Assembly (NCBI GenBank): GCA_905215055.1
Contig: CAJMOH010000001.1
Coordinates: 34,064-98,063 of the forward strand
Direction: 5' to 3'
Length of the DNA stretch: 64,000 nucleotides
From: an uncultured bacterium
GTDB lineage: Bacteria > Bacillota > Clostridia > Oscillospirales > Acutalibacteraceae
The notes under the pieces are model-generated. The model was not told the origin of the DNA. It did not search any database and saw only the letters and a program-made list of their open reading frames with translations. The position numbers and the translations under genes are program-made. This document shows, piece by piece, positions 1 to 64,000 of this stretch (position 1 is its first letter; every line of letters starts with the position of its first letter).

Positions 1-378
1 CTCCCTGGAGACTTGGGGTAAACCAACCATTTGGTATACAAGAGGAAATTTTCCGATGGTTTGCCGGAGGTGCCGTTCAATAGAAAAACGGTATCCACGA
101 GCTTGCTTTTGCGGGGAAGCCGCTACTTCTCCATCCGCAGTGCGAATGATAACAGCTTCATTATTTTCAACGCGCAGGATGTTTTCCTCACGCCAACCTT
201 TAAGTTCGACTACCAGGATACCTTTTCCGGGCATAAGAATACAAGCATCAAATTCTCGTCCAAAGATTTGACGGTTCCAATAGATGATGTTTGTGTCATC
301 AAGATATTCCTGTGCTTTGTCGATAAATACTTTCTCACCAAAGTTTTCAGTATTGCCTGAGCCAATCAGTTTTCCCAC
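1..378 (-). CDS. NERD (nuclease-related) domain protein; its 3' end is cut by the window edge. GTG start at 378
   Basis: The minus-strand frame translates to ...DACILMPGKGILVVELKGWREENILRVENNEAVIIRTADGEV..., matching the NERD core motif (ILLxxxGIfViEvKnw). A GAGGTG RBS lies 7 nt upstream of GTG 378. The gene sits in an AT-rich (~35% GC) segment. The ORF track missed it because it has no ATG. Confidence 0.5.
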   Translation of the reverse strand, partial: MGKLIGSGNTENFGEKVFIDKAQEYLDDTNIIYWNRQIFGREFDACILMPGKGILVVELKGWREENILRVENNEAVIIRTADGEVAASPQKQARGYRFSIERHLRQTIGKFPLVYQMVGLPQVSRE

Positions 379-747
379 CGAACTTCACCTCGTAGATCAC
401 GGGAGGTACCAAGCCACCCTATGCTAATAATAAAAAAATTTCATGTCCAATAAAGTGGATACTCCCTCGTCTTTGATAAAGTCCATTATATCTCCGGCGT
501 TGCAGCTCAAAACATCTATAATAATTTTAAGCACAACAGCCAATGTCACTTCCTGGTTTTTACAGAGCTTGGTAAAGGTTACTTTGCTAATTTCTCATTC
601 GGCAGCATTCTCCAAAGCTGCTTGCAATTAACCTTCATAATGTCACTCCTTGTTTATTTCCATGAAAATAGTTGTTTGTTTTTATTATAGCATTTCAAAT
701 TTGCGTTTTCAATGAACTTTGATGAAAACGCGATAAGAAGAGCGGAA

Positions 748-1435
748 ATGAACTATTTTTGTCGAGAATCTAAATCAAACAGTTTCTTCAGCAAAAGTTC
801 TACATGTTCATAAGTCTATCCGTATTGCTCTTTGCCGCCAACAGCTCACGCATTTCCTCATGGAAACGCCGATACTTGGCCCGTCCGGTTGCGGGAAAAC
901 TACCCTGCTCGCTTTGCTGGGGGGCCTGGACAGTCCGGCAGGCGGGAACATTCTGTTTGCGGGAAAGGACATTGCGGAAACCGGCCTTGCGGATCACCGG
1001 CGCAATCATGTATCTTTCATCTTCCAAGCGTATAACCTCATTGACTATCTGACTTCTACGGAGAATGTGTCGCTGACTTCTAAGCTGCCGCCGCTGCCCA
1101 TTCTGGAGCGCCTGGGTCTTACAAAAGCGGAAGCGAAACGCAATGTGCTGAAGCTCTCCGGCGGCCAGCAGCAGCGTGTGGCCATCGCCCGTGCCCTGGC
1201 AAGCGAGGCCCCGGTGATCCTAGCCGACGAGCCTACGGGCAATCTGGACGAGGACACCGCCCAGGACATCACGGAAATTCTCAAAGAGAGCGCCCACAAG
1301 ATGAACAAGTGCGTGGTGGTCGTCACCCACTCCAGCGAGTTGGCAAAGCAGGCCGATGTGGTGTTCCGGATAAAGGGAGGATTTCTGTCGCAAAAGGGAC
1401 CGCGTCTGCCGCCTGCCGGCTTTCGCGAGGGCTAA
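748..1435 (+). pseudogene. ABC transporter ATP-binding protein (FtsE/LolD-like single NBD), frameshifted right after the start. There is no cognate permease.
   Basis: Walker A GPSGCGKTT, signature [15 protein letters not shown] and Walker B ILADEPT are present. The ATG at 748-750 has an AAGAAGAG RBS. One extra base at 751 shifts the reading into the NBD frame, which has an in-frame stop at 749-751 and no ATG/GTG/TTG start before 860. Removing base 751 gives M-TIFVENLNQTVSSAKVLHVHKSI..., a normal NBD N-terminus. The 5' ~80 nt use AT-rich codons and the rest is GC-rich. No permease gene follows. Confidence 0.55.
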
Positions 1436-1486
1436 AGCCCAGTCTTTTTGAATTGCTCCGCAAAGCTCTATACGCTAAAAATACAA

Positions 1487-1533
1487 ATCCCTGTAACATT
1501 GCAGCTTCTCCGCATTGTTACAGGGATTTTTTG
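1487..1533 (+). terminator. Rho-independent terminator after the ABC ATPase remnant
   Basis: A 12-bp perfect stem (ATCCCTGTAACA / TGTTACAGGGAT) is followed by TTTTTTGTG. Confidence 0.5.
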
Positions 1534-1605
1534 TGTGGGGACGCTCTTCGCTTTATGGGAGTTTTAGGCGGGGCAACGTTCAGCTCTTCAAGCTCTTTGT
1601 ACGCT

Positions 1606-3507
1606 TTACTTTTGAAAATTCTTTTCACTCAACAAGCGCATAAACAGCCCGCCCTGAACCGTCCTGTTCTGAAACTCTCGATATTTTGCCTGCCAGGCGT
1701 CCTCTGTTTCGTACCAATCACCCAAAGGAACACGGTTGGGCATTGTGTCATAGGCGTCCCACAGAGTGGAAATCATGACTTCAAAATCCTCCTTGTTCAT
1801 CATGGAGGCCACCCAAACCATCCAGTCGGACTTGGTATAGGCCGCGCGGTTGTCCAGGGGCATTCCGTAGGGATTCAGGCGGGTAAGGTAGGATTTCAGC
1901 TCCTTGTCCCAGACACCCTGGGGAAAAACGCGCAGCCCCAGCAATTTGTCCCAGACCGCGTTATATTTCATGCTGAAGGTGCCGGGCCGGTCAAAGGCCA
2001 GCCGGTAGGTACCATCGCCGTTACCGGCCTTTTCCACCCACTCCCGGGCCATGGAGCGCGCGGCCTCAATCCACCTCTCACCTTCCGCCTCTTCCCCCCG
2101 GCGGTGCAGCAGCCGGCCATATGCCGCCACTCCCAGAATCGCCTTAATGGACAGGTTGCAGTTGTGCGCCAGGTGTCCGGCAAAGTCATCGGTGCAAAGC
2201 TGGTTTTCCGGGTCCAGACCATGCTGCCGCAAATACCCGGCCCAAGTGGTCAACAGCTCCCAGCTCTCGTTGACAAAGCTCATGTCTCCGCTGGCGGCGG
2301 TGGCAGCGGCAGTCATCAACAGCATATTCCCACATTCCTCCACGGGCATCTGGTCCTGGGGGTCTGTGCCTCTGGAATAGACCTGACCGTTTAACAGAGG
2401 AAACTGCCCCGCGTCATGGGGAGCAAAGTCAAAGGGCCAGGCATCGCTGGCAGCATAGCGGATCAAGGGCCGCATCATGCCAAATACCAGCCTTGGCTGG
2501 TAGCGCAAAAACAGGGGAATGGAAGGATAACTGACATCCGCCGTGGCGGCGCATCCATTGGAGAAACATTCCTTGGAGACAAACAGCAGCCGGCCCTCTG
2601 GGTCCTCGCACAAAGCGTGGCCCCCAATTACCTGCCTGTAAGCCAGCAGCAGCAGCTGGGCATACCGCTCTCCCCCAGTGTGAACCGCCTCCTGCCACAG
2701 CTGGTTTGAGAAATCCTCACAGCGCCGGGCAAGCTCCTGATACTGAGCGAAGGCCGTTTCCAGAAGGCCAGACAGTGTTTCCCGTTCCTTCTTCCAATAG
2801 GGAGTCAAATTTTGGCCGAAATACTGAAGGGCGTAAATTTCGTCATAGGCCAAGGCAAAAAGGGCCTCCCTTCCCTCCTCCAACGGGATCTGGGCCTGGA
2901 TAAACACCCGGTCCTGCTTTTCCCCGGCGGCCACCGATCCAGCAGGCTCCACTGCCAGGTACAGGCGGCCCCAGTCAATGCGCACATCGTCTCCCGAGCG
3001 GTTGAGCGGCTCTTGAATCCCGCTGCCGAGAGTGGCCGCTTCGTAGCCCCGGCCCACAGCCTTCCCTGTCTCTACCGGACACTGTCCCGGGAAATCCAGG
3101 CACAGGGCCTCGTCCGCGGACAAAACCGCCGTACACTCTGGCAGAGGCCGTCCATGCCGGCCCTCCGCCTTCAGGGTGATATAGGTGATGGGCCGGGCCA
3201 AAACCCGCAAATCCTCCAGCAAAAGCGGAGAGGTAAACGTCACGGTCAGGCACACCTCTGGACTCTCCATCACATAGGTGGTGGAGCAGGCCTTCACCTC
3301 CACGGACTTCATTCGCATGGGCAGCGCCTCTGTCCGGCCCAGAAAGCCGTACTCTCTCCTCCCCACCTTCAAGATGCCGGTAAGGGGCTGCTCCGCCCCA
3401 GTCCAGTGACAGGTGGGGGTCCGGTTGGGAACATCGTCCATGGACCAAAGGCTGAAATAGGGCGTATGGGTCACAAGAGGAACCGCAGGATAACGAAGCT
3501 TTTTCAT
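1606..3507 (-). CDS. Glutaminase-A-like (DUF4965/DUF1793-type) domain protein, a putative glycoside-hydrolase-like enzyme
   Basis: A 634-aa ORF with the architecture and sequence feel of bacterial glutaminase A family proteins. The start is placed at MKKLRYP, where an AGGAAGGTG RBS sits; the 12 upstream ORF codons are not used. Confidence 0.5.
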   Translation of the reverse strand: MKKLRYPAVPLVTHTPYFSLWSMDDVPNRTPTCHWTGAEQPLTGILKVGRREYGFLGRTEALPMRMKSVEVKACSTTYVMESPEVCLTVTFTSPLLLEDLRVLARPITYITLKAEGRHGRPLPECTAVLSADEALCLDFPGQCPVETGKAVGRGYEAATLGSGIQEPLNRSGDDVRIDWGRLYLAVEPAGSVAAGEKQDRVFIQAQIPLEEGREALFALAYDEIYALQYFGQNLTPYWKKERETLSGLLETAFAQYQELARRCEDFSNQLWQEAVHTGGERYAQLLLLAYRQVIGGHALCEDPEGRLLFVSKECFSNGCAATADVSYPSIPLFLRYQPRLVFGMMRPLIRYAASDAWPFDFAPHDAGQFPLLNGQVYSRGTDPQDQMPVEECGNMLLMTAAATAASGDMSFVNESWELLTTWAGYLRQHGLDPENQLCTDDFAGHLAHNCNLSIKAILGVAAYGRLLHRRGEEAEGERWIEAARSMAREWVEKAGNGDGTYRLAFDRPGTFSMKYNAVWDKLLGLRVFPQGVWDKELKSYLTRLNPYGMPLDNRAAYTKSDWMVWVASMMNKEDFEVMISTLWDAYDTMPNRVPLGDWYETEDAWQAKYREFQNRTVQGGLFMRLLSEKNFQK

Positions 3508-3800
3508 CGTGAAACACCTTCCTATTCTTCCTAGCTGCTTCATTGGGAATTATATCACGGAAACAGCCCACAAAAAAGAACATTTTTATGAACCACCTCT
3601 GAAATTTTCAAAAATCCGGCGGTTCCTCCAAGGCAAAAAAACTTGCCCTGAAAAAGTCCTTCCCGCACCCGCGTCATCCGCGGGAACGCTCCGCCTGAAA
3701 AGACGCCTGCCGCCCTGCTTTCGCAAAGCAAACAGCCGGACTTCTCCCAGGAAAAATCCGGCTGCTGTCTATTGGAATCCTTCGCTGATGAAAGCCGCCG

Positions 3801-5915
3801 TCACACCGCGTCAGACCGGCCGGGGCAATTCCGGCCCTCCCCGGGCGTAAGCCGTGTCATGCTGTGAAGGCTGATCCCCAGCGTGGACAGGTTATGAAGC
3901 ATTGCCGAGGCTGCCGGAGCCAAAGTGCCCAAGGCCCCTAAGGCGATCAAGGCGCCGTTAAAACCGATGACAAACCGGTAATTGGAATGAATGCGCTTCA
4001 TCAGCTCCTGGGCGAGAACGCGAAGCCTTACCAACTCGAACAGGTTACCGGCGGCAATGGTGATGTCCGCGATCTCCCGGGCGATCGCCGCGCCGTCGCT
4101 GACGGCGATGCCCACGCTGGCGGCGGACAGGGCAGGAGAATCGTTGATGCCGTCCCCAATCATGACCACCGTGCGGCCCTGCTCCCGTTCCTCCTGGACA
4201 AATCGGGCCTTGTCCTCGGGCAGCACCTCCGAGCGGTATTCATCCACCCCCACCTGGGCGGCGACGGCGGCGGCAGTACGGTCGCTGTCACCGGTGAGCA
4301 TTACGATCCTTCCCACTCCCAGCCGGCGCAGAGCGGACACCGCCTGGGCCGCTTCCTCCCGCAGCGGATCCGCGATGCAGATCACCGCGGCCAACACGCC
4401 GCCGATGGCCAGATACAGATGGCTGTATTGCCTGGGAAGTCCCTCGAAGGCGGGGCGGTCCTCCTCGGGGATGGCACAGCCCTCGTCCTCAAAGACAAAG
4501 TGGGCGCTGCCGATGACCACCCGCCGGCCCTCCACTGTGCTGGCAATGCCGTGAGCCACCAGGTATTCCACCTGAGAGTGCATTTCCTCGTGAGTCAGAC
4601 CCCGAGCCTTCGCCGCCTGAACCACGGCGTTGGCCATGGAATGGGGGAAATGCTCCTCCAGACAGGCCGCCAGGCGGAGCAGCTCCTTCTCGCTGCGTCC
4701 TCCAAAGGGAACCACCTGGGCCACCACCGGGTTGGCGTGGGTCAAGGTGCCGGTTTTGTCAAACACCAGGGTATCCGCCTGAGCCACAGCCTCCAGATAT
4801 TTGCCGCCCTTCACAGTGATGTGAAACCGGCTGGCCTCCCCCATGGCCGACAGCACCGACAAGGGCATGGCCAGCTTTAGGGCGCAGGAAAAATCCACCA
4901 TCAGCACGGAAAGCGCCCGGGTAATGTTTCGAGTGAGCAGATACACCAGCGCGCTGCCCGCCAAGGTGTAGGGAACCAGCCTGTCCGCCAAATTCGCCGC
5001 CCGGCTCTCCGCCGCGGACTTCAGCTTTTCCGACTGCTCAATCATGGCCACAATCTTGTCATAGCGGCTTCCCCCCGCTTGCTGAGTGACGGTGAGAACG
5101 CATTCGCCCTCCTCTACCACGGTGCCGGCGTAAACCCAGGCTCCAGGGCGTTTTGCCACAGGGATGGATTCTCCGGTGAGGGAGGCCTGGTTCACCATGA
5201 CCTCTCCCTCCAAAATGGCGCCGTCCAGAGGGATCATGCTGCCCACGCGAACTGCCACCTGATCCCCCGGCTGGACAGAGTGTAGGGGAACCAGCTCTTC
5301 ACCGTCCTCTGTTTTCAGCCAAACCCGGTCGATATTCAGGGACATGCTGCGGGCCAGGTCGTCCACGGATTTTTTGTGGGTCCACTCCTCCAGCAGCTCC
5401 CCCAGGCCCAGCAGGAACATCACCGAGCTGGCGGTGGAAAAGTCCCGGCGGAGAAGGGACACGAAAATAGACACGCCGTCCAGCACCTCCACATGAAGCC
5501 GCCCCTTCAGCAAGCAGCCCAGCGCCCGAAACAGATAGGGCGCCGCCTTGACAATGGCGTAGGCTGCCCGCAGAGGCGCCGGAAAAAACAGGGAACGGAC
5601 CGCCTTGCAAATCAACATTCCCACCAGCTTTTCCTCATAGGCCCGGTTCAAGGCGCGGCTGCTGGGTACCTGACGAAGCTCTCCCAAAGCCCTGTCCTGG
5701 TAAGAAAAGGCGGACAACCGCTCCAGCAGAGCCTGCCGGCTGCCGGTATACTCAATCACGGCGCAGCGGGTGCGCTCGTGAACAGAGGCCCGCTCCACCT
5801 GGGGCAGACCCTGAAGCCAGGCCTCCAGCATATCGGCCTGCTCCAGCGTCATGCGGACCTGAGCCGCCTGGACGCGCATCCGTCCCCCGCATTCGTGTTT
5901 GATAGCAAATTTCAT
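3801..5915 (-). CDS. Heavy-metal-translocating P-type ATPase (P1B type)
   Basis: DKTGTLT phosphorylation motif, GDGINDSPAL hinge motif, TGES actuator motif and a HECGGRMRV N-terminal metal-binding-like region. Confidence 0.85.
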   Translation of the reverse strand: MKFAIKHECGGRMRVQAAQVRMTLEQADMLEAWLQGLPQVERASVHERTRCAVIEYTGSRQALLERLSAFSYQDRALGELRQVPSSRALNRAYEEKLVGMLICKAVRSLFFPAPLRAAYAIVKAAPYLFRALGCLLKGRLHVEVLDGVSIFVSLLRRDFSTASSVMFLLGLGELLEEWTHKKSVDDLARSMSLNIDRVWLKTEDGEELVPLHSVQPGDQVAVRVGSMIPLDGAILEGEVMVNQASLTGESIPVAKRPGAWVYAGTVVEEGECVLTVTQQAGGSRYDKIVAMIEQSEKLKSAAESRAANLADRLVPYTLAGSALVYLLTRNITRALSVLMVDFSCALKLAMPLSVLSAMGEASRFHITVKGGKYLEAVAQADTLVFDKTGTLTHANPVVAQVVPFGGRSEKELLRLAACLEEHFPHSMANAVVQAAKARGLTHEEMHSQVEYLVAHGIASTVEGRRVVIGSAHFVFEDEGCAIPEEDRPAFEGLPRQYSHLYLAIGGVLAAVICIADPLREEAAQAVSALRRLGVGRIVMLTGDSDRTAAAVAAQVGVDEYRSEVLPEDKARFVQEEREQGRTVVMIGDGINDSPALSAASVGIAVSDGAAIAREIADITIAAGNLFELVRLRVLAQELMKRIHSNYRFVIGFNGALIALGALGTLAPAASAMLHNLSTLGISLHSMTRLTPGEGRNCPGRSDAV

Positions 5916-5971
5916 AGTATCCTCCTAAGAAAGAGAAAAGCCGCCTTCCGGCGGCCCTTCCTGGTTTTTCG

Positions 5972-6244
5972 TCAAGCGTCAGCGCTGGTGTCCGCTTCGG
6001 CGGCAGCTGCCTCCTCCGCTTGGGCGCGCTGCTCGTTGATCTCCTTGGCAGAGGCCAACACATCGGCAGCGTTTTCCTGCACAGAGGTCACTGTCTCCAT
6101 GACAGAATCCTTCATCCGCAGCGCGGCGGCAGCGGCGTGGGTATAGGCTCTCTTGGCGTCCTTGCTGGACAGCAGCTTGAAGCCCGCGGAGCCAAACAGC
6201 ACTCCTCCCGCAAACAGGGCCAGCCCTTTATATGCGTTTCTCAT
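5972..6244 (-). CDS. Small N-terminally membrane-anchored protein of unknown function, co-oriented upstream of the P-type ATPase
   Basis: A 90-aa ORF with an N-terminal hydrophobic helix and an Ala/Glu-rich tail. A GGGAGGTG RBS is present. Operon position only. Confidence 0.4.
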   Translation of the reverse strand: MRNAYKGLALFAGGVLFGSAGFKLLSSKDAKRAYTHAAAAALRMKDSVMETVTSVQENAADVLASAKEINEQRAQAEEAAAAEADTSADA

Positions 6245-6264
6245 TGCGAGTTTTCACCTCCCAG

Positions 6265-6345
6265 TCAGCGATGGCGGTACCCGGTGACAATAGCCATAAC
6301 CATGCAGAGCACGGCGCCCCAGGCCCAAAAACGATGGTGTTTCAT
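6265..6345 (-). CDS. Putative 26-aa hydrophobic leader/micro-protein (MKHHRFWAWGAVLCMVMAIVTGYRHR)
   Basis: A GGAGGG RBS lies 7 nt upstream of the ATG. It is below the ORF-track size cut-off and sits directly upstream of the small protein/ATPase operon. Confidence 0.25.
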   Translation of the reverse strand: MKHHRFWAWGAVLCMVMAIVTGYRHR

Positions 6346-6383
6346 GCGGGATCCCTCCTTCCCTGCATTGAGCACAACAGTTA

Positions 6384-7313
6384 TTATACCCCGCCGTCCC
6401 TGTGGGTTTCGCCTGGATTTGGACGGGATTCTACGGAAACGGACATTTTTTTCGAAGCTCTCCGGTACTGGGCCGGGGTCATTTGATAACGGGCCTTGAA
6501 GGCCACGCTGAACTGGCTGGCGCTGCTATACCCTACCGACGCCGCCACCTGCACCACCGTTTGACCGGTAGAAGCCAGCAGGCGCGCCCCCTCCTCCATG
6601 CGGCGTTCCAGCAGGTACTGATGAAGGGGCATCCCATACAGCTGGCGGAAACAGGCCTTCAGCGCCGTCCCAGAGACCCGAAACCTCCTGGACAGCCCCG
6701 CAATGGTCAGCCGCTGGTCCAGATGTCCCAGCATATAGTCGTGAACCTCTTGGACAGCTTGCCGCTGGTGTTTGTCGTAATATTCGCCGCCTGGGGAACG
6801 AGGGCGGCTTTTGCCGCCGGCGTGGAGCAAATAGAGCAGCTCCACAGACTTGATCACACAGTAATCCCCCTTCCGCTGAGAGGGCAGCTGGTCCAGGGCG
6901 CTGAAAAACGTCTCCATCCAAAAGCCCGCGTCTATGACGGCGCACCCATGAGGGGAATCCGGTGGGAAATTACGCAGGCCAGGGCACAGAGTTTTCAGCG
7001 CGGCAAGAGCGGCCTGCTCTTCCCCGGACACCAGCACCCCTTGAAACCTCTCTGGATAGAATTGACAGAAGCACTCTCCTGCCCTGCCGGGAAGGAAGAA
7101 GGCTTTTCCCGGCTCCAGCATCCACTGACAGCCTGGGGAAAAATGAGCCGCCACCCTTCCCCGGCGGCAGAACAACACCTCCAGGCAGCCCTTCTTCGGA
7201 ACGGCGGAAAACCTGGCCTCCTTTGGGACGCCGTCCACCATCCACACCCTGGCCCTGTCCGTTGAAAGTGGAAAGCCCGAGACGCCGGCATTCTCCAGCA
7301 GCTCTTCCAGCAT
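6384..7313 (-). CDS. AraC family transcriptional regulator
   Basis: C-terminal double HTH (…QVAASVGYSSASQFSVAFKARYQMTPAQYRR) with an N-terminal cupin-like sensing domain. Confidence 0.8.
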   Translation of the reverse strand: MLEELLENAGVSGFPLSTDRARVWMVDGVPKEARFSAVPKKGCLEVLFCRRGRVAAHFSPGCQWMLEPGKAFFLPGRAGECFCQFYPERFQGVLVSGEEQAALAALKTLCPGLRNFPPDSPHGCAVIDAGFWMETFFSALDQLPSQRKGDYCVIKSVELLYLLHAGGKSRPRSPGGEYYDKHQRQAVQEVHDYMLGHLDQRLTIAGLSRRFRVSGTALKACFRQLYGMPLHQYLLERRMEEGARLLASTGQTVVQVAASVGYSSASQFSVAFKARYQMTPAQYRRASKKMSVSVESRPNPGETHRDGGV

Positions 7314-7557
7314 GGTTCCACCCCCTTGAAGTTAGAGATAACTAATTCAGCTTTGCAAAAAACGCGCCCTTTCCCAGAGGGGCGCCGCTTGTTAGTTTTT
7401 TCTAACCACTATCATACCACCTTTTTCCCGGTTTCTCAAGTGGAAATTTGCCAGAAGGGAAGCTTTCGCCAGAGCTGAGCCGCACCCCTTGACAGACAGG
7501 CATGGGTCTGCTATACTATAACAGCGTTATATAACATTGCTATATAGGAGATTCACT

Positions 7558-8169
7558 ATGGCCGCAGCATCAACCCTGGAGCGAATTCATCAGGCCGCCC
7601 GGAAGGAATTTCGGGAACGGGGCTTTCGCTCCGCTTCGTTGCGAAGCATTGTAAAGTCCGTGGGGATGACCACCGGCGCCTTTTATGGCTATTACAAAAG
7701 CAAGGAGGAACTTTTCGCCGCTCTGGTAGAGGAACACTACCGCTATCTTTTGGACCGGTTCCGCCAGGCGCAGGAGGAGTTTGCCCACCTGCCTTTGGAG
7801 CGGCAGCCAGAGGTGTTAGGCGACATATCCGGCCTGTGCATGTTTGACATGCTTCACTACGCCTATCATCATTTAGAGGACTGCCAGCTGCTTTTGTGCG
7901 GGGCGGAGGGAACCAGGTTTGCCGGCTTGATCGACGAGATGGTGGAAATTGAGATAAACGCCACCCACGCCTATCAATCTGTGCTGCGGGAGCTGGGCCG
8001 GCCTTCCCCCGAAATTGACCTGCGGCTGGAGCATATTTTGATTACGGGGATGTTTCACACCTTTTTTGAACTGATTATCCACCAAATGCCTCTTCCCGAC
8101 GCGGAAAACTATCTGCGGGAAATGCGGGCCTTTTACACGGCTGGATGGATGAAAATTATGGGGCAGTAA
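7558..8169 (+). CDS. TetR/AcrR family transcriptional regulator
   Basis: N-terminal HTH (RERGFRSASLRSIVKSVGMTTGAFYGYYKSKEELF). AGGAGA RBS before ATG 7558. Sits immediately upstream of two ABC exporter genes. Confidence 0.8.
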   Translation: MAAASTLERIHQAARKEFRERGFRSASLRSIVKSVGMTTGAFYGYYKSKEELFAALVEEHYRYLLDRFRQAQEEFAHLPLERQPEVLGDISGLCMFDMLHYAYHHLEDCQLLLCGAEGTRFAGLIDEMVEIEINATHAYQSVLRELGRPSPEIDLRLEHILITGMFHTFFELIIHQMPLPDAENYLREMRAFYTAGWMKIMGQ

Positions 8170-8281
8170 TGCCCTATCTTTTTCTCCCGGTGGTTAGTTT
8201 TAACTAATTGCATCTTACTGCCGCCCCTTCTGGGAACTTCCATTTCAATACAAAACTGCAAGGACAAAGGAGGAAGTCATT

Positions 8282-10060
8282 TTGAAGAAGCAATCCAATC
8301 TATCCCGCCTGATGGGGTACGCGGGCAGGCGCAGATACCTGACCTATGCGTCCTGGGTGCTGTCCGCTGTCAGCGCGCTGATCGCCCTGGTTCCCTATTG
8401 GTACATTTGGCGGATTATTCAGGAGGTGCTGGCCGCGGCCCCAGATTTTCAGCGGGCTGCGGGACTGGTGCGCAACGGCTGGATGGCGGTGCTTTTCGCG
8501 GTGATCGCGGTGCTGGTGTACATTGCCGGGCTGATGTGCTCTCACATGGGAGCGTTTCGAGTGGCCACCAATCTGCGGATCGCGGCTATGGAGCATCTTG
8601 TAAAGCTGCCTCTGGGAGCCGTGGAAGCCTTTGGCAGCGGCAAGCTGCGGAAGATCGTCAACGAATCCAGCGGGGCAACGGAAACCTATTTGGCTCATCA
8701 GCTTCCGGACCGGGCGGGAGCCATTGCCACCCCCTGCGGCCTGCTGGCCCTGCTGCTTGTCTTTGACTGGCGGCTGGGACTTTTAAGCCTGGTTCCTGTG
8801 CTGCTGGGATTTCTCATCATGATGGCCATGACCGGCTCCCGGATGCAGCAGAAAATGAAGGAGTACCAAAACGCCCTGGAGGACATGTCCAACCAGGCGG
8901 TGGAGTATGTGCGGGGAATTCCCGTTGTAAAGACCTTTGGGCAAACCATTTTCTCCTTTAAAAAATTCAAGGGCTCCATTGACCAATATCAAAAATGGGT
9001 TATCGCCTACACCAAGGAGCTTCGCACGCCCATGATGTGCTATACCGCCGCCATCAACGGTGTATTTGTGTTTCTGACTGCCGGGGCGCTGCTGTTCACC
9101 CGTGACGGCGTGACCTCTGAATTTCTGCTGAATCTGCTGTTTTACATCATCATCACCCCCATCATCTCGGTAACGCTGACCAGGATCATGTTTCAAAGCG
9201 AAAACGCCATGATTGTGGACGACGCTCTCCAGCGGATTGACAGCGTGCTAAGCCTCTCTCCTCTGGAGGAAGCCTCCCGGCCCCGCTATCCTCGGGACGG
9301 CTCCATCGCTCTGTCCCATGTACGCTTCAGCTACGACGGACAGAAGGACGTGCTGAAGGACATTTCCCTGACCGTCCCCGCTGGGCAGACCGTGGCTTTT
9401 GTGGGACCGTCCGGCGGCGGGAAAACCACCCTGGCCAACGTGATCGCCCGGTTCTTTGATCCTCAAGGCGGCAGCGTTTTCATTGGCGGCGTGGATGTGA
9501 AATCCATCCCTAAGGCGGAGCTGATGAACACCATCTCCTTTGTGTTTCAACACAGCCGGCTGATTAAGACCTCCATCCTGGAAAATGTACGCATGGGAAA
9601 GCCCGGCGCCACCCGGGAGGAGGTGCTGGAAGCTCTGGAAAACGCCCAGTGCGCCGACATTTTGGAAAAACTGCCTCAGGGAGTGGACACGGTAATTGGG
9701 GCAAAAGGCGTGTACCTTTCCGGAGGGGAGCAGCAGCGCATTGCCATTGCCCGGGTCATGCTGAAGAACGCCCCCATTCTGATTTTGGACGAGGCCACCG
9801 CCTTCGCGGACCCAGACAACGAGGCCAAGGTACAGGCCGCCTTCTCCCGGCTGTCTCAGGGAAAAACCGTCATTATGATTGCCCACCGGCTGTCCACCGT
9901 GGCCAATGTGGACCGGATTTACGTCATTCAGGACGGACGGCTCGCGGAGAGCGGCACCAGCGGGGAGCTGCTGGCCAGAAACGGGCTGTTCCGCAGCATG
10001 TGGGAAAACTATCAAACCTCTGTTCAGTGGAAGGTGGAAAAGGAGGCGCAAGGCGTATGA
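8282..10060 (+). CDS. ABC transporter, fused permease/ATP-binding subunit (exporter type), subunit 1 of a heterodimer
   Basis: 6-TM N-terminal domain, Walker A GPSGGGKTT, LSGGEQQRIAIAR, ILILDEAT. TTG start with an AAAGGAGGA RBS. Confidence 0.85.
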   Translation: MKKQSNLSRLMGYAGRRRYLTYASWVLSAVSALIALVPYWYIWRIIQEVLAAAPDFQRAAGLVRNGWMAVLFAVIAVLVYIAGLMCSHMGAFRVATNLRIAAMEHLVKLPLGAVEAFGSGKLRKIVNESSGATETYLAHQLPDRAGAIATPCGLLALLLVFDWRLGLLSLVPVLLGFLIMMAMTGSRMQQKMKEYQNALEDMSNQAVEYVRGIPVVKTFGQTIFSFKKFKGSIDQYQKWVIAYTKELRTPMMCYTAAINGVFVFLTAGALLFTRDGVTSEFLLNLLFYIIITPIISVTLTRIMFQSENAMIVDDALQRIDSVLSLSPLEEASRPRYPRDGSIALSHVRFSYDGQKDVLKDISLTVPAGQTVAFVGPSGGGKTTLANVIARFFDPQGGSVFIGGVDVKSIPKAELMNTISFVFQHSRLIKTSILENVRMGKPGATREEVLEALENAQCADILEKLPQGVDTVIGAKGVYLSGGEQQRIAIARVMLKNAPILILDEATAFADPDNEAKVQAAFSRLSQGKTVIMIAHRLSTVANVDRIYVIQDGRLAESGTSGELLARNGLFRSMWENYQTSVQWKVEKEAQGV

Positions 10061-11790
10061 TGCAACGACTGCAGAAAAAGTACGCCCTGTCCCGGCAGGG
10101 CGCTAAGGATTTGGTAAAGGGCTGTTTGGCCTGCGTATTTCAAAACATCACCTTTATGATTCCCGTGGGTCTGCTGTACTCCCTGGTGGGAGACCTGCTT
10201 GACGGCGGCGTGCCGGCGGGCAAGCTCCCCCTTTACGCGGCAGGCAGCCTGGCCTGCGTGGGACTGATTTTTCTTTCCACCTACCTGCAATATAACGCCA
10301 CCTATTTTGCCACTTATGTGGAAAGCGGCGTTCGGCGCATCACCCTGGCGGAACGGCTGCGGCAAATTCCCCTTTCCTTTTTTGGAAAAAAGGACCTGGC
10401 CGATCTGACCAGCACCATCATGGCAGACTGCACCTTTTTGGAGCAGAGTTTCTCTCACTTTATTCCAGAGTTAGCTGGGTCTATCATCTCCACCGTGCTG
10501 ATTTCCGTCAGCCTGCTGTTCTTTGACTGGCGCATGGCCTTGGCCGCTTTGTGGGTGCTGCCTGTGTCCTTTGCCATTGTGGGAGGCTCCGCCAGGGTGC
10601 AGGAGCGGCTGAATCAAAAGGCCATGGACGCAAAAATGGCCTGCGCCGACGGCATTCAGGAGTGCGTGGAAGCTGTTCAGGACTTGAAGGCCAACAACGC
10701 GGAGGAAGCCTATCTGCGGGGCCTGGAAACCAAGATTCGGGCGGTTGAGCGCCGTTCCATCATCAATGAGTTTGGCTTGGCGGCTTTTGTAGTCAGCGCC
10801 TCTCTGATTTTAAAGCTGGGCATTGCCACCACCGCCCTGGCAGGATCTGTGCTGCTTCTCCAGGGGGACCTGGATATTCTGACCTTTTTCCTGTTTCTGC
10901 TGGTGGTATCCCGGCTGTACGACCCGCTCCAGGGGGCTCTGCAAAATCTGGCGGCGGTGATCTCCACCCGCACCAACATTGCCCGGATGAATGAAATTCT
11001 GGACCATCCCATTCAGCAGGGGCAAGACCGGCTTACCAACAGGGGATATGACATTCGCTTTGACCATGTGGGCTTTTCCTACAACACAGGGGAAACCGTT
11101 CTGCAGGACGTGTCCTTCACCGCCAAGCAGGGAGAGGTCACCGCGCTGGTGGGACCGTCCGGCGGCGGGAAAACCACGGTTTCCCGTCTGGCCGCCAGGT
11201 TTTGGGACATTGACAAGGGGAAAATTACTGTGGGCGGCATGGACATCTCCCAGGTGGACCCGGAAAGCCTGCTCTCCCTGTACTCCATTGTATTCCAGGA
11301 CGTGACGCTGTTTGACAACACCATCCTGGAGAATATCCGCATCGGCAACAAGAACGCCACGGACCAGGAGGTGCTGGCCGCGGCAAGGCTGGCGAACGTG
11401 GACGAATTTGCCGAAAAGCTGCCGGACAAGTGGAACAGCAGCATTGGCGAAAACGGCTGCGAGCTTTCCGGCGGAGAGCGGCAGCGGATCTCCATCGCCA
11501 GGGCATTTTTGAAAAACGCCCCCATCATCCTGCTGGACGAGGCCACCGCTTCTCTGGACGTGGAAAATGAAACTCTGATTCAAACGGCCCTTTCCCGCCT
11601 GATTCAAGACAAGACCGTGCTGGTCATTGCCCACCGCATGCGGACAGTGGCAGGCGCGGACAAAATTGTGGTGCTGAAGGACGGCGCTGTGGCGGAGGAA
11701 GGCACCCCCGACGCCCTTGCGAAGCGGGACGGGCTGTACGCCCACATGGTCAGGCTGCAAAACGCCAGCCAGTCCTGGACCCTGACCTGA
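10057..11790 (+). CDS. ABC transporter, fused permease/ATP-binding subunit, subunit 2
   Basis: ATGA overlap with the upstream gene. Walker A GPSGGGKTT, LSGGERQRISIAR, IILLDEAT. Start MMQRLQ at 10057 is in frame with the long track ORF. Confidence 0.85.
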   Translation: MMQRLQKKYALSRQGAKDLVKGCLACVFQNITFMIPVGLLYSLVGDLLDGGVPAGKLPLYAAGSLACVGLIFLSTYLQYNATYFATYVESGVRRITLAERLRQIPLSFFGKKDLADLTSTIMADCTFLEQSFSHFIPELAGSIISTVLISVSLLFFDWRMALAALWVLPVSFAIVGGSARVQERLNQKAMDAKMACADGIQECVEAVQDLKANNAEEAYLRGLETKIRAVERRSIINEFGLAAFVVSASLILKLGIATTALAGSVLLLQGDLDILTFFLFLLVVSRLYDPLQGALQNLAAVISTRTNIARMNEILDHPIQQGQDRLTNRGYDIRFDHVGFSYNTGETVLQDVSFTAKQGEVTALVGPSGGGKTTVSRLAARFWDIDKGKITVGGMDISQVDPESLLSLYSIVFQDVTLFDNTILENIRIGNKNATDQEVLAAARLANVDEFAEKLPDKWNSSIGENGCELSGGERQRISIARAFLKNAPIILLDEATASLDVENETLIQTALSRLIQDKTVLVIAHRMRTVAGADKIVVLKDGAVAEEGTPDALAKRDGLYAHMVRLQNASQSWTLT

Positions 11791-11867
11791 TGCGCCCAGC
11801 TTTCCCCTGGCAAAAAGGCCCCTCTCGCCAAGAGAGGAGCCTTTTTCGTTTCCAAGAGAGGTTCGTC

Positions 11868-12767
11868 CTACGACACAGCTTTTTGTACCGCCGACAAAAA
11901 CTGTCGCACCATGGGAGAGGGATTGGGAGAATGAAGCAGTCCATAGGGAATGGTGTAGTTCCAATCCACGGGAAGAATTTTCAGCAGCGGGTGGACATAC
12001 TGCCACTTCTCCACGGCCATCAGCGCATAGCTGTTGTTTTCGCACCGGTTGAATACGGACACATCGTAAAAATCAAAGTCCACAATCTGGATCTGGGGAT
12101 GATTTTTCCACAGGTCGTCCCGAAGCTGGTCCACATAGTGGCTCCAGTCCCGGTGCATCAGCATCAGCCTTTCCCCATACAGGTCCTGGACCGTCAGCCG
12201 GTCCTTTTGGGCCAGCCGGTGATGGATGGACACCGCCACGCAGATTGGCTCCTTGGAAATCTCCAGTCCATCGCACCTTCGCAGGTTCAGCATGGTCTCA
12301 TCGAATACCCCTGCCACCACGTCGATATGCTGCCCCAAATTGCCGAGAATCTCCCGGGCGTTTTCCAGGGTATTGTCAAAGGGGATCAGCTGGAATTTTG
12401 TGGTGGGGCAATACTTTTGCAGCTGAGGCCACATCTCCACCAGCACCTGGGCGGGCGTCATGGGAGAGGTGCCAATGCGGATTACATTTTCCGTCTCCTG
12501 CATGGCGTTGCGGGCGCGGGTGACAGAATCCTTGCAATATTGGATGATGTATTTTGTGTCTTGATAAAGGGACTGGCCGGCCTTGGTCAGCTGCAGGCCG
12601 CGGTGTGTGCGGACAAACAGCTGCAGCTCCAGGTTTTCCTCCAGCAGATTGATCTGCTTAATCACCGCCGGGGGCGATATAAACAGCCGCTCCGCCGCCT
12701 TGTTGAAGCTGCCCGACTCCGCCACGCAGAGAAACGTGTCCAACTGCGGATTGTACAAAAAACGCAC
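11868..12767 (-). CDS. LysR family transcriptional regulator
   Basis: N-terminal LysR HTH (LDTFLCVAESGSFNKAAERLFISPPAVIKQINLLEENL) with a C-terminal substrate-binding domain. Confidence 0.85.
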   Translation of the reverse strand: MRFLYNPQLDTFLCVAESGSFNKAAERLFISPPAVIKQINLLEENLELQLFVRTHRGLQLTKAGQSLYQDTKYIIQYCKDSVTRARNAMQETENVIRIGTSPMTPAQVLVEMWPQLQKYCPTTKFQLIPFDNTLENAREILGNLGQHIDVVAGVFDETMLNLRRCDGLEISKEPICVAVSIHHRLAQKDRLTVQDLYGERLMLMHRDWSHYVDQLRDDLWKNHPQIQIVDFDFYDVSVFNRCENNSYALMAVEKWQYVHPLLKILPVDWNYTIPYGLLHSPNPSPMVRQFLSAVQKAVS

Positions 12768-12786
12768 CCTCCTTTTCTTTGCTGAG

Positions 12787-12830
12787 AAACTGGGAAAAGG
12801 GCTTTTGCCATGTAATGAGGCAAAGCCCTT
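12787..12830 (-). terminator. Stem-loop terminator downstream of the DUF362 gene
   Basis: A 13-bp stem (AAGGGCTTTTGCC / GGCAAAGCCCTT) with a T-rich tract on the minus strand. Confidence 0.45.
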
Positions 12831-12848
12831 TCCTTATTGCGCCTTGTC

Positions 12849-13853
12849 TTATCCCTGGAAGGGCTTCACGCCCCGCACAGCGTCCTGAACGGAAAGCAGG
12901 ACGTCCCCGTTGTCAATATCCACCAGCAGGTAGCGGTCGTTGCCCATGCCCAGCTCCTTCATGTAGGTGAGCTGCCGCAGGCCGTGGCGGGACTCCATCC
13001 GCTCTACCAGGGCGTGGTGGTCGCTCTCGTTCAGGGCGTACACCAGGTCCACGCTGGCCTGGTCCACCGCCAGAATGTCCGTGGAGGCGCAGATACCAAT
13101 GTTGGGGGTGACCACCGGCTCGGCGGCAGTTCCCTCGCAGTCGCAGGAGACAGACATATTCCGCAGCACATTCACATAGGTGACATGCCTGCCGAAGTGG
13201 TCGATGGCCGCCTTGCAGGACTCGGTCATCCGCTCCATAAACTCCTCGAAGCTGATGTCCCACATGTCGCTGGAGCCGGGGGTGGTGTGGATCATTTTCT
13301 TGCCCACCTGGCCGTCGGCGCAGCCAATGCCGATGTTCTTGTTGGAGCCGCCGAAGCCGCCTTTCGAATGGCCCTTAAAGTGGGTGAGGGCCACCATGGA
13401 GTCGTAGTGCAGCAGGTTCTTGCCCATGGACATTTCCGTAAACCACTTGCCGCCGTTTACGGGGAGCATGACAGTGCCCTCCGCGTCCAGGATGTCCACA
13501 GGGCAGAAGGTCCAGCCGTTGACCTTCAGGGTCTCCCGGTGGGATTCCGTGGTGTAGCGGTCCCCCTTGTAATAGGTGTTGGTCTCGATGATGGAGGCCC
13601 CCGGCAGGTCTTTCTGGATCAGGTTTTCCACCCAATCCCGGGGGATGATGTTGGGGCCGTGTTTCTCGCCGGTGTGGAGCTTCACGCCCACCTTGCCGGT
13701 GATGTTCCCGTTTACCCGCCGGTAAATTTTCTCCAGGCCCGCGGCGGACAGGTCCCGGGTGAAGTAGACGATAGATTCATTCCCGGTGCGCTCCTCGTAA
13801 GGCACATAGTGATCTCCGCCGGCGCCGGGCAAAATGTGGTTTTCGCTCATGGC
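12849..13853 (-). CDS. DUF362-like protein (Fe-S enzyme-associated domain of unknown function)
   Basis: Family resemblance only (…KLHTGEKHGPNIIPRDW…THFKGHSKGGFGGSNKNIGIGCADG…). Start placed at MSENHILPG, where a GGAGGA RBS sits. Confidence 0.45.
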   Translation of the reverse strand, partial: AMSENHILPGAGGDHYVPYEERTGNESIVYFTRDLSAAGLEKIYRRVNGNITGKVGVKLHTGEKHGPNIIPRDWVENLIQKDLPGASIIETNTYYKGDRYTTESHRETLKVNGWTFCPVDILDAEGTVMLPVNGGKWFTEMSMGKNLLHYDSMVALTHFKGHSKGGFGGSNKNIGIGCADGQVGKKMIHTTPGSSDMWDISFEEFMERMTESCKAAIDHFGRHVTYVNVLRNMSVSCDCEGTAAEPVVTPNIGICASTDILAVDQASVDLVYALNESDHHALVERMESRHGLRQLTYMKELGMGNDRYLLVDIDNGDVLLSVQDAVRGVKPFQG

Positions 13854-14077
13854 AAATCCTCCGTTTCTGTAAGAGATGGCTCCCCCTTTGTTTTCTTGTT
13901 TTAGTATAGCCCCTTTTCCATTAAATAGCAAATGCTTTGTATTTATAGCGTTCCATAGATAGCAGCAATCTCTTTTTCAGGGATTCCGCCTGGGAGTCTT
14001 TGGAAAAAGCCTGTTTCTCACCCCGCGCCCATTCGTCAGGAGCCAACACACAGCGGAAAAAGGGCAGCTACCTAAAA

Positions 14078-14112
14078 AACGGCGCCTTCCAGCTTGGAAA
14101 GCGCCGCCACTC
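14078..14112 (-). terminator. Rho-independent terminator after the gpmA remnant
   Basis: A perfect 10-bp stem (GGCGCTTTCC / GGAAGGCGCC) is followed by GTTTTTT on the minus strand. Confidence 0.55.
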
Positions 14113-14156
14113 GCACCGGGACAGCCGCGGAAGCCACCGCTTGTCTCCCCTCTGCG

Positions 14157-14503
14157 TCATCCTTTTGTTCCCTGGTTTTTCACCGCCTGCATCCTTTGCC
14201 GGACTGCCTCTGGGTCCCCAAAATAACGGCGGTCCACCGGGCGAAGGCGATCATCCAGCTCGTAGACCAGGGGAATCCCTGTGGGAATATTGGCCTCCAC
14301 AATCTTCTTGCCGGAAAGATTTTCCAGGTATTTTACCAGCGCCCGCAAGGAATTGCCGTGGGCCGCGGAAAAGCCTTCCTCACGAAGCAAGCGGCCTCCT
14401 GCCGGCCGCTTTCAGAAAGGTCCACGTCGGTCCAGCCCGTAAACAGGTTTCCCTTGTTCCACTGGCTTTCCCCGTGCCGGACCATAACCAGTTGACAGCC
14501 CAT
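14157..14503 (-). pseudogene. gpmA: 2,3-bisphosphoglycerate-dependent phosphoglycerate mutase (gpmA) remnant, carrying both a frameshift and a ~130-codon internal deletion
   Basis: An N-terminal fragment [39 protein letters not shown] carries the RHGxxxWN catalytic-His signature. It shifts frame into LLREEGFS joined directly to [18 protein letters not shown]…[13 protein letters not shown]…, the GpmA C-terminal third. The total is ~115 codons against ~230 for intact GpmA. Confidence 0.6.
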
Positions 14504-14519
14504 AACTCTCCCCCCTTTT

Positions 14520-15890
<1,371 letters not shown>

Positions 15891-15996
15891 TAGCTGGGCT
15901 TATCATACCACAGGCCTTTGAGAAAGTCAAGAGCGGGGAATTGGAAAGGAGAACGGCAGGCTCTGCTTTCCCGCGGTAAAATTTTTTGTTCCTGCC

Positions 15997-16026
15997 TTGA
16001 CAGTGACCAGTCCTCTGCTATATATT
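15997..16026 (+). promoter_or_regulatory. Sigma-70-type promoter for the beta-helix / nucleoside hydrolase operon
   Basis: TTGACA, a 16-18-nt spacer, then TATATA/TATATT, ~60 nt before the RBS of the gene at 16084. Confidence 0.4.
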
Positions 16027-16083
16027 ATGATGGAAATCCGCTCTTTTTTGAGTGAGAATTGTGAAAAACGGAGGAGTAACAGC

Positions 16084-18078
16084 ATGATTTACTATGTGGA
16101 CGGCAAGTCCTTCCGAGATGGGAACGGCACCAAGGAACGGCCCTTTAAGCACATCAACGACGCAGCGAAAATTGCCGCGGCCGGCGACACTGTTCTGGTG
16201 GCCCCCGGCATTTATCGGGAGTATGTGGACCCCCAGAACGCCGGCACCAAGGAAAAACCCATTGTCTACAAGAGCGTTGAGCCTTTGGGAGCGGTGATTA
16301 CCGGCGCGGAGGAGATCCAGTCCTGGCAGCCCTATGAGGGCAATGTGTGGGTGGCCCGGGTGCCAAATTCCCTGTTTGGAAGCTATAACCCCTACACCAC
16401 CTATGTGTACGGCGACTGGTATTTTGCCGGACGCAGCAAGCACACCGGCTGCGTGTACTTGAACGGCAAGGCTCTGTATGAGGCTGAGAGTCTGGAGGCC
16501 TGTGTCAAGGGCGAGGTCTATGAATGCTCCTGGGAGCCGGAGGCCTCTGTTTACAAATGGTATGCCCAGCAGGACGGGGACGAGACGGTGCTTTACGCCA
16601 ACTTCCAGGGCAAGGACCCCAACCGGGAAACGGTGGAGATCAACGTGCGGCGGGAGTGCTTTATGCCCTCTAAAACCGGCGTGAGCTACATCACCGTCAG
16701 CGGATTCACCATCAGCAAAGCCGCCACCACCTGGGCGCCCCCCGCCGCCTATCAGGACGGCATGATCGGCCCCCACTGGTCCAAGGGATGGATCATTGAG
16801 GACTGCGACATCTCCAACTCCAAGTGCGCGGGTATTTCCCTGGGCAAGTATTACGACCCGGACAACGACCACTATTTCACCGTAAAGCATGTGAAGTCCC
16901 CCACCCAGATGGAACGGGACGCCGTGTGCCGGGGCCAGTACCACGGCTGGCTGAAGGAGAAGGTGGGCAGCCACATCGTCCGCCGGTGCAACATCCACCA
17001 CTGCGAGCAGGGCGGCATCATTGGACGGATGGGCGGGGTGTTCTCTGTCATCGAGGACAACCACATCCACCACATCAACAACATGATGGAGCTGGGCGGC
17101 GCGGAAATCGCCGGCATCAAAATGCACGCTGCCATCGACGTGACCTACCGGCGCAACCACATCCACCACTGCACCATGGGCATCTGGTGCGACTGGGAGG
17201 CTCAGGGCACCCGCATTACCCAGAACCTGCTCCACGACAACCAGCGCCCCTCCTTCGCCAAGCAGCTGAAGGGCGGCATGATGAGCCAGGACATCTTCGT
17301 GGAGGTGGGCCACGGTCCCACGCTGATCGACAACAACGTGCTGCTCTCCGACGTGTCTCTGCGGTTTGCCACCCAGGGCGTGGCCATGGTCCACAACCTG
17401 ATCTGCGGCGCCCTGACCTGCGTGGGCGGCGGCACAGGCCTCCGGTACACTCCCTATCACATCCCCCACCGCACGGAGGTGATGGGCTTTATGACCATCC
17501 TTCACGGCGACAACCGGTTCTACAACAACATCTTTGTGCAGAAGTGGCCCTCTGCGCCCTTTATCACCCTGCACGACAACGACGACGGCCAGGACGAGGA
17601 AAACCGCCAGGTTGGCACCCACGTTTGGGACGAATACCCCACCTATGAGGAATGGATTGCCCAGTTTGACATGGACACCGACACCCCCAACATGGGCAAG
17701 CTGGCCCCTGCCCACGACTCTCACCTGCCCATCTGGACAGAGGGCAACGCCTATCTGGGCGGGGCAAGGGCCTGGAAAAACGAGAAAAACGGCCTGACCG
17801 ACACGGAAAGCGCTGTCACGGTGGAGCTGGAGGAGCAGGACGGCCAGCCCATGCTGCGGACCAACGTCTACGATCTGCTGAAGGATTTCTCCTGCCGGAT
17901 GGTGAGCACCGATGTGCTGGGCAAGGCCTTTGAGCCGGAGGAACCCTTTGAGAACCCGGACGGCACTCCCATCACCTTTGACCGGGATTATTTTGGCGGC
18001 CACCGCGGGGCGGCTGTGCTTCCCGGCCCCTTTGCCTCCCAGGAGGATGCCGCCAAGCCTCTGTTCCAATTTGACTGA
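16084..18078 (+). CDS. Right-handed parallel beta-helix (PbH1) repeat protein, pectate-lyase-fold, cytoplasmic
   Basis: The N-terminus YYVDGKSFRDGNGTKERPFKHINDAAKIAAAGDTVLVAPGIYRE is the classic pectin-lyase-fold cap. It carries repeated NxIHH/GxxG beta-helix rungs and no signal peptide. GGAGGAG RBS present. Confidence 0.55.
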   Translation: MIYYVDGKSFRDGNGTKERPFKHINDAAKIAAAGDTVLVAPGIYREYVDPQNAGTKEKPIVYKSVEPLGAVITGAEEIQSWQPYEGNVWVARVPNSLFGSYNPYTTYVYGDWYFAGRSKHTGCVYLNGKALYEAESLEACVKGEVYECSWEPEASVYKWYAQQDGDETVLYANFQGKDPNRETVEINVRRECFMPSKTGVSYITVSGFTISKAATTWAPPAAYQDGMIGPHWSKGWIIEDCDISNSKCAGISLGKYYDPDNDHYFTVKHVKSPTQMERDAVCRGQYHGWLKEKVGSHIVRRCNIHHCEQGGIIGRMGGVFSVIEDNHIHHINNMMELGGAEIAGIKMHAAIDVTYRRNHIHHCTMGIWCDWEAQGTRITQNLLHDNQRPSFAKQLKGGMMSQDIFVEVGHGPTLIDNNVLLSDVSLRFATQGVAMVHNLICGALTCVGGGTGLRYTPYHIPHRTEVMGFMTILHGDNRFYNNIFVQKWPSAPFITLHDNDDGQDEENRQVGTHVWDEYPTYEEWIAQFDMDTDTPNMGKLAPAHDSHLPIWTEGNAYLGGARAWKNEKNGLTDTESAVTVELEEQDGQPMLRTNVYDLLKDFSCRMVSTDVLGKAFEPEEPFENPDGTPITFDRDYFGGHRGAAVLPGPFASQEDAAKPLFQFD

Positions 18079-18093
18079 GAGGAGCTGTTTTTT

Positions 18094-19023
18094 TTGGAGC
18101 TAGAAGCATTGACAGGGCTGCTCCGGCGGCTGGAACGCCCCGAAGGGCCTGTGGACGTGGTTCTGGACACCGACGCCTATAACGAGGTGGACGATCAGTT
18201 TGCTATTTCCTACCTGCTGGCCTCTCAGGACCGGCTGCGGATAAAGGCCCTGTACGCCGCCCCCTTTTTCAACGAGCGGTCCTCCGGTCCCAAGGACGGC
18301 ATGGAGAAAAGCTATCAGGAAATTCTACGGCTGCTGCGGCTGGCGGGCTTTCCCCAGCTGGAAGGTTCTGTCTTTCGCGGGTCCGACAGCTACCTGCCGG
18401 ACGAATCCACCCCGGTGCGCTCCCCCGCGGCGGAGGACCTGGCAAAACGGGCCATGGCCTATTCGCCGGAAAATCCCCTGTATGTGGCGGCCATCGGCGC
18501 ACCGACCAACGTGGCCTCTGCCCTGCTGCTGGAGCCGGCCATCGCCCAGCGGGTGGTGATCGTCTGGCTGGGCGGCCACGCCTGGGACTGGCCGGACAAC
18601 CGGGAGTTTAACGCCTTTCAGGACGTGGCGGCGGACCGGGTGATATTTGACAGTCAGGCGGCGGTGGTTCAGCTGCCCTGCCAGGGCGTTGTATCCGCCT
18701 TCCGGGTCAGCGGCCCAGAGCTCCGGCAGTATTTGCTGGGGAAAAGCCCTCTGTGCGATTACCTGGTGACACTGGTGGAGGAATCTCAAAAAGCGGAACA
18801 GGCAGGCCCCTGCTGGACCAGAGTGATCTGGGACGTGACCGCGGTGGGCTGGCTTTTGGGCCGGCGCTTTATGGAGGACCGGCTGGAGCCAAGTCCCATC
18901 TTCCAATATGACCACCATTACAGCTTCGACAAGTCCCGCCATCCCATGCGGTATGTGTATCACATTCACCGGGATGAGCTGTTCGCCGATCTCTTTGAAA
19001 AGCTGACAAGGCTGGGAAAATAA
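18094..19023 (+). CDS. Nucleoside hydrolase (IU-NH family)
   Basis: DTDAYNEVDDQFAI matches the DxDxxxDDxxA Ca2+/ribose-binding fingerprint. TTG start 16 nt after the upstream stop, with a GAGAGGAG RBS. Confidence 0.6.
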   Translation: MELEALTGLLRRLERPEGPVDVVLDTDAYNEVDDQFAISYLLASQDRLRIKALYAAPFFNERSSGPKDGMEKSYQEILRLLRLAGFPQLEGSVFRGSDSYLPDESTPVRSPAAEDLAKRAMAYSPENPLYVAAIGAPTNVASALLLEPAIAQRVVIVWLGGHAWDWPDNREFNAFQDVAADRVIFDSQAAVVQLPCQGVVSAFRVSGPELRQYLLGKSPLCDYLVTLVEESQKAEQAGPCWTRVIWDVTAVGWLLGRRFMEDRLEPSPIFQYDHHYSFDKSRHPMRYVYHIHRDELFADLFEKLTRLGK

Positions 19024-19030
19024 CTCATGA

Positions 19031-19068
19031 AAAAGCCCTTCGGTCAACACCGATGGGCTTTTTTGCGG
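19031..19068 (+). terminator. Rho-independent terminator
   Basis: GCCCTTCGGT…ACCGATGGGC stem followed by TTTTTTG. Confidence 0.5.
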
Positions 19069-19127
19069 AATGATCCGGCCTGGCTTGGACACACTAATCG
19101 CAAACCATGTGGAAAAGAGGGATCTGT

Positions 19128-19562
19128 ATGATCGAGGAAGATACCGTTAAGCTGCTGCGGGAGTGCAACGCGGGCATCAAAATGGGAGTCAGCTCTATTG
19201 ATGAGGTACTGCCCAAGGTCAAATCCAGCAGCCTGCGAAGCTCTCTGGAAAAGTGCCGGTCGGCCCACGGAAAGCTGGGTGACGAAACCCACGCTCTGCT
19301 TGCCCAGTACGGTGACGCCGGCAAGGAGCCCAGCCCCATGGCCAAGGGCATGTCCTGGATGAAGGCCAACGTCAAGCTGGCCCTGGAGGAAAGCGACGAA
19401 ACTGTGGCGGACTTGATTACCGAGGGCTGCAACATGGGGGTAAAGTCCTTAAACCGCTATCTGAACCAATATGAGGCGGCGGAGGAGCAGGCCAAGGACA
19501 TTGCCAAGCGGCTGATCGGCCTAGAATCCCATCTCGCTCAGGATATGCGTCCCTATCTCTGA
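19128..19562 (+). CDS. Hypothetical helical protein
   Basis: A 144-aa ORF with an RBS. No family recognised. Confidence 0.35.
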   Translation: MIEEDTVKLLRECNAGIKMGVSSIDEVLPKVKSSSLRSSLEKCRSAHGKLGDETHALLAQYGDAGKEPSPMAKGMSWMKANVKLALEESDETVADLITEGCNMGVKSLNRYLNQYEAAEEQAKDIAKRLIGLESHLAQDMRPYL

Positions 19563-19631
19563 GGCTGGGCGCATAGAAAAGGCCGCTGCCGCATATACTG
19601 CGGGCAGAGGCGCAGGGAAAGGATGGGTGCA

Positions 19632-20096
19632 ATGATTAAGCTGAAGCCCTTGCTGGCAAGCCTGGTAATCAGCCTGGGGATGGGCGGGCTGTCCGCTCTG
19701 CTGACCCAAAACGCCATGGAGCAGTACGGCGGTTTGAGACAGCCTCCCCTGTCCCCGCCGGGCTGGCTGTTTCCGGCGGTATGGTTTGTTCTCTTTGTTC
19801 TGATGGGGATGGCGGCCTATCTTGTCTGGATACGGGACAGCACCGGGCGAAACGGGGCGCTGATTCTGTACGGCGCCCAGCTGGTTTTCAACTTTTTCTG
19901 GACGCTGATCTTTTTCAACCTGCAAAACTACGCCTTGGCCTTTTTCTGGCTGCTAGCCCTGTGGCTGCTGATCCTGCTGACCACCCTCCAGTTTTTCAAG
20001 GAAACCCCTGCGGCCGGGTGGCTGCTGGTTCCCTATCTAGCATGGGTGGCCTTTGCCGGGTATCTCAACGCCGGCGTCTGGCTGCTGAACCCGTAA
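19632..20096 (+). CDS. tspO: TspO/MBR family tryptophan-rich sensory protein
   Basis: Five TM helices and Trp-rich motifs (PPGWLFPAVWFVLF…LVPYLAWVAFAGYLNAGVWLLN). Confidence 0.75.
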   Translation: MIKLKPLLASLVISLGMGGLSALLTQNAMEQYGGLRQPPLSPPGWLFPAVWFVLFVLMGMAAYLVWIRDSTGRNGALILYGAQLVFNFFWTLIFFNLQNYALAFFWLLALWLLILLTTLQFFKETPAAGWLLVPYLAWVAFAGYLNAGVWLLNP

Positions 20097-20172
20097 AGCC
20101 CCCCACACAATGGAAAAGGACGCCTGTGAGCTTTCACAGAGCGTCCCTTTTGCTTTGTTATCAAAAACGCGG

Positions 20173-20682
20173 CTAGGCCGCTTTGGGCAGATGCTTGTCC
20201 AACTGGTCCAGGGCCTTCCGCAAGGGATGGTAGAGAAGCAGCGCCAGTAAAAAATTCCCCGCGGCATGTCCTATATCAAAGCTGAGACCGCTGATAATCC
20301 AGGCGATCATCATCTGAAACCCGCCCACAGGGAGATACACCAAAGAGCACAGGGTTCCAAAGGCCAAGCCGTACAGCCCGGACAAAACGGCCCACTGCCA
20401 GGAACGCTTCATCCAGCGGAACAGCCAGGTAAGCCCAGCCAGCAAAGGCCAGACATACAGGTACATCGCCGTCCAAAGGCCAAATCCCCCATAGAGCAGC
20501 CCTTCCAGCAGAAGAAACACCGCCAAGGCCCCCAGCACCCGCCGCCGGAACACCAGCGTAAACAGGATCGTGAGCAGGCTGACCAGCTCCACATTGGGCA
20601 GAGCCGCCAGCGTTTCCTTGGAAACCACCAGCACTGTACCCATCATGGCCATCAGGCACAGATCGGTGAGACGGCTTTTCAT
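20173..20682 (-). CDS. Polytopic membrane protein, ECF-transporter S-component-like (possible cobalamin-related)
   Basis: A 169-aa, ~6-TM protein. Its start overlaps (ATGA) the DUF4430 lipoprotein gene, and the pair sits downstream of a cobalamin riboswitch. Confidence 0.4.
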   Translation of the reverse strand: MKSRLTDLCLMAMMGTVLVVSKETLAALPNVELVSLLTILFTLVFRRRVLGALAVFLLLEGLLYGGFGLWTAMYLYVWPLLAGLTWLFRWMKRSWQWAVLSGLYGLAFGTLCSLVYLPVGGFQMMIAWIISGLSFDIGHAAGNFLLALLLYHPLRKALDQLDKHLPKAA

Positions 20683-21233
20683 CAGTAGCCCACGGTCAAG
20701 GTCAGCTCAAAGGTATCGCCGTCGCTGATCTCCGTGGAATCCGCGCCATAGTTCCACATCTCGCCGCCCTTGGTCAAGCACCACCACTCCTGGTTGGAGT
20801 CGTCGGCGGTCTCCCCGTCCACCGTGGTGATGAACAGGCCGTAGCTGCTCTCTTCCCCTTCTACCAGGCCCTCTTCCACAAGGGCGTCGCCCAGATTTTC
20901 CGCGGTGGTGGAAATGGGGAATTCCTTCTCGCTGCCGTCCCCGTGAATCACCTTCACGGTGATTTCCGCCGCTTCAGCGTCCTGGCTGCCGGTTTCGGAA
21001 GAGGTGCTTTCCTCATCCGCGGTGCGGGGCTCAGGCTTTAAGGCGGAGGTCTCAGACTGCTCGGAGGACGTCTGAGAGGCTTCCGAAGAGCTCTCCTCCA
21101 TCTGGGAGGAAACGGTGGAGCTTTCCTCCTGGGAGGAGGCGGCGTCTCCGCAGCCAGCTAAAACGAACACTACCAGCAGCAGGCTCAGCAATAGGGCGCC
21201 CCAGCGCCCCAGCAGATTCTTTGTGTGTTTCAT
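20682..21233 (-). CDS. DUF4430 domain lipoprotein
   Basis: Lipobox LAGCGD, an acidic Ser-rich linker, and the C-terminal DUF4430-like core (…ITVKVIHGDGSEKEF…EWWCLTKGGEMWNYGADSTEISDGDTFELT). Confidence 0.55.
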   Translation of the reverse strand: MKHTKNLLGRWGALLLSLLLVVFVLAGCGDAASSQEESSTVSSQMEESSSEASQTSSEQSETSALKPEPRTADEESTSSETGSQDAEAAEITVKVIHGDGSEKEFPISTTAENLGDALVEEGLVEGEESSYGLFITTVDGETADDSNQEWWCLTKGGEMWNYGADSTEISDGDTFELTLTVGY

Positions 21234-21319
21234 GTTGTTACCTCATTTCTAAAAGTGTTTAGATTTGAGGGACGGCGCCCGCTCTTCCAGCGCCCTGGCG
21301 CCGGCGCCTGAAAAGCGGG

Positions 21320-21530
21320 CAGGAAAACAAGGCCGGCAAGCCGGCCCATCCTGTACCATACGCCAAGAACCCGTGGCTCTGGTACGGCCTATCCGGGCAA
21401 GTCTTTCGGCTGAGGGTTCAAGCGGCGCGCTCCGCCTTCCCAATTCCGCAGAATCAGTGACAAAATAGAGAGCTCCTCACCCATCACGGCGACGGGTTCG
21501 CCGGGGAATCTCACCCCGTTCCTATGTTCG
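21320..21530 (-). promoter_or_regulatory. Cobalamin (B12) riboswitch with terminator-type expression platform
   Basis: The minus-strand transcript contains GGAACGGGGTGAGATTCCCC…GCGAACCCGTCGCCGTGATGG, matching the GGGAA…GGTGxxAxTCC…GCxG…CCG…GTxAxGG core. It has the B12 box GTCACTG and a downstream GGGAAGGCG. A GGCCGGC-TTG-CCGGCC hairpin plus TTGTTTTCC follows ~90 nt before the DUF4430 start. Confidence 0.55.
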
Positions 21531-21623
21531 GCCGCGGGAAAAGGCCCGCGGACACCCGGAGTCCCAACGGGCCTTATCATACCCCATAGAAAGGGTTTTG
21601 TCAATTTGTTTCCGGTCAGGAGG

Positions 21624-23651
21624 CTATCTCATCCCTGTCAGGTGGGCAGCCGACGCGATCAGAAAGCACAGCCCCAGCCCCGCGGCAGTGGGCAAAAGCA
21701 GGGACGCCGCCGTCCACTTCAGGCTTTTTGTCTCTCGCCAGATGGTCCAGCAGGTGGTGGAGCAGGGCCAGTGGAACAGGGAAAACACCATAACGCACAG
21801 GGCCGTCACCCAGGTCCAGCCGTTTTGCAGCAGCAGGCCGTGCAGCTGGGACAGATCTCCCGCCTGCGCCAGCGCTCCCTGGGAAAGATAGCCCATCAGC
21901 AGCAGGGGCAGCACCAGCTCGTTGGCGGGAAGGGCCAGCAGAAAGGCCAGCAGAATTACCCCATCCAGCCCGAACAGCCGGGCGGCGGGATCGAGAAAGG
22001 CGGCACAGTGGGAAAGCAGGCTCTCCCCGTTTACAGTGATATTTCCCAGGCACCAGATCAGCACCCCCGCCGGAGCCGCCACCGCGGCGGCCCGTCCCAG
22101 CACAAACAGGGTGCGGTCCAGCACGGAGCGGGCCAGCACCTGGCCCACCTGGGGCCGGCGGTAGGGCGGCAGCTCCAGGGCAAAGGAGGAGGGCATTCCC
22201 CGCAAAACTGTCTTGGAAAGGAAGGCCGAGGCTCCCAGGGTCATGGCAAAGGAGAAGGCCAGCAGCACCCCCACCAGCAACGCATTCACAAGGCCGCCAG
22301 CCACGCCTCCCAGGGTGAAAAACAGCGCTCCCAGCGTGACCAGCAAGGGCAGTCTGCCGTTGCAGGGGGTAAAGGCGTTTGTCAGCAGGGCAATCAGCCG
22401 CTCCCTGGGGGAGTGGAGAATCCGGCAGCCCACTACCCCGGCGGCGTTGCACCCCAAGCCCATGGAAATGGTCAGGGCCTGCTTGCCGCAGGCGCCGCAG
22501 CGTTGGAAGCACCGGTCCAGATTATACGCCACCCGGGGCAGATAGCCCAGGTCCTCCAACAGCGTAAACAGAGGAAAGAAGATGGCCATGGGAGGCAGCA
22601 TCACCGCCACCACCCAGGACAAGGTGGTGTAGGCCCCATCCACCAGCACCCCGGACAGCCAGGCTGGAGCGCCGGAAAGCAGCTCCCGCAGCCAATTCCC
22701 CAGGGAGGCAAAGCCCTGGCTCAGCAGCTGGGAAGGCCCATTGGCGCCCACCATGGTCAGCCACAGCAGCCCCACCAGCAGCAGGCCCATCACGGGAAAC
22801 GCCGTCCAACGGCCGGTGAGGATTCGGTCCAGCCTTTTATCCTGAACGCTGTAACCGCGGTCCAAGCCGGAAACCGCCCGGCGGGCCAGTTCTCCGGCCC
22901 GCCGGGCCAAAGCGCCGGCAATGGCGTCGGAAAACCACTGGGGAGGACGCTCCCTCCAGGTCTCCTGAAGCAAGGCTGCTTCCTGAGAGGAGGCGGCCTC
23001 CTCCACCCCCTCCAGCAGCCGCAGGGCGTGCCATCGGGGATTGGCCTTCCCGGCTTGGCGCAGCAGGGGACTGATCCGGGCCGCGGCGTTTTCTACCGGG
23101 GCGGGATACTTTACGGGAGGTGGGAGCTTGGTTTCCTCCCCTCCAGCGGCTTTGGCCAGGGCCTCGCGCAGAGCTGGCAGCCCCTTGCCGCTGCGGGCAG
23201 CGCATCCCACCACCGGCACCCCCAGCAACCGGGAAAGCTCCTCCAGGCGGACGTGAATGCCCTTGCGCCGAGCTTCATCCAACAGATTGACGCACACCAC
23301 CGCCCGGGAAGTGATCTCCAGCACTTGCAGCGCCAGGGACAGCCCACGCTCCAGGCAGGTGGCGTCACAGACCACCAGCACCGCGTCCGCCTGGCCGGAA
23401 CAGAGAAAATCCCTGGCGGCTGTTTCCTCCCCCGTGGAGGAAAGAAGGGACACGCAGCCGGGCAGGTCCACCAGCCGGTAGCTTTCCCCTTGAAATTCCC
23501 AGCGGCCCTGGGCGTTTGTCACGGTCTTTCCCGCCCAGTTGCCGGTGTGCTGCCGCAGGCCGGTCAGCGCGTTAAAAACGGTGCTTTTCCCCACGTTTGG
23601 GTTTCCTGCCAGGGCGATGATGGACCCTGAAAAGCGCCTTGCTGATCCCAC
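21624..23651 (-). CDS. feoB: Ferrous iron transport protein B
   Basis: G-domain IALAGNPNVGKST, followed by the Gate/nucleoside-recognition membrane domains, ~675 aa. Start set at the GTG 13 nt after the feoA stop, with a TAGGAGTG RBS. The 26 upstream codons overlap feoA and lack an RBS. Confidence 0.8.
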   Translation of the reverse strand: MGSARRFSGSIIALAGNPNVGKSTVFNALTGLRQHTGNWAGKTVTNAQGRWEFQGESYRLVDLPGCVSLLSSTGEETAARDFLCSGQADAVLVVCDATCLERGLSLALQVLEITSRAVVCVNLLDEARRKGIHVRLEELSRLLGVPVVGCAARSGKGLPALREALAKAAGGEETKLPPPVKYPAPVENAAARISPLLRQAGKANPRWHALRLLEGVEEAASSQEAALLQETWRERPPQWFSDAIAGALARRAGELARRAVSGLDRGYSVQDKRLDRILTGRWTAFPVMGLLLVGLLWLTMVGANGPSQLLSQGFASLGNWLRELLSGAPAWLSGVLVDGAYTTLSWVVAVMLPPMAIFFPLFTLLEDLGYLPRVAYNLDRCFQRCGACGKQALTISMGLGCNAAGVVGCRILHSPRERLIALLTNAFTPCNGRLPLLVTLGALFFTLGGVAGGLVNALLVGVLLAFSFAMTLGASAFLSKTVLRGMPSSFALELPPYRRPQVGQVLARSVLDRTLFVLGRAAAVAAPAGVLIWCLGNITVNGESLLSHCAAFLDPAARLFGLDGVILLAFLLALPANELVLPLLLMGYLSQGALAQAGDLSQLHGLLLQNGWTWVTALCVMVFSLFHWPCSTTCWTIWRETKSLKWTAASLLLPTAAGLGLCFLIASAAHLTGMR

Positions 23652-23664
23652 TGGTATCACACTC

Positions 23665-23916
23665 CTAGATTCCTGTATTGGAAAGGAACGCCACCCGCAC
23701 CGGACGGGCGTCCCGCCGTCGTAGGGCAATTACCGTCCCCCGCAGCTGATAGGCCCTGGGGTCTCCCAGCGGGCTGGTCCCCACACATTCCACCTGGGCG
23801 CCTGGGACAAATCCCAGCTCCTGCAGCCGGCGGCGTTGGGCGCCCTGAGCAAAGACCTCCTGAACCACGGCCCGCCTATCGGGAGGCAGTCTATCCAGGC
23901 TTGTTTCTTCCTCCAT
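23665..23916 (-). CDS. feoA: FeoA domain protein
   Basis: An 83-aa ORF with LGFVPGAQVECVGTSPLGDPRAYQLRGTVIALRRRDA, the FeoA SH3-like signature. Confidence 0.7.
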   Translation of the reverse strand: MEEETSLDRLPPDRRAVVQEVFAQGAQRRRLQELGFVPGAQVECVGTSPLGDPRAYQLRGTVIALRRRDARPVRVAFLSNTGI

Positions 23917-24034
23917 AGTTTCCCCTCCCTGCCTGAAACGGAAAAATCCCTTACTAACACTCTATGCCTCCTGGTCAAAAGTGTGCGCCGCTCTCCGCGC
24001 CGCAAAAGGGAGACACCGCCGCACAGAAAAAGCC

Positions 24035-24064
24035 GCTGGGGCTTCCAGCGGCTTTTGGCGCAGC
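24035..24064. terminator. Bidirectional stem-loop terminator
   Basis: GCCGCTGG-GGCTTC-CCAGCGGC flanked by AAAAA and TTTTGG. Confidence 0.45.
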
Positions 24065-24302
24065 ACTTCAGCGGCTATTTTCGGGACCTTCTCCAACCCA
24101 ACCCAGCCCAACCAGCAGAGCAAATCCTGCGGCGAAAGCGGCGGCCAGCAGGTAAAACAACGGATTCTCTCTTGCGGCGGCTTGCTAGGCGATAAATACC
24201 ACACAGCTGGCGAAAAATAAAACCAGCACCAGCCACAGCGGCACTCGCCGGTCTCCCACGCCTTCCCAGGGGCCGCAGGAACCGTGATGATTTTCTTACG
24301 TT

Positions 24303-24338
24303 ATTGACTTATGTGCGAAACTGCGGTAAGATACAGCT
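24303..24338 (+). promoter_or_regulatory. Sigma-70-type promoter of the DUF134/fusion-reductase operon
   Basis: TTGACT, a 17-nt spacer, then TAAGAT. The predicted TSS is ~25 nt before the RBS GGGAGGG of the gene at 24369. Confidence 0.5.
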
Positions 24339-24368
24339 GGTAAGGACTGGTTGAAGGGAGGGGATTGT

Positions 24369-24722
24369 TTGGCCAGGCCCAGTAAATGCCGGTGTATTTG
24401 CTCCATGCCCCGGATTACGGAGTTTCTCCCCGGGGGAGAGGCAGACCTTCGGGGGCCGGTTGTCTTGCAGGTGGATGAGCTTGAGGTCATCCGTCTGCTG
24501 GATTACAAGGGCTTTACCCAAGAGCAATGCGCCGGGCGAATGAACATATCCCGCACCACCGTCACACGGATTTACGAGGCGGGCCGCCGCAAGGTGGCCC
24601 AAGCCCTGGTGGAAGGCAGAGGCCTCTCTATCAAGGGCGGGGATGTGATGATCTGTACCAGCCTCCGGCCGGAATGTGCTGGAGAACTCCATTGCTGCCA
24701 CAGGCAGGGAAAGGAAGATTGA
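24369..24722 (+). CDS. DUF134/UPF0251 family putative DNA-binding protein with a Cys-rich N-terminus
   Basis: (M)LARPSKCRCICSMPRITEFLPGG…VLQVDELEVIRLLDYKGFTQEQCAGRMNISRTTVTRIYEAGRRKVAQALVEG matches the UPF0251 pattern (ARPRKCRxVC…P…F.P.G…ea.rL.d.eGl.qeeaA..m.vSr.T..r). TTG start with a GGGAGGG RBS. Stop is 1 nt before the next start. Confidence 0.55.
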   Translation: MARPSKCRCICSMPRITEFLPGGEADLRGPVVLQVDELEVIRLLDYKGFTQEQCAGRMNISRTTVTRIYEAGRRKVAQALVEGRGLSIKGGDVMICTSLRPECAGELHCCHRQGKED

Positions 24723-24723
24723 G

Positions 24724-27300
24724 ATGAAAATTTTAGTCATCGGCGGCGTGGCCGCGGGTACCAAGGCCGCCGCCAAATGGAAACGGGAAAACCGGGCCGA
24801 CCAGGTGATGGTAATCACCAAAAGCGTGGACATTTCCTACGCGGGCTGCGGACTGCCCTACTATGTGGGCGGCTCCATCGCGGACAAGGGGGAGCTGATT
24901 GTGAACACCCCCCAAAAATACCAGGGCCTGACCGGCGTGGAGGTGCGCACCCAGCGGGAGGCCGTGCAGGTGGACCCCGCGGCCAAAAGGGTGGTTGCCA
25001 AAAACCTGCAAACCGGTGAAGAGGAGTCCTACGGCTATGATAAGCTGATTGTGGCCACCGGCGCCTCCGCGGTAAAACCGCCCATTCCCGGGGTGGATTT
25101 GAACGGCGTGTTCCCCATGCGCGCTCCTCAGGACGCCATCGCCATGCGGGACTATTTGGACGCCAACGGGGTGAAAAAGGCCGTGGTTATCGGCGGCGGC
25201 TTTATCGGCCTGGAGTTGGCTGAAAACCTGTTTGACCGGGGCATTTCGGTCACCGTGGTGGAGCTGGCCCCTCAGATTCTGGCAAACGTTCTGGACCCGG
25301 AGATGGCAGGCTACGTCAAGCGCCACCTGCAGCAAAAGGGCATTCGAGTGCTCACCGGGGCCAAGGCTGCCGCCATTGTGGGCCAGGGCAAGGTGGAAGG
25401 CGTACAGACGGATTCTGGGCTGCTGCCCTGCGGCGCGGTAGTGCTGTCCGCGGGAATCCGGCCCAACACAGACTTCCTTGACGGCACAGGCGTGGAAATG
25501 GTGAAGGGCGCCATTGTGGTGGATCAGCATTTGGCCACCAGCGTGGCGGACATCTACGCCGTCGGGGACTGCGCCCTGGTGACAAACCGTCTCACGGGCA
25601 AGGCCCAGTGGTCCCCCATGGGGTCCTCCGCCAACCTGGAGGGCCGCACGCTGGCCCAGGGCCTGAATGGAGAGGACAAGACCTATCCCGGTGTGCTGGG
25701 TACCGGCGTGGTGAAGCTTCCCGGCCTGAACGCCGGACGCACCGGACTGACTGAGGCCGCTGCCAGGGAAGCCGGCTATGACGTGGAGACCGTGGTGGCT
25801 GTCACCGACGACAAGGCCCACTACTATCCCGGAGCCGCTTTCTTCATCACCAAGCTTTTGGCGGACAGGAACACCCACCAGCTGCTGGGCGTTCAGGTGC
25901 TGGGGCCTGGGGCGGTGGACAAGATGGTGGACATCGCCGTGGTGGGAATCTCCATGGGCCTGAAGCTGGAGGACTTTGAAAACCTGGATCTGGCTTACGC
26001 TCCTCCCTTCTCCACGGCCATCCACCCCTTTGTACAGGCGGTGTATGTGCTGGAAAACAAGCTTTCCGGCGCGATGGACTCCATGACCCCTGCCCAGTAC
26101 GCCGCGGGAGAGGCAGAGGGCTGCACGGTGATTGACGTGAACCCCCAGCCTACCATTCGGGGCGCCAGGTTTGTGGACCTGTCCAAAGTGGACGGTCCCC
26201 TGGAGGGCATTGGCAAGGACGAGAAGCTGCTGCTGGTGTGCGGACGGGGCAAGCGGGCCTACTTCCTGCAAAACCGGCTGAAATTCTATGGCTACACCAA
26301 CACCCTGGTGCTGGAGGGCGCCACCACCTTTAACGAGGTGCGCATCAAGGCCCCCGGCGCCGCCGTTCCTCCGGAGGAGGTCACACGGGTGAAGGGCCTG
26401 GGATTCCTGTGGGACAAAAACACTCCCGACTGCTTCAACGGCCGGGTTATCACCCGCAACGGCAAGATCACCGCGGAGGAAATGCGGGCCATCACCGAAG
26501 CGGCGGAGCGCTTTGGCAACGGTCAGGTGGCTATGACCACCCGGCTGACAATGGAGATTCAGCACATTCCCTTCGACAACATCGAGCCTCTTCGGGCATT
26601 TTTGGCGGAGCATGGCCTGGAAACCGGCGGCACCGGCTCCAAGGTACGTCCCGTGGTAAGCTGCAAGGGGACCACCTGCCAGTATGGGCTGATCGACACC
26701 TTCGCTCTCAGCGAGGAAATTCACGAGCGGTTCTATCACGGCTACAACAACGTGAAGCTGCCCCACAAATTCAAGATCGCCGTGGGAGGCTGTCCCAACA
26801 ACTGCGTCAAGCCCGACCTGAACGACCTGGGCATTATCGGACAAAAGGTGCCTCTCATCGACCTGGACAAGTGCCGGGGCTGCAAGGTGTGCCAGGTGGT
26901 CAACGCCTGTCCCATCAAGGTGCCGGTGGTACAAAACGGCAAGGTGGTTATCGATGACAACGCCTGCAACCACTGCGGCCGCTGCGTGGGAAAATGTCCC
27001 TTTAAGGCCGTGGAGGGCTTTACCAGCGGCTACCGGGTCTACATTGGCGGACGCTGGGGCAAGAAGGTGAAAAAGGGCCAATATTTGGAAAAGGTGTTTA
27101 CCGACAAGGACGAGGTCCTGAACGTGATTGAAAAGGCCATTCTGCTGTTCCGGGAGCAGGGCCTGACCGGCGAGCGCTTTGCTGACACGGTAGACCGCAT
27201 TGGCTTTGAAAATGTCCAGGCCCAGCTGCTGTCTGACGGCCTGCTCCAGCGGAAAGAGGTAAATTTGAAGCTGGACGTAAAGGGCGGGGCCACCTGCTAA
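24724..27300 (+). CDS. Three-domain fusion oxidoreductase: CoA-disulfide-reductase-like FAD/NAD(P)H flavoprotein + rhodanese + nitrite/sulfite-reductase-like siroheme/[4Fe-4S] domain with a ferredoxin insert
   Basis: Residues 1-~450 are a CoADR/NADH-oxidase fold (MKILVIGGVAAGTKAA dinucleotide site; single active Cys in SYAGCGLPYY; second GGGFIGLE NAD site). Residues ~455-550 are a rhodanese domain with the LVCGRGKRA CxGxxR loop. Residues ~555-858 are a NIR/SIR-type hemoprotein: ferredoxin-like half-domain, then VVSCKGTTC…GGCPNNC Cys clusters, then two ferredoxin motifs (CRGCKVCQVVNACP and CNHCGRCVGKCP). The whole is one 858-aa ORF with an AAGGAAG RBS. Confidence 0.7.
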   Translation: MKILVIGGVAAGTKAAAKWKRENRADQVMVITKSVDISYAGCGLPYYVGGSIADKGELIVNTPQKYQGLTGVEVRTQREAVQVDPAAKRVVAKNLQTGEEESYGYDKLIVATGASAVKPPIPGVDLNGVFPMRAPQDAIAMRDYLDANGVKKAVVIGGGFIGLELAENLFDRGISVTVVELAPQILANVLDPEMAGYVKRHLQQKGIRVLTGAKAAAIVGQGKVEGVQTDSGLLPCGAVVLSAGIRPNTDFLDGTGVEMVKGAIVVDQHLATSVADIYAVGDCALVTNRLTGKAQWSPMGSSANLEGRTLAQGLNGEDKTYPGVLGTGVVKLPGLNAGRTGLTEAAAREAGYDVETVVAVTDDKAHYYPGAAFFITKLLADRNTHQLLGVQVLGPGAVDKMVDIAVVGISMGLKLEDFENLDLAYAPPFSTAIHPFVQAVYVLENKLSGAMDSMTPAQYAAGEAEGCTVIDVNPQPTIRGARFVDLSKVDGPLEGIGKDEKLLLVCGRGKRAYFLQNRLKFYGYTNTLVLEGATTFNEVRIKAPGAAVPPEEVTRVKGLGFLWDKNTPDCFNGRVITRNGKITAEEMRAITEAAERFGNGQVAMTTRLTMEIQHIPFDNIEPLRAFLAEHGLETGGTGSKVRPVVSCKGTTCQYGLIDTFALSEEIHERFYHGYNNVKLPHKFKIAVGGCPNNCVKPDLNDLGIIGQKVPLIDLDKCRGCKVCQVVNACPIKVPVVQNGKVVIDDNACNHCGRCVGKCPFKAVEGFTSGYRVYIGGRWGKKVKKGQYLEKVFTDKDEVLNVIEKAILLFREQGLTGERFADTVDRIGFENVQAQLLSDGLLQRKEVNLKLDVKGGATC

Positions 27301-27436
27301 CAGCGTGCCGCTGCACCATCGCCGCGCACTGGGGCCGTGCCCCAGACCATTTCCTAGGAAGTCAAGCTTGCGGCCCGCGTTTGGGACAAGGTGCAGTTTG
27401 AAATCTGTGATCTTGCGTGGGCACACACCGCGCAAA

Positions 27437-27480
27437 ACAAAGAGAGGACTGGGAAACCAGCCCTCTCTTTCTCTTTAGTT
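27437..27480. terminator. Bidirectional terminator between convergent genes
   Basis: AAGAGAGGACTGG-GAAA-CCAGCCCTCTCTT stem with T-rich flanks. Confidence 0.5.
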
Positions 27481-27493
27481 TGTAGAGTCTCTT

Positions 27494-27940
27494 TTATTGG
27501 AACAGCACGTTTTCCACGGCGATGAAAGGGAAGTCCTCCATTTTCAGCGCGTGGGACTTGCCCTGATAAAACACCGAGGTCTCATTGATCCCTATGGTAA
27601 ACCGGCTTCCGTCCTTTAGGGAATATTCCAGCGTGTAGACGGGCTCCCCCTCCCCCCGGGAAAAGGGCTTATAGGAAAGGCAGCCCAGCAGATTGGCAGT
27701 AAACTCGAACTCCATCTCCGGGCTGGAAGTATCTACCCGCACCGTCTCTCCCGTGGCGGACTGTGTAACGGCGACACACTGAATGTCCTCTATCTCTGGA
27801 TGGGTGAAAAACAGGGGCCAGCCATTCAGGGCAACATGGATCGCCAGTAAAAGGATTGCCGTCACCAAAGCATGAAGCCCCCATTTGAACAGCCATTTTC
27901 CCACTCTCCTGGGGGTGAGCTTTTTCGCTGTGTTCTCCAT
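27494..27940 (-). CDS. Hypothetical protein with an N-terminal TM anchor
   Basis: A 148-aa ORF with one hydrophobic helix followed by a soluble domain. No family recognised. Confidence 0.35.
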   Translation of the reverse strand: MENTAKKLTPRRVGKWLFKWGLHALVTAILLLAIHVALNGWPLFFTHPEIEDIQCVAVTQSATGETVRVDTSSPEMEFEFTANLLGCLSYKPFSRGEGEPVYTLEYSLKDGSRFTIGINETSVFYQGKSHALKMEDFPFIAVENVLFQ

Positions 27941-28076
27941 ACAATCCCCTCCCTGGCTTTAGTATAGCGCAGCCAGCGGCTGTTTGCAAGAGGACTCCGT
28001 TGAATCCTGCATGGCCATAGGGTATAATAAAGGTCTGAGATGAGAGAACTGACATTGTCAAGAAAGGAGAAGGCCC

Positions 28077-28559
28077 ATGGAAAAATATGTGCGGGATTCC
28101 TACACCGAGCAGGTGCAGATTTTGTCCCAGTCCAGCTTGAACGGCTACAAGCGGCTGTTTGGCGGGCGGCTGATGGAATGGATCGACGTGGTGGCCGGGG
28201 TAGTGGCCCGGCGGCACTCCAACCGGAACGTGACCACCGCCGCTGTGGACAACCTGCGGTTTGAAGGTCCTGCCTACGGCAACGAGACCATTGTGCTGTG
28301 CGGGTACATCACCTACACAGGACGCACCTCGATGGAGGTGTGCGTGCGCACCTATGTGGAGGAACTGAACGGCCACAAGCGGCTGATTAACGTGGCCTAT
28401 CTGGTGATGGTGGCTCTGGACGAAAACGAGCGCCCTGTGGAGGTCCCCCGGCTGGTTCTCACCACAGAAGAGGAAAAACGCGAATGGGAGGCAGCGGTAG
28501 AACGCACCCGCCTGCGGAAAGAACGGCGAAAGGCGGAAAAAGAAGCCAAGCTTTCCTAA
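28077..28559 (+). CDS. Acyl-CoA thioesterase (hotdog fold, YciA-like)
   Basis: …RLFGGRLMEWIDVVAGVVARRHSNRNVTTAAVDNLRFEGP… hotdog motif, 160 aa, Lys-rich C-terminus. Confidence 0.65.
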   Translation: MEKYVRDSYTEQVQILSQSSLNGYKRLFGGRLMEWIDVVAGVVARRHSNRNVTTAAVDNLRFEGPAYGNETIVLCGYITYTGRTSMEVCVRTYVEELNGHKRLINVAYLVMVALDENERPVEVPRLVLTTEEEKREWEAAVERTRLRKERRKAEKEAKLS

Positions 28560-28576
28560 AAAACCATATGGCATGA

Positions 28577-28612
28577 AAAATCCCCCGGCAGCTTACCAGG
28601 GGATTTTTTATG
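28577..28612. terminator. Bidirectional rho-independent terminator
   Basis: AAAAATCCCC-loop-GGGGATTTTTT. Confidence 0.55.
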
Positions 28613-28624
28613 GCAGCGAGAAAG

Positions 28625-29092
28625 CTACTCCCGCAATTTTTGAAAAAACTCTTGCAGCAGGACCTTCGCCTCGGCCTCAAAGAAGCCCCGGTAGACCTCT
28701 GGGCGATGACTGTAAGGCAGGGAAAACAGGTCGGCGGCCGTCCCGCAGCAGCCTGCCCGTTCATCATCGGCGCCATAAACAACACGGTCCATATGGGCGT
28801 TGATAATGGCCCCTGTACACATGGGACATGGTTCCAGGGTGACGTACAAATCACAGCCGGTGAGCCGCCAGGTTCCCAGCGCCTGGCAGGCCCGGTGAAT
28901 GGCCTCCACCTCGGCGTGGGCCAAGGCGGTGCGGCCCTCCTCCCGGCGGTTGCGGCCCTCCCCGATCACCTGTCCGTCCTTCACCACCACGGCGCCCACG
29001 GGAACCTCTCCCGCGGCGGCGGCTTCTTCGGCCAGGGACAAAGCTCGGAGCATAAACCGCTTTTCTGGCAAAAAGGCGAGAGGCAGCATCAT
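28625..29092 (-). CDS. tadA: tRNA-specific adenosine deaminase
   Basis: HAEVEAI and PCPMCTGAI zinc-binding CDA motifs. ATGA overlap with the upstream CPBP gene. Confidence 0.8.
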   Translation of the reverse strand: MMLPLAFLPEKRFMLRALSLAEEAAAAGEVPVGAVVVKDGQVIGEGRNRREEGRTALAHAEVEAIHRACQALGTWRLTGCDLYVTLEPCPMCTGAIINAHMDRVVYGADDERAGCCGTAADLFSLPYSHRPEVYRGFFEAEAKVLLQEFFQKLRE

Positions 29093-30615
29093 AGCATCAG
29101 AAACATGCTCAGGGTGTAAAGGACCATCAGTCCCAAAACCACCCAGAAGCCCGGCGCCCGGACAATGGCGGAGGCGCTTTCCCCCGCCATTAAAGGCTGG
29201 GAAGGACCGTCATACCGGGGAGAGCGATAGGAGATGAACATGCCCCGCTTGAACAGCGCCAGCAGCAGCAAGGCCGCAAGACCGACCCCCAGGGGAATCA
29301 GCACAATGAGATTGTCCACCAGCACCGCCATGTCTCCAAAGAGGAAACCAGCGTGACTGCCCACCACGGCAATCAGGTTGTTCAGAGCATGAATCCACAC
29401 CGCCAGCCACAGGTTATTTGTTTTGGCGTAGAGGAATCCAAACACCAAGCCCGCGATGAAGGCGAATACCGCGGTGGAAAAGTCCATATGGGCCATGCCA
29501 AAGATCAGCGCGGAGGCCACAATGGAAAAGCCAATGCCGTATTTTCGCAGAGAGGAAAGCACAATGCCGCGGAACACCAGCTCTTCCATAAACGGCACCA
29601 GCAGGGCGGTGACGCCGATTTCCAGCAGAACCGCCGCCAGAGATTCCTCCCCAAAGATCAGGCTCGCAGCGGACTGATAGCCAAAAGCACTGAAGAAATC
29701 GCTGATAAACGCTGCTGGGTAATTGCCCAGCAGCACAATGGCCAAGCCGCCCAGCACACAGAGCACCCCGCCGGAAAAGCCCGTCTTCTCAAATTTTAAG
29801 TAGTCCGAGGGGTCCTCCCGGCGGAAAATCAAATAGGCCACAAAGGGTAATGCGGTGGACAAAGGCGCCAGCACTCCCGCCAGCCACTGATAGCCCAGAC
29901 CGTTGGTGAGAATATTCACTCCCACAGCGGCCAGAAGCATTTGCAAGGGTATCTGCCACACAAAGGACAGGGCCACTTGAGCAAGCGCCAGCAGGCACAT
30001 GCGGTTTACAGCCCGGGACGCCCCCTGCTGCCTGGGATCACGAGGGGGCTTTCCTCCCATGGCGAAGGGCGGCGGGTAAACCGGGAGAGCTCCATACCCG
30101 GCGGGAAAGACTCCTCCGTAGGGAGAACCAACGTTTTGAGGAACGCCCTGCGGTACAGTCTGATACATTCCCTGGGGGAAACTCTGATATGCCCCTTGAG
30201 GCGGTACGCCCTGGGGGGCGTTTTGGTACGCTCCCTGAGACGGCATGCCCTGAGGGGCGTTTTGGTACGCTCCCTGAGGCGGCATGCCCTGGGGAACATT
30301 CTGGTACACTCCCTGAGGCGGCATGCCCTGGGGGGCGTTTTGGTACGCTCCCTGAGACGGCATGCCCTGAGGGGCGTTTTGGTACGCTCCCTGAGGCGGC
30401 ATGCCCTGGGGGACATTCTGGTACGCTCCCTGAGGCGGTACGCCTTGGGGAACGTTTTGGTACGCTCCCTGAGGCGGTACGCCCTGGGGGACATTCTGAT
30501 ACACTCCCTGAGGCGGCATGCCCTGGGGAACGTTTTGGTACGCTCCCTGAGGCGGCATAGGGCCGTTGGAAGGGGGCGGCGGATAGCCGCCGGGCGGATA
30601 AGCGCCATAGTTCAC
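29089..30615 (-). CDS. CPBP-family intramembrane glutamic endopeptidase (CAAX protease-like) with a long N-terminal Pro/Gln/Gly-rich tandem-repeat region
   Basis: C-terminal EELVFRG…FGMAHM…HALNN CPBP motifs. The N-terminal ~160 aa consist of ~12 copies of a 13-aa unit (PQGMPPQGAYQNV). Confidence 0.7.
   Translation of the reverse strand: MNYGAYPPGGYPPPPSNGPMPPQGAYQNVPQGMPPQGVYQNVPQGVPPQGAYQNVPQGVPPQGAYQNVPQGMPPQGAYQNAPQGMPSQGAYQNAPQGMPPQGVYQNVPQGMPPQGAYQNAPQGMPSQGAYQNAPQGVPPQGAYQSFPQGMYQTVPQGVPQNVGSPYGGVFPAGYGALPVYPPPFAMGGKPPRDPRQQGASRAVNRMCLLALAQVALSFVWQIPLQMLLAAVGVNILTNGLGYQWLAGVLAPLSTALPFVAYLIFRREDPSDYLKFEKTGFSGGVLCVLGGLAIVLLGNYPAAFISDFFSAFGYQSAASLIFGEESLAAVLLEIGVTALLVPFMEELVFRGIVLSSLRKYGIGFSIVASALIFGMAHMDFSTAVFAFIAGLVFGFLYAKTNNLWLAVWIHALNNLIAVVGSHAGFLFGDMAVLVDNLIVLIPLGVGLAALLLLALFKRGMFISYRSPRYDGPSQPLMAGESASAIVRAPGFWVVLGLMVLYTLSMFLML
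30130..30600. repeat. Tandem 39-bp coding repeat array (~12 copies) inside the CPBP protease gene
   Basis: Near-identical units such as ccctgaggggcgttttggtacgctccctgaggcggcatg recur head-to-tail. Confidence 0.7.
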
Positions 30616-30654
30616 GGGATCAACCTCCCTTGCGTCATATTTTTCAGTATAGGC

Positions 30655-32547
30655 TTAGAGAAGCTGGCACAGCTTCTGAGAGAAGTCAGAGGGGTCCTCC
30701 AAGGAGATGCCCTCGATGAGCAGCGCCTGATCGTAAAGAACCTCCGCGTAAAGCTTCAACCGCTCCTTGTCAGACTGATACAGTCCTTGCAGCCGCTGGA
30801 AAATGGGATGCTCCCCATTGACCTCCAGCACCCGCTGAGCCTTGATCTTTTCCTGGGCGGGCATGGCGTTGATCACCTTCTCCATTTCGGTGGAGATCAT
30901 GCCGTCGGTGGTGATGCACACGGGATGGCTTTTCAGCTTGCCGGAAACCCGCACGTCCTTCACCTTGTCTCCCAGGGCTTCCTTCATAAACTGGAGCAGA
31001 TCCTTGTTTTCCTCGGCCAGCTCCTTGGTCTTTTCCTTTTCCTCGGTGGACTCCAACTCCAGGTCGTCGGCGGAGATGTTGCGGAATTCCTTGTCGTCGT
31101 ACTTCATCAGCATCTTCAGGGCAAATTCATCCACATTGTCCGTCAGACACAGCATTTCATAGCCCTTGTCCTGCAAGGCCTCCGCCTGGGGCAGACCCAG
31201 CACCCGCTCTACCGTTTCGCCGCAGCCGTAGTAAATGTATTTCTGCTCCGGCTTCATGCGGGAGACATACTCCTTTAAGGAGGTGAGCTTTTTCTCCGCG
31301 GAGGAGGTGAACAGCACCAAGTCCTTCAATTCGTCCTTTTTCGCGCCGTAGCTGTCATACATGCCGTACTTCAGCTGCAGGCCGAAGGCTTTCCAAAACT
31401 GCTCGTACTTCTCCCGGTCGTTGTTCAGCATGGATTGCAGCTCAGAGGCAATCTTCTTTTCCAGACGGCCGGCAATAAGCTTCAGCTGCCGGTCATGCTG
31501 AAGCATTTCCCGGGAAATGTTCAGAGACAAGTCCTGGGAATCCACCAGGCCCTTCACAAAGCTGAAGCAGTCCGGCAGCAGGTCAGCGCACTTGTCCATA
31601 ATCAACACACCGCTGGCGTAGAGCTGCAAGCCCTTCTCGTACTCCCGGGTGTAGTAGTCCATGGGAGCGTGGGAGGGAATGAACAGCAGGGCCGTATAGG
31701 TGGCGGCGCCCTCGGTGGAGGTGCGGATCACCTTCAAGGGATCCTGCCAGTCGTAGAACTTCTCCTTGTAGAAGGCGTTGAGCTCCTCCTCGCCCACCTC
31801 GCTTCTGGACTTTTTCCAGATGGGAGTCATGCTGTTGAGGGTCTCCATTTCGGTGTGGGTTTCGTACTCCGGGTCCTTGCCGTCCACGCCGGTGCCTTCC
31901 TTCACATGGGTGTGGGAAACCTCCATGCGGATGGGATAACGGATATAGTCGGAATACTTCTTTACCAGCTGCTGAACGCGGAACTGGTCCAAAAACTCGC
32001 TGTATCGCTCGTCCTCGGTGTCGTCCTTCAGATGCAGGGTGATGGTGGTTCCCCGGTCCGCTTTTGTCCCGGGGGTGATTTCATACCCCGCCAGGCCCTC
32101 GGATTCCCAGTGCCAGGCCTCGTCTGCGCCAAAAGCCCTGGTGTCCACGGTGACCCGGTCACTGACCATGAAGGCGGAGTAGAACCCCACGCCAAACTGG
32201 CCGATGATGTCCACCTCGTCCTTCTGCTCCGCCTCCTGCTTGAACTGGAGGGAGCCGCTGCGGGCGATAACGCCCAGGTTGTTGTCCAGCTCCTCCTGGG
32301 TCATGCCGATGCCGTTGTCGGTGATGGAGAGAGTGCGGGCCTCCTTGTCCACATCCAGGCGGATGAAGAAGTCCTCTCGGGAAAGGCCGGTGGCGCCGTC
32401 CTCCAGGGTGCGGTAATAGAGCTTGTCAATGGCGTCGCTGGCGTTGGAGATCAGCTCCCGGAGAAAGATCTCCTTGTGGGTGTAGATGGAGTTGATCATC
32501 AAGTCCAGCAGACGCTTGGATTCTGCCTGAAATTCTTTCATTGCCAT
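30655..32547 (-). CDS. htpG: Molecular chaperone HtpG (Hsp90)
   Basis: MAMKEFQAESKRLLDLMINSIYTHKEIFLRELISNASDA N-terminus, GHKL ATPase motifs, 630 aa. Confidence 0.9.
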   Translation of the reverse strand: MAMKEFQAESKRLLDLMINSIYTHKEIFLRELISNASDAIDKLYYRTLEDGATGLSREDFFIRLDVDKEARTLSITDNGIGMTQEELDNNLGVIARSGSLQFKQEAEQKDEVDIIGQFGVGFYSAFMVSDRVTVDTRAFGADEAWHWESEGLAGYEITPGTKADRGTTITLHLKDDTEDERYSEFLDQFRVQQLVKKYSDYIRYPIRMEVSHTHVKEGTGVDGKDPEYETHTEMETLNSMTPIWKKSRSEVGEEELNAFYKEKFYDWQDPLKVIRTSTEGAATYTALLFIPSHAPMDYYTREYEKGLQLYASGVLIMDKCADLLPDCFSFVKGLVDSQDLSLNISREMLQHDRQLKLIAGRLEKKIASELQSMLNNDREKYEQFWKAFGLQLKYGMYDSYGAKKDELKDLVLFTSSAEKKLTSLKEYVSRMKPEQKYIYYGCGETVERVLGLPQAEALQDKGYEMLCLTDNVDEFALKMLMKYDDKEFRNISADDLELESTEEKEKTKELAEENKDLLQFMKEALGDKVKDVRVSGKLKSHPVCITTDGMISTEMEKVINAMPAQEKIKAQRVLEVNGEHPIFQRLQGLYQSDKERLKLYAEVLYDQALLIEGISLEDPSDFSQKLCQLL

Positions 32548-32694
32548 GGTTTCAAATTACTTCCTTTCTGGTTGCACCAGGGGCATGATGCGCTGCGCCT
32601 GCCGCGCAGGCTCTGCCCGGAGATATTTTTCAACTGGGCGCCCGCAAAGGATGCCCAGAGACAAACAAGTTTGTTTTCTTCCCATGGGGGTGGC

Positions 32695-33012
32695 TCAACG
32701 GCCCAGCTCAAAGGGATGCTTGTCGTGCCAGCGGAGGTTGTTCAGCCTCTCTTTTTCCTGGATGGCCGCTTCCATATCGATGCCGTAAAGGTTTGCCAGG
32801 CACAGGACAAAGTACATCACGTCCCACAGCTCCTCGTCTAAGGTGCCTTTGATGGGCTGGCCGGGCTGGCGGAACTTCCCGTGGAAAATGGCCTCGGACA
32901 CCTCGCCCACCTCTTCCACCAGCTTGAGGAAATAGTACATCTCTCTGCCGGGGACAAAATCCTTTTGCTTTAGGTAGTTTTGCAGGTATTTCACCGTGAT
33001 GTTCCCATCCAT
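32695..33012 (-). CDS. MazG-like nucleotide pyrophosphohydrolase
   Basis: EEVGEVSEAI…LDEELWDVMYFVLCLANLYGID: the EExxE…D/E helix pair of the MazG family. Confidence 0.6.
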   Translation of the reverse strand: MDGNITVKYLQNYLKQKDFVPGREMYYFLKLVEEVGEVSEAIFHGKFRQPGQPIKGTLDEELWDVMYFVLCLANLYGIDMEAAIQEKERLNNLRWHDKHPFELGR

Positions 33013-33027
33013 CAGGGCCCGCCTCCT

Positions 33028-33759
33028 TCACAGCTTTACCGCCGCCACCAACAGCATCATGGGCCGGCGCAGCTCGTCCTTCATGCCGGGAAGGTCCAGC
33101 ATCCGCTGGGGCGGCTTCGGCTCCACCACCCGGCGCAGGGCAAAGCCCCCGGTGAGCAGGGTGTCCAGATAGATGGTGAGGGTGCGGTGGTATTTCACCA
33201 CATTCTCTCCAAGAAAGACCGCCTTCCGCTCTCCCTCGTAAAAATAGTTGTCCACGGGGAAGTGGAGGATATTTCCGGCTTCATCGTAATACCAGTCCTG
33301 ACTGCCGTAAGCGGTGAAGATGGGGTGCTCCACAGAAAACACAAAGTCCCCGCCAGGCTTGAGCCAGGAGCGGACCCTCTCCACAAAGGCGGGAAAATCC
33401 TGCAAATAGTGGATGGCCAGGGAGCTGAATACCACGTCGAAGCTTTCCGGCGAAAAGTCCACGTCCTCTATGGCGGCGTGGAGATACTCCACCTGGGGAA
33501 AATGAGTCTTTTCCCGGGCCGTGTCCAGCATTTTCTCCGACAGGTCCACCCCCGTGACATGGGAGGCGCCCCGCTCCGCCGCGTACACGCAGTGCCAGCC
33601 ATAGCCGCAGCCTAGGTCCAGCACCTGTTTGCCGGCAAAATCCGGCAAAATTGTTTGCAGGTCCTCCCACTCCCCAGCTCCGGCCAGCCCCTGCTGGGAG
33701 CGGCTCATCTGGCTGTATTTTTCAAAAAAGGCAGGATCGTCATACTTGTTTTCCTTCAC
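33028..33759 (-). CDS. Class I SAM-dependent methyltransferase
   Basis: VLDLGCGYGWH (motif I) and a DVVFSSLAIHY motif. Confidence 0.75.
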   Translation of the reverse strand: MKENKYDDPAFFEKYSQMSRSQQGLAGAGEWEDLQTILPDFAGKQVLDLGCGYGWHCVYAAERGASHVTGVDLSEKMLDTAREKTHFPQVEYLHAAIEDVDFSPESFDVVFSSLAIHYLQDFPAFVERVRSWLKPGGDFVFSVEHPIFTAYGSQDWYYDEAGNILHFPVDNYFYEGERKAVFLGENVVKYHRTLTIYLDTLLTGGFALRRVVEPKPPQRMLDLPGMKDELRRPMMLLVAAVKL

Positions 33760-33881
33760 GGAGACACCTCAATTCTCCCGCATCACAGGGCGGGGATAAT
33801 CAAAAATAATTGTAATACAAAACCGCCCCTGATGCAAGGGCGGTCCTGGTTTCTTTACAATTTGGAAATATTCTCTTCCGG

Positions 33882-36236
33882 CTACTTCAGCTCGGCGATG
33901 GTGACGCCGCTTTCCCCTTCGCCGTAGGTGCCAAGGCGGAAGCTTTTCACCTGGGCACAGCGCCGCAAATGCTGCTGCACCGCGGCCCGCAGGGCGCCTG
34001 TTCCCTTTCCGTGGATAATGGTCACCTGGGACAAGTGCATCCGAGAAGCCCGGTCCAGGAAGCTGTCCACCTCCATCAAGGCCTCCTCCACCGTTTGGCC
34101 CCGCAGGTCCAGGCTGGAGGCAACCTCTGGAGTGGAGATATTCTTCGTCACGGTGCGGGTGGGATTTTTCTTTTTCATCTGCCGTTTGCTCATCAGACGA
34201 AGGTTGGACAAGGGCACCCGTGTTTTGATAATGCCGGCCTGCACCAGCACCATGCCGTCCTTCGGCTCCTCCAGCACCGTGGCGTCCTTGTCAATATCGT
34301 AGATAAGCACCTCGTCTCCCACCACCAAGGGCCGGGGCAGCACATAGTTGTCGTCCCGCCGCTCCCGCACTGGATCGGAGGAATTTTCCAGCTCCTTCAG
34401 GCCAGAGCGCAGCCGGGCCTTTTGCTCGGCGGAAAGCTGCTTGTTCTTCTGCCGCCGCAGGTCCTCCAACTCGTTTACCAGAGCATCCGCCCGCTGGCGG
34501 GTTTTTTGAACAATTTGGGCGGCCTCCTGCCGGGCGCGGTCAACCTCTTTCTTGAACTGGGACTCCGCCTCTTCCTTCAAACGTTCTGCCTGCTCCGCGC
34601 TCTGTTGGGCCTTGGCCGCGGATTCCCGCAGGCGCCGCAGCTCGTCCTCCATCTTCCGGCGGTCCTCCTCCAGACGGCCCACCACCTGCTCAAAGGCGTT
34701 GCTTTCCCGGCTGACCAGCTCTCTGGCCCGGTCCACAATGACAGTGTCCATGCCCAGCCGCTGGGTGATGGCAAAGGCATTGGACTTGCCCGGCACACCG
34801 ATCAGCAGCCGGTAGGTGGGCCGCAGGGTGGCCACGTCAAACTCGCAGCTGCCGTTTTCCACACCGGGGGTCTGAATGGCGTAGGCCTTCAGCTCGGCGT
34901 AGTGGGTGGTGCAGGCCAGACGGGCCCCCCGCCCCCGCAGCTCCTGAATGATGGACTGAGCCAAGGCCGCGCCCTCCACCGGGTCGGTGCCGGCGCCCAG
35001 CTCGTCCAGCAGGATCAGGCTGCTCGCGTCCGCCACCTGGAAGATGTGGATGATATTCACCATGTGAGAGGAAAAAGTGGAAAGAGACTGCTCAATGCTC
35101 TGCTCATCCCCTATGTCTGCCAGAATGTGCCGGAACACCGAGATCTGGCTGCCCTCCCCGGCGGGGATCATCAGGCCGCACATGGCCATCAGCGTCAGCA
35201 GACCGATGGTTTTCAGAGCGACTGTCTTTCCGCCGGTATTGGGACCCGTGATAATCAGCGTGTCAAAGCTCACGCCCAGGGTGATGTCCGTGGGTACCAC
35301 CTTGTCCTTCTGGATCAGCGGATGCCGGGCAGCATGGAGAACAATTCGTCCATCCTCGCCCACCTGGGGCACCACCGCCTTCATCCGGTATGCCACCTGG
35401 GCCTTGGCGAAGATCAGGTCCAGCTGAACGGCATAGTTGTAGCTTTCAATGATGGAGTCCGCAAAGGAGCCAGCCTCTCCGGAAAGCTCCAGCAAAATGC
35501 GGGAGATCTCCTCCTGCTCGTCAGAGCGCAGGACCCGGATCTCGTTGTTGGCCTCCACTACGCTCATGGGCTCCACGAACACCGTGGCGCCGCTGGCGGA
35601 GGTATCGTGAACCAGGCCCGGCACCTCTCCCCGAAACTCCGCCTTTACCGGCACCACATACCGTCCTCCCCGCTGGGTGACGATGCTTTCTTGCAAATGC
35701 TTTTGATGGGAGGGCGAGCGGATCAGCTTGTCCAGCTGGTCCCGCACCCGCTGAGACGCCGCCCGGATCTTCCGCCGGATGTTTGCCAAAGCGGGAGAGG
35801 CGTTGTCCGCCACCTCTTCCTCGTTGAGAATGCAGGTGAAAATTTTCTCTTCCAGATATTTGTTAGGAGCCAGCACCTCAAACCGGCCGGTGAGAGCGGT
35901 GCGGACGCTTTCGCTTTTGCCCCACCACTGGGTCAGGCCCCGGATGGTCCGCAGGGTGCCGGCAATGTCCAGCAGCTCCCGCAGGCCCAATCCTCCTCCC
36001 GCCTGAGCGCGGCGCAGGGGATTGGTGACGTTTTTCATGCCGTAGAAGGAGGGCGCGCCAAACTTGGCCATCGCCACAAAGGCAGCGTCGGTTTCCTCCA
36101 GCAGCCACCTGGCTTCCGCCGCCGTGAAAACAGGCTCCAGCTTGCGGGCCAGCTCCGCGCCGTCAGCGCTGGAGCATTCTCCCGCCACCATCTCTAAAAT
36201 TTTGTCAAGCTCTAAGGCTTTCGTATGTTTGTCCAT
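33882..36236 (-). CDS. mutS2: Endonuclease MutS2
   Basis: MutS ATPase Walker A GPNTGGKTV and a C-terminal Smr domain (…IIHGKGTGALR…). Start placed at MDKHTKALEL with a GTGAGGA RBS. Confidence 0.9.
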   Translation of the reverse strand: MDKHTKALELDKILEMVAGECSSADGAELARKLEPVFTAAEARWLLEETDAAFVAMAKFGAPSFYGMKNVTNPLRRAQAGGGLGLRELLDIAGTLRTIRGLTQWWGKSESVRTALTGRFEVLAPNKYLEEKIFTCILNEEEVADNASPALANIRRKIRAASQRVRDQLDKLIRSPSHQKHLQESIVTQRGGRYVVPVKAEFRGEVPGLVHDTSASGATVFVEPMSVVEANNEIRVLRSDEQEEISRILLELSGEAGSFADSIIESYNYAVQLDLIFAKAQVAYRMKAVVPQVGEDGRIVLHAARHPLIQKDKVVPTDITLGVSFDTLIITGPNTGGKTVALKTIGLLTLMAMCGLMIPAGEGSQISVFRHILADIGDEQSIEQSLSTFSSHMVNIIHIFQVADASSLILLDELGAGTDPVEGAALAQSIIQELRGRGARLACTTHYAELKAYAIQTPGVENGSCEFDVATLRPTYRLLIGVPGKSNAFAITQRLGMDTVIVDRARELVSRESNAFEQVVGRLEEDRRKMEDELRRLRESAAKAQQSAEQAERLKEEAESQFKKEVDRARQEAAQIVQKTRQRADALVNELEDLRRQKNKQLSAEQKARLRSGLKELENSSDPVRERRDDNYVLPRPLVVGDEVLIYDIDKDATVLEEPKDGMVLVQAGIIKTRVPLSNLRLMSKRQMKKKNPTRTVTKNISTPEVASSLDLRGQTVEEALMEVDSFLDRASRMHLSQVTIIHGKGTGALRAAVQQHLRRCAQVKSFRLGTYGEGESGVTIAELK

Positions 36237-36368
36237 CCTGTGTATCCTCACGTTCACGCTCTGCTGTTTCAGTATTTTGTAAAGTTATATCGCTTTACTT
36301 CATCAAAAAACTTCAGGAAATGCAAGGAGTTTTTCAATTTCTACAAAAAAGTAAAATTACTTTACAGT

Positions 36369-37112
36369 TCACAGCAGACTGTAATAAAAATCTAGGGTTT
36401 TCGGCCGTCTTTGCAAGATGTGAATGGTGTATGCCTCCGCCGCGGCGGAAAGCTCCTGCTGGGCGCCCGGGGAGACAGAAAAGGAGAAAATCCTCTCAAA
36501 ATCCGCGTAGACAATGTGCCGCATGGCCGTCAGCGCCGCCGGGGACAAGGACGCCCAAGGGTCGCCGTTATCGATGAAGCAGTCCTTGCAGTACAGCTCT
36601 CCCCGGTTGATTTTAAAGATCATCCGCTCCGACTCATAAGCGCCGCAATGAGCGCAATAGGCCAAATTGGGCATATACCCCGCCTCGGAAAGCATTCGCA
36701 GCTCCACAATGGCCTTTAGTACCGGCTGAGGCCGGGTCCCTTTGCACAGAAAGTGAAGGGCATTCAGCACCAGGCGCAGGTATTCCCCGGACTCCACTCC
36801 CTCCGGCACCAGCTCTACCGCCAGCTGGCAGAAATACTGGGCCAGAGCCAGGGCTGTCACGTCTTTCCGCAGATCGAAGAACACCTCGATGGGAAAGGCC
36901 TCGTTGATGTTGTATGTATCCCGCCCTTTGGAAAGCTTCAGGCGGGAATAGCAAAGCAGGCCCGTGCCGGCGTGCTTTGGATCCTTCAGGCTTTTCGCGC
37001 GGCGAGCAAAGGCCCGCACCACGCCTTCATCCCTGGTGAGCGCCGTCACCAGCCGGTCGCTCTCCCCCACTGTCTGCTCCTTGATGATCAGTCCCTGGGT
37101 TTGTACCTGCAC
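36369..37112 (-). CDS. recO: DNA repair protein RecO
   Basis: N-terminal OB-fold GLIIKEQTVGESDRLVTALT and a Cys4 zinc motif CAHCG…CKDC. GTG start with a GGGAGAGGTG RBS. The two further upstream codons lack an RBS. Confidence 0.75.
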   Translation of the reverse strand: MQVQTQGLIIKEQTVGESDRLVTALTRDEGVVRAFARRAKSLKDPKHAGTGLLCYSRLKLSKGRDTYNINEAFPIEVFFDLRKDVTALALAQYFCQLAVELVPEGVESGEYLRLVLNALHFLCKGTRPQPVLKAIVELRMLSEAGYMPNLAYCAHCGAYESERMIFKINRGELYCKDCFIDNGDPWASLSPAALTAMRHIVYADFERIFSFSVSPGAQQELSAAAEAYTIHILQRRPKTLDFYYSLL

Positions 37113-37227
37113 CCTGCACCTCTCCCGCAACACTGTTTTCCAGCTGGTTCTTCAGCCGCGTATAGTTGATATAGTCCTGCACCCTGCCTGTCCGGACAAA
37201 GCTTTCCCAAGCCTGTTTCACATCCAC
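37027..37227 (-). CDS. yqzL: YqzL-like small protein
   Basis: (M)DVKQAWESFVRTGRVQDYINYTRLK matches the YqzL W..F..TG…Y..Y core. Its position between era and recO is as in Bacillus. GTG start with a GGGGGA RBS. The 3' ~86 nt overlap recO in another frame. Confidence 0.4.
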   Translation of the reverse strand: MDVKQAWESFVRTGRVQDYINYTRLKNQLENSVAGEVQGAGTNPGTDHQGADSGGERPAGDGAHQG

Positions 37228-37368
37228 AAAGGTTTCCCCCTTTCGGAAGGGAGCTGCTCCCCTTCTCTAAAAAGAGTATTTGCGGATCTTCCCGGACTAT
37301 GACAGGAAAAGATTTGTTTGTTCCACAAATTCCGCCACGTTTCGCGGCCTGTTTGTGCTAGTGAGGGC

Positions 37369-38283
37369 TTACAGCTCCAAATCCTTCTCGGAAAATCCCA
37401 GACTTTGCAGGGTTTCCGGACGCTGGCGCCAGTCCTCCTTCACCTTGACCCACAGCTGCAGGTTCACCTTGCAGTCGAAAAAGCGCTCCATGTCCTGGCG
37501 GGCCGCGGTGCCAATCCTCTTCAGCATAGCTCCGCCCTTTCCAATCAAAATTCCCTTGTGGCCCGGCTTCTCGCAGTAGATGGTCACGTCAATGTCCAGA
37601 ATTCCATCCCGGTCCTTCATCCGCTCGGTGACAGCCGCCACCCCGTGGGGAACCTCCTTATCCAACAGGCGCAGCACCTTTTCCCGGACAATCTCCGAGG
37701 CGATGACCCGCTCTGGCTGGTCGGTCAGCGTGTCCTCCGGGAACAGATGCCCTCCTGGCAGGCAGAGCCTCTTCAGCTCCTCTAAAAGCTCTTCCATGCC
37801 ATTTCCGTCTTTGGCAGAGACAGGCACCACCGCCTGAAACTCGTACAGCCCCGCGTACTGGGCAATCTGCTCCATAATGGGGCTTTTGTCCTCCAGCAAA
37901 TCAATTTTGTTGATGGCCAGCACCGCGGGAATCTTCCCTCCCCGAAACCGGCGAATCAATTCCTCGTCGGCCTTGGAGAGCTGGGTTCCCGCCTCCACCA
38001 CCAGCAGGCAGGCGTCCACGCCATCCACCGTGCGGGTGACAGATTTGACCATGTAATCCCCCAGAGAGTTTTTTGCCTTGATTAAGCCCGGTGTATCCAA
38101 GAACACCAGCTGGTCCTCTCCCTGGGTCAGCACCCCCATGATCCGGGTACGGGTGGTTTGAGGCTTTCGGGACACAATGGCGATCTTTTGGCCCACCAGC
38201 CGGTTGAGCACCGAGGACTTTCCCACATTGGGCCTTCCTACAATGGCGATAAACGCCGAGCGTTCCTGGGGCATATTCTCCAT
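37369..38283 (-). CDS. era: GTPase Era
   Basis: G1 GRPNVGKSS, G3 DTPG, G4 NKID and a C-terminal KH domain. Start placed at MENMPQERSAF with an AAGGAAG RBS. Confidence 0.9.
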   Translation of the reverse strand: MENMPQERSAFIAIVGRPNVGKSSVLNRLVGQKIAIVSRKPQTTRTRIMGVLTQGEDQLVFLDTPGLIKAKNSLGDYMVKSVTRTVDGVDACLLVVEAGTQLSKADEELIRRFRGGKIPAVLAINKIDLLEDKSPIMEQIAQYAGLYEFQAVVPVSAKDGNGMEELLEELKRLCLPGGHLFPEDTLTDQPERVIASEIVREKVLRLLDKEVPHGVAAVTERMKDRDGILDIDVTIYCEKPGHKGILIGKGGAMLKRIGTAARQDMERFFDCKVNLQLWVKVKEDWRQRPETLQSLGFSEKDLEL

Positions 38284-38359
38284 AGCTTTCTTCCTTTCCG
38301 CGCAACACAAGGAGACACCGCGAAACCACGGCGCCTCCCCCACTCTACTTAATTCTATT

Positions 38360-38893
38360 TTATTTTCCCCCGCGGCTTCTGTCAAGCCGTTTCCGGCGCA
38401 GGCTTTCCCAGCGCTCCTCCAGCCAGGCTGGACCTAAAAACACAAACCATGCCGCCACAGCCAGCGACAGCACCAGCGCCGCCAGCGTCCAGGGGTTGGA
38501 CCCTAGCTCCCATAGCAGGGACCAAAGCTCTGGGCGGAAAAGGATTACCACGCCCACCAGCAGGGCGGCAATCGCCGCCAAGAGCACTCCGCCCGCCGCC
38601 ACATCCTTAATCACCCGAATATAGCGGTTTCTGCTCCTTTGGGCGAAATTGCAAAGCTTCTCCACAGCGGTGTTCAGGGCCTCTGCCGCCATTACCCCTC
38701 CAATGGCCAGCAGCAGGCAGGCCATCTCCCCGCGGCTGAGGGAAAGCCGGCTGGCAAAAAACAGCACATAGGCACACGCCGTTAAATGGATCCGCATATT
38801 TCGCTCTGAGCGGACACAGGCGCCGATTCCCCGAAAGGCATCGGCAAAGCTGTGCCACAGCCGCCGTTTCTGCTCTGGGCGGTTGTTACTCAC
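38360..38893 (-). CDS. dgkA: Diacylglycerol kinase / undecaprenol kinase (DgkA family)
   Basis: FRGIGACVRSERNMRIH…AAEALNTAVEKL…IKDVAAGGVLLAAI. GTG start overlapping the ybeY stop (GTGAGTAA). Confidence 0.7.
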   Translation of the reverse strand: MSNNRPEQKRRLWHSFADAFRGIGACVRSERNMRIHLTACAYVLFFASRLSLSRGEMACLLLAIGGVMAAEALNTAVEKLCNFAQRSRNRYIRVIKDVAAGGVLLAAIAALLVGVVILFRPELWSLLWELGSNPWTLAALVLSLAVAAWFVFLGPAWLEERWESLRRKRLDRSRGGK

Positions 38894-39392
38894 GAGGTGT
38901 GGTGGCGTAGCTGGCGCTGGCAGGCAGGCCCAGCTCCCGCATGACCTGCTCCTCCTTCTCCCGCATGCGCACCCGGGCCAGACCGCCAGCCTCGTGATCA
39001 TAGCCCAGCAGATGCAGCATGGAATGAGCCGTTAAAAAACCCATTTCCCGCTCGAAGCTGTGACCGTAGGTTTTGGCCTGCTCCATGGCCTTAGGCACGG
39101 AGATCACAATATCCCCCAGGATCTTGGCGCCCGTCTCATGGTTGACATCGTAGTTGCCGTTTTCCCCCATGGGAAAAGAAAGCACATCCGTGGGGGCGTC
39201 TATATTCCGATACTGCCGGTTCATCTCCTGGATCTGATCGTTGTCCACAAAAGAGACGCTGATTTCAGCGGAGTCCTTAAAGCCCTCCAGCTGAAGCACC
39301 GCGTGGCAGCAGCGGCGAATCAGCATGCGGATTCCCGTGGGGATTTTTACCGCTTTCTGCTGGTTTGAAATAATCACTCGAATTTTTTCCAT
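38886..39392 (-). CDS. ybeY: rRNA maturation endoribonuclease YbeY
   Basis: H…HSMLHLLGYDHE zinc motif. Start placed at MEKIRVII. Confidence 0.85.
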   Translation of the reverse strand: MEKIRVIISNQQKAVKIPTGIRMLIRRCCHAVLQLEGFKDSAEISVSFVDNDQIQEMNRQYRNIDAPTDVLSFPMGENGNYDVNHETGAKILGDIVISVPKAMEQAKTYGHSFEREMGFLTAHSMLHLLGYDHEAGGLARVRMREKEEQVMRELGLPASASYATTPRE

Positions 39393-39475
39393 TCTATGCA
39401 CCATTCCTTTCTCTGGGATCTCCCCGAAAATTGACATCCATTTTATCCATACCCATAGAAGGGTCCAGTCCTTCG

Positions 39476-40435
39476 CTATTTCGCGGTTCTGCCGGCCCGC
39501 TCATAGGCCCTGATGATATCCTGCACCAGCTTGTGGCGCACCACATCCTTTTCCGTAAAGCGGAAAATGGCAATGTCGTCCACGCCCTTTAGGATGCGCA
39601 CCGCTTCCTTTAAGCCGGAGCGCTTGCCATCCGGCAGGTCAATCTGAGTCACGTCGCCGGTGATAACCATCTTGGAGTTGAACCCCAGCCGGGTGAGAAA
39701 CATTTTCATCTGTTCGCCGGTGGTGTTCTGGGCCTCGTCCAAAATGATAAAGCTGTCGTCCAGAGTGCGGCCCCGCATGTAGGCCAAGGGAGCCACCTCG
39801 ATATTGCCCCGCTCCACATAGCGTTGATAGGTCTCGGCCCCCAGCATGTCAAACAGGGCGTCGTACAAGGGGCGGAGATAAGGGTCCACCTTCTGTTGCA
39901 GGTCCCCGGGCAGGAACCCCAGCTTTTCCCCGGCCTCCACCGCCGGGCGGGTGAGGATAATCCGGTTTACCTGCTGGGCGCGGAAGGCGTTTACCGCCAT
40001 GGCCACCGCCAAATAGGTTTTGCCCGTACCGGCAGGCCCCACGCCGATGGTGATGGTGTTTTCCTTGATATTGTCGCAATAGGTGCGCTGGCCCACCGTC
40101 TTGGGCTTGATGGGCTTGCCCTTGCTGGTGATGCATACCACATCCCCGGCAAGGCGAACCACCTTATCCTCGCTGTCCTCCCCCACCATGCGGATGCAGT
40201 AACGCACGTTCTGCTCGGTAAGGGTTTCTCCGCTGCCAATCAGCGTCAGCAGGCTTTTTACCGTGCGGGCCGCTTTGTCCACAGCCTCCGGGTCTTCCCC
40301 GGTGATCTTCAGCTCTGAGTCCCGCACCACCAAAGCCACGCCAAATTCCTTTTCAATCAGCCGGACGTTCTCGTCGAAGCTCCCAAACAGGGCCTCGGCC
40401 TGCTCCAGCCTATCCAAATTGATTTTCTGCTCCAA
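39476..40435 (-). CDS. phoH: PhoH family ATPase (PhoH/YbeZ)
   Basis: Walker A GPAGTGKTYLAVAMAV and a DEAQN Walker B. TTG start with an AGGAGA RBS 5 nt upstream. The track ORF extends 16 further codons to a GTG. Confidence 0.8.
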   Translation of the reverse strand: MEQKINLDRLEQAEALFGSFDENVRLIEKEFGVALVVRDSELKITGEDPEAVDKAARTVKSLLTLIGSGETLTEQNVRYCIRMVGEDSEDKVVRLAGDVVCITSKGKPIKPKTVGQRTYCDNIKENTITIGVGPAGTGKTYLAVAMAVNAFRAQQVNRIILTRPAVEAGEKLGFLPGDLQQKVDPYLRPLYDALFDMLGAETYQRYVERGNIEVAPLAYMRGRTLDDSFIILDEAQNTTGEQMKMFLTRLGFNSKMVITGDVTQIDLPDGKRSGLKEAVRILKGVDDIAIFRFTEKDVVRHKLVQDIIRAYERAGRTAK

Positions 40436-40575
40436 AGAGATCTCCTGTTCTATGAGTATTTTACGCAGGACAAAACAGGTCACAAAATGTCCTGCGGCTA
40501 TTATAGCACAGAAGGACGTCTTTCTTCAAGGGAAAACTCTATGAATACTTACCAAAAATTATTATCCGCCTTATG

Positions 40576-41778
40576 CTATTCAAACGAAATCTCTCTTACC
40601 ACGCCAATTTCCTCCTCACAGCGGCACTGGGCTGTCAAGGTGCACATGCCATTTTCAAAGTGATAGGAAAGCTCCTCCCCCAATATCTGACTGCCAGGCG
40701 GCAGCTCCTCCCTCTGAAGACGGCGCAGCCGCAGAAGAGCCGCCTCCCTCCAGGCGTCCTCCTCCAGTGAAACAGAGATCTCCTCCAGCGGTTGGCTGGT
40801 GGTTTCCACCCAGGTCAAGGGCAGCTCCCGGCCCAAAGGCGCCCAGGACCACCTGCGGCTCCAGGTTCTGCTTTCCTCTGAGAGAGCCGAATCAAATCCC
40901 AGGGAAATCTGAAGCCCCAATATCTCCAGAGCATGGCTTTTCCGCAACCCGCCCGCAGGCCGAAGCTCTGACGCCAGCTGGGAAACCTCCACAGTAAACT
41001 CCCGATAAGTGAGGGCGCGCACGCTGCCCCGGGCGGCTCCCAGCACCTGATAGGGTTCCTCCGGCGGCGGGGAGTAGGGATCCGCCTCCTGCTCGTACAG
41101 CCCGGCAATCAACAGCTGACCCAGCACCACCGTATCTCCCACGGATACCTCCGGACGGCCCCGCTCCGCCTGGATGGACACAATGGTTCCCGCCTGGGAG
41201 GCCACCATGTTGGACCATTCCCGGCTGTCAGCCACCTCTGGCGCTGGAAGGCTTTCCCGCAGGGCCACCTCCACAAAACAGCCGTCTGTGTTCACAGCAA
41301 GCCAGGAGGTCCCCGGCAGATCGTTTTGCAGGGACAACGCCGCCCCTGTGGGATCCAGCCGGCTGAGAAGGGCGCCCACATACACACCGTTTTCCCTGGC
41401 AGCCTCCAACACCTGGCGCTGGGTCAACGTTTCCGTGCCTGTCACTGTGACGCCCCAGCAAAATCCCCTTAAAAGGAGGTAAATTCCCGCCCCGCAGACA
41501 ATCCCCAGGACCACTCCCGGATTCTTCCCCAAGCGCCGGATGAAAAAGGGTATGCCTCCCCGCTTGCGGATTCGGGGATGGGCGCCGCACCTGCGAAACA
41601 GCGGACGCAGCCGCCGGTACTCTCTGGGCCGGCCCCGGACCACCGGCCTTCCCTCCCTTTGGGAAAAGCCCCAAAACTCTGTGCCGGTTTTCGCCGCGCC
41701 GTTGAGAAACCTGGCCCCGTTGCCCCGGATTTCAAACTCCACCCAGCCTGTGAGAAAATGGGCAATCCGCTCTACCAT
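40576..41778 (-). CDS. yqfD: Sporulation protein YqfD
   Basis: MVERIAHFLTGWVEFEIRGNGARFLN N-terminus and a central TM segment, ~400 aa. AAGGGAAGGGAGGGGG RBS. The 65 upstream ORF codons are an artefact. Confidence 0.7.
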   Translation of the reverse strand: MVERIAHFLTGWVEFEIRGNGARFLNGAAKTGTEFWGFSQREGRPVVRGRPREYRRLRPLFRRCGAHPRIRKRGGIPFFIRRLGKNPGVVLGIVCGAGIYLLLRGFCWGVTVTGTETLTQRQVLEAARENGVYVGALLSRLDPTGAALSLQNDLPGTSWLAVNTDGCFVEVALRESLPAPEVADSREWSNMVASQAGTIVSIQAERGRPEVSVGDTVVLGQLLIAGLYEQEADPYSPPPEEPYQVLGAARGSVRALTYREFTVEVSQLASELRPAGGLRKSHALEILGLQISLGFDSALSEESRTWSRRWSWAPLGRELPLTWVETTSQPLEEISVSLEEDAWREAALLRLRRLQREELPPGSQILGEELSYHFENGMCTLTAQCRCEEEIGVVREISFE

Positions 41779-42041
41779 CAGGCCCCCTCCCTTCCCTTTT
41801 CCCTCTGCCCAGACGCGCCCCACAGATACTCCACCTGCTGGATAAGTCCCTCCACTACCGCGGCGCTGTCCGTCAGCTTGACCAGCCTCAGGCCTCGGCC
41901 GGTAAATCGAAGCTTCATTCCCCCCGCCCGAAAAATCATCTGTTCCTCGCCGTACTCCACAATGCCGTCGCAACCATCCACCACGGCCCGGCGGTTGCCG
42001 GAAAGCTCCACCACCGGGCTACCAATCCGCCGGTTTTCCAT
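41778..42041 (-). CDS. yqfC: Sporulation protein YqfC
   Basis: MENRRIGSPVVELSGNRRAVVDGCDGIVEYGEEQMIFRAGG…, 87 aa. TGATG overlap with the yqfD start. Confidence 0.65.
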   Translation of the reverse strand: MENRRIGSPVVELSGNRRAVVDGCDGIVEYGEEQMIFRAGGMKLRFTGRGLRLVKLTDSAAVVEGLIQQVEYLWGASGQREKGREGA

Positions 42042-42142
42042 GGCGCCGCCCCCTTTCCCGATAGTATATGAGCCGCCGCGGGAATGTATCACCTCAGGAG
42101 CGCATAGGCATAACCAATCCCCTTTCGAAAGGAGCGCGACCC

Positions 42143-43351
42143 ATGGAAACTGCGGAACGGGACATCGGAAAAAAGCTCCTTGCTGTCCTGGGCTTTTTGA
42201 CTCTGGCCGGAGGCCTGCTGCTGTTTCCCGCCCAAGCCAGGGAAAGCGTTTCAAAAAGCGTGCTGACCTGCCTTTCCTCCCTGGTCCCTTCTCTGTTTCC
42301 CTTTTTGGTTCTGGCAAGCCTAGGCGTGCGCTCTGGAGCCGGAGCGCTTTTAGGACGCCTGCTTGCCCCTCTCACCCGGCGCGCCTTTCGCCTGCCTGCC
42401 ATTTGCGGCGCCCCTTTGCTGCTGAGCTTTTTGGGAGGCTACCCCGCCGGAGCCAGAGGAGTGTCCCTGCTGTTGGAGGAAAAGCAGATTACCCGTGAGC
42501 AGGCAGGCCGCATGATGGCCTTCTGCGTGGCGCCCGGCCCTGCCTTTGTAGTGACTTTTGTGGGCTGGGGCATCTGGGGAAGCCTGGAACGGGGCTGGCT
42601 TTTATTCGCGGCTGTAACGCTGTCCGGCCTGCTTCTGGGAATCCTTTCCGGGCTGGGAAAGCCTGTCCCGCAAGAGAGGGCTCAGGAAAAGGACCCGTCC
42701 TCCGGCTCTGCCCTGGTGCTTTCCGTGTCCGACGCCTGCTCTGCCACCGCTAAAATGTGCGGCTGCATTCTGCTCTTCGCCGGAATCACCGCCATCCTCC
42801 GGGCCAGCGGTCTGTTCCGGCTGCTGGCCGGGCTGCTGGAGGCCGCGGGTCCGCTGCCGGCGGGAGAGGCCCAGGCCGCCCTGTCCTTTGTGATGGAGGT
42901 CACCGGCGGCGCGGCAGACGCGGCCCAGGCTGGCGCCTCGCCTGCCTTATTTGCCTTCGGGCTGGCCTTTGGAGGGCTTTGCGTTCACCTTCAGCTCTTT
43001 TCCTTTTTTCGGAAATTCCCCCTGAGCAAAGGGAAATTTTTCCTGTTCCGAGTCCTCCACGGGGCAGGGTCCGCCGGACTGTTTCTGCTGCTGGACCGGC
43101 TGGTTCCCGGGGAAAGCACTCCGGCGTGGGCGGCCTCCACCCAGCCTCTCCACTGTGAAATAACCGCCTCCACCGCGGCGGGAGGGCTTTCCATGCTGCT
43201 GATGTGTTTGGCCTTTCTGGTGTATGTGGGAAAGCCCTTTTTCTCTCAAAAAGCAGAACTGGACAAAAAGGATCTCCCGCCAAAGCGCGGTCCCCGTTTC
43301 CATTTCCGCGGCTTGCGCGAAAAGAGCCATCGTGGTATAATGCAGCCATAG
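42143..43351 (+). CDS. Nucleoside-recognition (Gate) domain membrane protein, sporulation YlbJ-like
   Basis: A ~400-aa polytopic membrane protein with two Gate-like halves. AAAGGAG RBS. Confidence 0.5.
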   Translation: METAERDIGKKLLAVLGFLTLAGGLLLFPAQARESVSKSVLTCLSSLVPSLFPFLVLASLGVRSGAGALLGRLLAPLTRRAFRLPAICGAPLLLSFLGGYPAGARGVSLLLEEKQITREQAGRMMAFCVAPGPAFVVTFVGWGIWGSLERGWLLFAAVTLSGLLLGILSGLGKPVPQERAQEKDPSSGSALVLSVSDACSATAKMCGCILLFAGITAILRASGLFRLLAGLLEAAGPLPAGEAQAALSFVMEVTGGAADAAQAGASPALFAFGLAFGGLCVHLQLFSFFRKFPLSKGKFFLFRVLHGAGSAGLFLLLDRLVPGESTPAWAASTQPLHCEITASTAAGGLSMLLMCLAFLVYVGKPFFSQKAELDKKDLPPKRGPRFHFRGLREKSHRGIMQP

Positions 43352-43376
43352 ACTTTTGAAAAGTGAGGCTCTCGAA

Positions 43377-43625
43377 ATGGGGTTCTTTCGAAAAAGAAAA
43401 AAACAACCGCTGTTCGGAGTTGACATCGTCCCCAGCTGCGCTTACTGCCAGCACAACAGCGGAAAAGAGGAGGAAGTGGTCTGCGCCCTTCGTCAAAGGC
43501 CCCAGGAGGGAGAAGAGGGCCTGCGCTCCTGCAAAAAATATCAATACGATCCCTTGCGCCGGGAGCCTCGCGTGGCCCCCACGCTCCGCACAGGACAATT
43601 CCGGCCAGAGGATTTTCAGCTGTAA
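43377..43625 (+). CDS. Small Cys-containing hypothetical protein
   Basis: 82-aa ORF MGFFRKRKKQ…SCAYCQH…VCAL…SCKKY. No family recognised. Confidence 0.3.
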   Translation: MGFFRKRKKQPLFGVDIVPSCAYCQHNSGKEEEVVCALRQRPQEGEEGLRSCKKYQYDPLRREPRVAPTLRTGQFRPEDFQL

Positions 43626-43685
43626 CAAGGAAAGCCCCCCACAAGAGCTGTGGAGGGCTTTCGCTATGGAAGCCGTGCGCCGCCT

Positions 43686-44588
43686 TTACCGCACAAGCAG
43701 CATGATTAGGGGCATGGTGGCAATGGACAAAATGGTGGACAGGCACACAATCCCCGCAGCAGCCTGGGCGTCCCCCTTCTGCCGCTGAACATACAGCGCC
43801 AGATTAGAGCCTACCGGCGCGGCCGCCGCAATGAGAATGGCGCTTTTCATGGCTGTGGGAACACTGGGGAAAATCATCAGCACCAAAGCGGTCAACAGGG
43901 GAATGAGCAGCAGGCGCACGCCGCTGACCGCCCAAGCCTCCCCCGAGAGAAACATTTTCCGGGGAGAGATATTCCCCAGCAGCACGCCCAAAACCACCAT
44001 GGCCACGGGAGCGTTGCATCCGGCGATGGCGCCAATGGCGTTCTCCACCAGAGGAGGCAGGGTAATTGGCAGGAAATACAGCAGCAATCCCACAAAAAAG
44101 GCTAAAATCAAGGGGTTCCTTACCAGGGCCAAGGGCTTCAGCTCCTCTCTGGAGGCGCCCAGGATGGCCTGGCCGTAGGTCCACTGAAGAATGTTCAGCA
44201 AAGCCACAAATCCGGCAATGTAAAACACCGCGCTTTCCCCCACCACGGCGGTAATCAGGGGAATCCCCATAAAGCCCGCGTTGGAAAAGGAGCTGCCGAA
44301 ATTGGCCGCCGGCCTTTTCCGAAACACCAAAAAGGACACCGCCATTGCCAGCCCCACGGCAAGCGCCGAAAGGCCCAGGGACATCAGCAGCTCCAGGGTG
44401 GTTTCCGGCGAAGCCTCCCGGTAAAAGGACTGAACAATCACACAGGGAATCACCACATACAGCAGCAAATTGGTAAGGGCAGCGCTGTTGGCCTCTGTCA
44501 CAAGCTTGGCGCGGCACAGACACCATCCCACGCCCACATACAAAAACATGGTAATCAGCTGCATCAGCAGAATCCCTGCTTCTCCCAT
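43686..44588 (-). CDS. AEC family (auxin efflux carrier-like) transporter
   Basis: A 300-aa, 10-TM protein with a two-half architecture typical of AEC/malate permease family. Confidence 0.7.
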   Translation of the reverse strand: MGEAGILLMQLITMFLYVGVGWCLCRAKLVTEANSAALTNLLLYVVIPCVIVQSFYREASPETTLELLMSLGLSALAVGLAMAVSFLVFRKRPAANFGSSFSNAGFMGIPLITAVVGESAVFYIAGFVALLNILQWTYGQAILGASREELKPLALVRNPLILAFFVGLLLYFLPITLPPLVENAIGAIAGCNAPVAMVVLGVLLGNISPRKMFLSGEAWAVSGVRLLLIPLLTALVLMIFPSVPTAMKSAILIAAAAPVGSNLALYVQRQKGDAQAAAGIVCLSTILSIATMPLIMLLVR

Positions 44589-44740
44589 TTTCCCTCATCC
44601 TTCCCTTGGAAAGCAAACGTTTTCTTTAACTATATCACACCTGGAAACACCTGTCAAACAGAGCGAAAACAGCCGCGGAGCCTTTTCGGTAAGGCCCTGC
44701 GGCTGTTTTTTTATAAAAGCCCCCTGGCAAAAGACATGGG

Positions 44741-45754
44741 TCAAGCAGCCTGGGAGTCTTGGCTTTCCAGTTCCTCCCCGGCGGCGTTCTCCGAAGCCTC
44801 GGATTCCTGGGAAGCCGTGGAATCTGTTGAAGTGACAGAGTCCTCGGAAACAGTGGAGTCCTCTGAGATAGTAGAATTCTCTGAGATAGTGGAATCTTCT
44901 GAGATAGTAGAATCTTCTGAGATAGTGGAGTCCTCGGAAATGGTGGAATCCGCTGAGATGGCAGAGCTTTCGGAAGCCTGCTCCTCCTCGCCGCCCGAAA
45001 CCGCCGCCAGCGCGATTCCTGTGGTCAAGCAGGCCAGCACCAAGACCGTTCCTGCCACCGCCGCGGCCCGTTTGCGCTTCCGGCGCAGTTTGGCTTGAAT
45101 GGGGACGCACAGGGCGCGGATGGTTGTAAGGATGGTAGTGTCCACCGAAGGCGGAACCTCGGCCCCCACTCGCTTGGACTCCAACACCCGGTGAAACTCC
45201 TCCGCGTCCAGAGAAACCGGCTGGCCTGTCCGCTGGGAAATAGCCGTGCAGATTCGTTTTAAATTGGTCGGCTCTGCCTCCAGCGCCAGGCGGACCGTCT
45301 CCTCGTTGGTGTGAAACAGACGGGCCAGCTGCGCCTGGGTATAGCCGCACAGCACAGGGAGCGTGTAGAGAAATCGCTGCAGCGGCGGCAGATTGGCCAC
45401 CACCAGCTCCCAAGGGTCGCCCCGCAGGACAAAGCGGTCCCCCTCCCCCACGCCCTGGACAAAATTGCGGTTGGCAGGAATACGAAAGGCTTTCGTGTCT
45501 TTTTTCCCAACGGTGGTTTTGCAGAAGGTTACCGCCTTGTTTACCGCCGCCTGAGAAAAGGCCTCCTCGTCGGTGATTCTTCCAGAGAGCACTTGCTCCC
45601 ACAAGCTGCGGTAAATTCTGGGAGCGGCTATTTGAGCGGCTTGCTGGCTGGCTAGCAGCACCCGGCACAGGTGCATTACGCTGGTCTTTGTTCCGTCAAA
45701 CAGGGTTTCCATGGCTTCCCAGCTTCCCCGCCGGGCTTTATCAGTGAGATTCAT
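44741..45754 (-). CDS. Sigma-70 family (ECF-like) protein with a C-terminal transmembrane segment and a Ser/Glu-rich tandem-repeat tail
   Basis: Region-2-like N-terminus and a region-4 HTH (LPPLQRFLYTLPVLCGYTQAQLARLFHTNEETVRLAL). Then KLRRKRKR followed by the TM helix AAAVAGTVLVLACLTTGIALAAV. Then (STISED)x7 repeats. Confidence 0.55.
   Translation of the reverse strand: MNLTDKARRGSWEAMETLFDGTKTSVMHLCRVLLASQQAAQIAAPRIYRSLWEQVLSGRITDEEAFSQAAVNKAVTFCKTTVGKKDTKAFRIPANRNFVQGVGEGDRFVLRGDPWELVVANLPPLQRFLYTLPVLCGYTQAQLARLFHTNEETVRLALEAEPTNLKRICTAISQRTGQPVSLDAEEFHRVLESKRVGAEVPPSVDTTILTTIRALCVPIQAKLRRKRKRAAAVAGTVLVLACLTTGIALAAVSGGEEEQASESSAISADSTISEDSTISEDSTISEDSTISENSTISEDSTVSEDSVTSTDSTASQESEASENAAGEELESQDSQAA
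44838..44950. repeat. 18-bp tandem coding repeat (~6-7 copies) encoding STISED units
   Basis: Units such as gagatagtagaatcttct/gagatagtggagtcctcg recur in tandem. Confidence 0.6.
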
Positions 45755-45838
45755 GGTGTGTTCCTTTCCTGTGATTTCAGATTGTAGGCAAGCAAAGAGC
45801 GCGCCCCAAAGGCTCTCTTCGCGGCGCGCCCTCCTTCC

Positions 45839-46399
45839 TTATTCCGCGCTGGCATCTGTCTCGCCGGCAGCCTCCTCCAAAGCGGATTCCTCCGTGGAGG
45901 TGGAGTCCGTCGAGCTGATGGAGGAGCTGCTGTCTCCAGCAGTTTCCACTTCCAGAACGATGATGGTCTGGACGCCGTCCTCATCTGTGGTGACGGCTAC
46001 CATATCGCCCTCCGCCAGATCGTCCAGGGTGATGTCGGACGCCACGCCGCTGGAAACGGATTGATAAACGGCGTCATCCTCTAGGGTCACGGTTTCCGAG
46101 TCGCCCGAATCTGTAAGAGCGATTCCCTCCAGATCGGTATAGTCGGTAATCTCGCTGTCCGCCTCGTAAACATCCACCACAAGGGAAGAAGTGCCTAGAT
46201 AGGTGATTTCGCCTACTACGTCCTCAGCAGCCTCTTCCTCCTCGCTGGAGGAAGAAGAGGAAGTGCTGGTGGAGGAGCTGGACTCCGAGCTGCTTTCAGA
46301 GCCGCTGGATTCTTCCGCTTCCGAGCATCCGGCAAACATTCCCAGGCACAGAAGGCTCGCCGCCAACAGAGCCGTCAAGCTTTTCCATGATTTCTTCAT
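45839..46399 (-). CDS. Acidic Ser/Glu-rich lipoprotein
   Basis: Signal peptide with lipobox (MFAGCSE), followed by a poly-Ser/Glu acidic domain and a beta-rich C-terminus. Confidence 0.45.
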   Translation of the reverse strand: MKKSWKSLTALLAASLLCLGMFAGCSEAEESSGSESSSESSSSTSTSSSSSSEEEEAAEDVVGEITYLGTSSLVVDVYEADSEITDYTDLEGIALTDSGDSETVTLEDDAVYQSVSSGVASDITLDDLAEGDMVAVTTDEDGVQTIIVLEVETAGDSSSSISSTDSTSTEESALEEAAGETDASAE

Positions 46400-46585
46400 A
46401 GGTATCCTTCTTTCTTTATGCAAGTTTCACGCGCCGGCTTCCCGGCCGCTGGATTCAGTGTACCGTCCAGCACTAAAGGCATCCTAAAAAGGACGGTGAA
46501 GGAACCGTGAAAGCTTGTTTACAAAACCGTATCAATCCCCGGGCAAAATAAAACGGCCCCTAAGGGCCGTAAACAGGCGGTCTTT

Positions 46586-47332
46586 TCAGGTGAGCAGCAG
46601 CACCGCGGCCACGGTGCCGCCTACCAGCAAAAGGGCTCCCGCGCCCACAGCAAATCCCACAGCGGCCAGCCGCTTTCGGGTCCAGGGCTTTTTCTGCCGC
46701 CGCTTGGGAGGCTTAACCGGCAGGCCGCACTCCTTCCACAGATCGGTGAGCAGCGCACTGGGAACCTGCACCTCGCCAAAGCCATTGCCCGCCGCGTCCC
46801 GCAGCTGGGTGGAGGCCCGCACATAGGCCGCCCGCTGAGACTTGCTCCACGCTGCCCGGCGCTGGGCCAGCCACTTCTCCCCCTGGGCAAGCCGCTCCTT
46901 CAGGACGTCAGGCTCCCACCCTGCGGCGGACGCCAGCTGCTGGGGAGTGGCGCCTCCGTACACGGAAAGCCAATAATAGGGCCGCAGGTTGGACGGCAGC
47001 TTTTCCACCTCTGTTGCCAGAGCCTGATAGGAGGCTGCCAGCCGGGGCTGAGGCAAGGCCTCATATTGAGGCTTCGGGGCGACGCCCCGCTGATACAGCG
47101 CCGCTATTTTTTCTGACAGTATCGCCGCGAAATCCTGGGAAGGCAGCGTCTCCATCCCCTTGACAGCGGCCAAAGCCTCTTTCCACGCCGAAAGCAGCAA
47201 GGGCGCGCCCCCGGCCGGCTCTCCCGCCAGCTGGCAGCACAGATACCAGGAGCGCTTCAAATTCTCCCGGCAGACAGCCTCCAGCGCCCATCGTCTGCCC
47301 TTCCGCAAACCCTCGTACAATTCCTGTTCCAT
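46586..47332 (-). CDS. Sigma-70-like (region 2/4-like) protein with a C-terminal TM anchor, paralogous in architecture to 44741..45754
   Basis: N-terminus LYEGLRKGRRWALEAVCRENLKRSWYLCCQL aligns with WEAMETLFDGTKTSVMHLCRVLL of the neighbouring gene. Region-4-like LPSNLRPYYWLSVYGGATPQQLASAAGWEPDVLKERL. Then KRRQKK followed by the TM helix LAAVGFAVGAGALLLVGGTVAAVLLL. Confidence 0.4.
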   Translation of the reverse strand: MEQELYEGLRKGRRWALEAVCRENLKRSWYLCCQLAGEPAGGAPLLLSAWKEALAAVKGMETLPSQDFAAILSEKIAALYQRGVAPKPQYEALPQPRLAASYQALATEVEKLPSNLRPYYWLSVYGGATPQQLASAAGWEPDVLKERLAQGEKWLAQRRAAWSKSQRAAYVRASTQLRDAAGNGFGEVQVPSALLTDLWKECGLPVKPPKRRQKKPWTRKRLAAVGFAVGAGALLLVGGTVAAVLLLT

Positions 47333-47472
47333 ACCGCGCCTCCCTGTGTTTGATCTGTTTCAGTGTACACAGCCAGGCTAAAGGCAGGCTAAAGGCTCAC
47401 AGAACCTTCGCATTTCTTTTAGATTCCCTTAAGAATGGGCTGGTACAATAGACCCAGAAAGGATGATGCGCC

Positions 47473-48147
47473 ATGCGTCTGTTAGTTGCGGAGGACGATC
47501 CCAAGCTGTTAAAAACCCTGAAGCGCATTTTGGAAAACGGAAAATACCTGGTGGACGGCGTCACCGACGGCCAAGAGGCCCTGCTCTACGCGGAAACCGA
47601 GGAGTACGACGGCCTGGTGCTGGACATTATGATGCCCGGTATGGACGGTGTGGAGGTCCTCAAGCACCTGCGGGGACAGGGCATTTCCACCCCGGCGCTG
47701 TTTCTCACAGCAAGAACGGAAATCTATCAGCGGGTGGAGGGGCTGGACGCCGGAGCGGACGACTACCTTCCCAAGCCCTTTGCCACAGCGGAGCTGCTGG
47801 CCCGGGTACGGGCCATGCTGCGCCGGAAGGACCACTTCACTCCCGACCTGCTGTCTGTCGGAGGACTAACCCTCAACCGCTCCACCTACGAGCTGGGATA
47901 CCAGGGCATCAGCCAATCTCTCAGCGGACGGGAATTTCAGATTGTGGAGATGCTGATGCAGCGGCCCGGCTTTGTGGTGACCACAGACGAGTTTCTCTCT
48001 CATGTGTGGGGCTGGAACAGCGAGGTGGATGTCAGCGTGGTATGGGTACACATCTCCAACATCCGTAAAAAGCTGGCCCAGCTGCAGGCTCCGGCGGAAA
48101 TCCGCTTTCTGCGGGGAGCGGGCTATGTGCTGGAGGTCAGGGAATGA
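47473..48147 (+). CDS. OmpR-family response regulator
   Basis: Receiver domain (DD…D…K) and a winged-helix output domain. Confidence 0.85.
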   Translation: MRLLVAEDDPKLLKTLKRILENGKYLVDGVTDGQEALLYAETEEYDGLVLDIMMPGMDGVEVLKHLRGQGISTPALFLTARTEIYQRVEGLDAGADDYLPKPFATAELLARVRAMLRRKDHFTPDLLSVGGLTLNRSTYELGYQGISQSLSGREFQIVEMLMQRPGFVVTTDEFLSHVWGWNSEVDVSVVWVHISNIRKKLAQLQAPAEIRFLRGAGYVLEVRE

Positions 48148-49367
48148 TCTACCGCCTGCGGAAAAAATTCATCAAGATCTGCACCCTGTCCTTTCTGGGA
48201 GTGTTTGTGGTGCTGTTTTCCAGCATCTATGTCATCACCTTCTGCCAAACCACCCTCTCTCTGGATGAGCTGGCGGACATTGTCTCTGAAAACAACGGCA
48301 GCTTTCCAGAATTTCAGACGCCTGCTCAGCCAGCCGCTTCGGACCTCCGTCCGGCAGAGCGCAACCCAGAGGCACCCTTCACCACCCGCTTCTTCACAGT
48401 GCAGTTTGACGGAGAGGGGAATTTTCTCTCCACGGACGTTCGGTCCATTGCCAGCGTCACAGAGGAGGAGGCCGCCAATCTGGGAAAGCAGGCTCTGTCT
48501 GAACGCCGGGAGCGGGGCTGGGCCGGGGGCTACCGGTACAAGGTCTACACCACGGAGGAGGGCCAAGCTGTGGTGTGCGTCAGCGCCTCCTCCTTTTTGG
48601 ATATGAACCGAAACTTCCTCACCGCGGCCTGCCTGGTTTTCGCCGGAGGCAGCCTGGTGGTGCTGCTGCTGGTAATTCTCTTTTCCAAACGGGCGGTACG
48701 GCCTGTGGCGGAAAGCTATCAGCGGCAAAAGCAATTTGTCACCGACGCCAACCACGAGCTGAAAACGCCCCTCACCTTGATCCGGGCAAATCTGGACATT
48801 CTCGAAGGGGAGACCGGTCCCAACGAATGGCTTTCGGACATTCGGGAGGAAACGGGGCTGATGTCCCAACTGGTAGGACGGCTGGTTACGTTGGCGCGTA
48901 TGGATGAGGAATCCCAGCCGCTGGAGGCCCTTTCCTTTGACCTGGCGGCAGCGGTGTGGGAAACCGCCTCTGTATTCACAAAGCCGGCGGAGACCTCGGG
49001 AAAGGCTCTTTCCATCAAAACGCCGGACAGCCTTTCCTACAAGGGGGACGAGGCAGCTCTCCGGCAGCTGGTATCCATTCTGCTGGACAACGCGGTGAAA
49101 TACTGCGATCCGGGAGGCTTTATCCAGGTGGAGCTGCAAGGAGGCAGGCATCCCGTTCTCACGGTGGACAACTCCTGCCAAGTCGTGGGAGAGCTGCCTC
49201 TCTCCAGGCTGTTCGACCGATTCTACCGGGCGGACCCTGCCAGAACCTACGGCAGCGGCTTTGGCATTGGACTGTCCATTGCCAAGGGGATTGTGGAGCG
49301 GCACCGGGGAGAGATTGCCGCCCACAAGCTGAACAGCGCCGCCATCCGGTTTCGGGTAAAATTGTAG
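48144..49367 (+). CDS. Sensor histidine kinase
   Basis: Two TM segments, H-box HELKTPLT, N/G boxes. ATGA overlap with the response regulator. Confidence 0.85.
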   Translation: MIYRLRKKFIKICTLSFLGVFVVLFSSIYVITFCQTTLSLDELADIVSENNGSFPEFQTPAQPAASDLRPAERNPEAPFTTRFFTVQFDGEGNFLSTDVRSIASVTEEEAANLGKQALSERRERGWAGGYRYKVYTTEEGQAVVCVSASSFLDMNRNFLTAACLVFAGGSLVVLLLVILFSKRAVRPVAESYQRQKQFVTDANHELKTPLTLIRANLDILEGETGPNEWLSDIREETGLMSQLVGRLVTLARMDEESQPLEALSFDLAAAVWETASVFTKPAETSGKALSIKTPDSLSYKGDEAALRQLVSILLDNAVKYCDPGGFIQVELQGGRHPVLTVDNSCQVVGELPLSRLFDRFYRADPARTYGSGFGIGLSIAKGIVERHRGEIAAHKLNSAAIRFRVKL

Positions 49368-49370
49368 AAG

Positions 49371-49400
49371 GGCTGCCGCAAACCGCGGCAGCCCTTTGGA
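49371..49400 (+). terminator. Rho-independent terminator after the histidine kinase gene
   Basis: GGGCTGCCG-caaac-CGGCAGCCC followed by TTTGG. Confidence 0.45.
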
Positions 49401-49456
49401 AATGAAACCTATGAAATGAAACCTATTTTGAAAAACTCAGCTGTTCCAACAGTCTG

Positions 49457-50281
49457 TCAGCCCTTCGGCGCTTCCCGCCAAAGGAACTGGTTTCCTGACT
49501 GAATGAACTTAACCGGAACCTGGTCCCCGATGACCTGAGGCAGCCACTGGGCCATGTATTCCATGCCCGGCTCCTCCCAGTTAAAATGGCCGGGGTTGAT
49601 CAGCGCCCGCTTTTTGCCCAAGGCCACGGAATCCGCCACATACTCCACCACGGTCCAATCTACCGTCTCGCCGGGAATAATCACCTGAATGTCGCTTTTC
49701 TCAATGAATTGCAGATTGCCTCGGTCCATGTCCGTTCCCAGGAAATGGAACACCACGCCCACTCGGGTGATCTCCATGTCGGGATCGCCCACAATCCGCA
49801 AACCGTCGATGCGCATGGTCTTGGCTAGATGGTCCGCCACCGCCCCCACGGTGGTGGGAGGCAGCTCATAGATGCAGCCGGGCATAAAGCCATCCGTGAC
49901 CAGGTATTGTTCCCAGCCCAGCATCTTTGTCAGGCCGGTAAAGATCCCATCCGGGGTTTGGTGGTGCATATGGTCGTGATCGCGATACACCACAATCCCA
50001 GTGTCATCCAGCAGCTTCTTCTTGGCCAGATAGGTCTGGTTATCCTGCTGCCAGTCGGTTTCGTCCCAGCCATCGAAAAACAGTGGCTCGTGTCCCAGAA
50101 CAAAATTGTATCCCAGCTCCGCTGCCTGCTGAATGACCGCCGCGGTGGGGCAGCAGGTGGTGACAATGCCGGTGCATTCCTTGTCTGGATCGCCGTATTG
50201 AACGATGTCACAAGTGCGCCGCCCTTCTTCCAGAGGCCCATGATAGGCCTCCACCTTTGCAATGATCTCTGAAATTTTCAT
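49457..50281 (-). CDS. Nif3-like (DUF34) dinuclear-metal-centre family protein
   Basis: YGDPD…GIVTTCCPT…LGYNFVLGHEPLFF N-terminal half and INPGHFNWEEPGMEY C-terminal half resemble NIF3/YqfO. HHP is replaced by GHEP. Confidence 0.45.
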   Translation of the reverse strand: MKISEIIAKVEAYHGPLEEGRRTCDIVQYGDPDKECTGIVTTCCPTAAVIQQAAELGYNFVLGHEPLFFDGWDETDWQQDNQTYLAKKKLLDDTGIVVYRDHDHMHHQTPDGIFTGLTKMLGWEQYLVTDGFMPGCIYELPPTTVGAVADHLAKTMRIDGLRIVGDPDMEITRVGVVFHFLGTDMDRGNLQFIEKSDIQVIIPGETVDWTVVEYVADSVALGKKRALINPGHFNWEEPGMEYMAQWLPQVIGDQVPVKFIQSGNQFLWREAPKG

Positions 50282-50295
50282 AAAGCTTCTTCCCT

Positions 50296-51081
50296 TTACA
50301 CTTTGTTGGGACCCATGGCCTTGTAAACATCCTTGCGGTCAATCCAATCCAGAAACTCCTTGACCTCTCTGTCCCAGATGGCAAACTCGTGCTCGTAGCC
50401 GGGCAGATCATCATACCGCAGCCGGGACCCCTTCCAGACAGGCTTTAAAAACTGGTAATACTTGGTGACCTTTTCATAGAGAAAGTCCTTGTCGCCAATG
50501 CAGATAAACAGGTCCGGCAGCTTTTTTCCGCTGTTTAGGGCCTCTTCCGCCACTGAATAGCAGTCCGGCATAGAGGCGGTGGGCATATCCGGCCGGCCTT
50601 GCGCCAGCTCCTCCTTTGTAAAGATCCCTGGGGAAAAGGCGCCGATAGCACTGTAACGCTCTGGATTTTGCAGGCCGTGGATCAGAGAGCCATAGCCGCC
50701 CATGGATAATCCGGCGATATAGCGGTCCTCCGGCTTGGAGGAGATGGGGAAATAGTTCTCCACAAACTGGGGCAGCTCCTGCTCCAGAAAGTCATAGAAA
50801 TTGTCCCCCAGCTCCGCATTGACATAGGCTTTGTTTCCCACAGAGAAGGTTACCACCGCCATGCGGGCCTCTTCCGCGTAGCGGTCGATGCTGGTAAAGC
50901 GGTGCCACACCATGTAGTCGTTTCCGTGGCCATGGAGCAGATAAAGCACCGGGAATTTTTCCGGCAGCTGGTGAGTGTGCTCCTGATCCATGTTGCAAGG
51001 GGTAAAGGACGGCAGCGTGACGGCAATATCCACACCGTGGCCCAAAGCATAGGAAAAGAAATTGCATTGAATTTGCGCCAT
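50296..51081 (-). CDS. Alpha/beta-hydrolase esterase (S-formylglutathione hydrolase / tributyrin-esterase-like)
   Basis: LLHGHGNDY…GLSMGGYGS nucleophile elbow. GGAGG RBS. Confidence 0.65.
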   Translation of the reverse strand: MAQIQCNFFSYALGHGVDIAVTLPSFTPCNMDQEHTHQLPEKFPVLYLLHGHGNDYMVWHRFTSIDRYAEEARMAVVTFSVGNKAYVNAELGDNFYDFLEQELPQFVENYFPISSKPEDRYIAGLSMGGYGSLIHGLQNPERYSAIGAFSPGIFTKEELAQGRPDMPTASMPDCYSVAEEALNSGKKLPDLFICIGDKDFLYEKVTKYYQFLKPVWKGSRLRYDDLPGYEHEFAIWDREVKEFLDWIDRKDVYKAMGPNKV

Positions 51082-51207
51082 ATGACAGACCTCCATTCTT
51101 ATTTTAGATCAAGCTGGCAGCTTTTGAAAAAAACGCCCCGAAGGGGATGTTCCGTCATAACTGGGAATTCCCGTTCGAGGCGGCTGAATCAAAGATTTTT
51201 TAAAGGC

Positions 51208-52098
51208 TTAGCCCTTTACACCACCAATAACAATGCCCTTGACAAAGGACTTCTGGATGAAGGGATAAACGATCATGATAGGCACCACGGCAACCACGGC
51301 AATGGCCATACGCACGCCGGCGCTGGGCAGAGATCCCAGCTCGATGTTGATGCCCTGCATCTGGGCGGAGGACTTGAGGAACTGCAGGTTGTTCAGCATG
51401 TTGGTCAGCACGTTCTGGATGCTGTAATACTCCTGATGCTGCACAATGTAGTACAAGCCGTTGGTCCAGTCGTTCCAGTAGGCCAAGCCGGCCATCAGGC
51501 CGATTGTACCGATAATCGGCACCGAGATGGGCAGAACCACGTTAATCAGGGTACGCAGCTCGCTGGCGCCATCCAAATGCGCGGCCTCGATGATGGCATC
51601 GGGTACATTGGTCTTGAAGTAGTTCCGCATCAGAATCACGTTGAAGGCGCTCATGAGGAAGGTGGGAATAATCATGGCGAAGATCGTGTCACGGATGTGG
51701 AAAATCTGAGAGTAGATGATGTAGGTTGGCACCAAGCCGCCGTTAAACAGCATGGTGAAGAACACCAAAAACGCAATGACGTTGCGGCCCTTCAGCTCGG
51801 GACGGGACAGCGGATAGGCAAGGCCAATGGTAAACACCACATTGCAGATGGTACCCACAATGGTGATGAAGAAGGTCATGCCATAAGCGCGGAACACAGT
51901 CTGGCTGGCCCGGAAAATGTACTGGTAAGAGCCAAGGCTGAATTTCTCCGGGAAGAAGGAATAGCCGTTGGCGGTCAACACGGCCTCGTCTGTGAAAGAG
52001 GCCATAACCAGCAGCAGCAAGGGCAGCACGCACATCAGTGACAGGATGACCAACACTACATGAGGGACGATCCTAGAAAGTTTGCTTGATGTAATCAC
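51208..52098 (-). CDS. Carbohydrate ABC transporter permease (MalG-like)
   Basis: 6-TM protein with an EAA loop (…DAIIEAAHLDGASELRT…). GTG start with an AGGAAAAGGGTG RBS. Confidence 0.8.
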   Translation of the reverse strand: MITSSKLSRIVPHVVLVILSLMCVLPLLLLVMASFTDEAVLTANGYSFFPEKFSLGSYQYIFRASQTVFRAYGMTFFITIVGTICNVVFTIGLAYPLSRPELKGRNVIAFLVFFTMLFNGGLVPTYIIYSQIFHIRDTIFAMIIPTFLMSAFNVILMRNYFKTNVPDAIIEAAHLDGASELRTLINVVLPISVPIIGTIGLMAGLAYWNDWTNGLYYIVQHQEYYSIQNVLTNMLNNLQFLKSSAQMQGINIELGSLPSAGVRMAIAVVAVVPIMIVYPFIQKSFVKGIVIGGVKG

Positions 52099-52123
52099 TT
52101 GTAATTCACCCTTTTCCTGTAAA

Positions 52124-53071
52124 TTAGAACAGCGCGCTGTCCTTGTCCACTTTTCTCACGACCAGGTTGGCGCCCAGCACCAGCACAAAGCCCAGAACGG
52201 ACTGCAGGAAACCGGCGGCAGAGGAGCGGCCCACGTCGTTAGACTGGATCAAAGCACGGAACACATAAGTATCGATCGTCTGAGTGGCGTTAAACAAAAG
52301 GCCGTTGCTCATGGGTACCTGATAGAACAGACCGAAGTCGGAGTAGAACATACGGCCAATGGCCATGATGGTCAGCGTGATGATCGTGGTCTTGAGGCAG
52401 GGCAGGGTGATGTGACGAATCTGCTGCCAGGTGCTGGCGCCGTCAATCACAGCGGCCTCGTAATAGGAATCGTCAATACCGATCAGGGTTGCGTAGTAGA
52501 GAATGGTGTTATAGCCGAAGTTTTTCCACAGGTAGATGAAAATCAAAATTGCCGGCCAGTAACCAGAGTTGGAGTAGAAGCTGATGGGCTCAATTCCCAA
52601 GGGAGCCAAAATGGAATTGTTGATAAAGCCGGTATCGGTGGACAGGAAGGCGTAGCCCAGGTAAGCCACAACCGTGATGGCGATCAAATAGGGGATCAGG
52701 ATGGTGGTCTGATAAACCCGCATCATTTTGCCCCTTACCTGAGAGAGCAGAATAGCCACCGCAATGGCCAGCACCGTGCCAAGGACGATAAACGCCACGT
52801 TGTACAGCACAGTGTTGCGGAAGATGACATAGGCGTCGTTGGTACGGAACAGGTAGCCGAAGTTATCCAAACCGCACCAGGGGCTTTGCCACACACCGGT
52901 GGTGTAGTTGATATCCTTAAAGGCAAAGGTCAAGCCGAACATGGGCAGGTAGTTGTTGATCGCCAGGTAAATCAGGCCGGGCAGCATCATGACATACAGC
53001 GGCAGAGTGCGAACAAAATAGCCGCTTTTCTTGACCTTTTTCCCCTTATTGGCGGGTACCATGGTAGACAT
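52124..53071 (-). CDS. Carbohydrate ABC transporter permease (LplB/MalF-like)
   Basis: 6-TM protein with an EAA loop (YEAAVIDGASTWQQIRHITLP). Confidence 0.8.
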   Translation of the reverse strand: MSTMVPANKGKKVKKSGYFVRTLPLYVMMLPGLIYLAINNYLPMFGLTFAFKDINYTTGVWQSPWCGLDNFGYLFRTNDAYVIFRNTVLYNVAFIVLGTVLAIAVAILLSQVRGKMMRVYQTTILIPYLIAITVVAYLGYAFLSTDTGFINNSILAPLGIEPISFYSNSGYWPAILIFIYLWKNFGYNTILYYATLIGIDDSYYEAAVIDGASTWQQIRHITLPCLKTTIITLTIMAIGRMFYSDFGLFYQVPMSNGLLFNATQTIDTYVFRALIQSNDVGRSSAAGFLQSVLGFVLVLGANLVVRKVDKDSALF

Positions 53072-53261
53072 TTGTCAATCACTTTCCTCTCTTTCAAAGA
53101 CATTCGGGAGCGAACTGTATTGCATGCCCTAGAGGGGCAATCGGCCTTTTTAGAAACGGACCGGCAGCCGGCCCTAATCCCAAGAAAGGGGCAGCTATGA
53201 AGAAAGAAGCCTGCAAGTTCGTCGCGATCCAAGGGGGGAAAACTTTCCCATAATTTGCGTA

Positions 53262-53292
53262 TAGGCCGATAAAACACACGCTTATCGGCCTA
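53262..53292 (-). other. Intercistronic stem-loop between the SBP and permease genes
   Basis: An 11-bp stem (TAGGCCGATAA / TTATCGGCCTA) with no T-tract. Confidence 0.35.
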
Positions 53293-53331
53293 CACACAAA
53301 CTTAACGTATTCTAGTTTTTAGCCGTGCGTC

Positions 53332-54915
53332 TTACTTGCCCAGGTACTCGTCCAGCTGAGCCTGCTTGACAGCGATGATCTCATCGATGCCAGCATCGCG
53401 CAGAGCCTGACGGAACTGCTCGGCGGTGGCGTCAACATCCTGCACGGAGCCGGAGAGGATGGGGTTGTTGTACTGAGACACAACGTTGGTGCAAGCGGCC
53501 AGAGCGTCGGCGCACTCGTCAGTGTTGAACTGAACGCCGAAAGCCTTGGACTGCTTAGCAGAAGCGTTGGAATCCAGCAGCTGCTGGAAGTAATCAGAGG
53601 GGTACTCGAAGGGCAGAGAGATGGTGGAGTTCAGAGCAGTCCAGCTGTAGCCCATGCACCAGCCAGTGGAAGAAACATCCTTGCCATCCATGTAAGCGGC
53701 ATACTCGCCGTTCTCGTCCTCGAGAACCTGATAATGAGTGCCCTCGATACCGTTGATCAGCAGGTTAGCAACATCGGGGTTGGTAGCCATCTCGTTCAGG
53801 AATGCGGCGCACAGCTCGGCGTTCTGGGTGTTGGGGTTGATGCAGTAGTAGGCACCGGGAGTGACAGCAACAGCGTCGTCATACAGCTTCAGAGAAGCGC
53901 ACTCCACACCGAAGTTCTGGGTGGACCAAATACCGTTCATCTCAGCGGAGAAGTGACCAGCAAAGCAGCCCAGAGCACGCTCAGCAGGAATCAGGTCGGA
54001 GGGAGACTCGGTAACGTTCATCAGGTCGGTCATGTAGATGCCCATTTCCATCCACTCTTTGACGCATTCCAGACGCTCCTGGTACTTGTCGCTCTCCCAG
54101 TAGTTGGTGATGGTCTCATCCTGGCCGTAGTTGTCCAGCACGCCCAGCATGTTGGCATCGCCCAGGTTGTCCACACGGGTGTCGACCCAGTTCACAGCGC
54201 CGTTATTGGGCCCGATGATCGGGATGTTAGGATACGCTTCGTGCACCTGGCGGAAGAACTCGGTGAGCTCGTCCAGAGAAGCGATGGTATCGCCGTTCTT
54301 ATAGCCGAACTGCTCGGCAACATCGGCGCGAATGGTGAACACAGCACAAGAAGCCTGGTCCAGCAGATGGCCCACACCGTACTGCACGCCGTCAACGATT
54401 CCGGAGTTGTACACGTTCTCACCCAGAGCTTCCTTCATGCCGTCGGCATAGGGAGCCATCACATCGTCCAAAGGCATTGCCTGTCCGCTCTGCGCAGCGT
54501 TGACGAAGTTGACGGAAGTGCCGCCGCCGTCAGCCCAGTAGACGTCCAGGGTGTCGTCGCCGCCGGAGAGCAGCAGCTGAATCTGCTGCTTGGAGTTGCC
54601 CACCTCAAAGGTGATGAATTCCACATTGCAGCCGATCTTCTCAGCGGTGATCTTGCTCAGCTCAGCAGCCACAGCGTCAGCGTCGGGAGGAGTGGTGCCG
54701 CAGACAATCATCAGAGAGATTGTGGGCAGGTCACCCGTGTTGGTAGTGGTCTCTTCCTCCTCGGCAGCGGAGGAAGTGCTTTCCTCAGCAGCTGAGGAAT
54801 CGCCAGCCGCGGAGGAGTCTCCGGCGGCAGAGGACTCTTCGCCGTTGGATCCGCAGGCGGCAAAGCAGGTCAGAGCCAGAGTCAGCGCCAGCAGGATCGC
54901 GAGAAATTTCTTCAT
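53332..54915 (-). CDS. Extracellular solute-binding lipoprotein (LplA-type, large SBP for oligosaccharides)
   Basis: Lipobox LTCFAACGS and a Ser/Ala/Glu linker. ~500-aa SBP fold. Confidence 0.8.
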   Translation of the reverse strand: MKKFLAILLALTLALTCFAACGSNGEESSAAGDSSAAGDSSAAEESTSSAAEEEETTTNTGDLPTISLMIVCGTTPPDADAVAAELSKITAEKIGCNVEFITFEVGNSKQQIQLLLSGGDDTLDVYWADGGGTSVNFVNAAQSGQAMPLDDVMAPYADGMKEALGENVYNSGIVDGVQYGVGHLLDQASCAVFTIRADVAEQFGYKNGDTIASLDELTEFFRQVHEAYPNIPIIGPNNGAVNWVDTRVDNLGDANMLGVLDNYGQDETITNYWESDKYQERLECVKEWMEMGIYMTDLMNVTESPSDLIPAERALGCFAGHFSAEMNGIWSTQNFGVECASLKLYDDAVAVTPGAYYCINPNTQNAELCAAFLNEMATNPDVANLLINGIEGTHYQVLEDENGEYAAYMDGKDVSSTGWCMGYSWTALNSTISLPFEYPSDYFQQLLDSNASAKQSKAFGVQFNTDECADALAACTNVVSQYNNPILSGSVQDVDATAEQFRQALRDAGIDEIIAVKQAQLDEYLGK

Positions 54916-54955
54916 AGTTTAACCATCCTTTCATGAATTTGTAACGTGTGCATAA

Positions 54956-54967
54956 GCAAACGTTAAC
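54956..54967. promoter_or_regulatory. LacI-type operator-like motif GCAAACGTTAAC, 40 nt upstream of the SBP gene
   Basis: Imperfect palindrome centred on AACGTT. A near-identical copy lies at 58149..58160 upstream of the GH32 gene. Confidence 0.4.
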
Positions 54968-55259
54968 TTTTACAAGAATAAGGATACACCAACCACGGCG
55001 AAATGTCAACAAAAAAATGAAAATTTTATGAACCCATTGTGCAAAACTTCCTTAGTCATAGGGGGAAACTCACCTATCCCCCACTTTTTGTGCTTTTTTG
55101 TCCCCCGTGGTTGAGAAGACGATTGTCTAAACTGTCGAAAGAGGAAAGAAATGAGGGAATTTCACAGATTAAAGCGGTAACGTTTTCCTTCTTTCCCCGC
55201 AAAAACACCCCTGTTTTCCCCACCGGGAACACAGGGGTGTTTTTTGTGAGAAGCGCCGC

Positions 55260-56264
55260 TTACAGCCCAAAGGGCCTGCGGGGGCCGGAGCTGCTCCGGC
55301 GAATGAAGGAAACCGGCAGGATAGAGCTTTCCTCCACCTCTTCCCCATTGATTAAGCAGATCAGCTTTTTCACGGCCATCTCCCCCATCTGGCGAATGGG
55401 CTGGGCAACGGTGCTGATCCGGCAGTAGTCTGAAACGCTCACGCCGTCAAACCCCACCAGAGGCAGCTTTCCGGCCCAGTCCGGAACCAAACGCCACAGC
55501 ACGGTCTGTATGCTGGCGGCCAGCACGTCACTGGTGACAAACAGGCCGTCTGTCTGGGGAAACAGCGCTTTCGCCCGGAGGATGTCATCCTCCAGGTATT
55601 TGCCGAACAGATCCTCCGCGTCGATGTAATACTCGTGCAGAGTCAGCCCGGCGTGGCGGCAGGTTTCAATAAAGCCCTGATAGCGGCGGGCCGCGGGAAG
55701 ACGGTCGGAAATGATACGGTTGCCGAACAAAAGCGGTTCCTTGCAGCCGCTGTCAAGAAGCTCCTTCGCCGCCAGCACACCGCCCTGATAGTTGTCGCAG
55801 GCCACAGAGGGAACCCCGTCGATGCTGCGCTCGATGCTGACAAGGGGGATGTCCTTCTCCGTCAGGATTTCCTCTCCATCCCGGCTGTCCCGGCTGCACA
55901 CCAGAACGCCGGCCACGTTGTTGGCCTGAAGGGCGGCGAATTGCTCCCGCTCTCTGTCCCGGTTTCCTCCAGAGGTGCAGAGAAACAGCTTGTAGCCCTC
56001 CTGGGAGCAGGCGTCCTCTATGCCGGCGGTGAGCGTGCTGAAAAAGGCGTGGTCGATATATGGCACGATCAGCCCGATCAAGTGGCTGTTTCGGTTTACC
56101 AGAGAACGAGCCATTTCATTGGGGTGATAATCCAGCTCCTGCATCACCTGAAACACCTTGTCCTTTGTCTCCTGGCTGATGGAACCCTTGCCATTCAAAA
56201 CACGGGACACCGTGGTGATGGAAACCCCTACCCGTTCTGCAATATCCTTTAGTGTTGCCATAGT
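55260..56264 (-). CDS. LacI family transcriptional regulator
   Basis: MATLKDIAERVGVSITTVSRVLNG HTH and a periplasmic-binding-protein-like effector domain. Confidence 0.85.
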   Translation of the reverse strand, partial: TMATLKDIAERVGVSITTVSRVLNGKGSISQETKDKVFQVMQELDYHPNEMARSLVNRNSHLIGLIVPYIDHAFFSTLTAGIEDACSQEGYKLFLCTSGGNRDREREQFAALQANNVAGVLVCSRDSRDGEEILTEKDIPLVSIERSIDGVPSVACDNYQGGVLAAKELLDSGCKEPLLFGNRIISDRLPAARRYQGFIETCRHAGLTLHEYYIDAEDLFGKYLEDDILRAKALFPQTDGLFVTSDVLAASIQTVLWRLVPDWAGKLPLVGFDGVSVSDYCRISTVAQPIRQMGEMAVKKLICLINGEEVEESSILPVSFIRRSSSGPRRPFGL

Positions 56265-56375
56265 CGTTCCCCTCCATGATTCTTTGCGGAAAGCGCTCCC
56301 CCTATACAACGCGTCCCGCTTCCCTCACTCTGCAAAACCTCCACGCCACACTCCCGCCTTTACAGAAATAGGCCC

Positions 56376-58034
56376 TCAGGGCCGGTCCCACATGCTCTTC
56401 AGCCTGTGGATCTCAAAGTCCACAGTAATGCCAGCGTCTAAAAACACGGGAAGAACCTTGACGTTGGACGGGTCCAGCACTGTGGCGATAGAGGCATTGA
56501 ACAGTCCTCCATTGCTGTAAATTTCCATAGAACACCGGTCGGTAATCACCCGCAGCTCCAGCACGCCGTCCTGGGGACCCAGATCATAGGCCCCTGTGGG
56601 CAGAATCAGCCTGCCGCTGTCCGGATCATACACAATGAGAACCCCGCGGACAGACAGGGCAATCAGCTTGTGCGGCTTAATCCCCAGCCGGAAGGTCATA
56701 TCCATGGCCTCACCCAGATAGGCCTGCGGAATCCGCTCGATCTCTTCCAAGCCCCGGTCCACAAAGGAAAAGCTGTTTTCCCACAAGGCTTCCACCTCCC
56801 TCACAGGCCGCACCGTCAGCCGGGGGCCACGCTCTGTTGTCACCAGTCCCAGCTGGTTCGGCACGCTGATACAGCTGGAAAAGGGTCCATGCTCCAGCCG
56901 GGTGCGAATCCAGGAAAGCTGTACCACTCTGCCTTCTGGCAGCCCGGTAAAGGTTTGGGCGGCATAGCCCCCCGGAGAATGAACAAAATCGCTGTAAGCC
57001 GAATAGAGCTGGTGAATGGGACCGGGGATGGACTCTGTCTCCGGCACAAACCGCCTGCCCTCAAAACGGCCCACCAGATAGGTGTCTGTGGAGCCCCACA
57101 GCACCCACCTTCCCTGGGAGGGATCTCCGTCCAACGGAAGGTAAAACAGGTCGGGACACTCGGCGGCCGTGTACAGGGAAATCACCTGGCCCTCCTCCCA
57201 GTGAAGCAAATCCTTGGAGTAAAGCAGCATGTACCGGCAGTTGTCCAAAAAGATAAACATCACCCAGTTTTCGCCTTGAGGCTCCCAGACTACCTTGGGA
57301 TCCCGGTTCATAAAGGTGATATGGGGAACCACCGGATTCCCCGAATACTTTTCAAAGGTTTTGCCTCCATCCAGGCTGTACGCGGCGGCCATCTCAAAAT
57401 ATCTGCCCCGGCTCCACCGGGTTTTGCTGCCGGCCGCGGTGTAAAACAGAAACACGGGAGGCACCCCGTCCCGTCCCAGACCAGAGGTGTTGTTCCAGTC
57501 CACCACGCCGCCGCCGGAGTACATCCGTCCGCTGGCGTCAGGCAGCAGCGCGTAGGGCTGCTCCTCCCAGTGGATCAAATCCCGGCTGACGGCGTGCAGC
57601 CAATGGGTATTGGCCACGCCAAAGCCATAGGGATTCAGCTGGGCAAAAAAGTGATAGACCCCATCCTGATAATACAGGCCGTTTGGATCGTTCATAAAGC
57701 CGTGCATGGGGGTGAAATGAGCGAAGGGCCGGGTAGGCTCCCGATACAGGGTGTCCTGGTCCTTCAGCGTGTCGGAAAGCTCCAGCAGGTCAATCAAGCC
57801 TTCGTCTCCGCCCTCCAGGCGAAGCTCCAGCTCCTGGCCCTGATAGCGCTCCAAATACAGGCAGGACCAGCACCTGGGCTGAGGGCTTAGAATGACCTCA
57901 TGCTCCTCCAGCAGTTCACCGTTTCGGTAAACGCCCAAAAACTGCATCTGGTCCACCGGCAAAAACCAACCCTTGGAATCCGCCACGGGAACCAGCAGGT
58001 ATTTCCGGTTGGCGCAAATGGTTTTACTTCTCAT
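56376..58034 (-). CDS. Glycoside hydrolase family 32 (beta-fructofuranosidase/sucrose-6P hydrolase/levanase-like), intracellular
   Basis: HFTPMHGFMNDPNGLYYQDGVYHFF (NDPNG nucleophile motif), RDP motif (FMNRDPKVVW), EC motif (AAECPDLF). No signal peptide. Start placed at MRSKTICAN with an AGGAGGGAGGA RBS. Confidence 0.85.
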   Translation of the reverse strand: MRSKTICANRKYLLVPVADSKGWFLPVDQMQFLGVYRNGELLEEHEVILSPQPRCWSCLYLERYQGQELELRLEGGDEGLIDLLELSDTLKDQDTLYREPTRPFAHFTPMHGFMNDPNGLYYQDGVYHFFAQLNPYGFGVANTHWLHAVSRDLIHWEEQPYALLPDASGRMYSGGGVVDWNNTSGLGRDGVPPVFLFYTAAGSKTRWSRGRYFEMAAAYSLDGGKTFEKYSGNPVVPHITFMNRDPKVVWEPQGENWVMFIFLDNCRYMLLYSKDLLHWEEGQVISLYTAAECPDLFYLPLDGDPSQGRWVLWGSTDTYLVGRFEGRRFVPETESIPGPIHQLYSAYSDFVHSPGGYAAQTFTGLPEGRVVQLSWIRTRLEHGPFSSCISVPNQLGLVTTERGPRLTVRPVREVEALWENSFSFVDRGLEEIERIPQAYLGEAMDMTFRLGIKPHKLIALSVRGVLIVYDPDSGRLILPTGAYDLGPQDGVLELRVITDRCSMEIYSNGGLFNASIATVLDPSNVKVLPVFLDAGITVDFEIHRLKSMWDRP

Positions 58035-58148
58035 ATAAGCGGTATCCTCCCTCCTGGAGACATGCGGCTCTCCAGGCAACTGTAAATTGATTTATTCGGA
58101 CCCAGCGGTCCGCGCAAGCCGTCCCGATCAGGCGGCTGTCCCATTAAT

Positions 58149-58160
58149 GCAAACGTTAAA
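58149..58160. promoter_or_regulatory. Second copy of the LacI-type operator-like motif GCAAACGTTAAA, upstream of the GH32 gene
   Basis: Shares GCAAACGTTAA with the site at 54956. Confidence 0.4.
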
Positions 58161-58233
58161 CACGTCTCTAACAGAGCATAGCGCACTTCGCCAAAGTTGT
58201 CAAGCTGTCAATTCCTGTTTTACAGCGATTTCA

Positions 58234-58902
58234 TCAAAAACCGCCGGCCTCTTGGGGAAGCCGCGCCCGCAGCGCCTTTGTGGGAATCCCTTGAGCGGTG
58301 AAGCGCTCCTCGTGCTCGGTGAGAAGATTCTCCGGGTCCTGCTCCCGATGGAGGTCCTTGGTGTCAAAGAAGATGGAAAAACCGGCCTCCTCAAAGTACC
58401 GCCGGGTTGCCAAATACAGGTCGTCGTTGTCCGTTTTGAACCAGATTTCCCCGCCGGGCGCCAGCAGCGGCTTATAGGCCAGCAGCTGGCGGGTGTGGGT
58501 CAGCCGGCGCTTGTGATGGCCCGCGGCAGGCCAGGGGTTGCAGAAATTGATATAAATCCGCTCCACCCTTTCCTCAGGGCCGAAGAGCTGGGGCAGGCGC
58601 TCTATGTTATAGGCGCACAGGGCCACGTTGTCCGGCTGCTCCTCTCCATAGGCCTCCTGGATATTCCGCCGGGCCACACCCAAAATGTCCAGGCTGATGT
58701 CAATGCCCAAAAAATTCACGTCCCGGCGGGTGTGGGCGGCCTGGGCCAAAAAGACACATTTTCCGCAGCCCAAATCCAGGTGCAGCGGGCGTGGGGCGCC
58801 AAAGCACTCCTGCCAGCGGCCCCTTTGGGTTTCCGGCTCTGGAATATAGTAAGAGCACGCGGCAAGCTCGGGCCGCGCCCAGGTTTTTCTACGGATTCGC
58901 AT
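58234..58902 (-). CDS. trmB: tRNA (guanine-N7)-methyltransferase
   Basis: LDLGCGKC SAM motif and a NFCNPWP motif, 222 aa. GAGGAGAGG RBS before MRIRRKTW. The upstream 323 codons of the track ORF are an antisense artefact over the patatin gene. Confidence 0.8.
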   Translation of the reverse strand: MRIRRKTWARPELAACSYYIPEPETQRGRWQECFGAPRPLHLDLGCGKCVFLAQAAHTRRDVNFLGIDISLDILGVARRNIQEAYGEEQPDNVALCAYNIERLPQLFGPEERVERIYINFCNPWPAAGHHKRRLTHTRQLLAYKPLLAPGGEIWFKTDNDDLYLATRRYFEEAGFSIFFDTKDLHREQDPENLLTEHEERFTAQGIPTKALRARLPQEAGGF

Positions 58903-59031
58903 GGTACCTCTCCTCGCTGTGATTTCGCAGGGATTATTATACCTGGGTAAAGGAAGGAAATCAAGAGCGGACGTTGAATCCTGGAGAAAGTTGATGTACA
59001 ATACATAGTATGGAAAGGAGCGGATGAACCG

Positions 59032-59886
59032 ATGGAAAAATGGGCGCTGGCTTTGGAAGGCGGCTCTCTGCGGTGCATGTTTTCCGCGGGAGCGGTGGAT
59101 GTGATGATGGAGCATCATCTGTGGGCTGACGGCGTGTTCGGCGTGTCCGCCGGGGCGCTGACCGGCGTGAATTACGTCTCCCGCCAGACCGGCCGGACCG
59201 CCCAGGTCAACCTGGACTTTGTGGGCGACAAACGGTATCTTGGCCTGGGAAACCTGATTTTCAAAAGAAGCATTTTCAACTTTGACTTTCTCTTTGGGGA
59301 GATCTCTGACAAGCTGATCCCCCTGGACCGGAAAGCCTTTGCCCAGTCGGACATGGAGTTTACTGCCGTGACCACGGACTGCCGCACCGGACAACCAGCC
59401 TTCTGGGAAAAACACGCCTGTCAGGATATTTACGGGGCCATTCGAGCCAGCGCCAGCATGCCGCTGCTCTCTCCCATCGTAAATGTGGAAGGCGTCCCTT
59501 GTGTGGACGGCGGTGTGTCTCTGTCCATCCCCTATCAAAAGCCCCTGGAGGATGGCTATCCCAAAGTGGTGGTTATCACCACCCGGGAGCACGGCTACCG
59601 CAAGCCCCCCACCCCCAGAGCCCTGGCCAATCTGTATGCCAAGTATTACAAGCGGTATCCCAGCCTGGTGCGCTCCCTGCTGGAAACTCCCCGCCGCTAT
59701 GCCCGGGAGCTGGATGAGTTGGACCATCTGGAGGCCCAGGGAAAGGTGTTTGTGCTTCGGCCGCCGGAGCCGGTGACTGTTTCCCGTACAGAAAAGGACG
59801 TGACAAAGCTGCGGGCCTTGTACGCCCAGGGACGGCAGGTCTGTCAGGAGCGCATGGAGGAGCTGGAGCATTATCTAAACAGTTGA
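59032..59886 (+). CDS. Patatin-like phospholipase
   Basis: Oxyanion GGS/A motif LEGGSLRCMFSAG, nucleophile GVSAGA (GxSxG), catalytic DGG. Confidence 0.8.
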   Translation: MEKWALALEGGSLRCMFSAGAVDVMMEHHLWADGVFGVSAGALTGVNYVSRQTGRTAQVNLDFVGDKRYLGLGNLIFKRSIFNFDFLFGEISDKLIPLDRKAFAQSDMEFTAVTTDCRTGQPAFWEKHACQDIYGAIRASASMPLLSPIVNVEGVPCVDGGVSLSIPYQKPLEDGYPKVVVITTREHGYRKPPTPRALANLYAKYYKRYPSLVRSLLETPRRYARELDELDHLEAQGKVFVLRPPEPVTVSRTEKDVTKLRALYAQGRQVCQERMEELEHYLNS

Positions 59887-59940
59887 ATCGAGAAAAACGG
59901 CAAAGAAAGAGCTGTCCCCCTGGGACAGCTCTTTTCGGGT

Positions 59941-60393
59941 TCAGCGTTCTTTCGTCTTGCCAATGTTTCCCAGAATCTTCGCCGCCACAAAGCCGATGAA
60001 CACAATGGGAATCAGCAGCAGCTCAATCAACATCACGGTCCCTACGGGAACCAGCACGCCAAAGGCGATCAAAAGCAGGCACAGCTCCAGAGTGAGGAGA
60101 ACCACGGCAAAAACCACGGGCAGCAGCCGCTCCGCGCCGGACATAGCGGGGGCCAAGGCGGGGAGCCTTTCCAGGCACCGGCCGATCCACCAATGGAAGG
60201 CATAGGTTGTCACCAGCTGCGCCGCCGGAATGATGAGCAGGGTCCACTTGGGGCCGGTACGGGTGATGACCCCATCGCCCTGAAACTGGATAGGAACACT
60301 CCCCGGCAAGAAGGGCATGGCGATCAAGGCTCCTGCAAAGCCCACAGCGGCAAGCAGAACCTCCAGCCAATAGGTTTTGAAAAAGGCTTTCAT
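59941..60393 (-). CDS. DUF1648-like membrane protein
   Basis: N-terminal TM followed by MPFLPGSVPIQFQGDGVITRTGPKW (DUF1648-like), then 3 further TM helices. Confidence 0.45.
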   Translation of the reverse strand: MKAFFKTYWLEVLLAAVGFAGALIAMPFLPGSVPIQFQGDGVITRTGPKWTLLIIPAAQLVTTYAFHWWIGRCLERLPALAPAMSGAERLLPVVFAVVLLTLELCLLLIAFGVLVPVGTVMLIELLLIPIVFIGFVAAKILGNIGKTKER

Positions 60394-60405
60394 AAAAACC
60401 ACTCC

Positions 60406-61407
60406 TTACAGCAGGACAATGCCCGCCTCTTTGCACAGGCGCTTTGTCTCCTCGTCCCACAGGGAGGCCTGGACCTCGCCGATGTGAGCCTTGCCCAGCA
60501 GCAGCATGCACAGGCGGCTCTGGCCAATGCCTCCGCCGATGGTGAGAGGCAGCTCGCCCTTTAACAGCATTTGGTGGAAGGGCAGCTTCCGGCGGTTGTC
60601 ACAGCCAGCCTCGGTAAGTTGCTTATCCAGGCTTTCCGGGTCCACCCGAATGCCCATGCTGCTGATTTCCAGGGCGCATTCCAGAGGCTCGTGCCAGAAA
60701 AGCAGGTCGCCGTTCAAGCTCCAGTCGTCGTAGTCGGGGGCGCGGCCGTCGTGGGGCTTTCCGCTTTTCAGCTTGCCGCCGATCTGCTGGATAAACACGG
60801 TCTTATGCTCTCTGACGGCCGCATTCTCCCGCTCCTTGGGCGTCAGCTGGGGATACAGGTCCTCCAGCTCCTGGGCGGTGATGAAAAACACATCCCGGCA
60901 CAGCTCGGTGGAAAGATCGGAAAACTGCCACTTCAGCTCGTCCAAAGTGCCGCAGATGGCGCTGACAATCCGCCGGACCGTATCCTTTAAATACGCCTCA
61001 TTGCGGGTGGATTGGTCAATGACTTTCTCCCAGTCCCACTGATCCACATAGATGGAGTGGAGGTTGTCCAGCTCCTCATCCCGGCGGATGGCGTTCATAT
61101 CTGTCACCAGACCGTTGCCCACAAAAAAGTTGTAGTCGTGAAGGGCCAGGCGTTTCCACTTGGCCAGGGAGTGGACCACCTGACCTTCAATTCCCACCGC
61201 GGGAATGTCAAAGCTGACTGGGCGCTCCACACCGTTCAGATCGTCGTTAAGGCCGGTGGCCGGGTCCACAAACAGAGGCGCGGTGACGCGCTTTAAGTGC
61301 AGGGCCGCGCAAAGCTTTACCTGGAAGATATTCTTAATCAGGCCGATGGCCTTCTGGGTCTCGTACAGGCCCAGGGCAGGCTGGTAGTGCTCCGGCAGGA
61401 TGGTCAT
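60406..61407 (-). CDS. asnA: Aspartate--ammonia ligase
   Basis: Class II aaRS-like AsnA signature regions (…QAIKDFFGLGYGLK-like [16 protein letters not shown]…; DWDWEKVI; ISSMGIRVD). RBS before MTILPEHY. Confidence 0.85.
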
Positions 61408-61504
61408 AGTGGTTCCCCCTTGTTTCAAAATCTTTTTTATTATAGCAGGTTTTACTGGAGATGGGAAGGGATTTTTGCAGGAGGCGGTCCCACCGGCTGC
61501 AAGT

Positions 61505-61951
61505 TCACTCCTCGTCCCCGGCGGGGCGGCGCTTTTCCCGGAAGGACTTTGCCAGGTACACCCCCAAGATGCTGGCCATCAGGCAGCCGGTGAGGGTGGT
61601 GGCCCCCGCGGAGGTAAGCATGGCCTCCTCCAGCAGCGGGTCGCGGCCTGCCGCCAGAGAGACCAATTCTATCACCACCATGCACAGGCCGCACAGGCCC
61701 ATGGCGAAAAAGAAGGTCTTTTGGCTCCTTCCCATAGGGTTGATGTCCCGCAAGATGAACTCCCACCAGCACAGGGCCACGCTGCCCCAGATGAGCAGGA
61801 TCGCCTCCCAGGGGCCCTCTGCCCAGGTGATGCCAAAGGCCTTGCACAGAGCCTCCAGGGCAAGGGCCGCAAGTAAAAACACAAAGGCGTGCTTGAACAC
61901 ATTGCCCCGCTGCCACAGCTGGCGCTCGTCTAACTCGGTTCGTTTTTTCAT
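61505..61951 (-). CDS. DUF2975-like membrane protein (YoaS-like)
   Basis: A 4-TM protein immediately after a YozG-like HTH gene, which is the usual context of DUF2975. GAGAGGAG RBS. Confidence 0.45.
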
Positions 61952-61966
61952 GGCGCACAACTCCTC

Positions 61967-62164
61967 TCAAGGTTCCCAGAACAGCTGGTCCAAGGTCTTG
62001 CCCAGGGCCTTGCAAATTTCCACACAGAGCTTGATAGTAGGATTGTAGTCTCCCCGCTCGATGGCCACAATGGTCTGGCGGGTAACACCCACTCTCTCTG
62101 CCAAGTCCTGCTGGGTAAGCCCCAAGGCCGCCCTGGCCGCTTTCATTTTTAAATTTTTTCCCAT
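61967..62164 (-). CDS. XRE-family HTH transcriptional regulator (YozG-like)
   Basis: ALGLTQQDLAERVGVTRQTIVAIERGDYNPTIKLCVEICKALG, 65 aa. GGAGAGGTGAG RBS. Confidence 0.7.
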   Translation of the reverse strand: MGKNLKMKAARAALGLTQQDLAERVGVTRQTIVAIERGDYNPTIKLCVEICKALGKTLDQLFWEP

Positions 62165-62237
62165 GGGCTCACCTCTCCAGATTATTGTATGCTTTAACAG
62201 TCTAAAAGTCAAGTATATTTTACTTTCAAAGTACAAA

Positions 62238-62270
62238 AAAAGAGCGAACCCAAAGGTCCGCTCTTTCTTT
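62238..62270. terminator. Bidirectional terminator
   Basis: AAAGAGCGaacccaaaggtcCGCTCTTT flanked by AAAAAAA and TTTCTTT. Confidence 0.5.
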
Positions 62271-62277
62271 ATGACTG

Positions 62278-62415
62278 TCAGGATTTTTTGCGGGAGGTGA
62301 TCTTGGTCAGCACATATACCAGCAGGGCAATGACGACAATCACCACAAAGATGCCCAGCATCCCCTTGCCCATGATGCCAAGGGCCTCCATGACTACGTC
62401 CATGTTGATATTCAT
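62278..62415 (-). CDS. OadG-like small membrane subunit of a Na+-translocating decarboxylase (45 aa)
   Basis: MNINMDVVMEALGIMGKGMLGIFVVIVVIALLVYVLTKITSRKKS. GGAGGA RBS. Sits immediately downstream of the beta subunit gene. Below the ORF-track size cut-off. Confidence 0.45.
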   Translation of the reverse strand: MNINMDVVMEALGIMGKGMLGIFVVIVVIALLVYVLTKITSRKKS

Positions 62416-62497
62416 ATGATTTCCTCCAAACCATTCACGTCAGAGTGTCGCTTGCGAGCTTTTCCGAAAAACCGGGTTCCGCCGCCAGATGTTCACC

Positions 62498-63625
62498 TTA
62501 CATAAAGAATCCCAGGATGATGCCGCCAGCCACAGCGGAGGCGATCTGACCGGAGACGTTGGCGCCCACGGCATGCATCAGCAGGTGGTTCTGGTTGTTG
62601 GCGGCAATGCCCATCTTCTCCACAATGCGGGCGGACATGGGGAACGCGGAAATGCCAGCGGCGCCCACCATGGGGTTGATCTTGGTCTTGCTGAAGATGT
62701 TGAGGATCTTGGCAAAGATCACGCCGGCCACAGTGTCAAAGATGAAGGCCACCAGGCCCAGGGCCATAATCATGATGGTCTGCACGGTGACAAACTGATC
62801 GGCGCGCATGGAGAAGGCAATGGTGATGCCCAGCAGCAGGGTAATCAGGTTGGCCAGGTCGTTCTGAGCGGTCTCAGACAGACGGTTGAGCACGCCGCAC
62901 TCCCGGATCAGGTTGCCAAACATCAGGAAGCCCACCAGAGAGACAGAAGCGGGGGCTACCAGGCCGGCCACGAAGGTGACCATGATGGGGAACAGAATGC
63001 GGGTGGTCTTGGTGACCTGGTTGGGACGGTACTCCATCTTGATAGCCCGCTCCTTCTTGGTGGTCACCAGCTTGATGGCCGCGGGCTGAATGATCGGCAC
63101 CAGAGCCATGTAGGAGTAAGCAGCCACCGCGATGGGGCCAATAAAGTTGGAGCCAAGCACCTGGGACACCAAAATAGAGGTGGGGCCGTCGGCGGCGCCG
63201 ATAATGCCAATGGAGGCGGCGTCCTTGATCTCAAAGCCCAGCAAAGCGGCCAGCACAATGGTCATGAAAATGCCAAACTGAGCCGCCGCGCCGAAGAGGA
63301 ACATCTTCGGGTTGGAGAGCAGGGGACCAAAGTCGATCATGGCGCCAATGCCGATGAACAGCAGCAGCGGGAACGCCTCGGAGGTCTCGATGCCCACCTC
63401 GAACAGCCACTGAATAATGCCGTGGGTCTCGCCGGCGCCTTCCATCATCTGGTTGAGCACGCCAGAGCTGGGCAGGTTCACCAGGATAGCGCCAAAACCC
63501 ATGGGCAGCAGCAGCGTGGGTTCATACTCTTTCTTGATGGCCAGCCAGATGAGCACCGCGCCCACCACATACATGACCGCCTGCTGCCAGGTAATGGATA
63601 GCAGGCCTTCCCACAAGAATTCCAT
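62498..63625 (-). CDS. Na+-translocating decarboxylase beta subunit (OadB/GcdB/MmdB family)
   Basis: A ~375-aa polytopic membrane protein with the conserved PMGFGAILVN…IGAMIDFGPLL…GIIGAADGPT motifs. Confidence 0.85.
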   Translation of the reverse strand: MEFLWEGLLSITWQQAVMYVVGAVLIWLAIKKEYEPTLLLPMGFGAILVNLPSSGVLNQMMEGAGETHGIIQWLFEVGIETSEAFPLLLFIGIGAMIDFGPLLSNPKMFLFGAAAQFGIFMTIVLAALLGFEIKDAASIGIIGAADGPTSILVSQVLGSNFIGPIAVAAYSYMALVPIIQPAAIKLVTTKKERAIKMEYRPNQVTKTTRILFPIMVTFVAGLVAPASVSLVGFLMFGNLIRECGVLNRLSETAQNDLANLITLLLGITIAFSMRADQFVTVQTIMIMALGLVAFIFDTVAGVIFAKILNIFSKTKINPMVGAAGISAFPMSARIVEKMGIAANNQNHLLMHAVGANVSGQIASAVAGGIILGFFM

Positions 63626-63809
63626 TGTTTCCTTCATCCTTCCTTTTTTTAAACAATTCTCTCCCGAAACGGGGGAGGATATAAAAAGAGACCCATGCTA
63701 AAAAGCACAGGTCTTGCCATTTCAAGCTAAACCAGGGCGCGGGAACGCCCAAGATGTTGACTTAGCTGCATGAAAGCTTCACGCCGGCTACTCCCCCAGT
63801 TCGCTTGAT

Positions 63810-63839
63810 AGTGTACCATGTTTGCAAGGAGCTTGTCAA
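63810..63839 (-). promoter_or_regulatory. Sigma-70-type promoter for the decarboxylase beta/gamma genes
   Basis: Minus strand: TTGACA, an 18-nt spacer, then TACACT. This implies a ~175-nt leader. Confidence 0.4.
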
Positions 63840-64000
63840 GAGCGGAACACCCTCTCTTTGTTACCGGATGTTTAGGGAAATTTCCGCAAATGTTCAACAA
63901 ATCTTCACATTTCCCGGGTATCTTATAGGTGTGGTCGAGAAAAGGCCACAGGACAAAATCTTTTTCATTACATCCTCATTTTATCTCCTTACTTCCTCTT

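Follow-up and report, generated by a model that had tools for sequence, protein, structure and literature searches.

The DNA analysed here, a stretch of 64,000 nucleotides (the window), encodes an intact protein of 858 residues (ATG at 24724, stop codon at 27298-27300) in which a persulfide reductase is joined to a siroheme sulfite-reductase module. The best-supported reading is a role in the reduction of sulfite or of sulfane sulfur. As to mechanism, the chances are about even that the protein is an NADH-linked enzyme that converts sulfite (or thiosulfate) to sulfide with the help of an internal cysteine/CoA persulfide relay. It is probably homodimeric and bifunctional, working in strictly anaerobic gut Clostridia. 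Many of these organisms carry the fusion, which probably represents an unstudied gut route from sulfite (or thiosulfate) to hydrogen sulfide; our literature search found no publication describing it.

Table 1. Features of the two-gene unit and of the encoded fusion protein (positions in the window)
Feature	Position	Strand	Details
Sigma-70-like promoter candidate	24304..24332	+	TTGACT-17-TAAGAT, upstream of the two-gene unit; 9/12 consensus matches, consensus match only
DUF134 (UPF0251) putative HTH regulator	24369..24722	+	117 aa, Cys-rich; TTG start preceded by GGGAGGGG
Fusion gene	24724..27300	+	858 aa plus stop; full-length homologues found
CoA-disulfide/persulfide reductase flavoprotein domain	24724..26058	+	Residues 1-445; FAD and NAD(P)H Rossmann motifs; redox Cys42 at nt 24847-24849
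Rhodanese (sulfurtransferase) domain	26059..26343	+	Residues 446-540; catalytic Cys506 (nt 26239-26241) in loop CGRGKR
Linker	26344..26388	+	Residues 541-555, short; mean conservation 0.55; pLDDT <50 at 542-547
Sulfite-reductase domain, first part	26389..26853	+	Residues 556-710; NIR_SIR_ferr half-domain; anion-binding R574, R607, R642, K682, K684
Inserted 2x[4Fe-4S] ferredoxin domain	26854..27018	+	Residues 711-765, eight Cys; Fer4 models, aligns with Fsr insert
Sulfite-reductase domain, last part	27019..27243	+	Residues 766-840
C-terminal extension	27244..27297	+	Tail G854-G855-A856-T857-C858-COOH; Cys858 (nt 27295-27297) is the last residue

Domain anatomy of the fusion protein

Residues 1-545 make up a complete persulfide reductase of the CoADR-rhodanese type. 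They match AfNpsr (6PFZ), EfCoAPR (8A56), BaCoADR-RHD (3ICR) and SlNpsr (3NTA) over the full length at 31-35% identity; AfNpsr of A. fulgidus (E 2.4e-96) and EfCoAPR (E 5.8e-90) align through residues 1-536, and in a superposition of the AlphaFold model with Npsr, CoAPR and CoADR-RHD the TM score is 0.92 over ~545 columns. Both catalytic cysteines are shared: C42 (in SYAGCGLPYY, residues 38-47) is in register with C42 of EfCoAPR and of AfNpsr, and C506 (in LVCGRGKRA, residues 504-512) with EfCoAPR C508 and AfNpsr C519. Conserved Tyr, Arg and Asn positions are likewise common to the fusion protein and stand-alone CoADR-RHD proteins. A Pfam search placed Pyr_redox_2 at residues 1-289 (207 bits) and Pyr_redox_dim at 335-433. 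The Rhodanese model scored only 19.5 bits, under the Pfam cut-off of 22.2 (it reaches 48 bits in the distant fusion P0122), but the domain is real, since the solved CoADR-rhodanese enzymes align to residue ~536 and the fold superposes. The protein falls short of the NCBIfam CoA-disulfide reductase equivalog (386 bits, cut-off 579). An invariant E180 closing the second Rossmann strand suggests a preference for NADH. Whereas the known Npsr, CoAPR and CoADR-RHD enzymes end after the rhodanese domain, at ~540-570 aa, the fusion adds 310 aa of siroheme enzyme.

This added part (residues ~556-840) is a siroheme sulfite-reductase domain, nearest to the C-terminal half of methanogen Fsr. Pfam matched NIR_SIR_ferr at 573-629 and NIR_SIR at 638-835 (112 bits); Fer4 models hit within the latter, at 711-763. 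The first-pass annotation had likened the module to AsrC/DsrA-type subunits; it proved much nearer to Fsr-C/Dsr-LP (E 3.9e-40 with the single sequence, 7.1e-71 with a profile) than to DsrA/B, for which the similarity is weak (E about 1e-18; scores of 84-94 bits where the cut-offs are 342-393). The protein also fails the AsrC equivalog (114.6 bits, cut-off 324.1) and lacks the DsrB-type CXnCCX3C motif. With residue roles as defined for Fsr (PMC10229431), the alignment equates R574, R607, R642, K682 and K684 with Fsr R355, R388, R423, K460 and K462. R574, R642, K682 and K684 are thus the counterparts of four sulfite-binding residues, and R607 that of the assimilatory-type Arg388. Ligands of the siroheme-coupled cluster, all within residues 556-710, are C647 and C652 (in SCKGTTC) and C690 and C694 (in GGCPNNC), equivalent to Fsr C428, C434, C468 and C472. 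The second pair fits the CX3C of Fsr, whereas the first is spaced CX4C where Fsr has CX5C; this departure from the canonical CX5C...CX3C pattern we counted against the relay enzyme proposed above. The insert contributes CRGCKVCQVVNACP (C717, C720, C723, C729) and CNHCGRCVGKCP (C748, C751, C754, C758).

The three-module anatomy of the first-pass annotation, with its single-Cys CoADR site and rhodanese Cys, is borne out by Pfam, alignments and fold match; the Fer4 models, the Fsr alignment and conservation likewise confirm its siroheme/[4Fe-4S] ligands and the ferredoxin insert with two clusters. Every motif that it quoted is found in the translation. The AlphaFold model has a pLDDT of 82.8, with low confidence at residues 636-657 and a moderate value (~65) for the tail.

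Fused electron input, presented earlier as a departure from reductases with separate donor subunits, has precedents in Fsr and NirB. Group I Fsr (F420-dependent, Methanococcales; PDB 7NP8, 7NPA) likewise holds in one chain an electron-input flavoprotein and one sulfite/nitrite-reductase repeat with a two-cluster ferredoxin insert; the C-terminal halves are homologous and share the four anion-binding Arg/Lys residues and the assimilatory-type Arg. The N-terminal modules are unrelated: Fsr has an F420H2 oxidase resembling FrhB, which brings Fe-S clusters of its own, whereas in the fusion the module combines a pyridine-nucleotide-disulfide oxidoreductase of the NAD(P)H/FAD type, its redox Cys and a site for CoA with a rhodanese domain. 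The fusion differs further in its cluster spacing, its extra C-terminal Cys tail and its bacterial hosts, gut Clostridia as against archaea. The large subunit of NADH-nitrite reductase, NirB, also carries NIR_SIR_ferr and NIR_SIR in one chain behind an N-terminal flavoprotein from the same broad superfamily, which shows that flavin and siroheme modules can function when fused in this way. NirB contains a [2Fe-2S] bridge of the BFD type and is without the redox Cys, CoA site and rhodanese domain. The fusion protein scores below the NirB model (237 bits, cut-off 578), yielded no BFD domain in the Pfam search and, unlike NirB, has sulfite-type pocket residues.

Conservation and recurrence of the fusion

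Full-length copies of the fusion occur in at least 80 genomes, counted at species level, from gut Oscillospiraceae and Lachnospiraceae. We recovered 79 uninterrupted homologues from different species (ORFs of 852-891 aa, 62-86% identity), among them those of the isolates Clostridium leptum DSM 753 and Eisenbergiella tayi DSM 26961. C42 and C506 are invariant in all 79, as are the five anion-binding residues and all 12 Fe-S/siroheme cysteines (one insert Cys reads X in one sequence). An artefact of assembly or gene calling that joined two neighbouring genes, feared earlier near 26080 or 26370, can for all practical purposes be dismissed in view of these intact copies in independent genomes, isolates included. 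One metagenomic contig does carry the gene as split ORFs of 555 and 257 aa beside a transposase, but no sulfite-reductase gene adjoins the closest stand-alone CoADR-RHD examined.

The C-terminal tail was overlooked in the first-pass annotation. All 79 full-length homologues end in GGA(T/S)C-COOH, and the tail is also present in divergent fusion clades and in a fusion to a C_GCAxxG_C_C domain; it is missing from about 34 stand-alone relatives. Among all fusion clades the C-terminal halves are 61-72% identical; between clades the N-terminal halves share only 33-39% identity, and in the P0122 and P0324 clades they share 50-65% with stand-alone CoADR-RHD proteins. The tailed module has therefore become attached to flavoproteins of at least two or three lineages. 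Its fusion to the C_GCAxxG_C_C domain, which is flavin-free (P0124: 18 cluster members, 12 contigs), argues that the partner does thiol/persulfide chemistry and does not serve for electron input alone. In more distant relatives the fusion partner is a TusA or a JAB domain, both part of sulfur trafficking, and a TauE/SafE sulfite-exporter-family permease adjoins the single recovered P0124-type locus.

These observations bear on the function originally proposed, a self-sufficient NAD(P)H-dependent reductase. Taken as a plain counterpart of Fsr, it would pass electrons from NAD(P)H through FAD and the ferredoxin insert to the siroheme for six-electron sulfite reduction, with Cys42, CoA, rhodanese and tail as baggage or in a side role. 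Electron flow from NADH to sulfite is thermodynamically downhill, and NirB, which joins a flavoprotein related to that of the fusion to a siroheme domain, is the third-best NCBIfam match (237 bits). The assimilatory-type Arg607 fits such an enzyme, and Fsr does the equivalent through its F420H2-oxidising module (PMC10229431, PMC3448663). Yet we consider it unlikely. C42, C506 and C858 are invariant in 79/79 homologues despite divergence to 62% identity, whereas baggage would drift, and the cysteine list of the N-terminal half contains no Fe-S site that would bridge FAD to the insert. Moreover, the tailed module occurs on the flavin-free domain with no flavoprotein gene nearby in the single locus seen, and stand-alone relatives of about 300 aa exist, so an external donor can serve the module.

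Proposed mechanism and substrate

For the relay enzyme we infer the following cofactor content, substrate, electron path and tail function. In the Fsr-C/Dsr-LP-type module, sulfite would be reduced at a siroheme coupled to [4Fe-4S] and served by the two-cluster insert, and the N-terminal route would lead from NADH to FAD, to Cys42 and bound CoA, and on to rhodanese Cys506. A swinging-CoA persulfide mechanism is described for Npsr/CoAPR-type enzymes in two reports (PMC9405070, PMC7969121). The modules would be coupled by sulfur transfer as well as by electrons: either the Cys858 arm, acting like DsrC, or Cys506 would hold sulfane-level sulfur as a persulfide, derived from a siroheme-bound intermediate or from thiosulfate cleavage, and the persulfide-reductase module would free it as H2S with NADH spent. 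The remaining electrons, supplied by the flavin or a soluble ferredoxin, would travel through the ferredoxin insert to the siroheme. The net effect would be that sulfite (or thiosulfate) is detoxified or used and H2S is formed.

DsrC is the Cys-arm co-substrate of DsrAB that carries off sulfur. By conceptual analogy, the tail could act as such a flexible arm, rich in small residues (Gly, Ala, Thr) and bearing a Cys at or beside the C-terminus, that reaches the siroheme pocket and removes sulfur; DsrC, however, is a separate protein with two cysteines, whereas the fusion would use a single terminal Cys on the enzyme itself. A point against the relay is that Fsr-type assimilatory traits are thought to drive full six-electron reduction with intermediates retained (PMC10229431), which would make a DsrC-like capture step unnecessary.

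A single-chain cytoplasmic thiosulfate reductase would overlap with the relay enzyme, the physiological substrate being the sole difference. Cys506 would split thiosulfate into a Cys-persulfide and sulfite, the CoA/FAD/NADH module would reduce the persulfide and the siroheme domain the sulfite, giving two H2S per thiosulfate. Such an enzyme would explain all three modules together, its rhodanese Cys is invariant among the 79 homologues, and sulfide oxidation by the host yields abundant thiosulfate in the gut. Rhodanese plus anaerobic sulfite reductase is also the proposed thiosulfate-to-sulfide route of Halanaerobium, and >40% of Clostridia genomes contain both (PMC5497025). Even so, we think this reading unlikely: in the available text on characterised Npsr/CoAPR enzymes, persulfides and polysulfide are the reported substrates of the rhodanese domains and thiosulfate is not among them, no recurring thiosulfate transporter lies beside the gene, and the invariant Cys tail and the rhodanese-free C_GCAxxG_C_C fusion would be left unexplained.

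Nitrite, hydroxylamine or selenite, in place of sulfite, is a very unlikely substrate of the siroheme. Nitrite is a common side substrate of siroheme enzymes, and one group II Fsr, from ANME archaea, works as a nitrite reductase (PMC10229431, PMC9295563); in addition, a LysR regulator beside some copies of the gene best fits a "selenium metabolism-associated" model, though below its cut-off (152.9 against 250 bits). The two arginines and two lysines that line the sulfite pocket nevertheless never vary, where group II Fsr has Lys and Gly in place of the two arginines (PMC10229431). The fused partner is, moreover, dedicated to sulfane sulfur, and related modules are joined to TusA/JAB or adjoin the TauE permease.

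Operation in reverse, turning persulfide or sulfide into sulfite as in reverse Dsr and passing electrons to NAD+, would be most surprising. Reverse-acting Dsr systems use DsrC and TusA as persulfide carriers, and TusA, to which a relative of the module is fused, has been named as likely in sulfur transfer to DsrEFH. However, the hosts are fermentative gut anaerobes with no obvious need to make sulfite, sulfide oxidation with NAD+ is thermodynamically uphill, and the active-site traits are of the assimilatory, reductive type.

Gene neighbourhood and regulation

In at least 11 loci, an operon of siroheme-synthesis genes (hemA, sirC, hemC, cobA/hemD, hemB, hemL) follows directly downstream on the same strand. 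Genes for sulfate activation, sulfonate degradation or thiosulfate import, which would pin down the substrate, were absent from the gene neighbourhoods. AsrC is a siroheme subunit classed as Dsr-LP group III type and has a ferredoxin insert (PMC3448663), resembling the module of the fusion in both respects, and AsrABC of Salmonella and Clostridium is NADH-linked and reduces sulfite to H2S in anaerobes, as proposed here. Electron input to the fusion would, in contrast to AsrABC, come through a fused flavoprotein of a different family, and no AsrA or AsrB gene adjoins it in the window or among the recurrent neighbours of 80 loci.

The gene may in many lineages be controlled by a Cys-rich DUF134 or a LysR regulator. 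The promoter described earlier as clean is present with 9/12 matches, but a scan of 4.5 kb found three such sites against 1.2 expected from shuffles, which makes it weak evidence. Pfam and the coordinates confirmed the upstream gene as DUF134/UPF0251 with a CRCIC cluster (DUF134, 84.7 bits; Sigma70_r4/HTH at residues 36-76; start M-ARPSKCRCICS); its TGA stands one base ahead of the fusion ATG. Its partnership with the fusion gene is recurrent but not obligate, with DUF134 directly upstream on the same strand in 24 of the 80 loci. In 21 aligned DUF134 homologues from upstream of fusion genes, the motif RPxKxRCICSxP, the HTH motif SRxTVxRxY and a C-terminal C..PEC..CCH are each at least 90% conserved.

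A three-module gene in gut Clostridia

The fusion protein, a new architecture assembled from known kinds of module, occurs widely among commensals of the human and animal gut and ends in a distinctive tail. As the first-pass annotation had proposed, the gene is one plus-strand ORF encoding 858 aa (coordinates of this and other features are collected in the table), and the motifs quoted there were all found in the places assigned to them. The same annotation had allowed for an assembly artefact joining two genes; this can be ruled out, since none of 79 full-length homologues is interrupted. When relatives were collected by a word-indexed search, the best 120 of 7,983 were nearly all 858–860 aa long, with full-length coverage and 74–99% identity, and those bearing any name were called "FAD-dependent oxidoreductase" or "pyridine nucleotide-disulfide oxidoreductase". 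Sampling one genome per GTDB species gave at least 592 confirmed relatives, the best 80 of which are almost all full length (63–90% identity) and come from gut Oscillospiraceae and Lachnospiraceae. Isolates among these 80 include Clostridium leptum DSM 753, Pseudoflavonifractor gallinarum, Lachnospiraceae bacterium 10-1, Faecalicatena orotica, Sellimonas intestinalis, Eisenbergiella tayi and Gemmiger sp. An87; Blautia is also among the commensal carriers. The window itself has a G+C content of 58% and shows synteny with a MAG from Clostridia (L001), and its protein is 90% identical to one from "Candidatus Acutalibacter ornithocaccae".

Hydrogen sulfide, sulfite and thiosulfate act in the gut on the epithelium, on inflammation and on pathogen colonisation, and surveys of gut sulfur genes count dsrAB, asrABC and cysteine desulfhydrases. 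Such surveys would miss the fusion gene because it is annotated under generic oxidoreductase names. A full-text literature search found no description of the fusion. It occurs full length in at least 80 species-level gut genomes, common commensals included.

One metagenomic copy (L084), which adjoins what looks from its sequence like an IS66-like transposase, is split between a 555-aa and a 257-aa ORF, probably by pseudogenisation or through a sequencing error. Two long antisense ORFs lie opposite real genes in the window. They are not genes, and have low-complexity, Gly/Arg/Pro/Gln-rich translations of the sort expected from antisense frames of G+C-rich coding DNA; simple ORF picking took such frames for genes in about 15 loci.

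Coordinates of the genes, domains and residues discussed in the text
Feature	Sequence	Position	Strand	Remark
Fusion gene, ATG to stop	window	24724-27300 (stop 27298-27300)	+	858 aa
GGATC-COOH tail	window	27283-27297; residues 854-858	+	Cys858 is the last residue
DUF134 gene	window	24369-24722	+
FeoA and FeoB genes	window	21624-23916	-	divergent from fusion gene
Antisense ORF	window	24733-27435	-	900 aa
Antisense ORF	window	21606-23630	+	674 aa
CAAX-protease-like gene	window	29089-30615	-	508 aa
Pyr_redox_2	fusion protein	residues 1-289
Pyr_redox_dim	fusion protein	residues 335-433
NIR_SIR_ferr	fusion protein	residues 573-629
NIR_SIR	fusion protein	residues 638-835
4Fe-4S ferredoxin models	fusion protein	residues 711-763		interrupt NIR_SIR
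Siroheme loop	fusion protein	residues 636-657
Arginine	fusion protein	R574		Fsr R355; sulfite binding
Arginine	fusion protein	R642		Fsr R423; sulfite binding
Lysine	fusion protein	K682		Fsr K460; sulfite binding
Lysine	fusion protein	K684		Fsr K462; sulfite binding
Arginine	fusion protein	R607		Fsr R388; assimilatory-type trait
Cysteines	fusion protein	C647/C652/C690/C694		Fsr C428/C434/C468/C472; siroheme-coupled cluster
P0124-type fusion gene	L083	5989-7359
TauE/SafE permease gene	L083	5088-5879		directly upstream of P0124-type gene
C_GCAxxG_C_C-GGDEF-EAL gene	L017, L045	~8190-9960		directly 5' of fusion gene
Siroheme operon	L046-L053, L055, L057, L064	~12590-18600		same strand as fusion gene
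Split copy of fusion gene	L084	409-2990		555 + 257 aa

A persulfide reductase joined to a sulfite-reductase domain

The N-terminal half had been read as a pyridine-nucleotide-disulfide oxidoreductase followed by a rhodanese domain, and this reading was borne out. Pfam recognises the first module (Pyr_redox_2, 207 bits; Pyr_redox, 76; Pyr_redox_dim, 60), and Pfam and the fold match show the dimerisation domain along with the dinucleotide motifs for FAD and NAD(P)H. The Pfam Rhodanese model alone scores 19.5 bits, under its cut-off of 22.2; the domain is nevertheless real, since alignments with solved CoADR-rhodanese enzymes run unbroken as far as about residue 536 and the AlphaFold model, with a mean pLDDT of 82.8, matches their structures over ~545 columns with a TM score of 0.92, the fold match spanning the domain (Foldseek, TM 0.92 against both 6PFZ and 8A56). 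The nearest solved proteins are the NADH-dependent persulfide reductase of A. fulgidus (AfNpsr; E = 2.4e-96) and the CoA-persulfide reductase of E. faecalis (EfCoAPR; 5.8e-90), followed by B. anthracis CoADR-RHD and Shewanella Npsr. The single-Cys CoADR site claimed earlier, SYAGC42GLPYY, follows the flavin-side motif S-(F/Y)-x-x-C-x-L-P-Y and aligns on C42 of both nearest enzymes, and C42 and C506 are in register with both of their catalytically required cysteines (C42/C508 in EfCoAPR, C42/C519 in AfNpsr). The two equivalog models for CoA-disulfide reductase were missed (TIGR03385, 386.3 vs 578.8 bits; NF007123, 384.2 vs 458 bits), so we place this half in the broader CoADR-RHD group and not with CoA-disulfide reductase proper. 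It would work as Npsr and CoAPR do. In those enzymes (PMC9405070, PMC7969121), tightly bound CoA takes up the persulfide carried on the rhodanese Cys; the pantetheine arm of the CoA then swings to the flavin-side Cys42, freeing H2S at the expense of NAD(P)H. Residues surrounding the putative CoA site are conserved in the fusion protein. E180, which is invariant and closes the second Rossmann strand, would by the general rule favour NADH over NADPH.

The third module is of the NIR/SIR type, as expected (NIR_SIR, 112 bits), and the ferredoxin motifs are inserted within it. The further claim that it resembles AsrC/DsrA-type subunits needs correction: DsrB is matched at only ~1e-18, the AsrC and DsrA equivalog cut-offs are not reached, and the C-terminal halves of the methanogen F420-dependent sulfite reductase (Fsr) from Methanothermococcus and Methanocaldococcus are far closer (3.9e-40). 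When a profile was made from the domain and its stand-alone relatives, it matched Fsr with an E-value of 7.1e-71 over residues 342–612. The architecture, one sulfite/nitrite-reductase repeat with a 2x[4Fe-4S] ferredoxin insert, is that of the Fsr C-terminus. Since Fsr is closest and the cut-offs for AsrC, DsrA, DsrB and NirB failed, we assign the domain to the Fsr-C/Dsr-LP group III kind, small sulfite reductases of which were described by Susanti and Mukhopadhyay (PMC3448663). All four cysteines of the siroheme-cluster motif are present, the first pair being CX4C as against CX5C in the motif CX5C...CX3C; both spacings are found among stand-alone relatives. The eight cysteines of the insert are enough for two more clusters. 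In the AlphaFold model (pTM 0.62) the siroheme loop has low confidence.

Conservation was assessed in the 79 full-length homologues, which are 62–86% identical to the window protein. C42, C506, R574, R607, R642, K682 and K684 are invariant, as are the four siroheme-cluster and eight insert cysteines. When aligned to Fsr, with residues as defined in the structure paper (PMC10229431), the sulfite-pocket and siroheme-cluster positions among these fall on the Fsr residues listed in the table, and the four anion-binding residues are those of Fsr-C, Dsr-LP group III and aSir-like sites in all 79 proteins. This bears on nitrite as the main substrate. A group II Fsr of an ANME archaeon is a shown nitrite reductase (PMC9295563), yet both sulfite-pocket arginines, invariant here, are replaced in group II Fsr (PMC10229431), and we consider nitrite unlikely.

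Comparison with known systems sets the fusion protein apart from each of them. Like Fsr, it joins a donor module to a single-repeat sulfite reductase, and can be regarded as the bacterial counterpart of the methanogen enzyme; the N-terminal module is a Pyr_redox_2 flavoprotein here and an FrhB/FpoF-like F420H2-oxidising module there. It belongs to neither Fsr nor Npsr/CoAPR as those families are defined. AsrC (TIGR02912) scores 114.6 vs 324.1 bits, and asrA/asrB-like genes are absent from the annotated neighbours in the window and not recurrent in the 80 loci that are the best species-level matches. Scores for DsrB (94.4 vs 341.5 bits) and DsrA (84.5 vs 392.9) are likewise below cut-off; DsrA and DsrB are paired, with CXnCCX3C in DsrB, whereas the fusion protein has one repeat only and its cluster site lacks a CC pair. 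NirB (TIGR02374) scores 237.2 vs 578.35 bits, and where NirB has a BFD-like [2Fe-2S] domain the fusion protein has no Fer2_BFD match and the rhodanese occupies the position.

An invariant cysteine tail and the proposed coupling of the modules

The protein ends in GGATC-COOH, a feature that the first-pass annotation did not report. The terminal five residues are G-G-A-(T/S)-C-COOH in 79 of 79 full-length homologues, and the same tail is seen in divergent fusion clades; it is lacking in the roughly 34 stand-alone homologues of ~300 aa examined. As one relative is fused to a JAB domain, we considered whether the tail is a JAB-processed sulfur-carrier GG terminus. The idea was dropped: judged from sequence, no beta-grasp domain precedes the GG.

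Sulfite-reductase domains ending in this way (tailed modules) appear to have been joined to other proteins more than once. After clustering at 50%, only two full-length fusion representatives stood among the 150 proteins most closely related to the C-terminal domain, the remainder being stand-alone proteins of ~280–310 aa, or fragments. The C-terminal halves of all fusions are 61–72% identical, while the N-terminal halves of the window, P0122 and P0324 clades share only 33–39% identity with each other, and those of P0122 and P0324 are 50–65% identical to stand-alone CoADR-RHD proteins. This contrast implies that the tailed module was joined to at least two or three CoADR-RHD lineages. A split-gene ancestor is unsupported: P0327, the closest stand-alone CoADR-RHD protein examined, has no sulfite-reductase neighbour and lies beside a CoA_binding/Put_DNA-bind_N gene (Rex-like by sequence reading) and an aldehyde/alcohol dehydrogenase gene. 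P0124 (451 aa; a cluster of 18 members on 12 contigs) joins the tailed module, with the same tail, to a C_GCAxxG_C_C "putative redox-active" domain that is flavin-free. A metagenome scan for the context of this fusion yielded one true locus, the rest being ordinary fusions or fragments; in this single recovered locus a TauE/SafE sulfite-exporter-family permease gene lies directly upstream. A C_GCAxxG_C_C-GGDEF-EAL signalling gene next to the fusion gene in two Lachnospiraceae loci is a second, independent link of the C_GCAxxG_C_C domain to the enzyme. More distant relatives of the module are fused to JAB/MPN (P0183) and TusA (P0186), which ties the wider family to sulfur-carrier pathways.

In the best-supported reading, the siroheme module would reduce sulfite, and the persulfide-reductase module, with Cys858 and C506, would take sulfane-level sulfur to H2S with consumption of NADH. 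Electrons for the siroheme would be passed on by the ferredoxin insert, supplied either by the flavin or by a soluble ferredoxin. Thiosulfate is an attractive sub-case, in which the rhodanese would split it and both halves would be reduced within one chain; separate proteins in Halanaerobium provide a precedent (PMC5497025). We favour coupling by sulfur relay over a purely electron-donating role of the N-terminal half mainly because the tailed module is repeatedly paired with thiol/persulfide modules, a pairing that counts for a relay since one partner, C_GCAxxG_C_C, is unable to oxidise NAD(P)H. Against a relay, Fsr-type sites are thought to finish the six-electron reduction and to release no intermediates (PMC10229431).

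A stronger proposal, which we put forward tentatively and rate as less likely than not, is that one soluble polypeptide runs a complete sulfite-reduction cycle through a persulfide intermediate. The siroheme would take sulfite only to a sulfane-level intermediate, to be collected by the Cys858 arm much as DsrC does for DsrAB; the arm would hand the sulfur to the rhodanese Cys and bound CoA and be regenerated by the fused NADH-dependent persulfide reductase. The same enzyme might also convert thiosulfate to two H2S. If true, the Cys858-arm cycle would parallel that of DsrAB-DsrC-DsrMK while being coupled to NADH and independent of the membrane, and the human gut would have in it a major source of H2S, and a sink for sulfite and thiosulfate, that has so far gone uncounted. 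The fusion protein offers a natural, soluble, single-chain system for studying how a siroheme centre is coupled to thiol/persulfide carriers, the question behind DsrC-dependent sulfite reduction, and its invariant Cys tail and the fusions made repeatedly and independently to thiol-redox partners are concrete, mutable features.

Gene context

The gene upstream had been described as a DUF134 protein ending one nucleotide before the fusion gene, with a clean TTGACT-17-TAAGAT promoter ahead of both. The family (84.7 vs 27 bits, with an HTH region and similarity to sigma-70 region 4) and the 1-nt spacing were confirmed; the promoter was located too, but it is no more than a consensus match at 9 of 12 positions. 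In 24 of the 80 loci the gene immediately upstream, on the same strand, encodes DUF134, and a LysR regulator gene is upstream in about 11. Common to the DUF134 proteins upstream of fusions are RPxKxRCICSxP, an HTH motif and, at the C-terminus, C..PEC..CCH, which would fit a metal-sensing or redox-sensing regulator. A literature query on DUF134 function found none, returning mostly unrelated DUF134x names. In L011 and L040 the DUF134 protein has a long C-terminal extension that, judged from sequence, resembles a NifB/NifX-type FeMo-cofactor-binding domain.

In at least 11 Lachnospiraceae loci, hemA, sirC, hemC, cobA/hemD, hemB and hemL lie directly downstream of the fusion gene, a siroheme-synthesis operon whose position supports a siroheme cofactor. 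Ruminococcus bromii has these genes in identical order within its sulfate-assimilation cluster (PMC6378601). No siroheme genes were found by tblastn in the 64-kb window. FeoAB is beside the fusion gene in the window and two close relatives, and an importer of the Fe-complex/haem ABC type (SBP, FecCD, FecE) is directly downstream in at least seven loci (L038, L070-L072, L075, L077, L080); these iron-uptake neighbours could reflect iron demand, shared regulation or tetrapyrrole import.

Neighbours were also clustered across the 80 loci to look for a substrate. The genes sat, cysH and asrAB were absent from them, as were any for sulfonate or thiosulfate; the other recurrent neighbours are housekeeping by sequence reading (ribosomal proteins, DnaB, IlvC, MATE efflux and similar). 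A selenium link, based on a LysR match under cut-off and one review-table entry, was too weak to keep. In the window, the fusion gene is annotated as having FeoAB, a thioesterase, a deaminase and one ORF without a Pfam hit for neighbours. The window also encodes a CAAX-protease (Rce1-like) membrane protein whose N-terminal ~150 aa consist of tandem repeats of the kind PPQGAYQNVPQGM.
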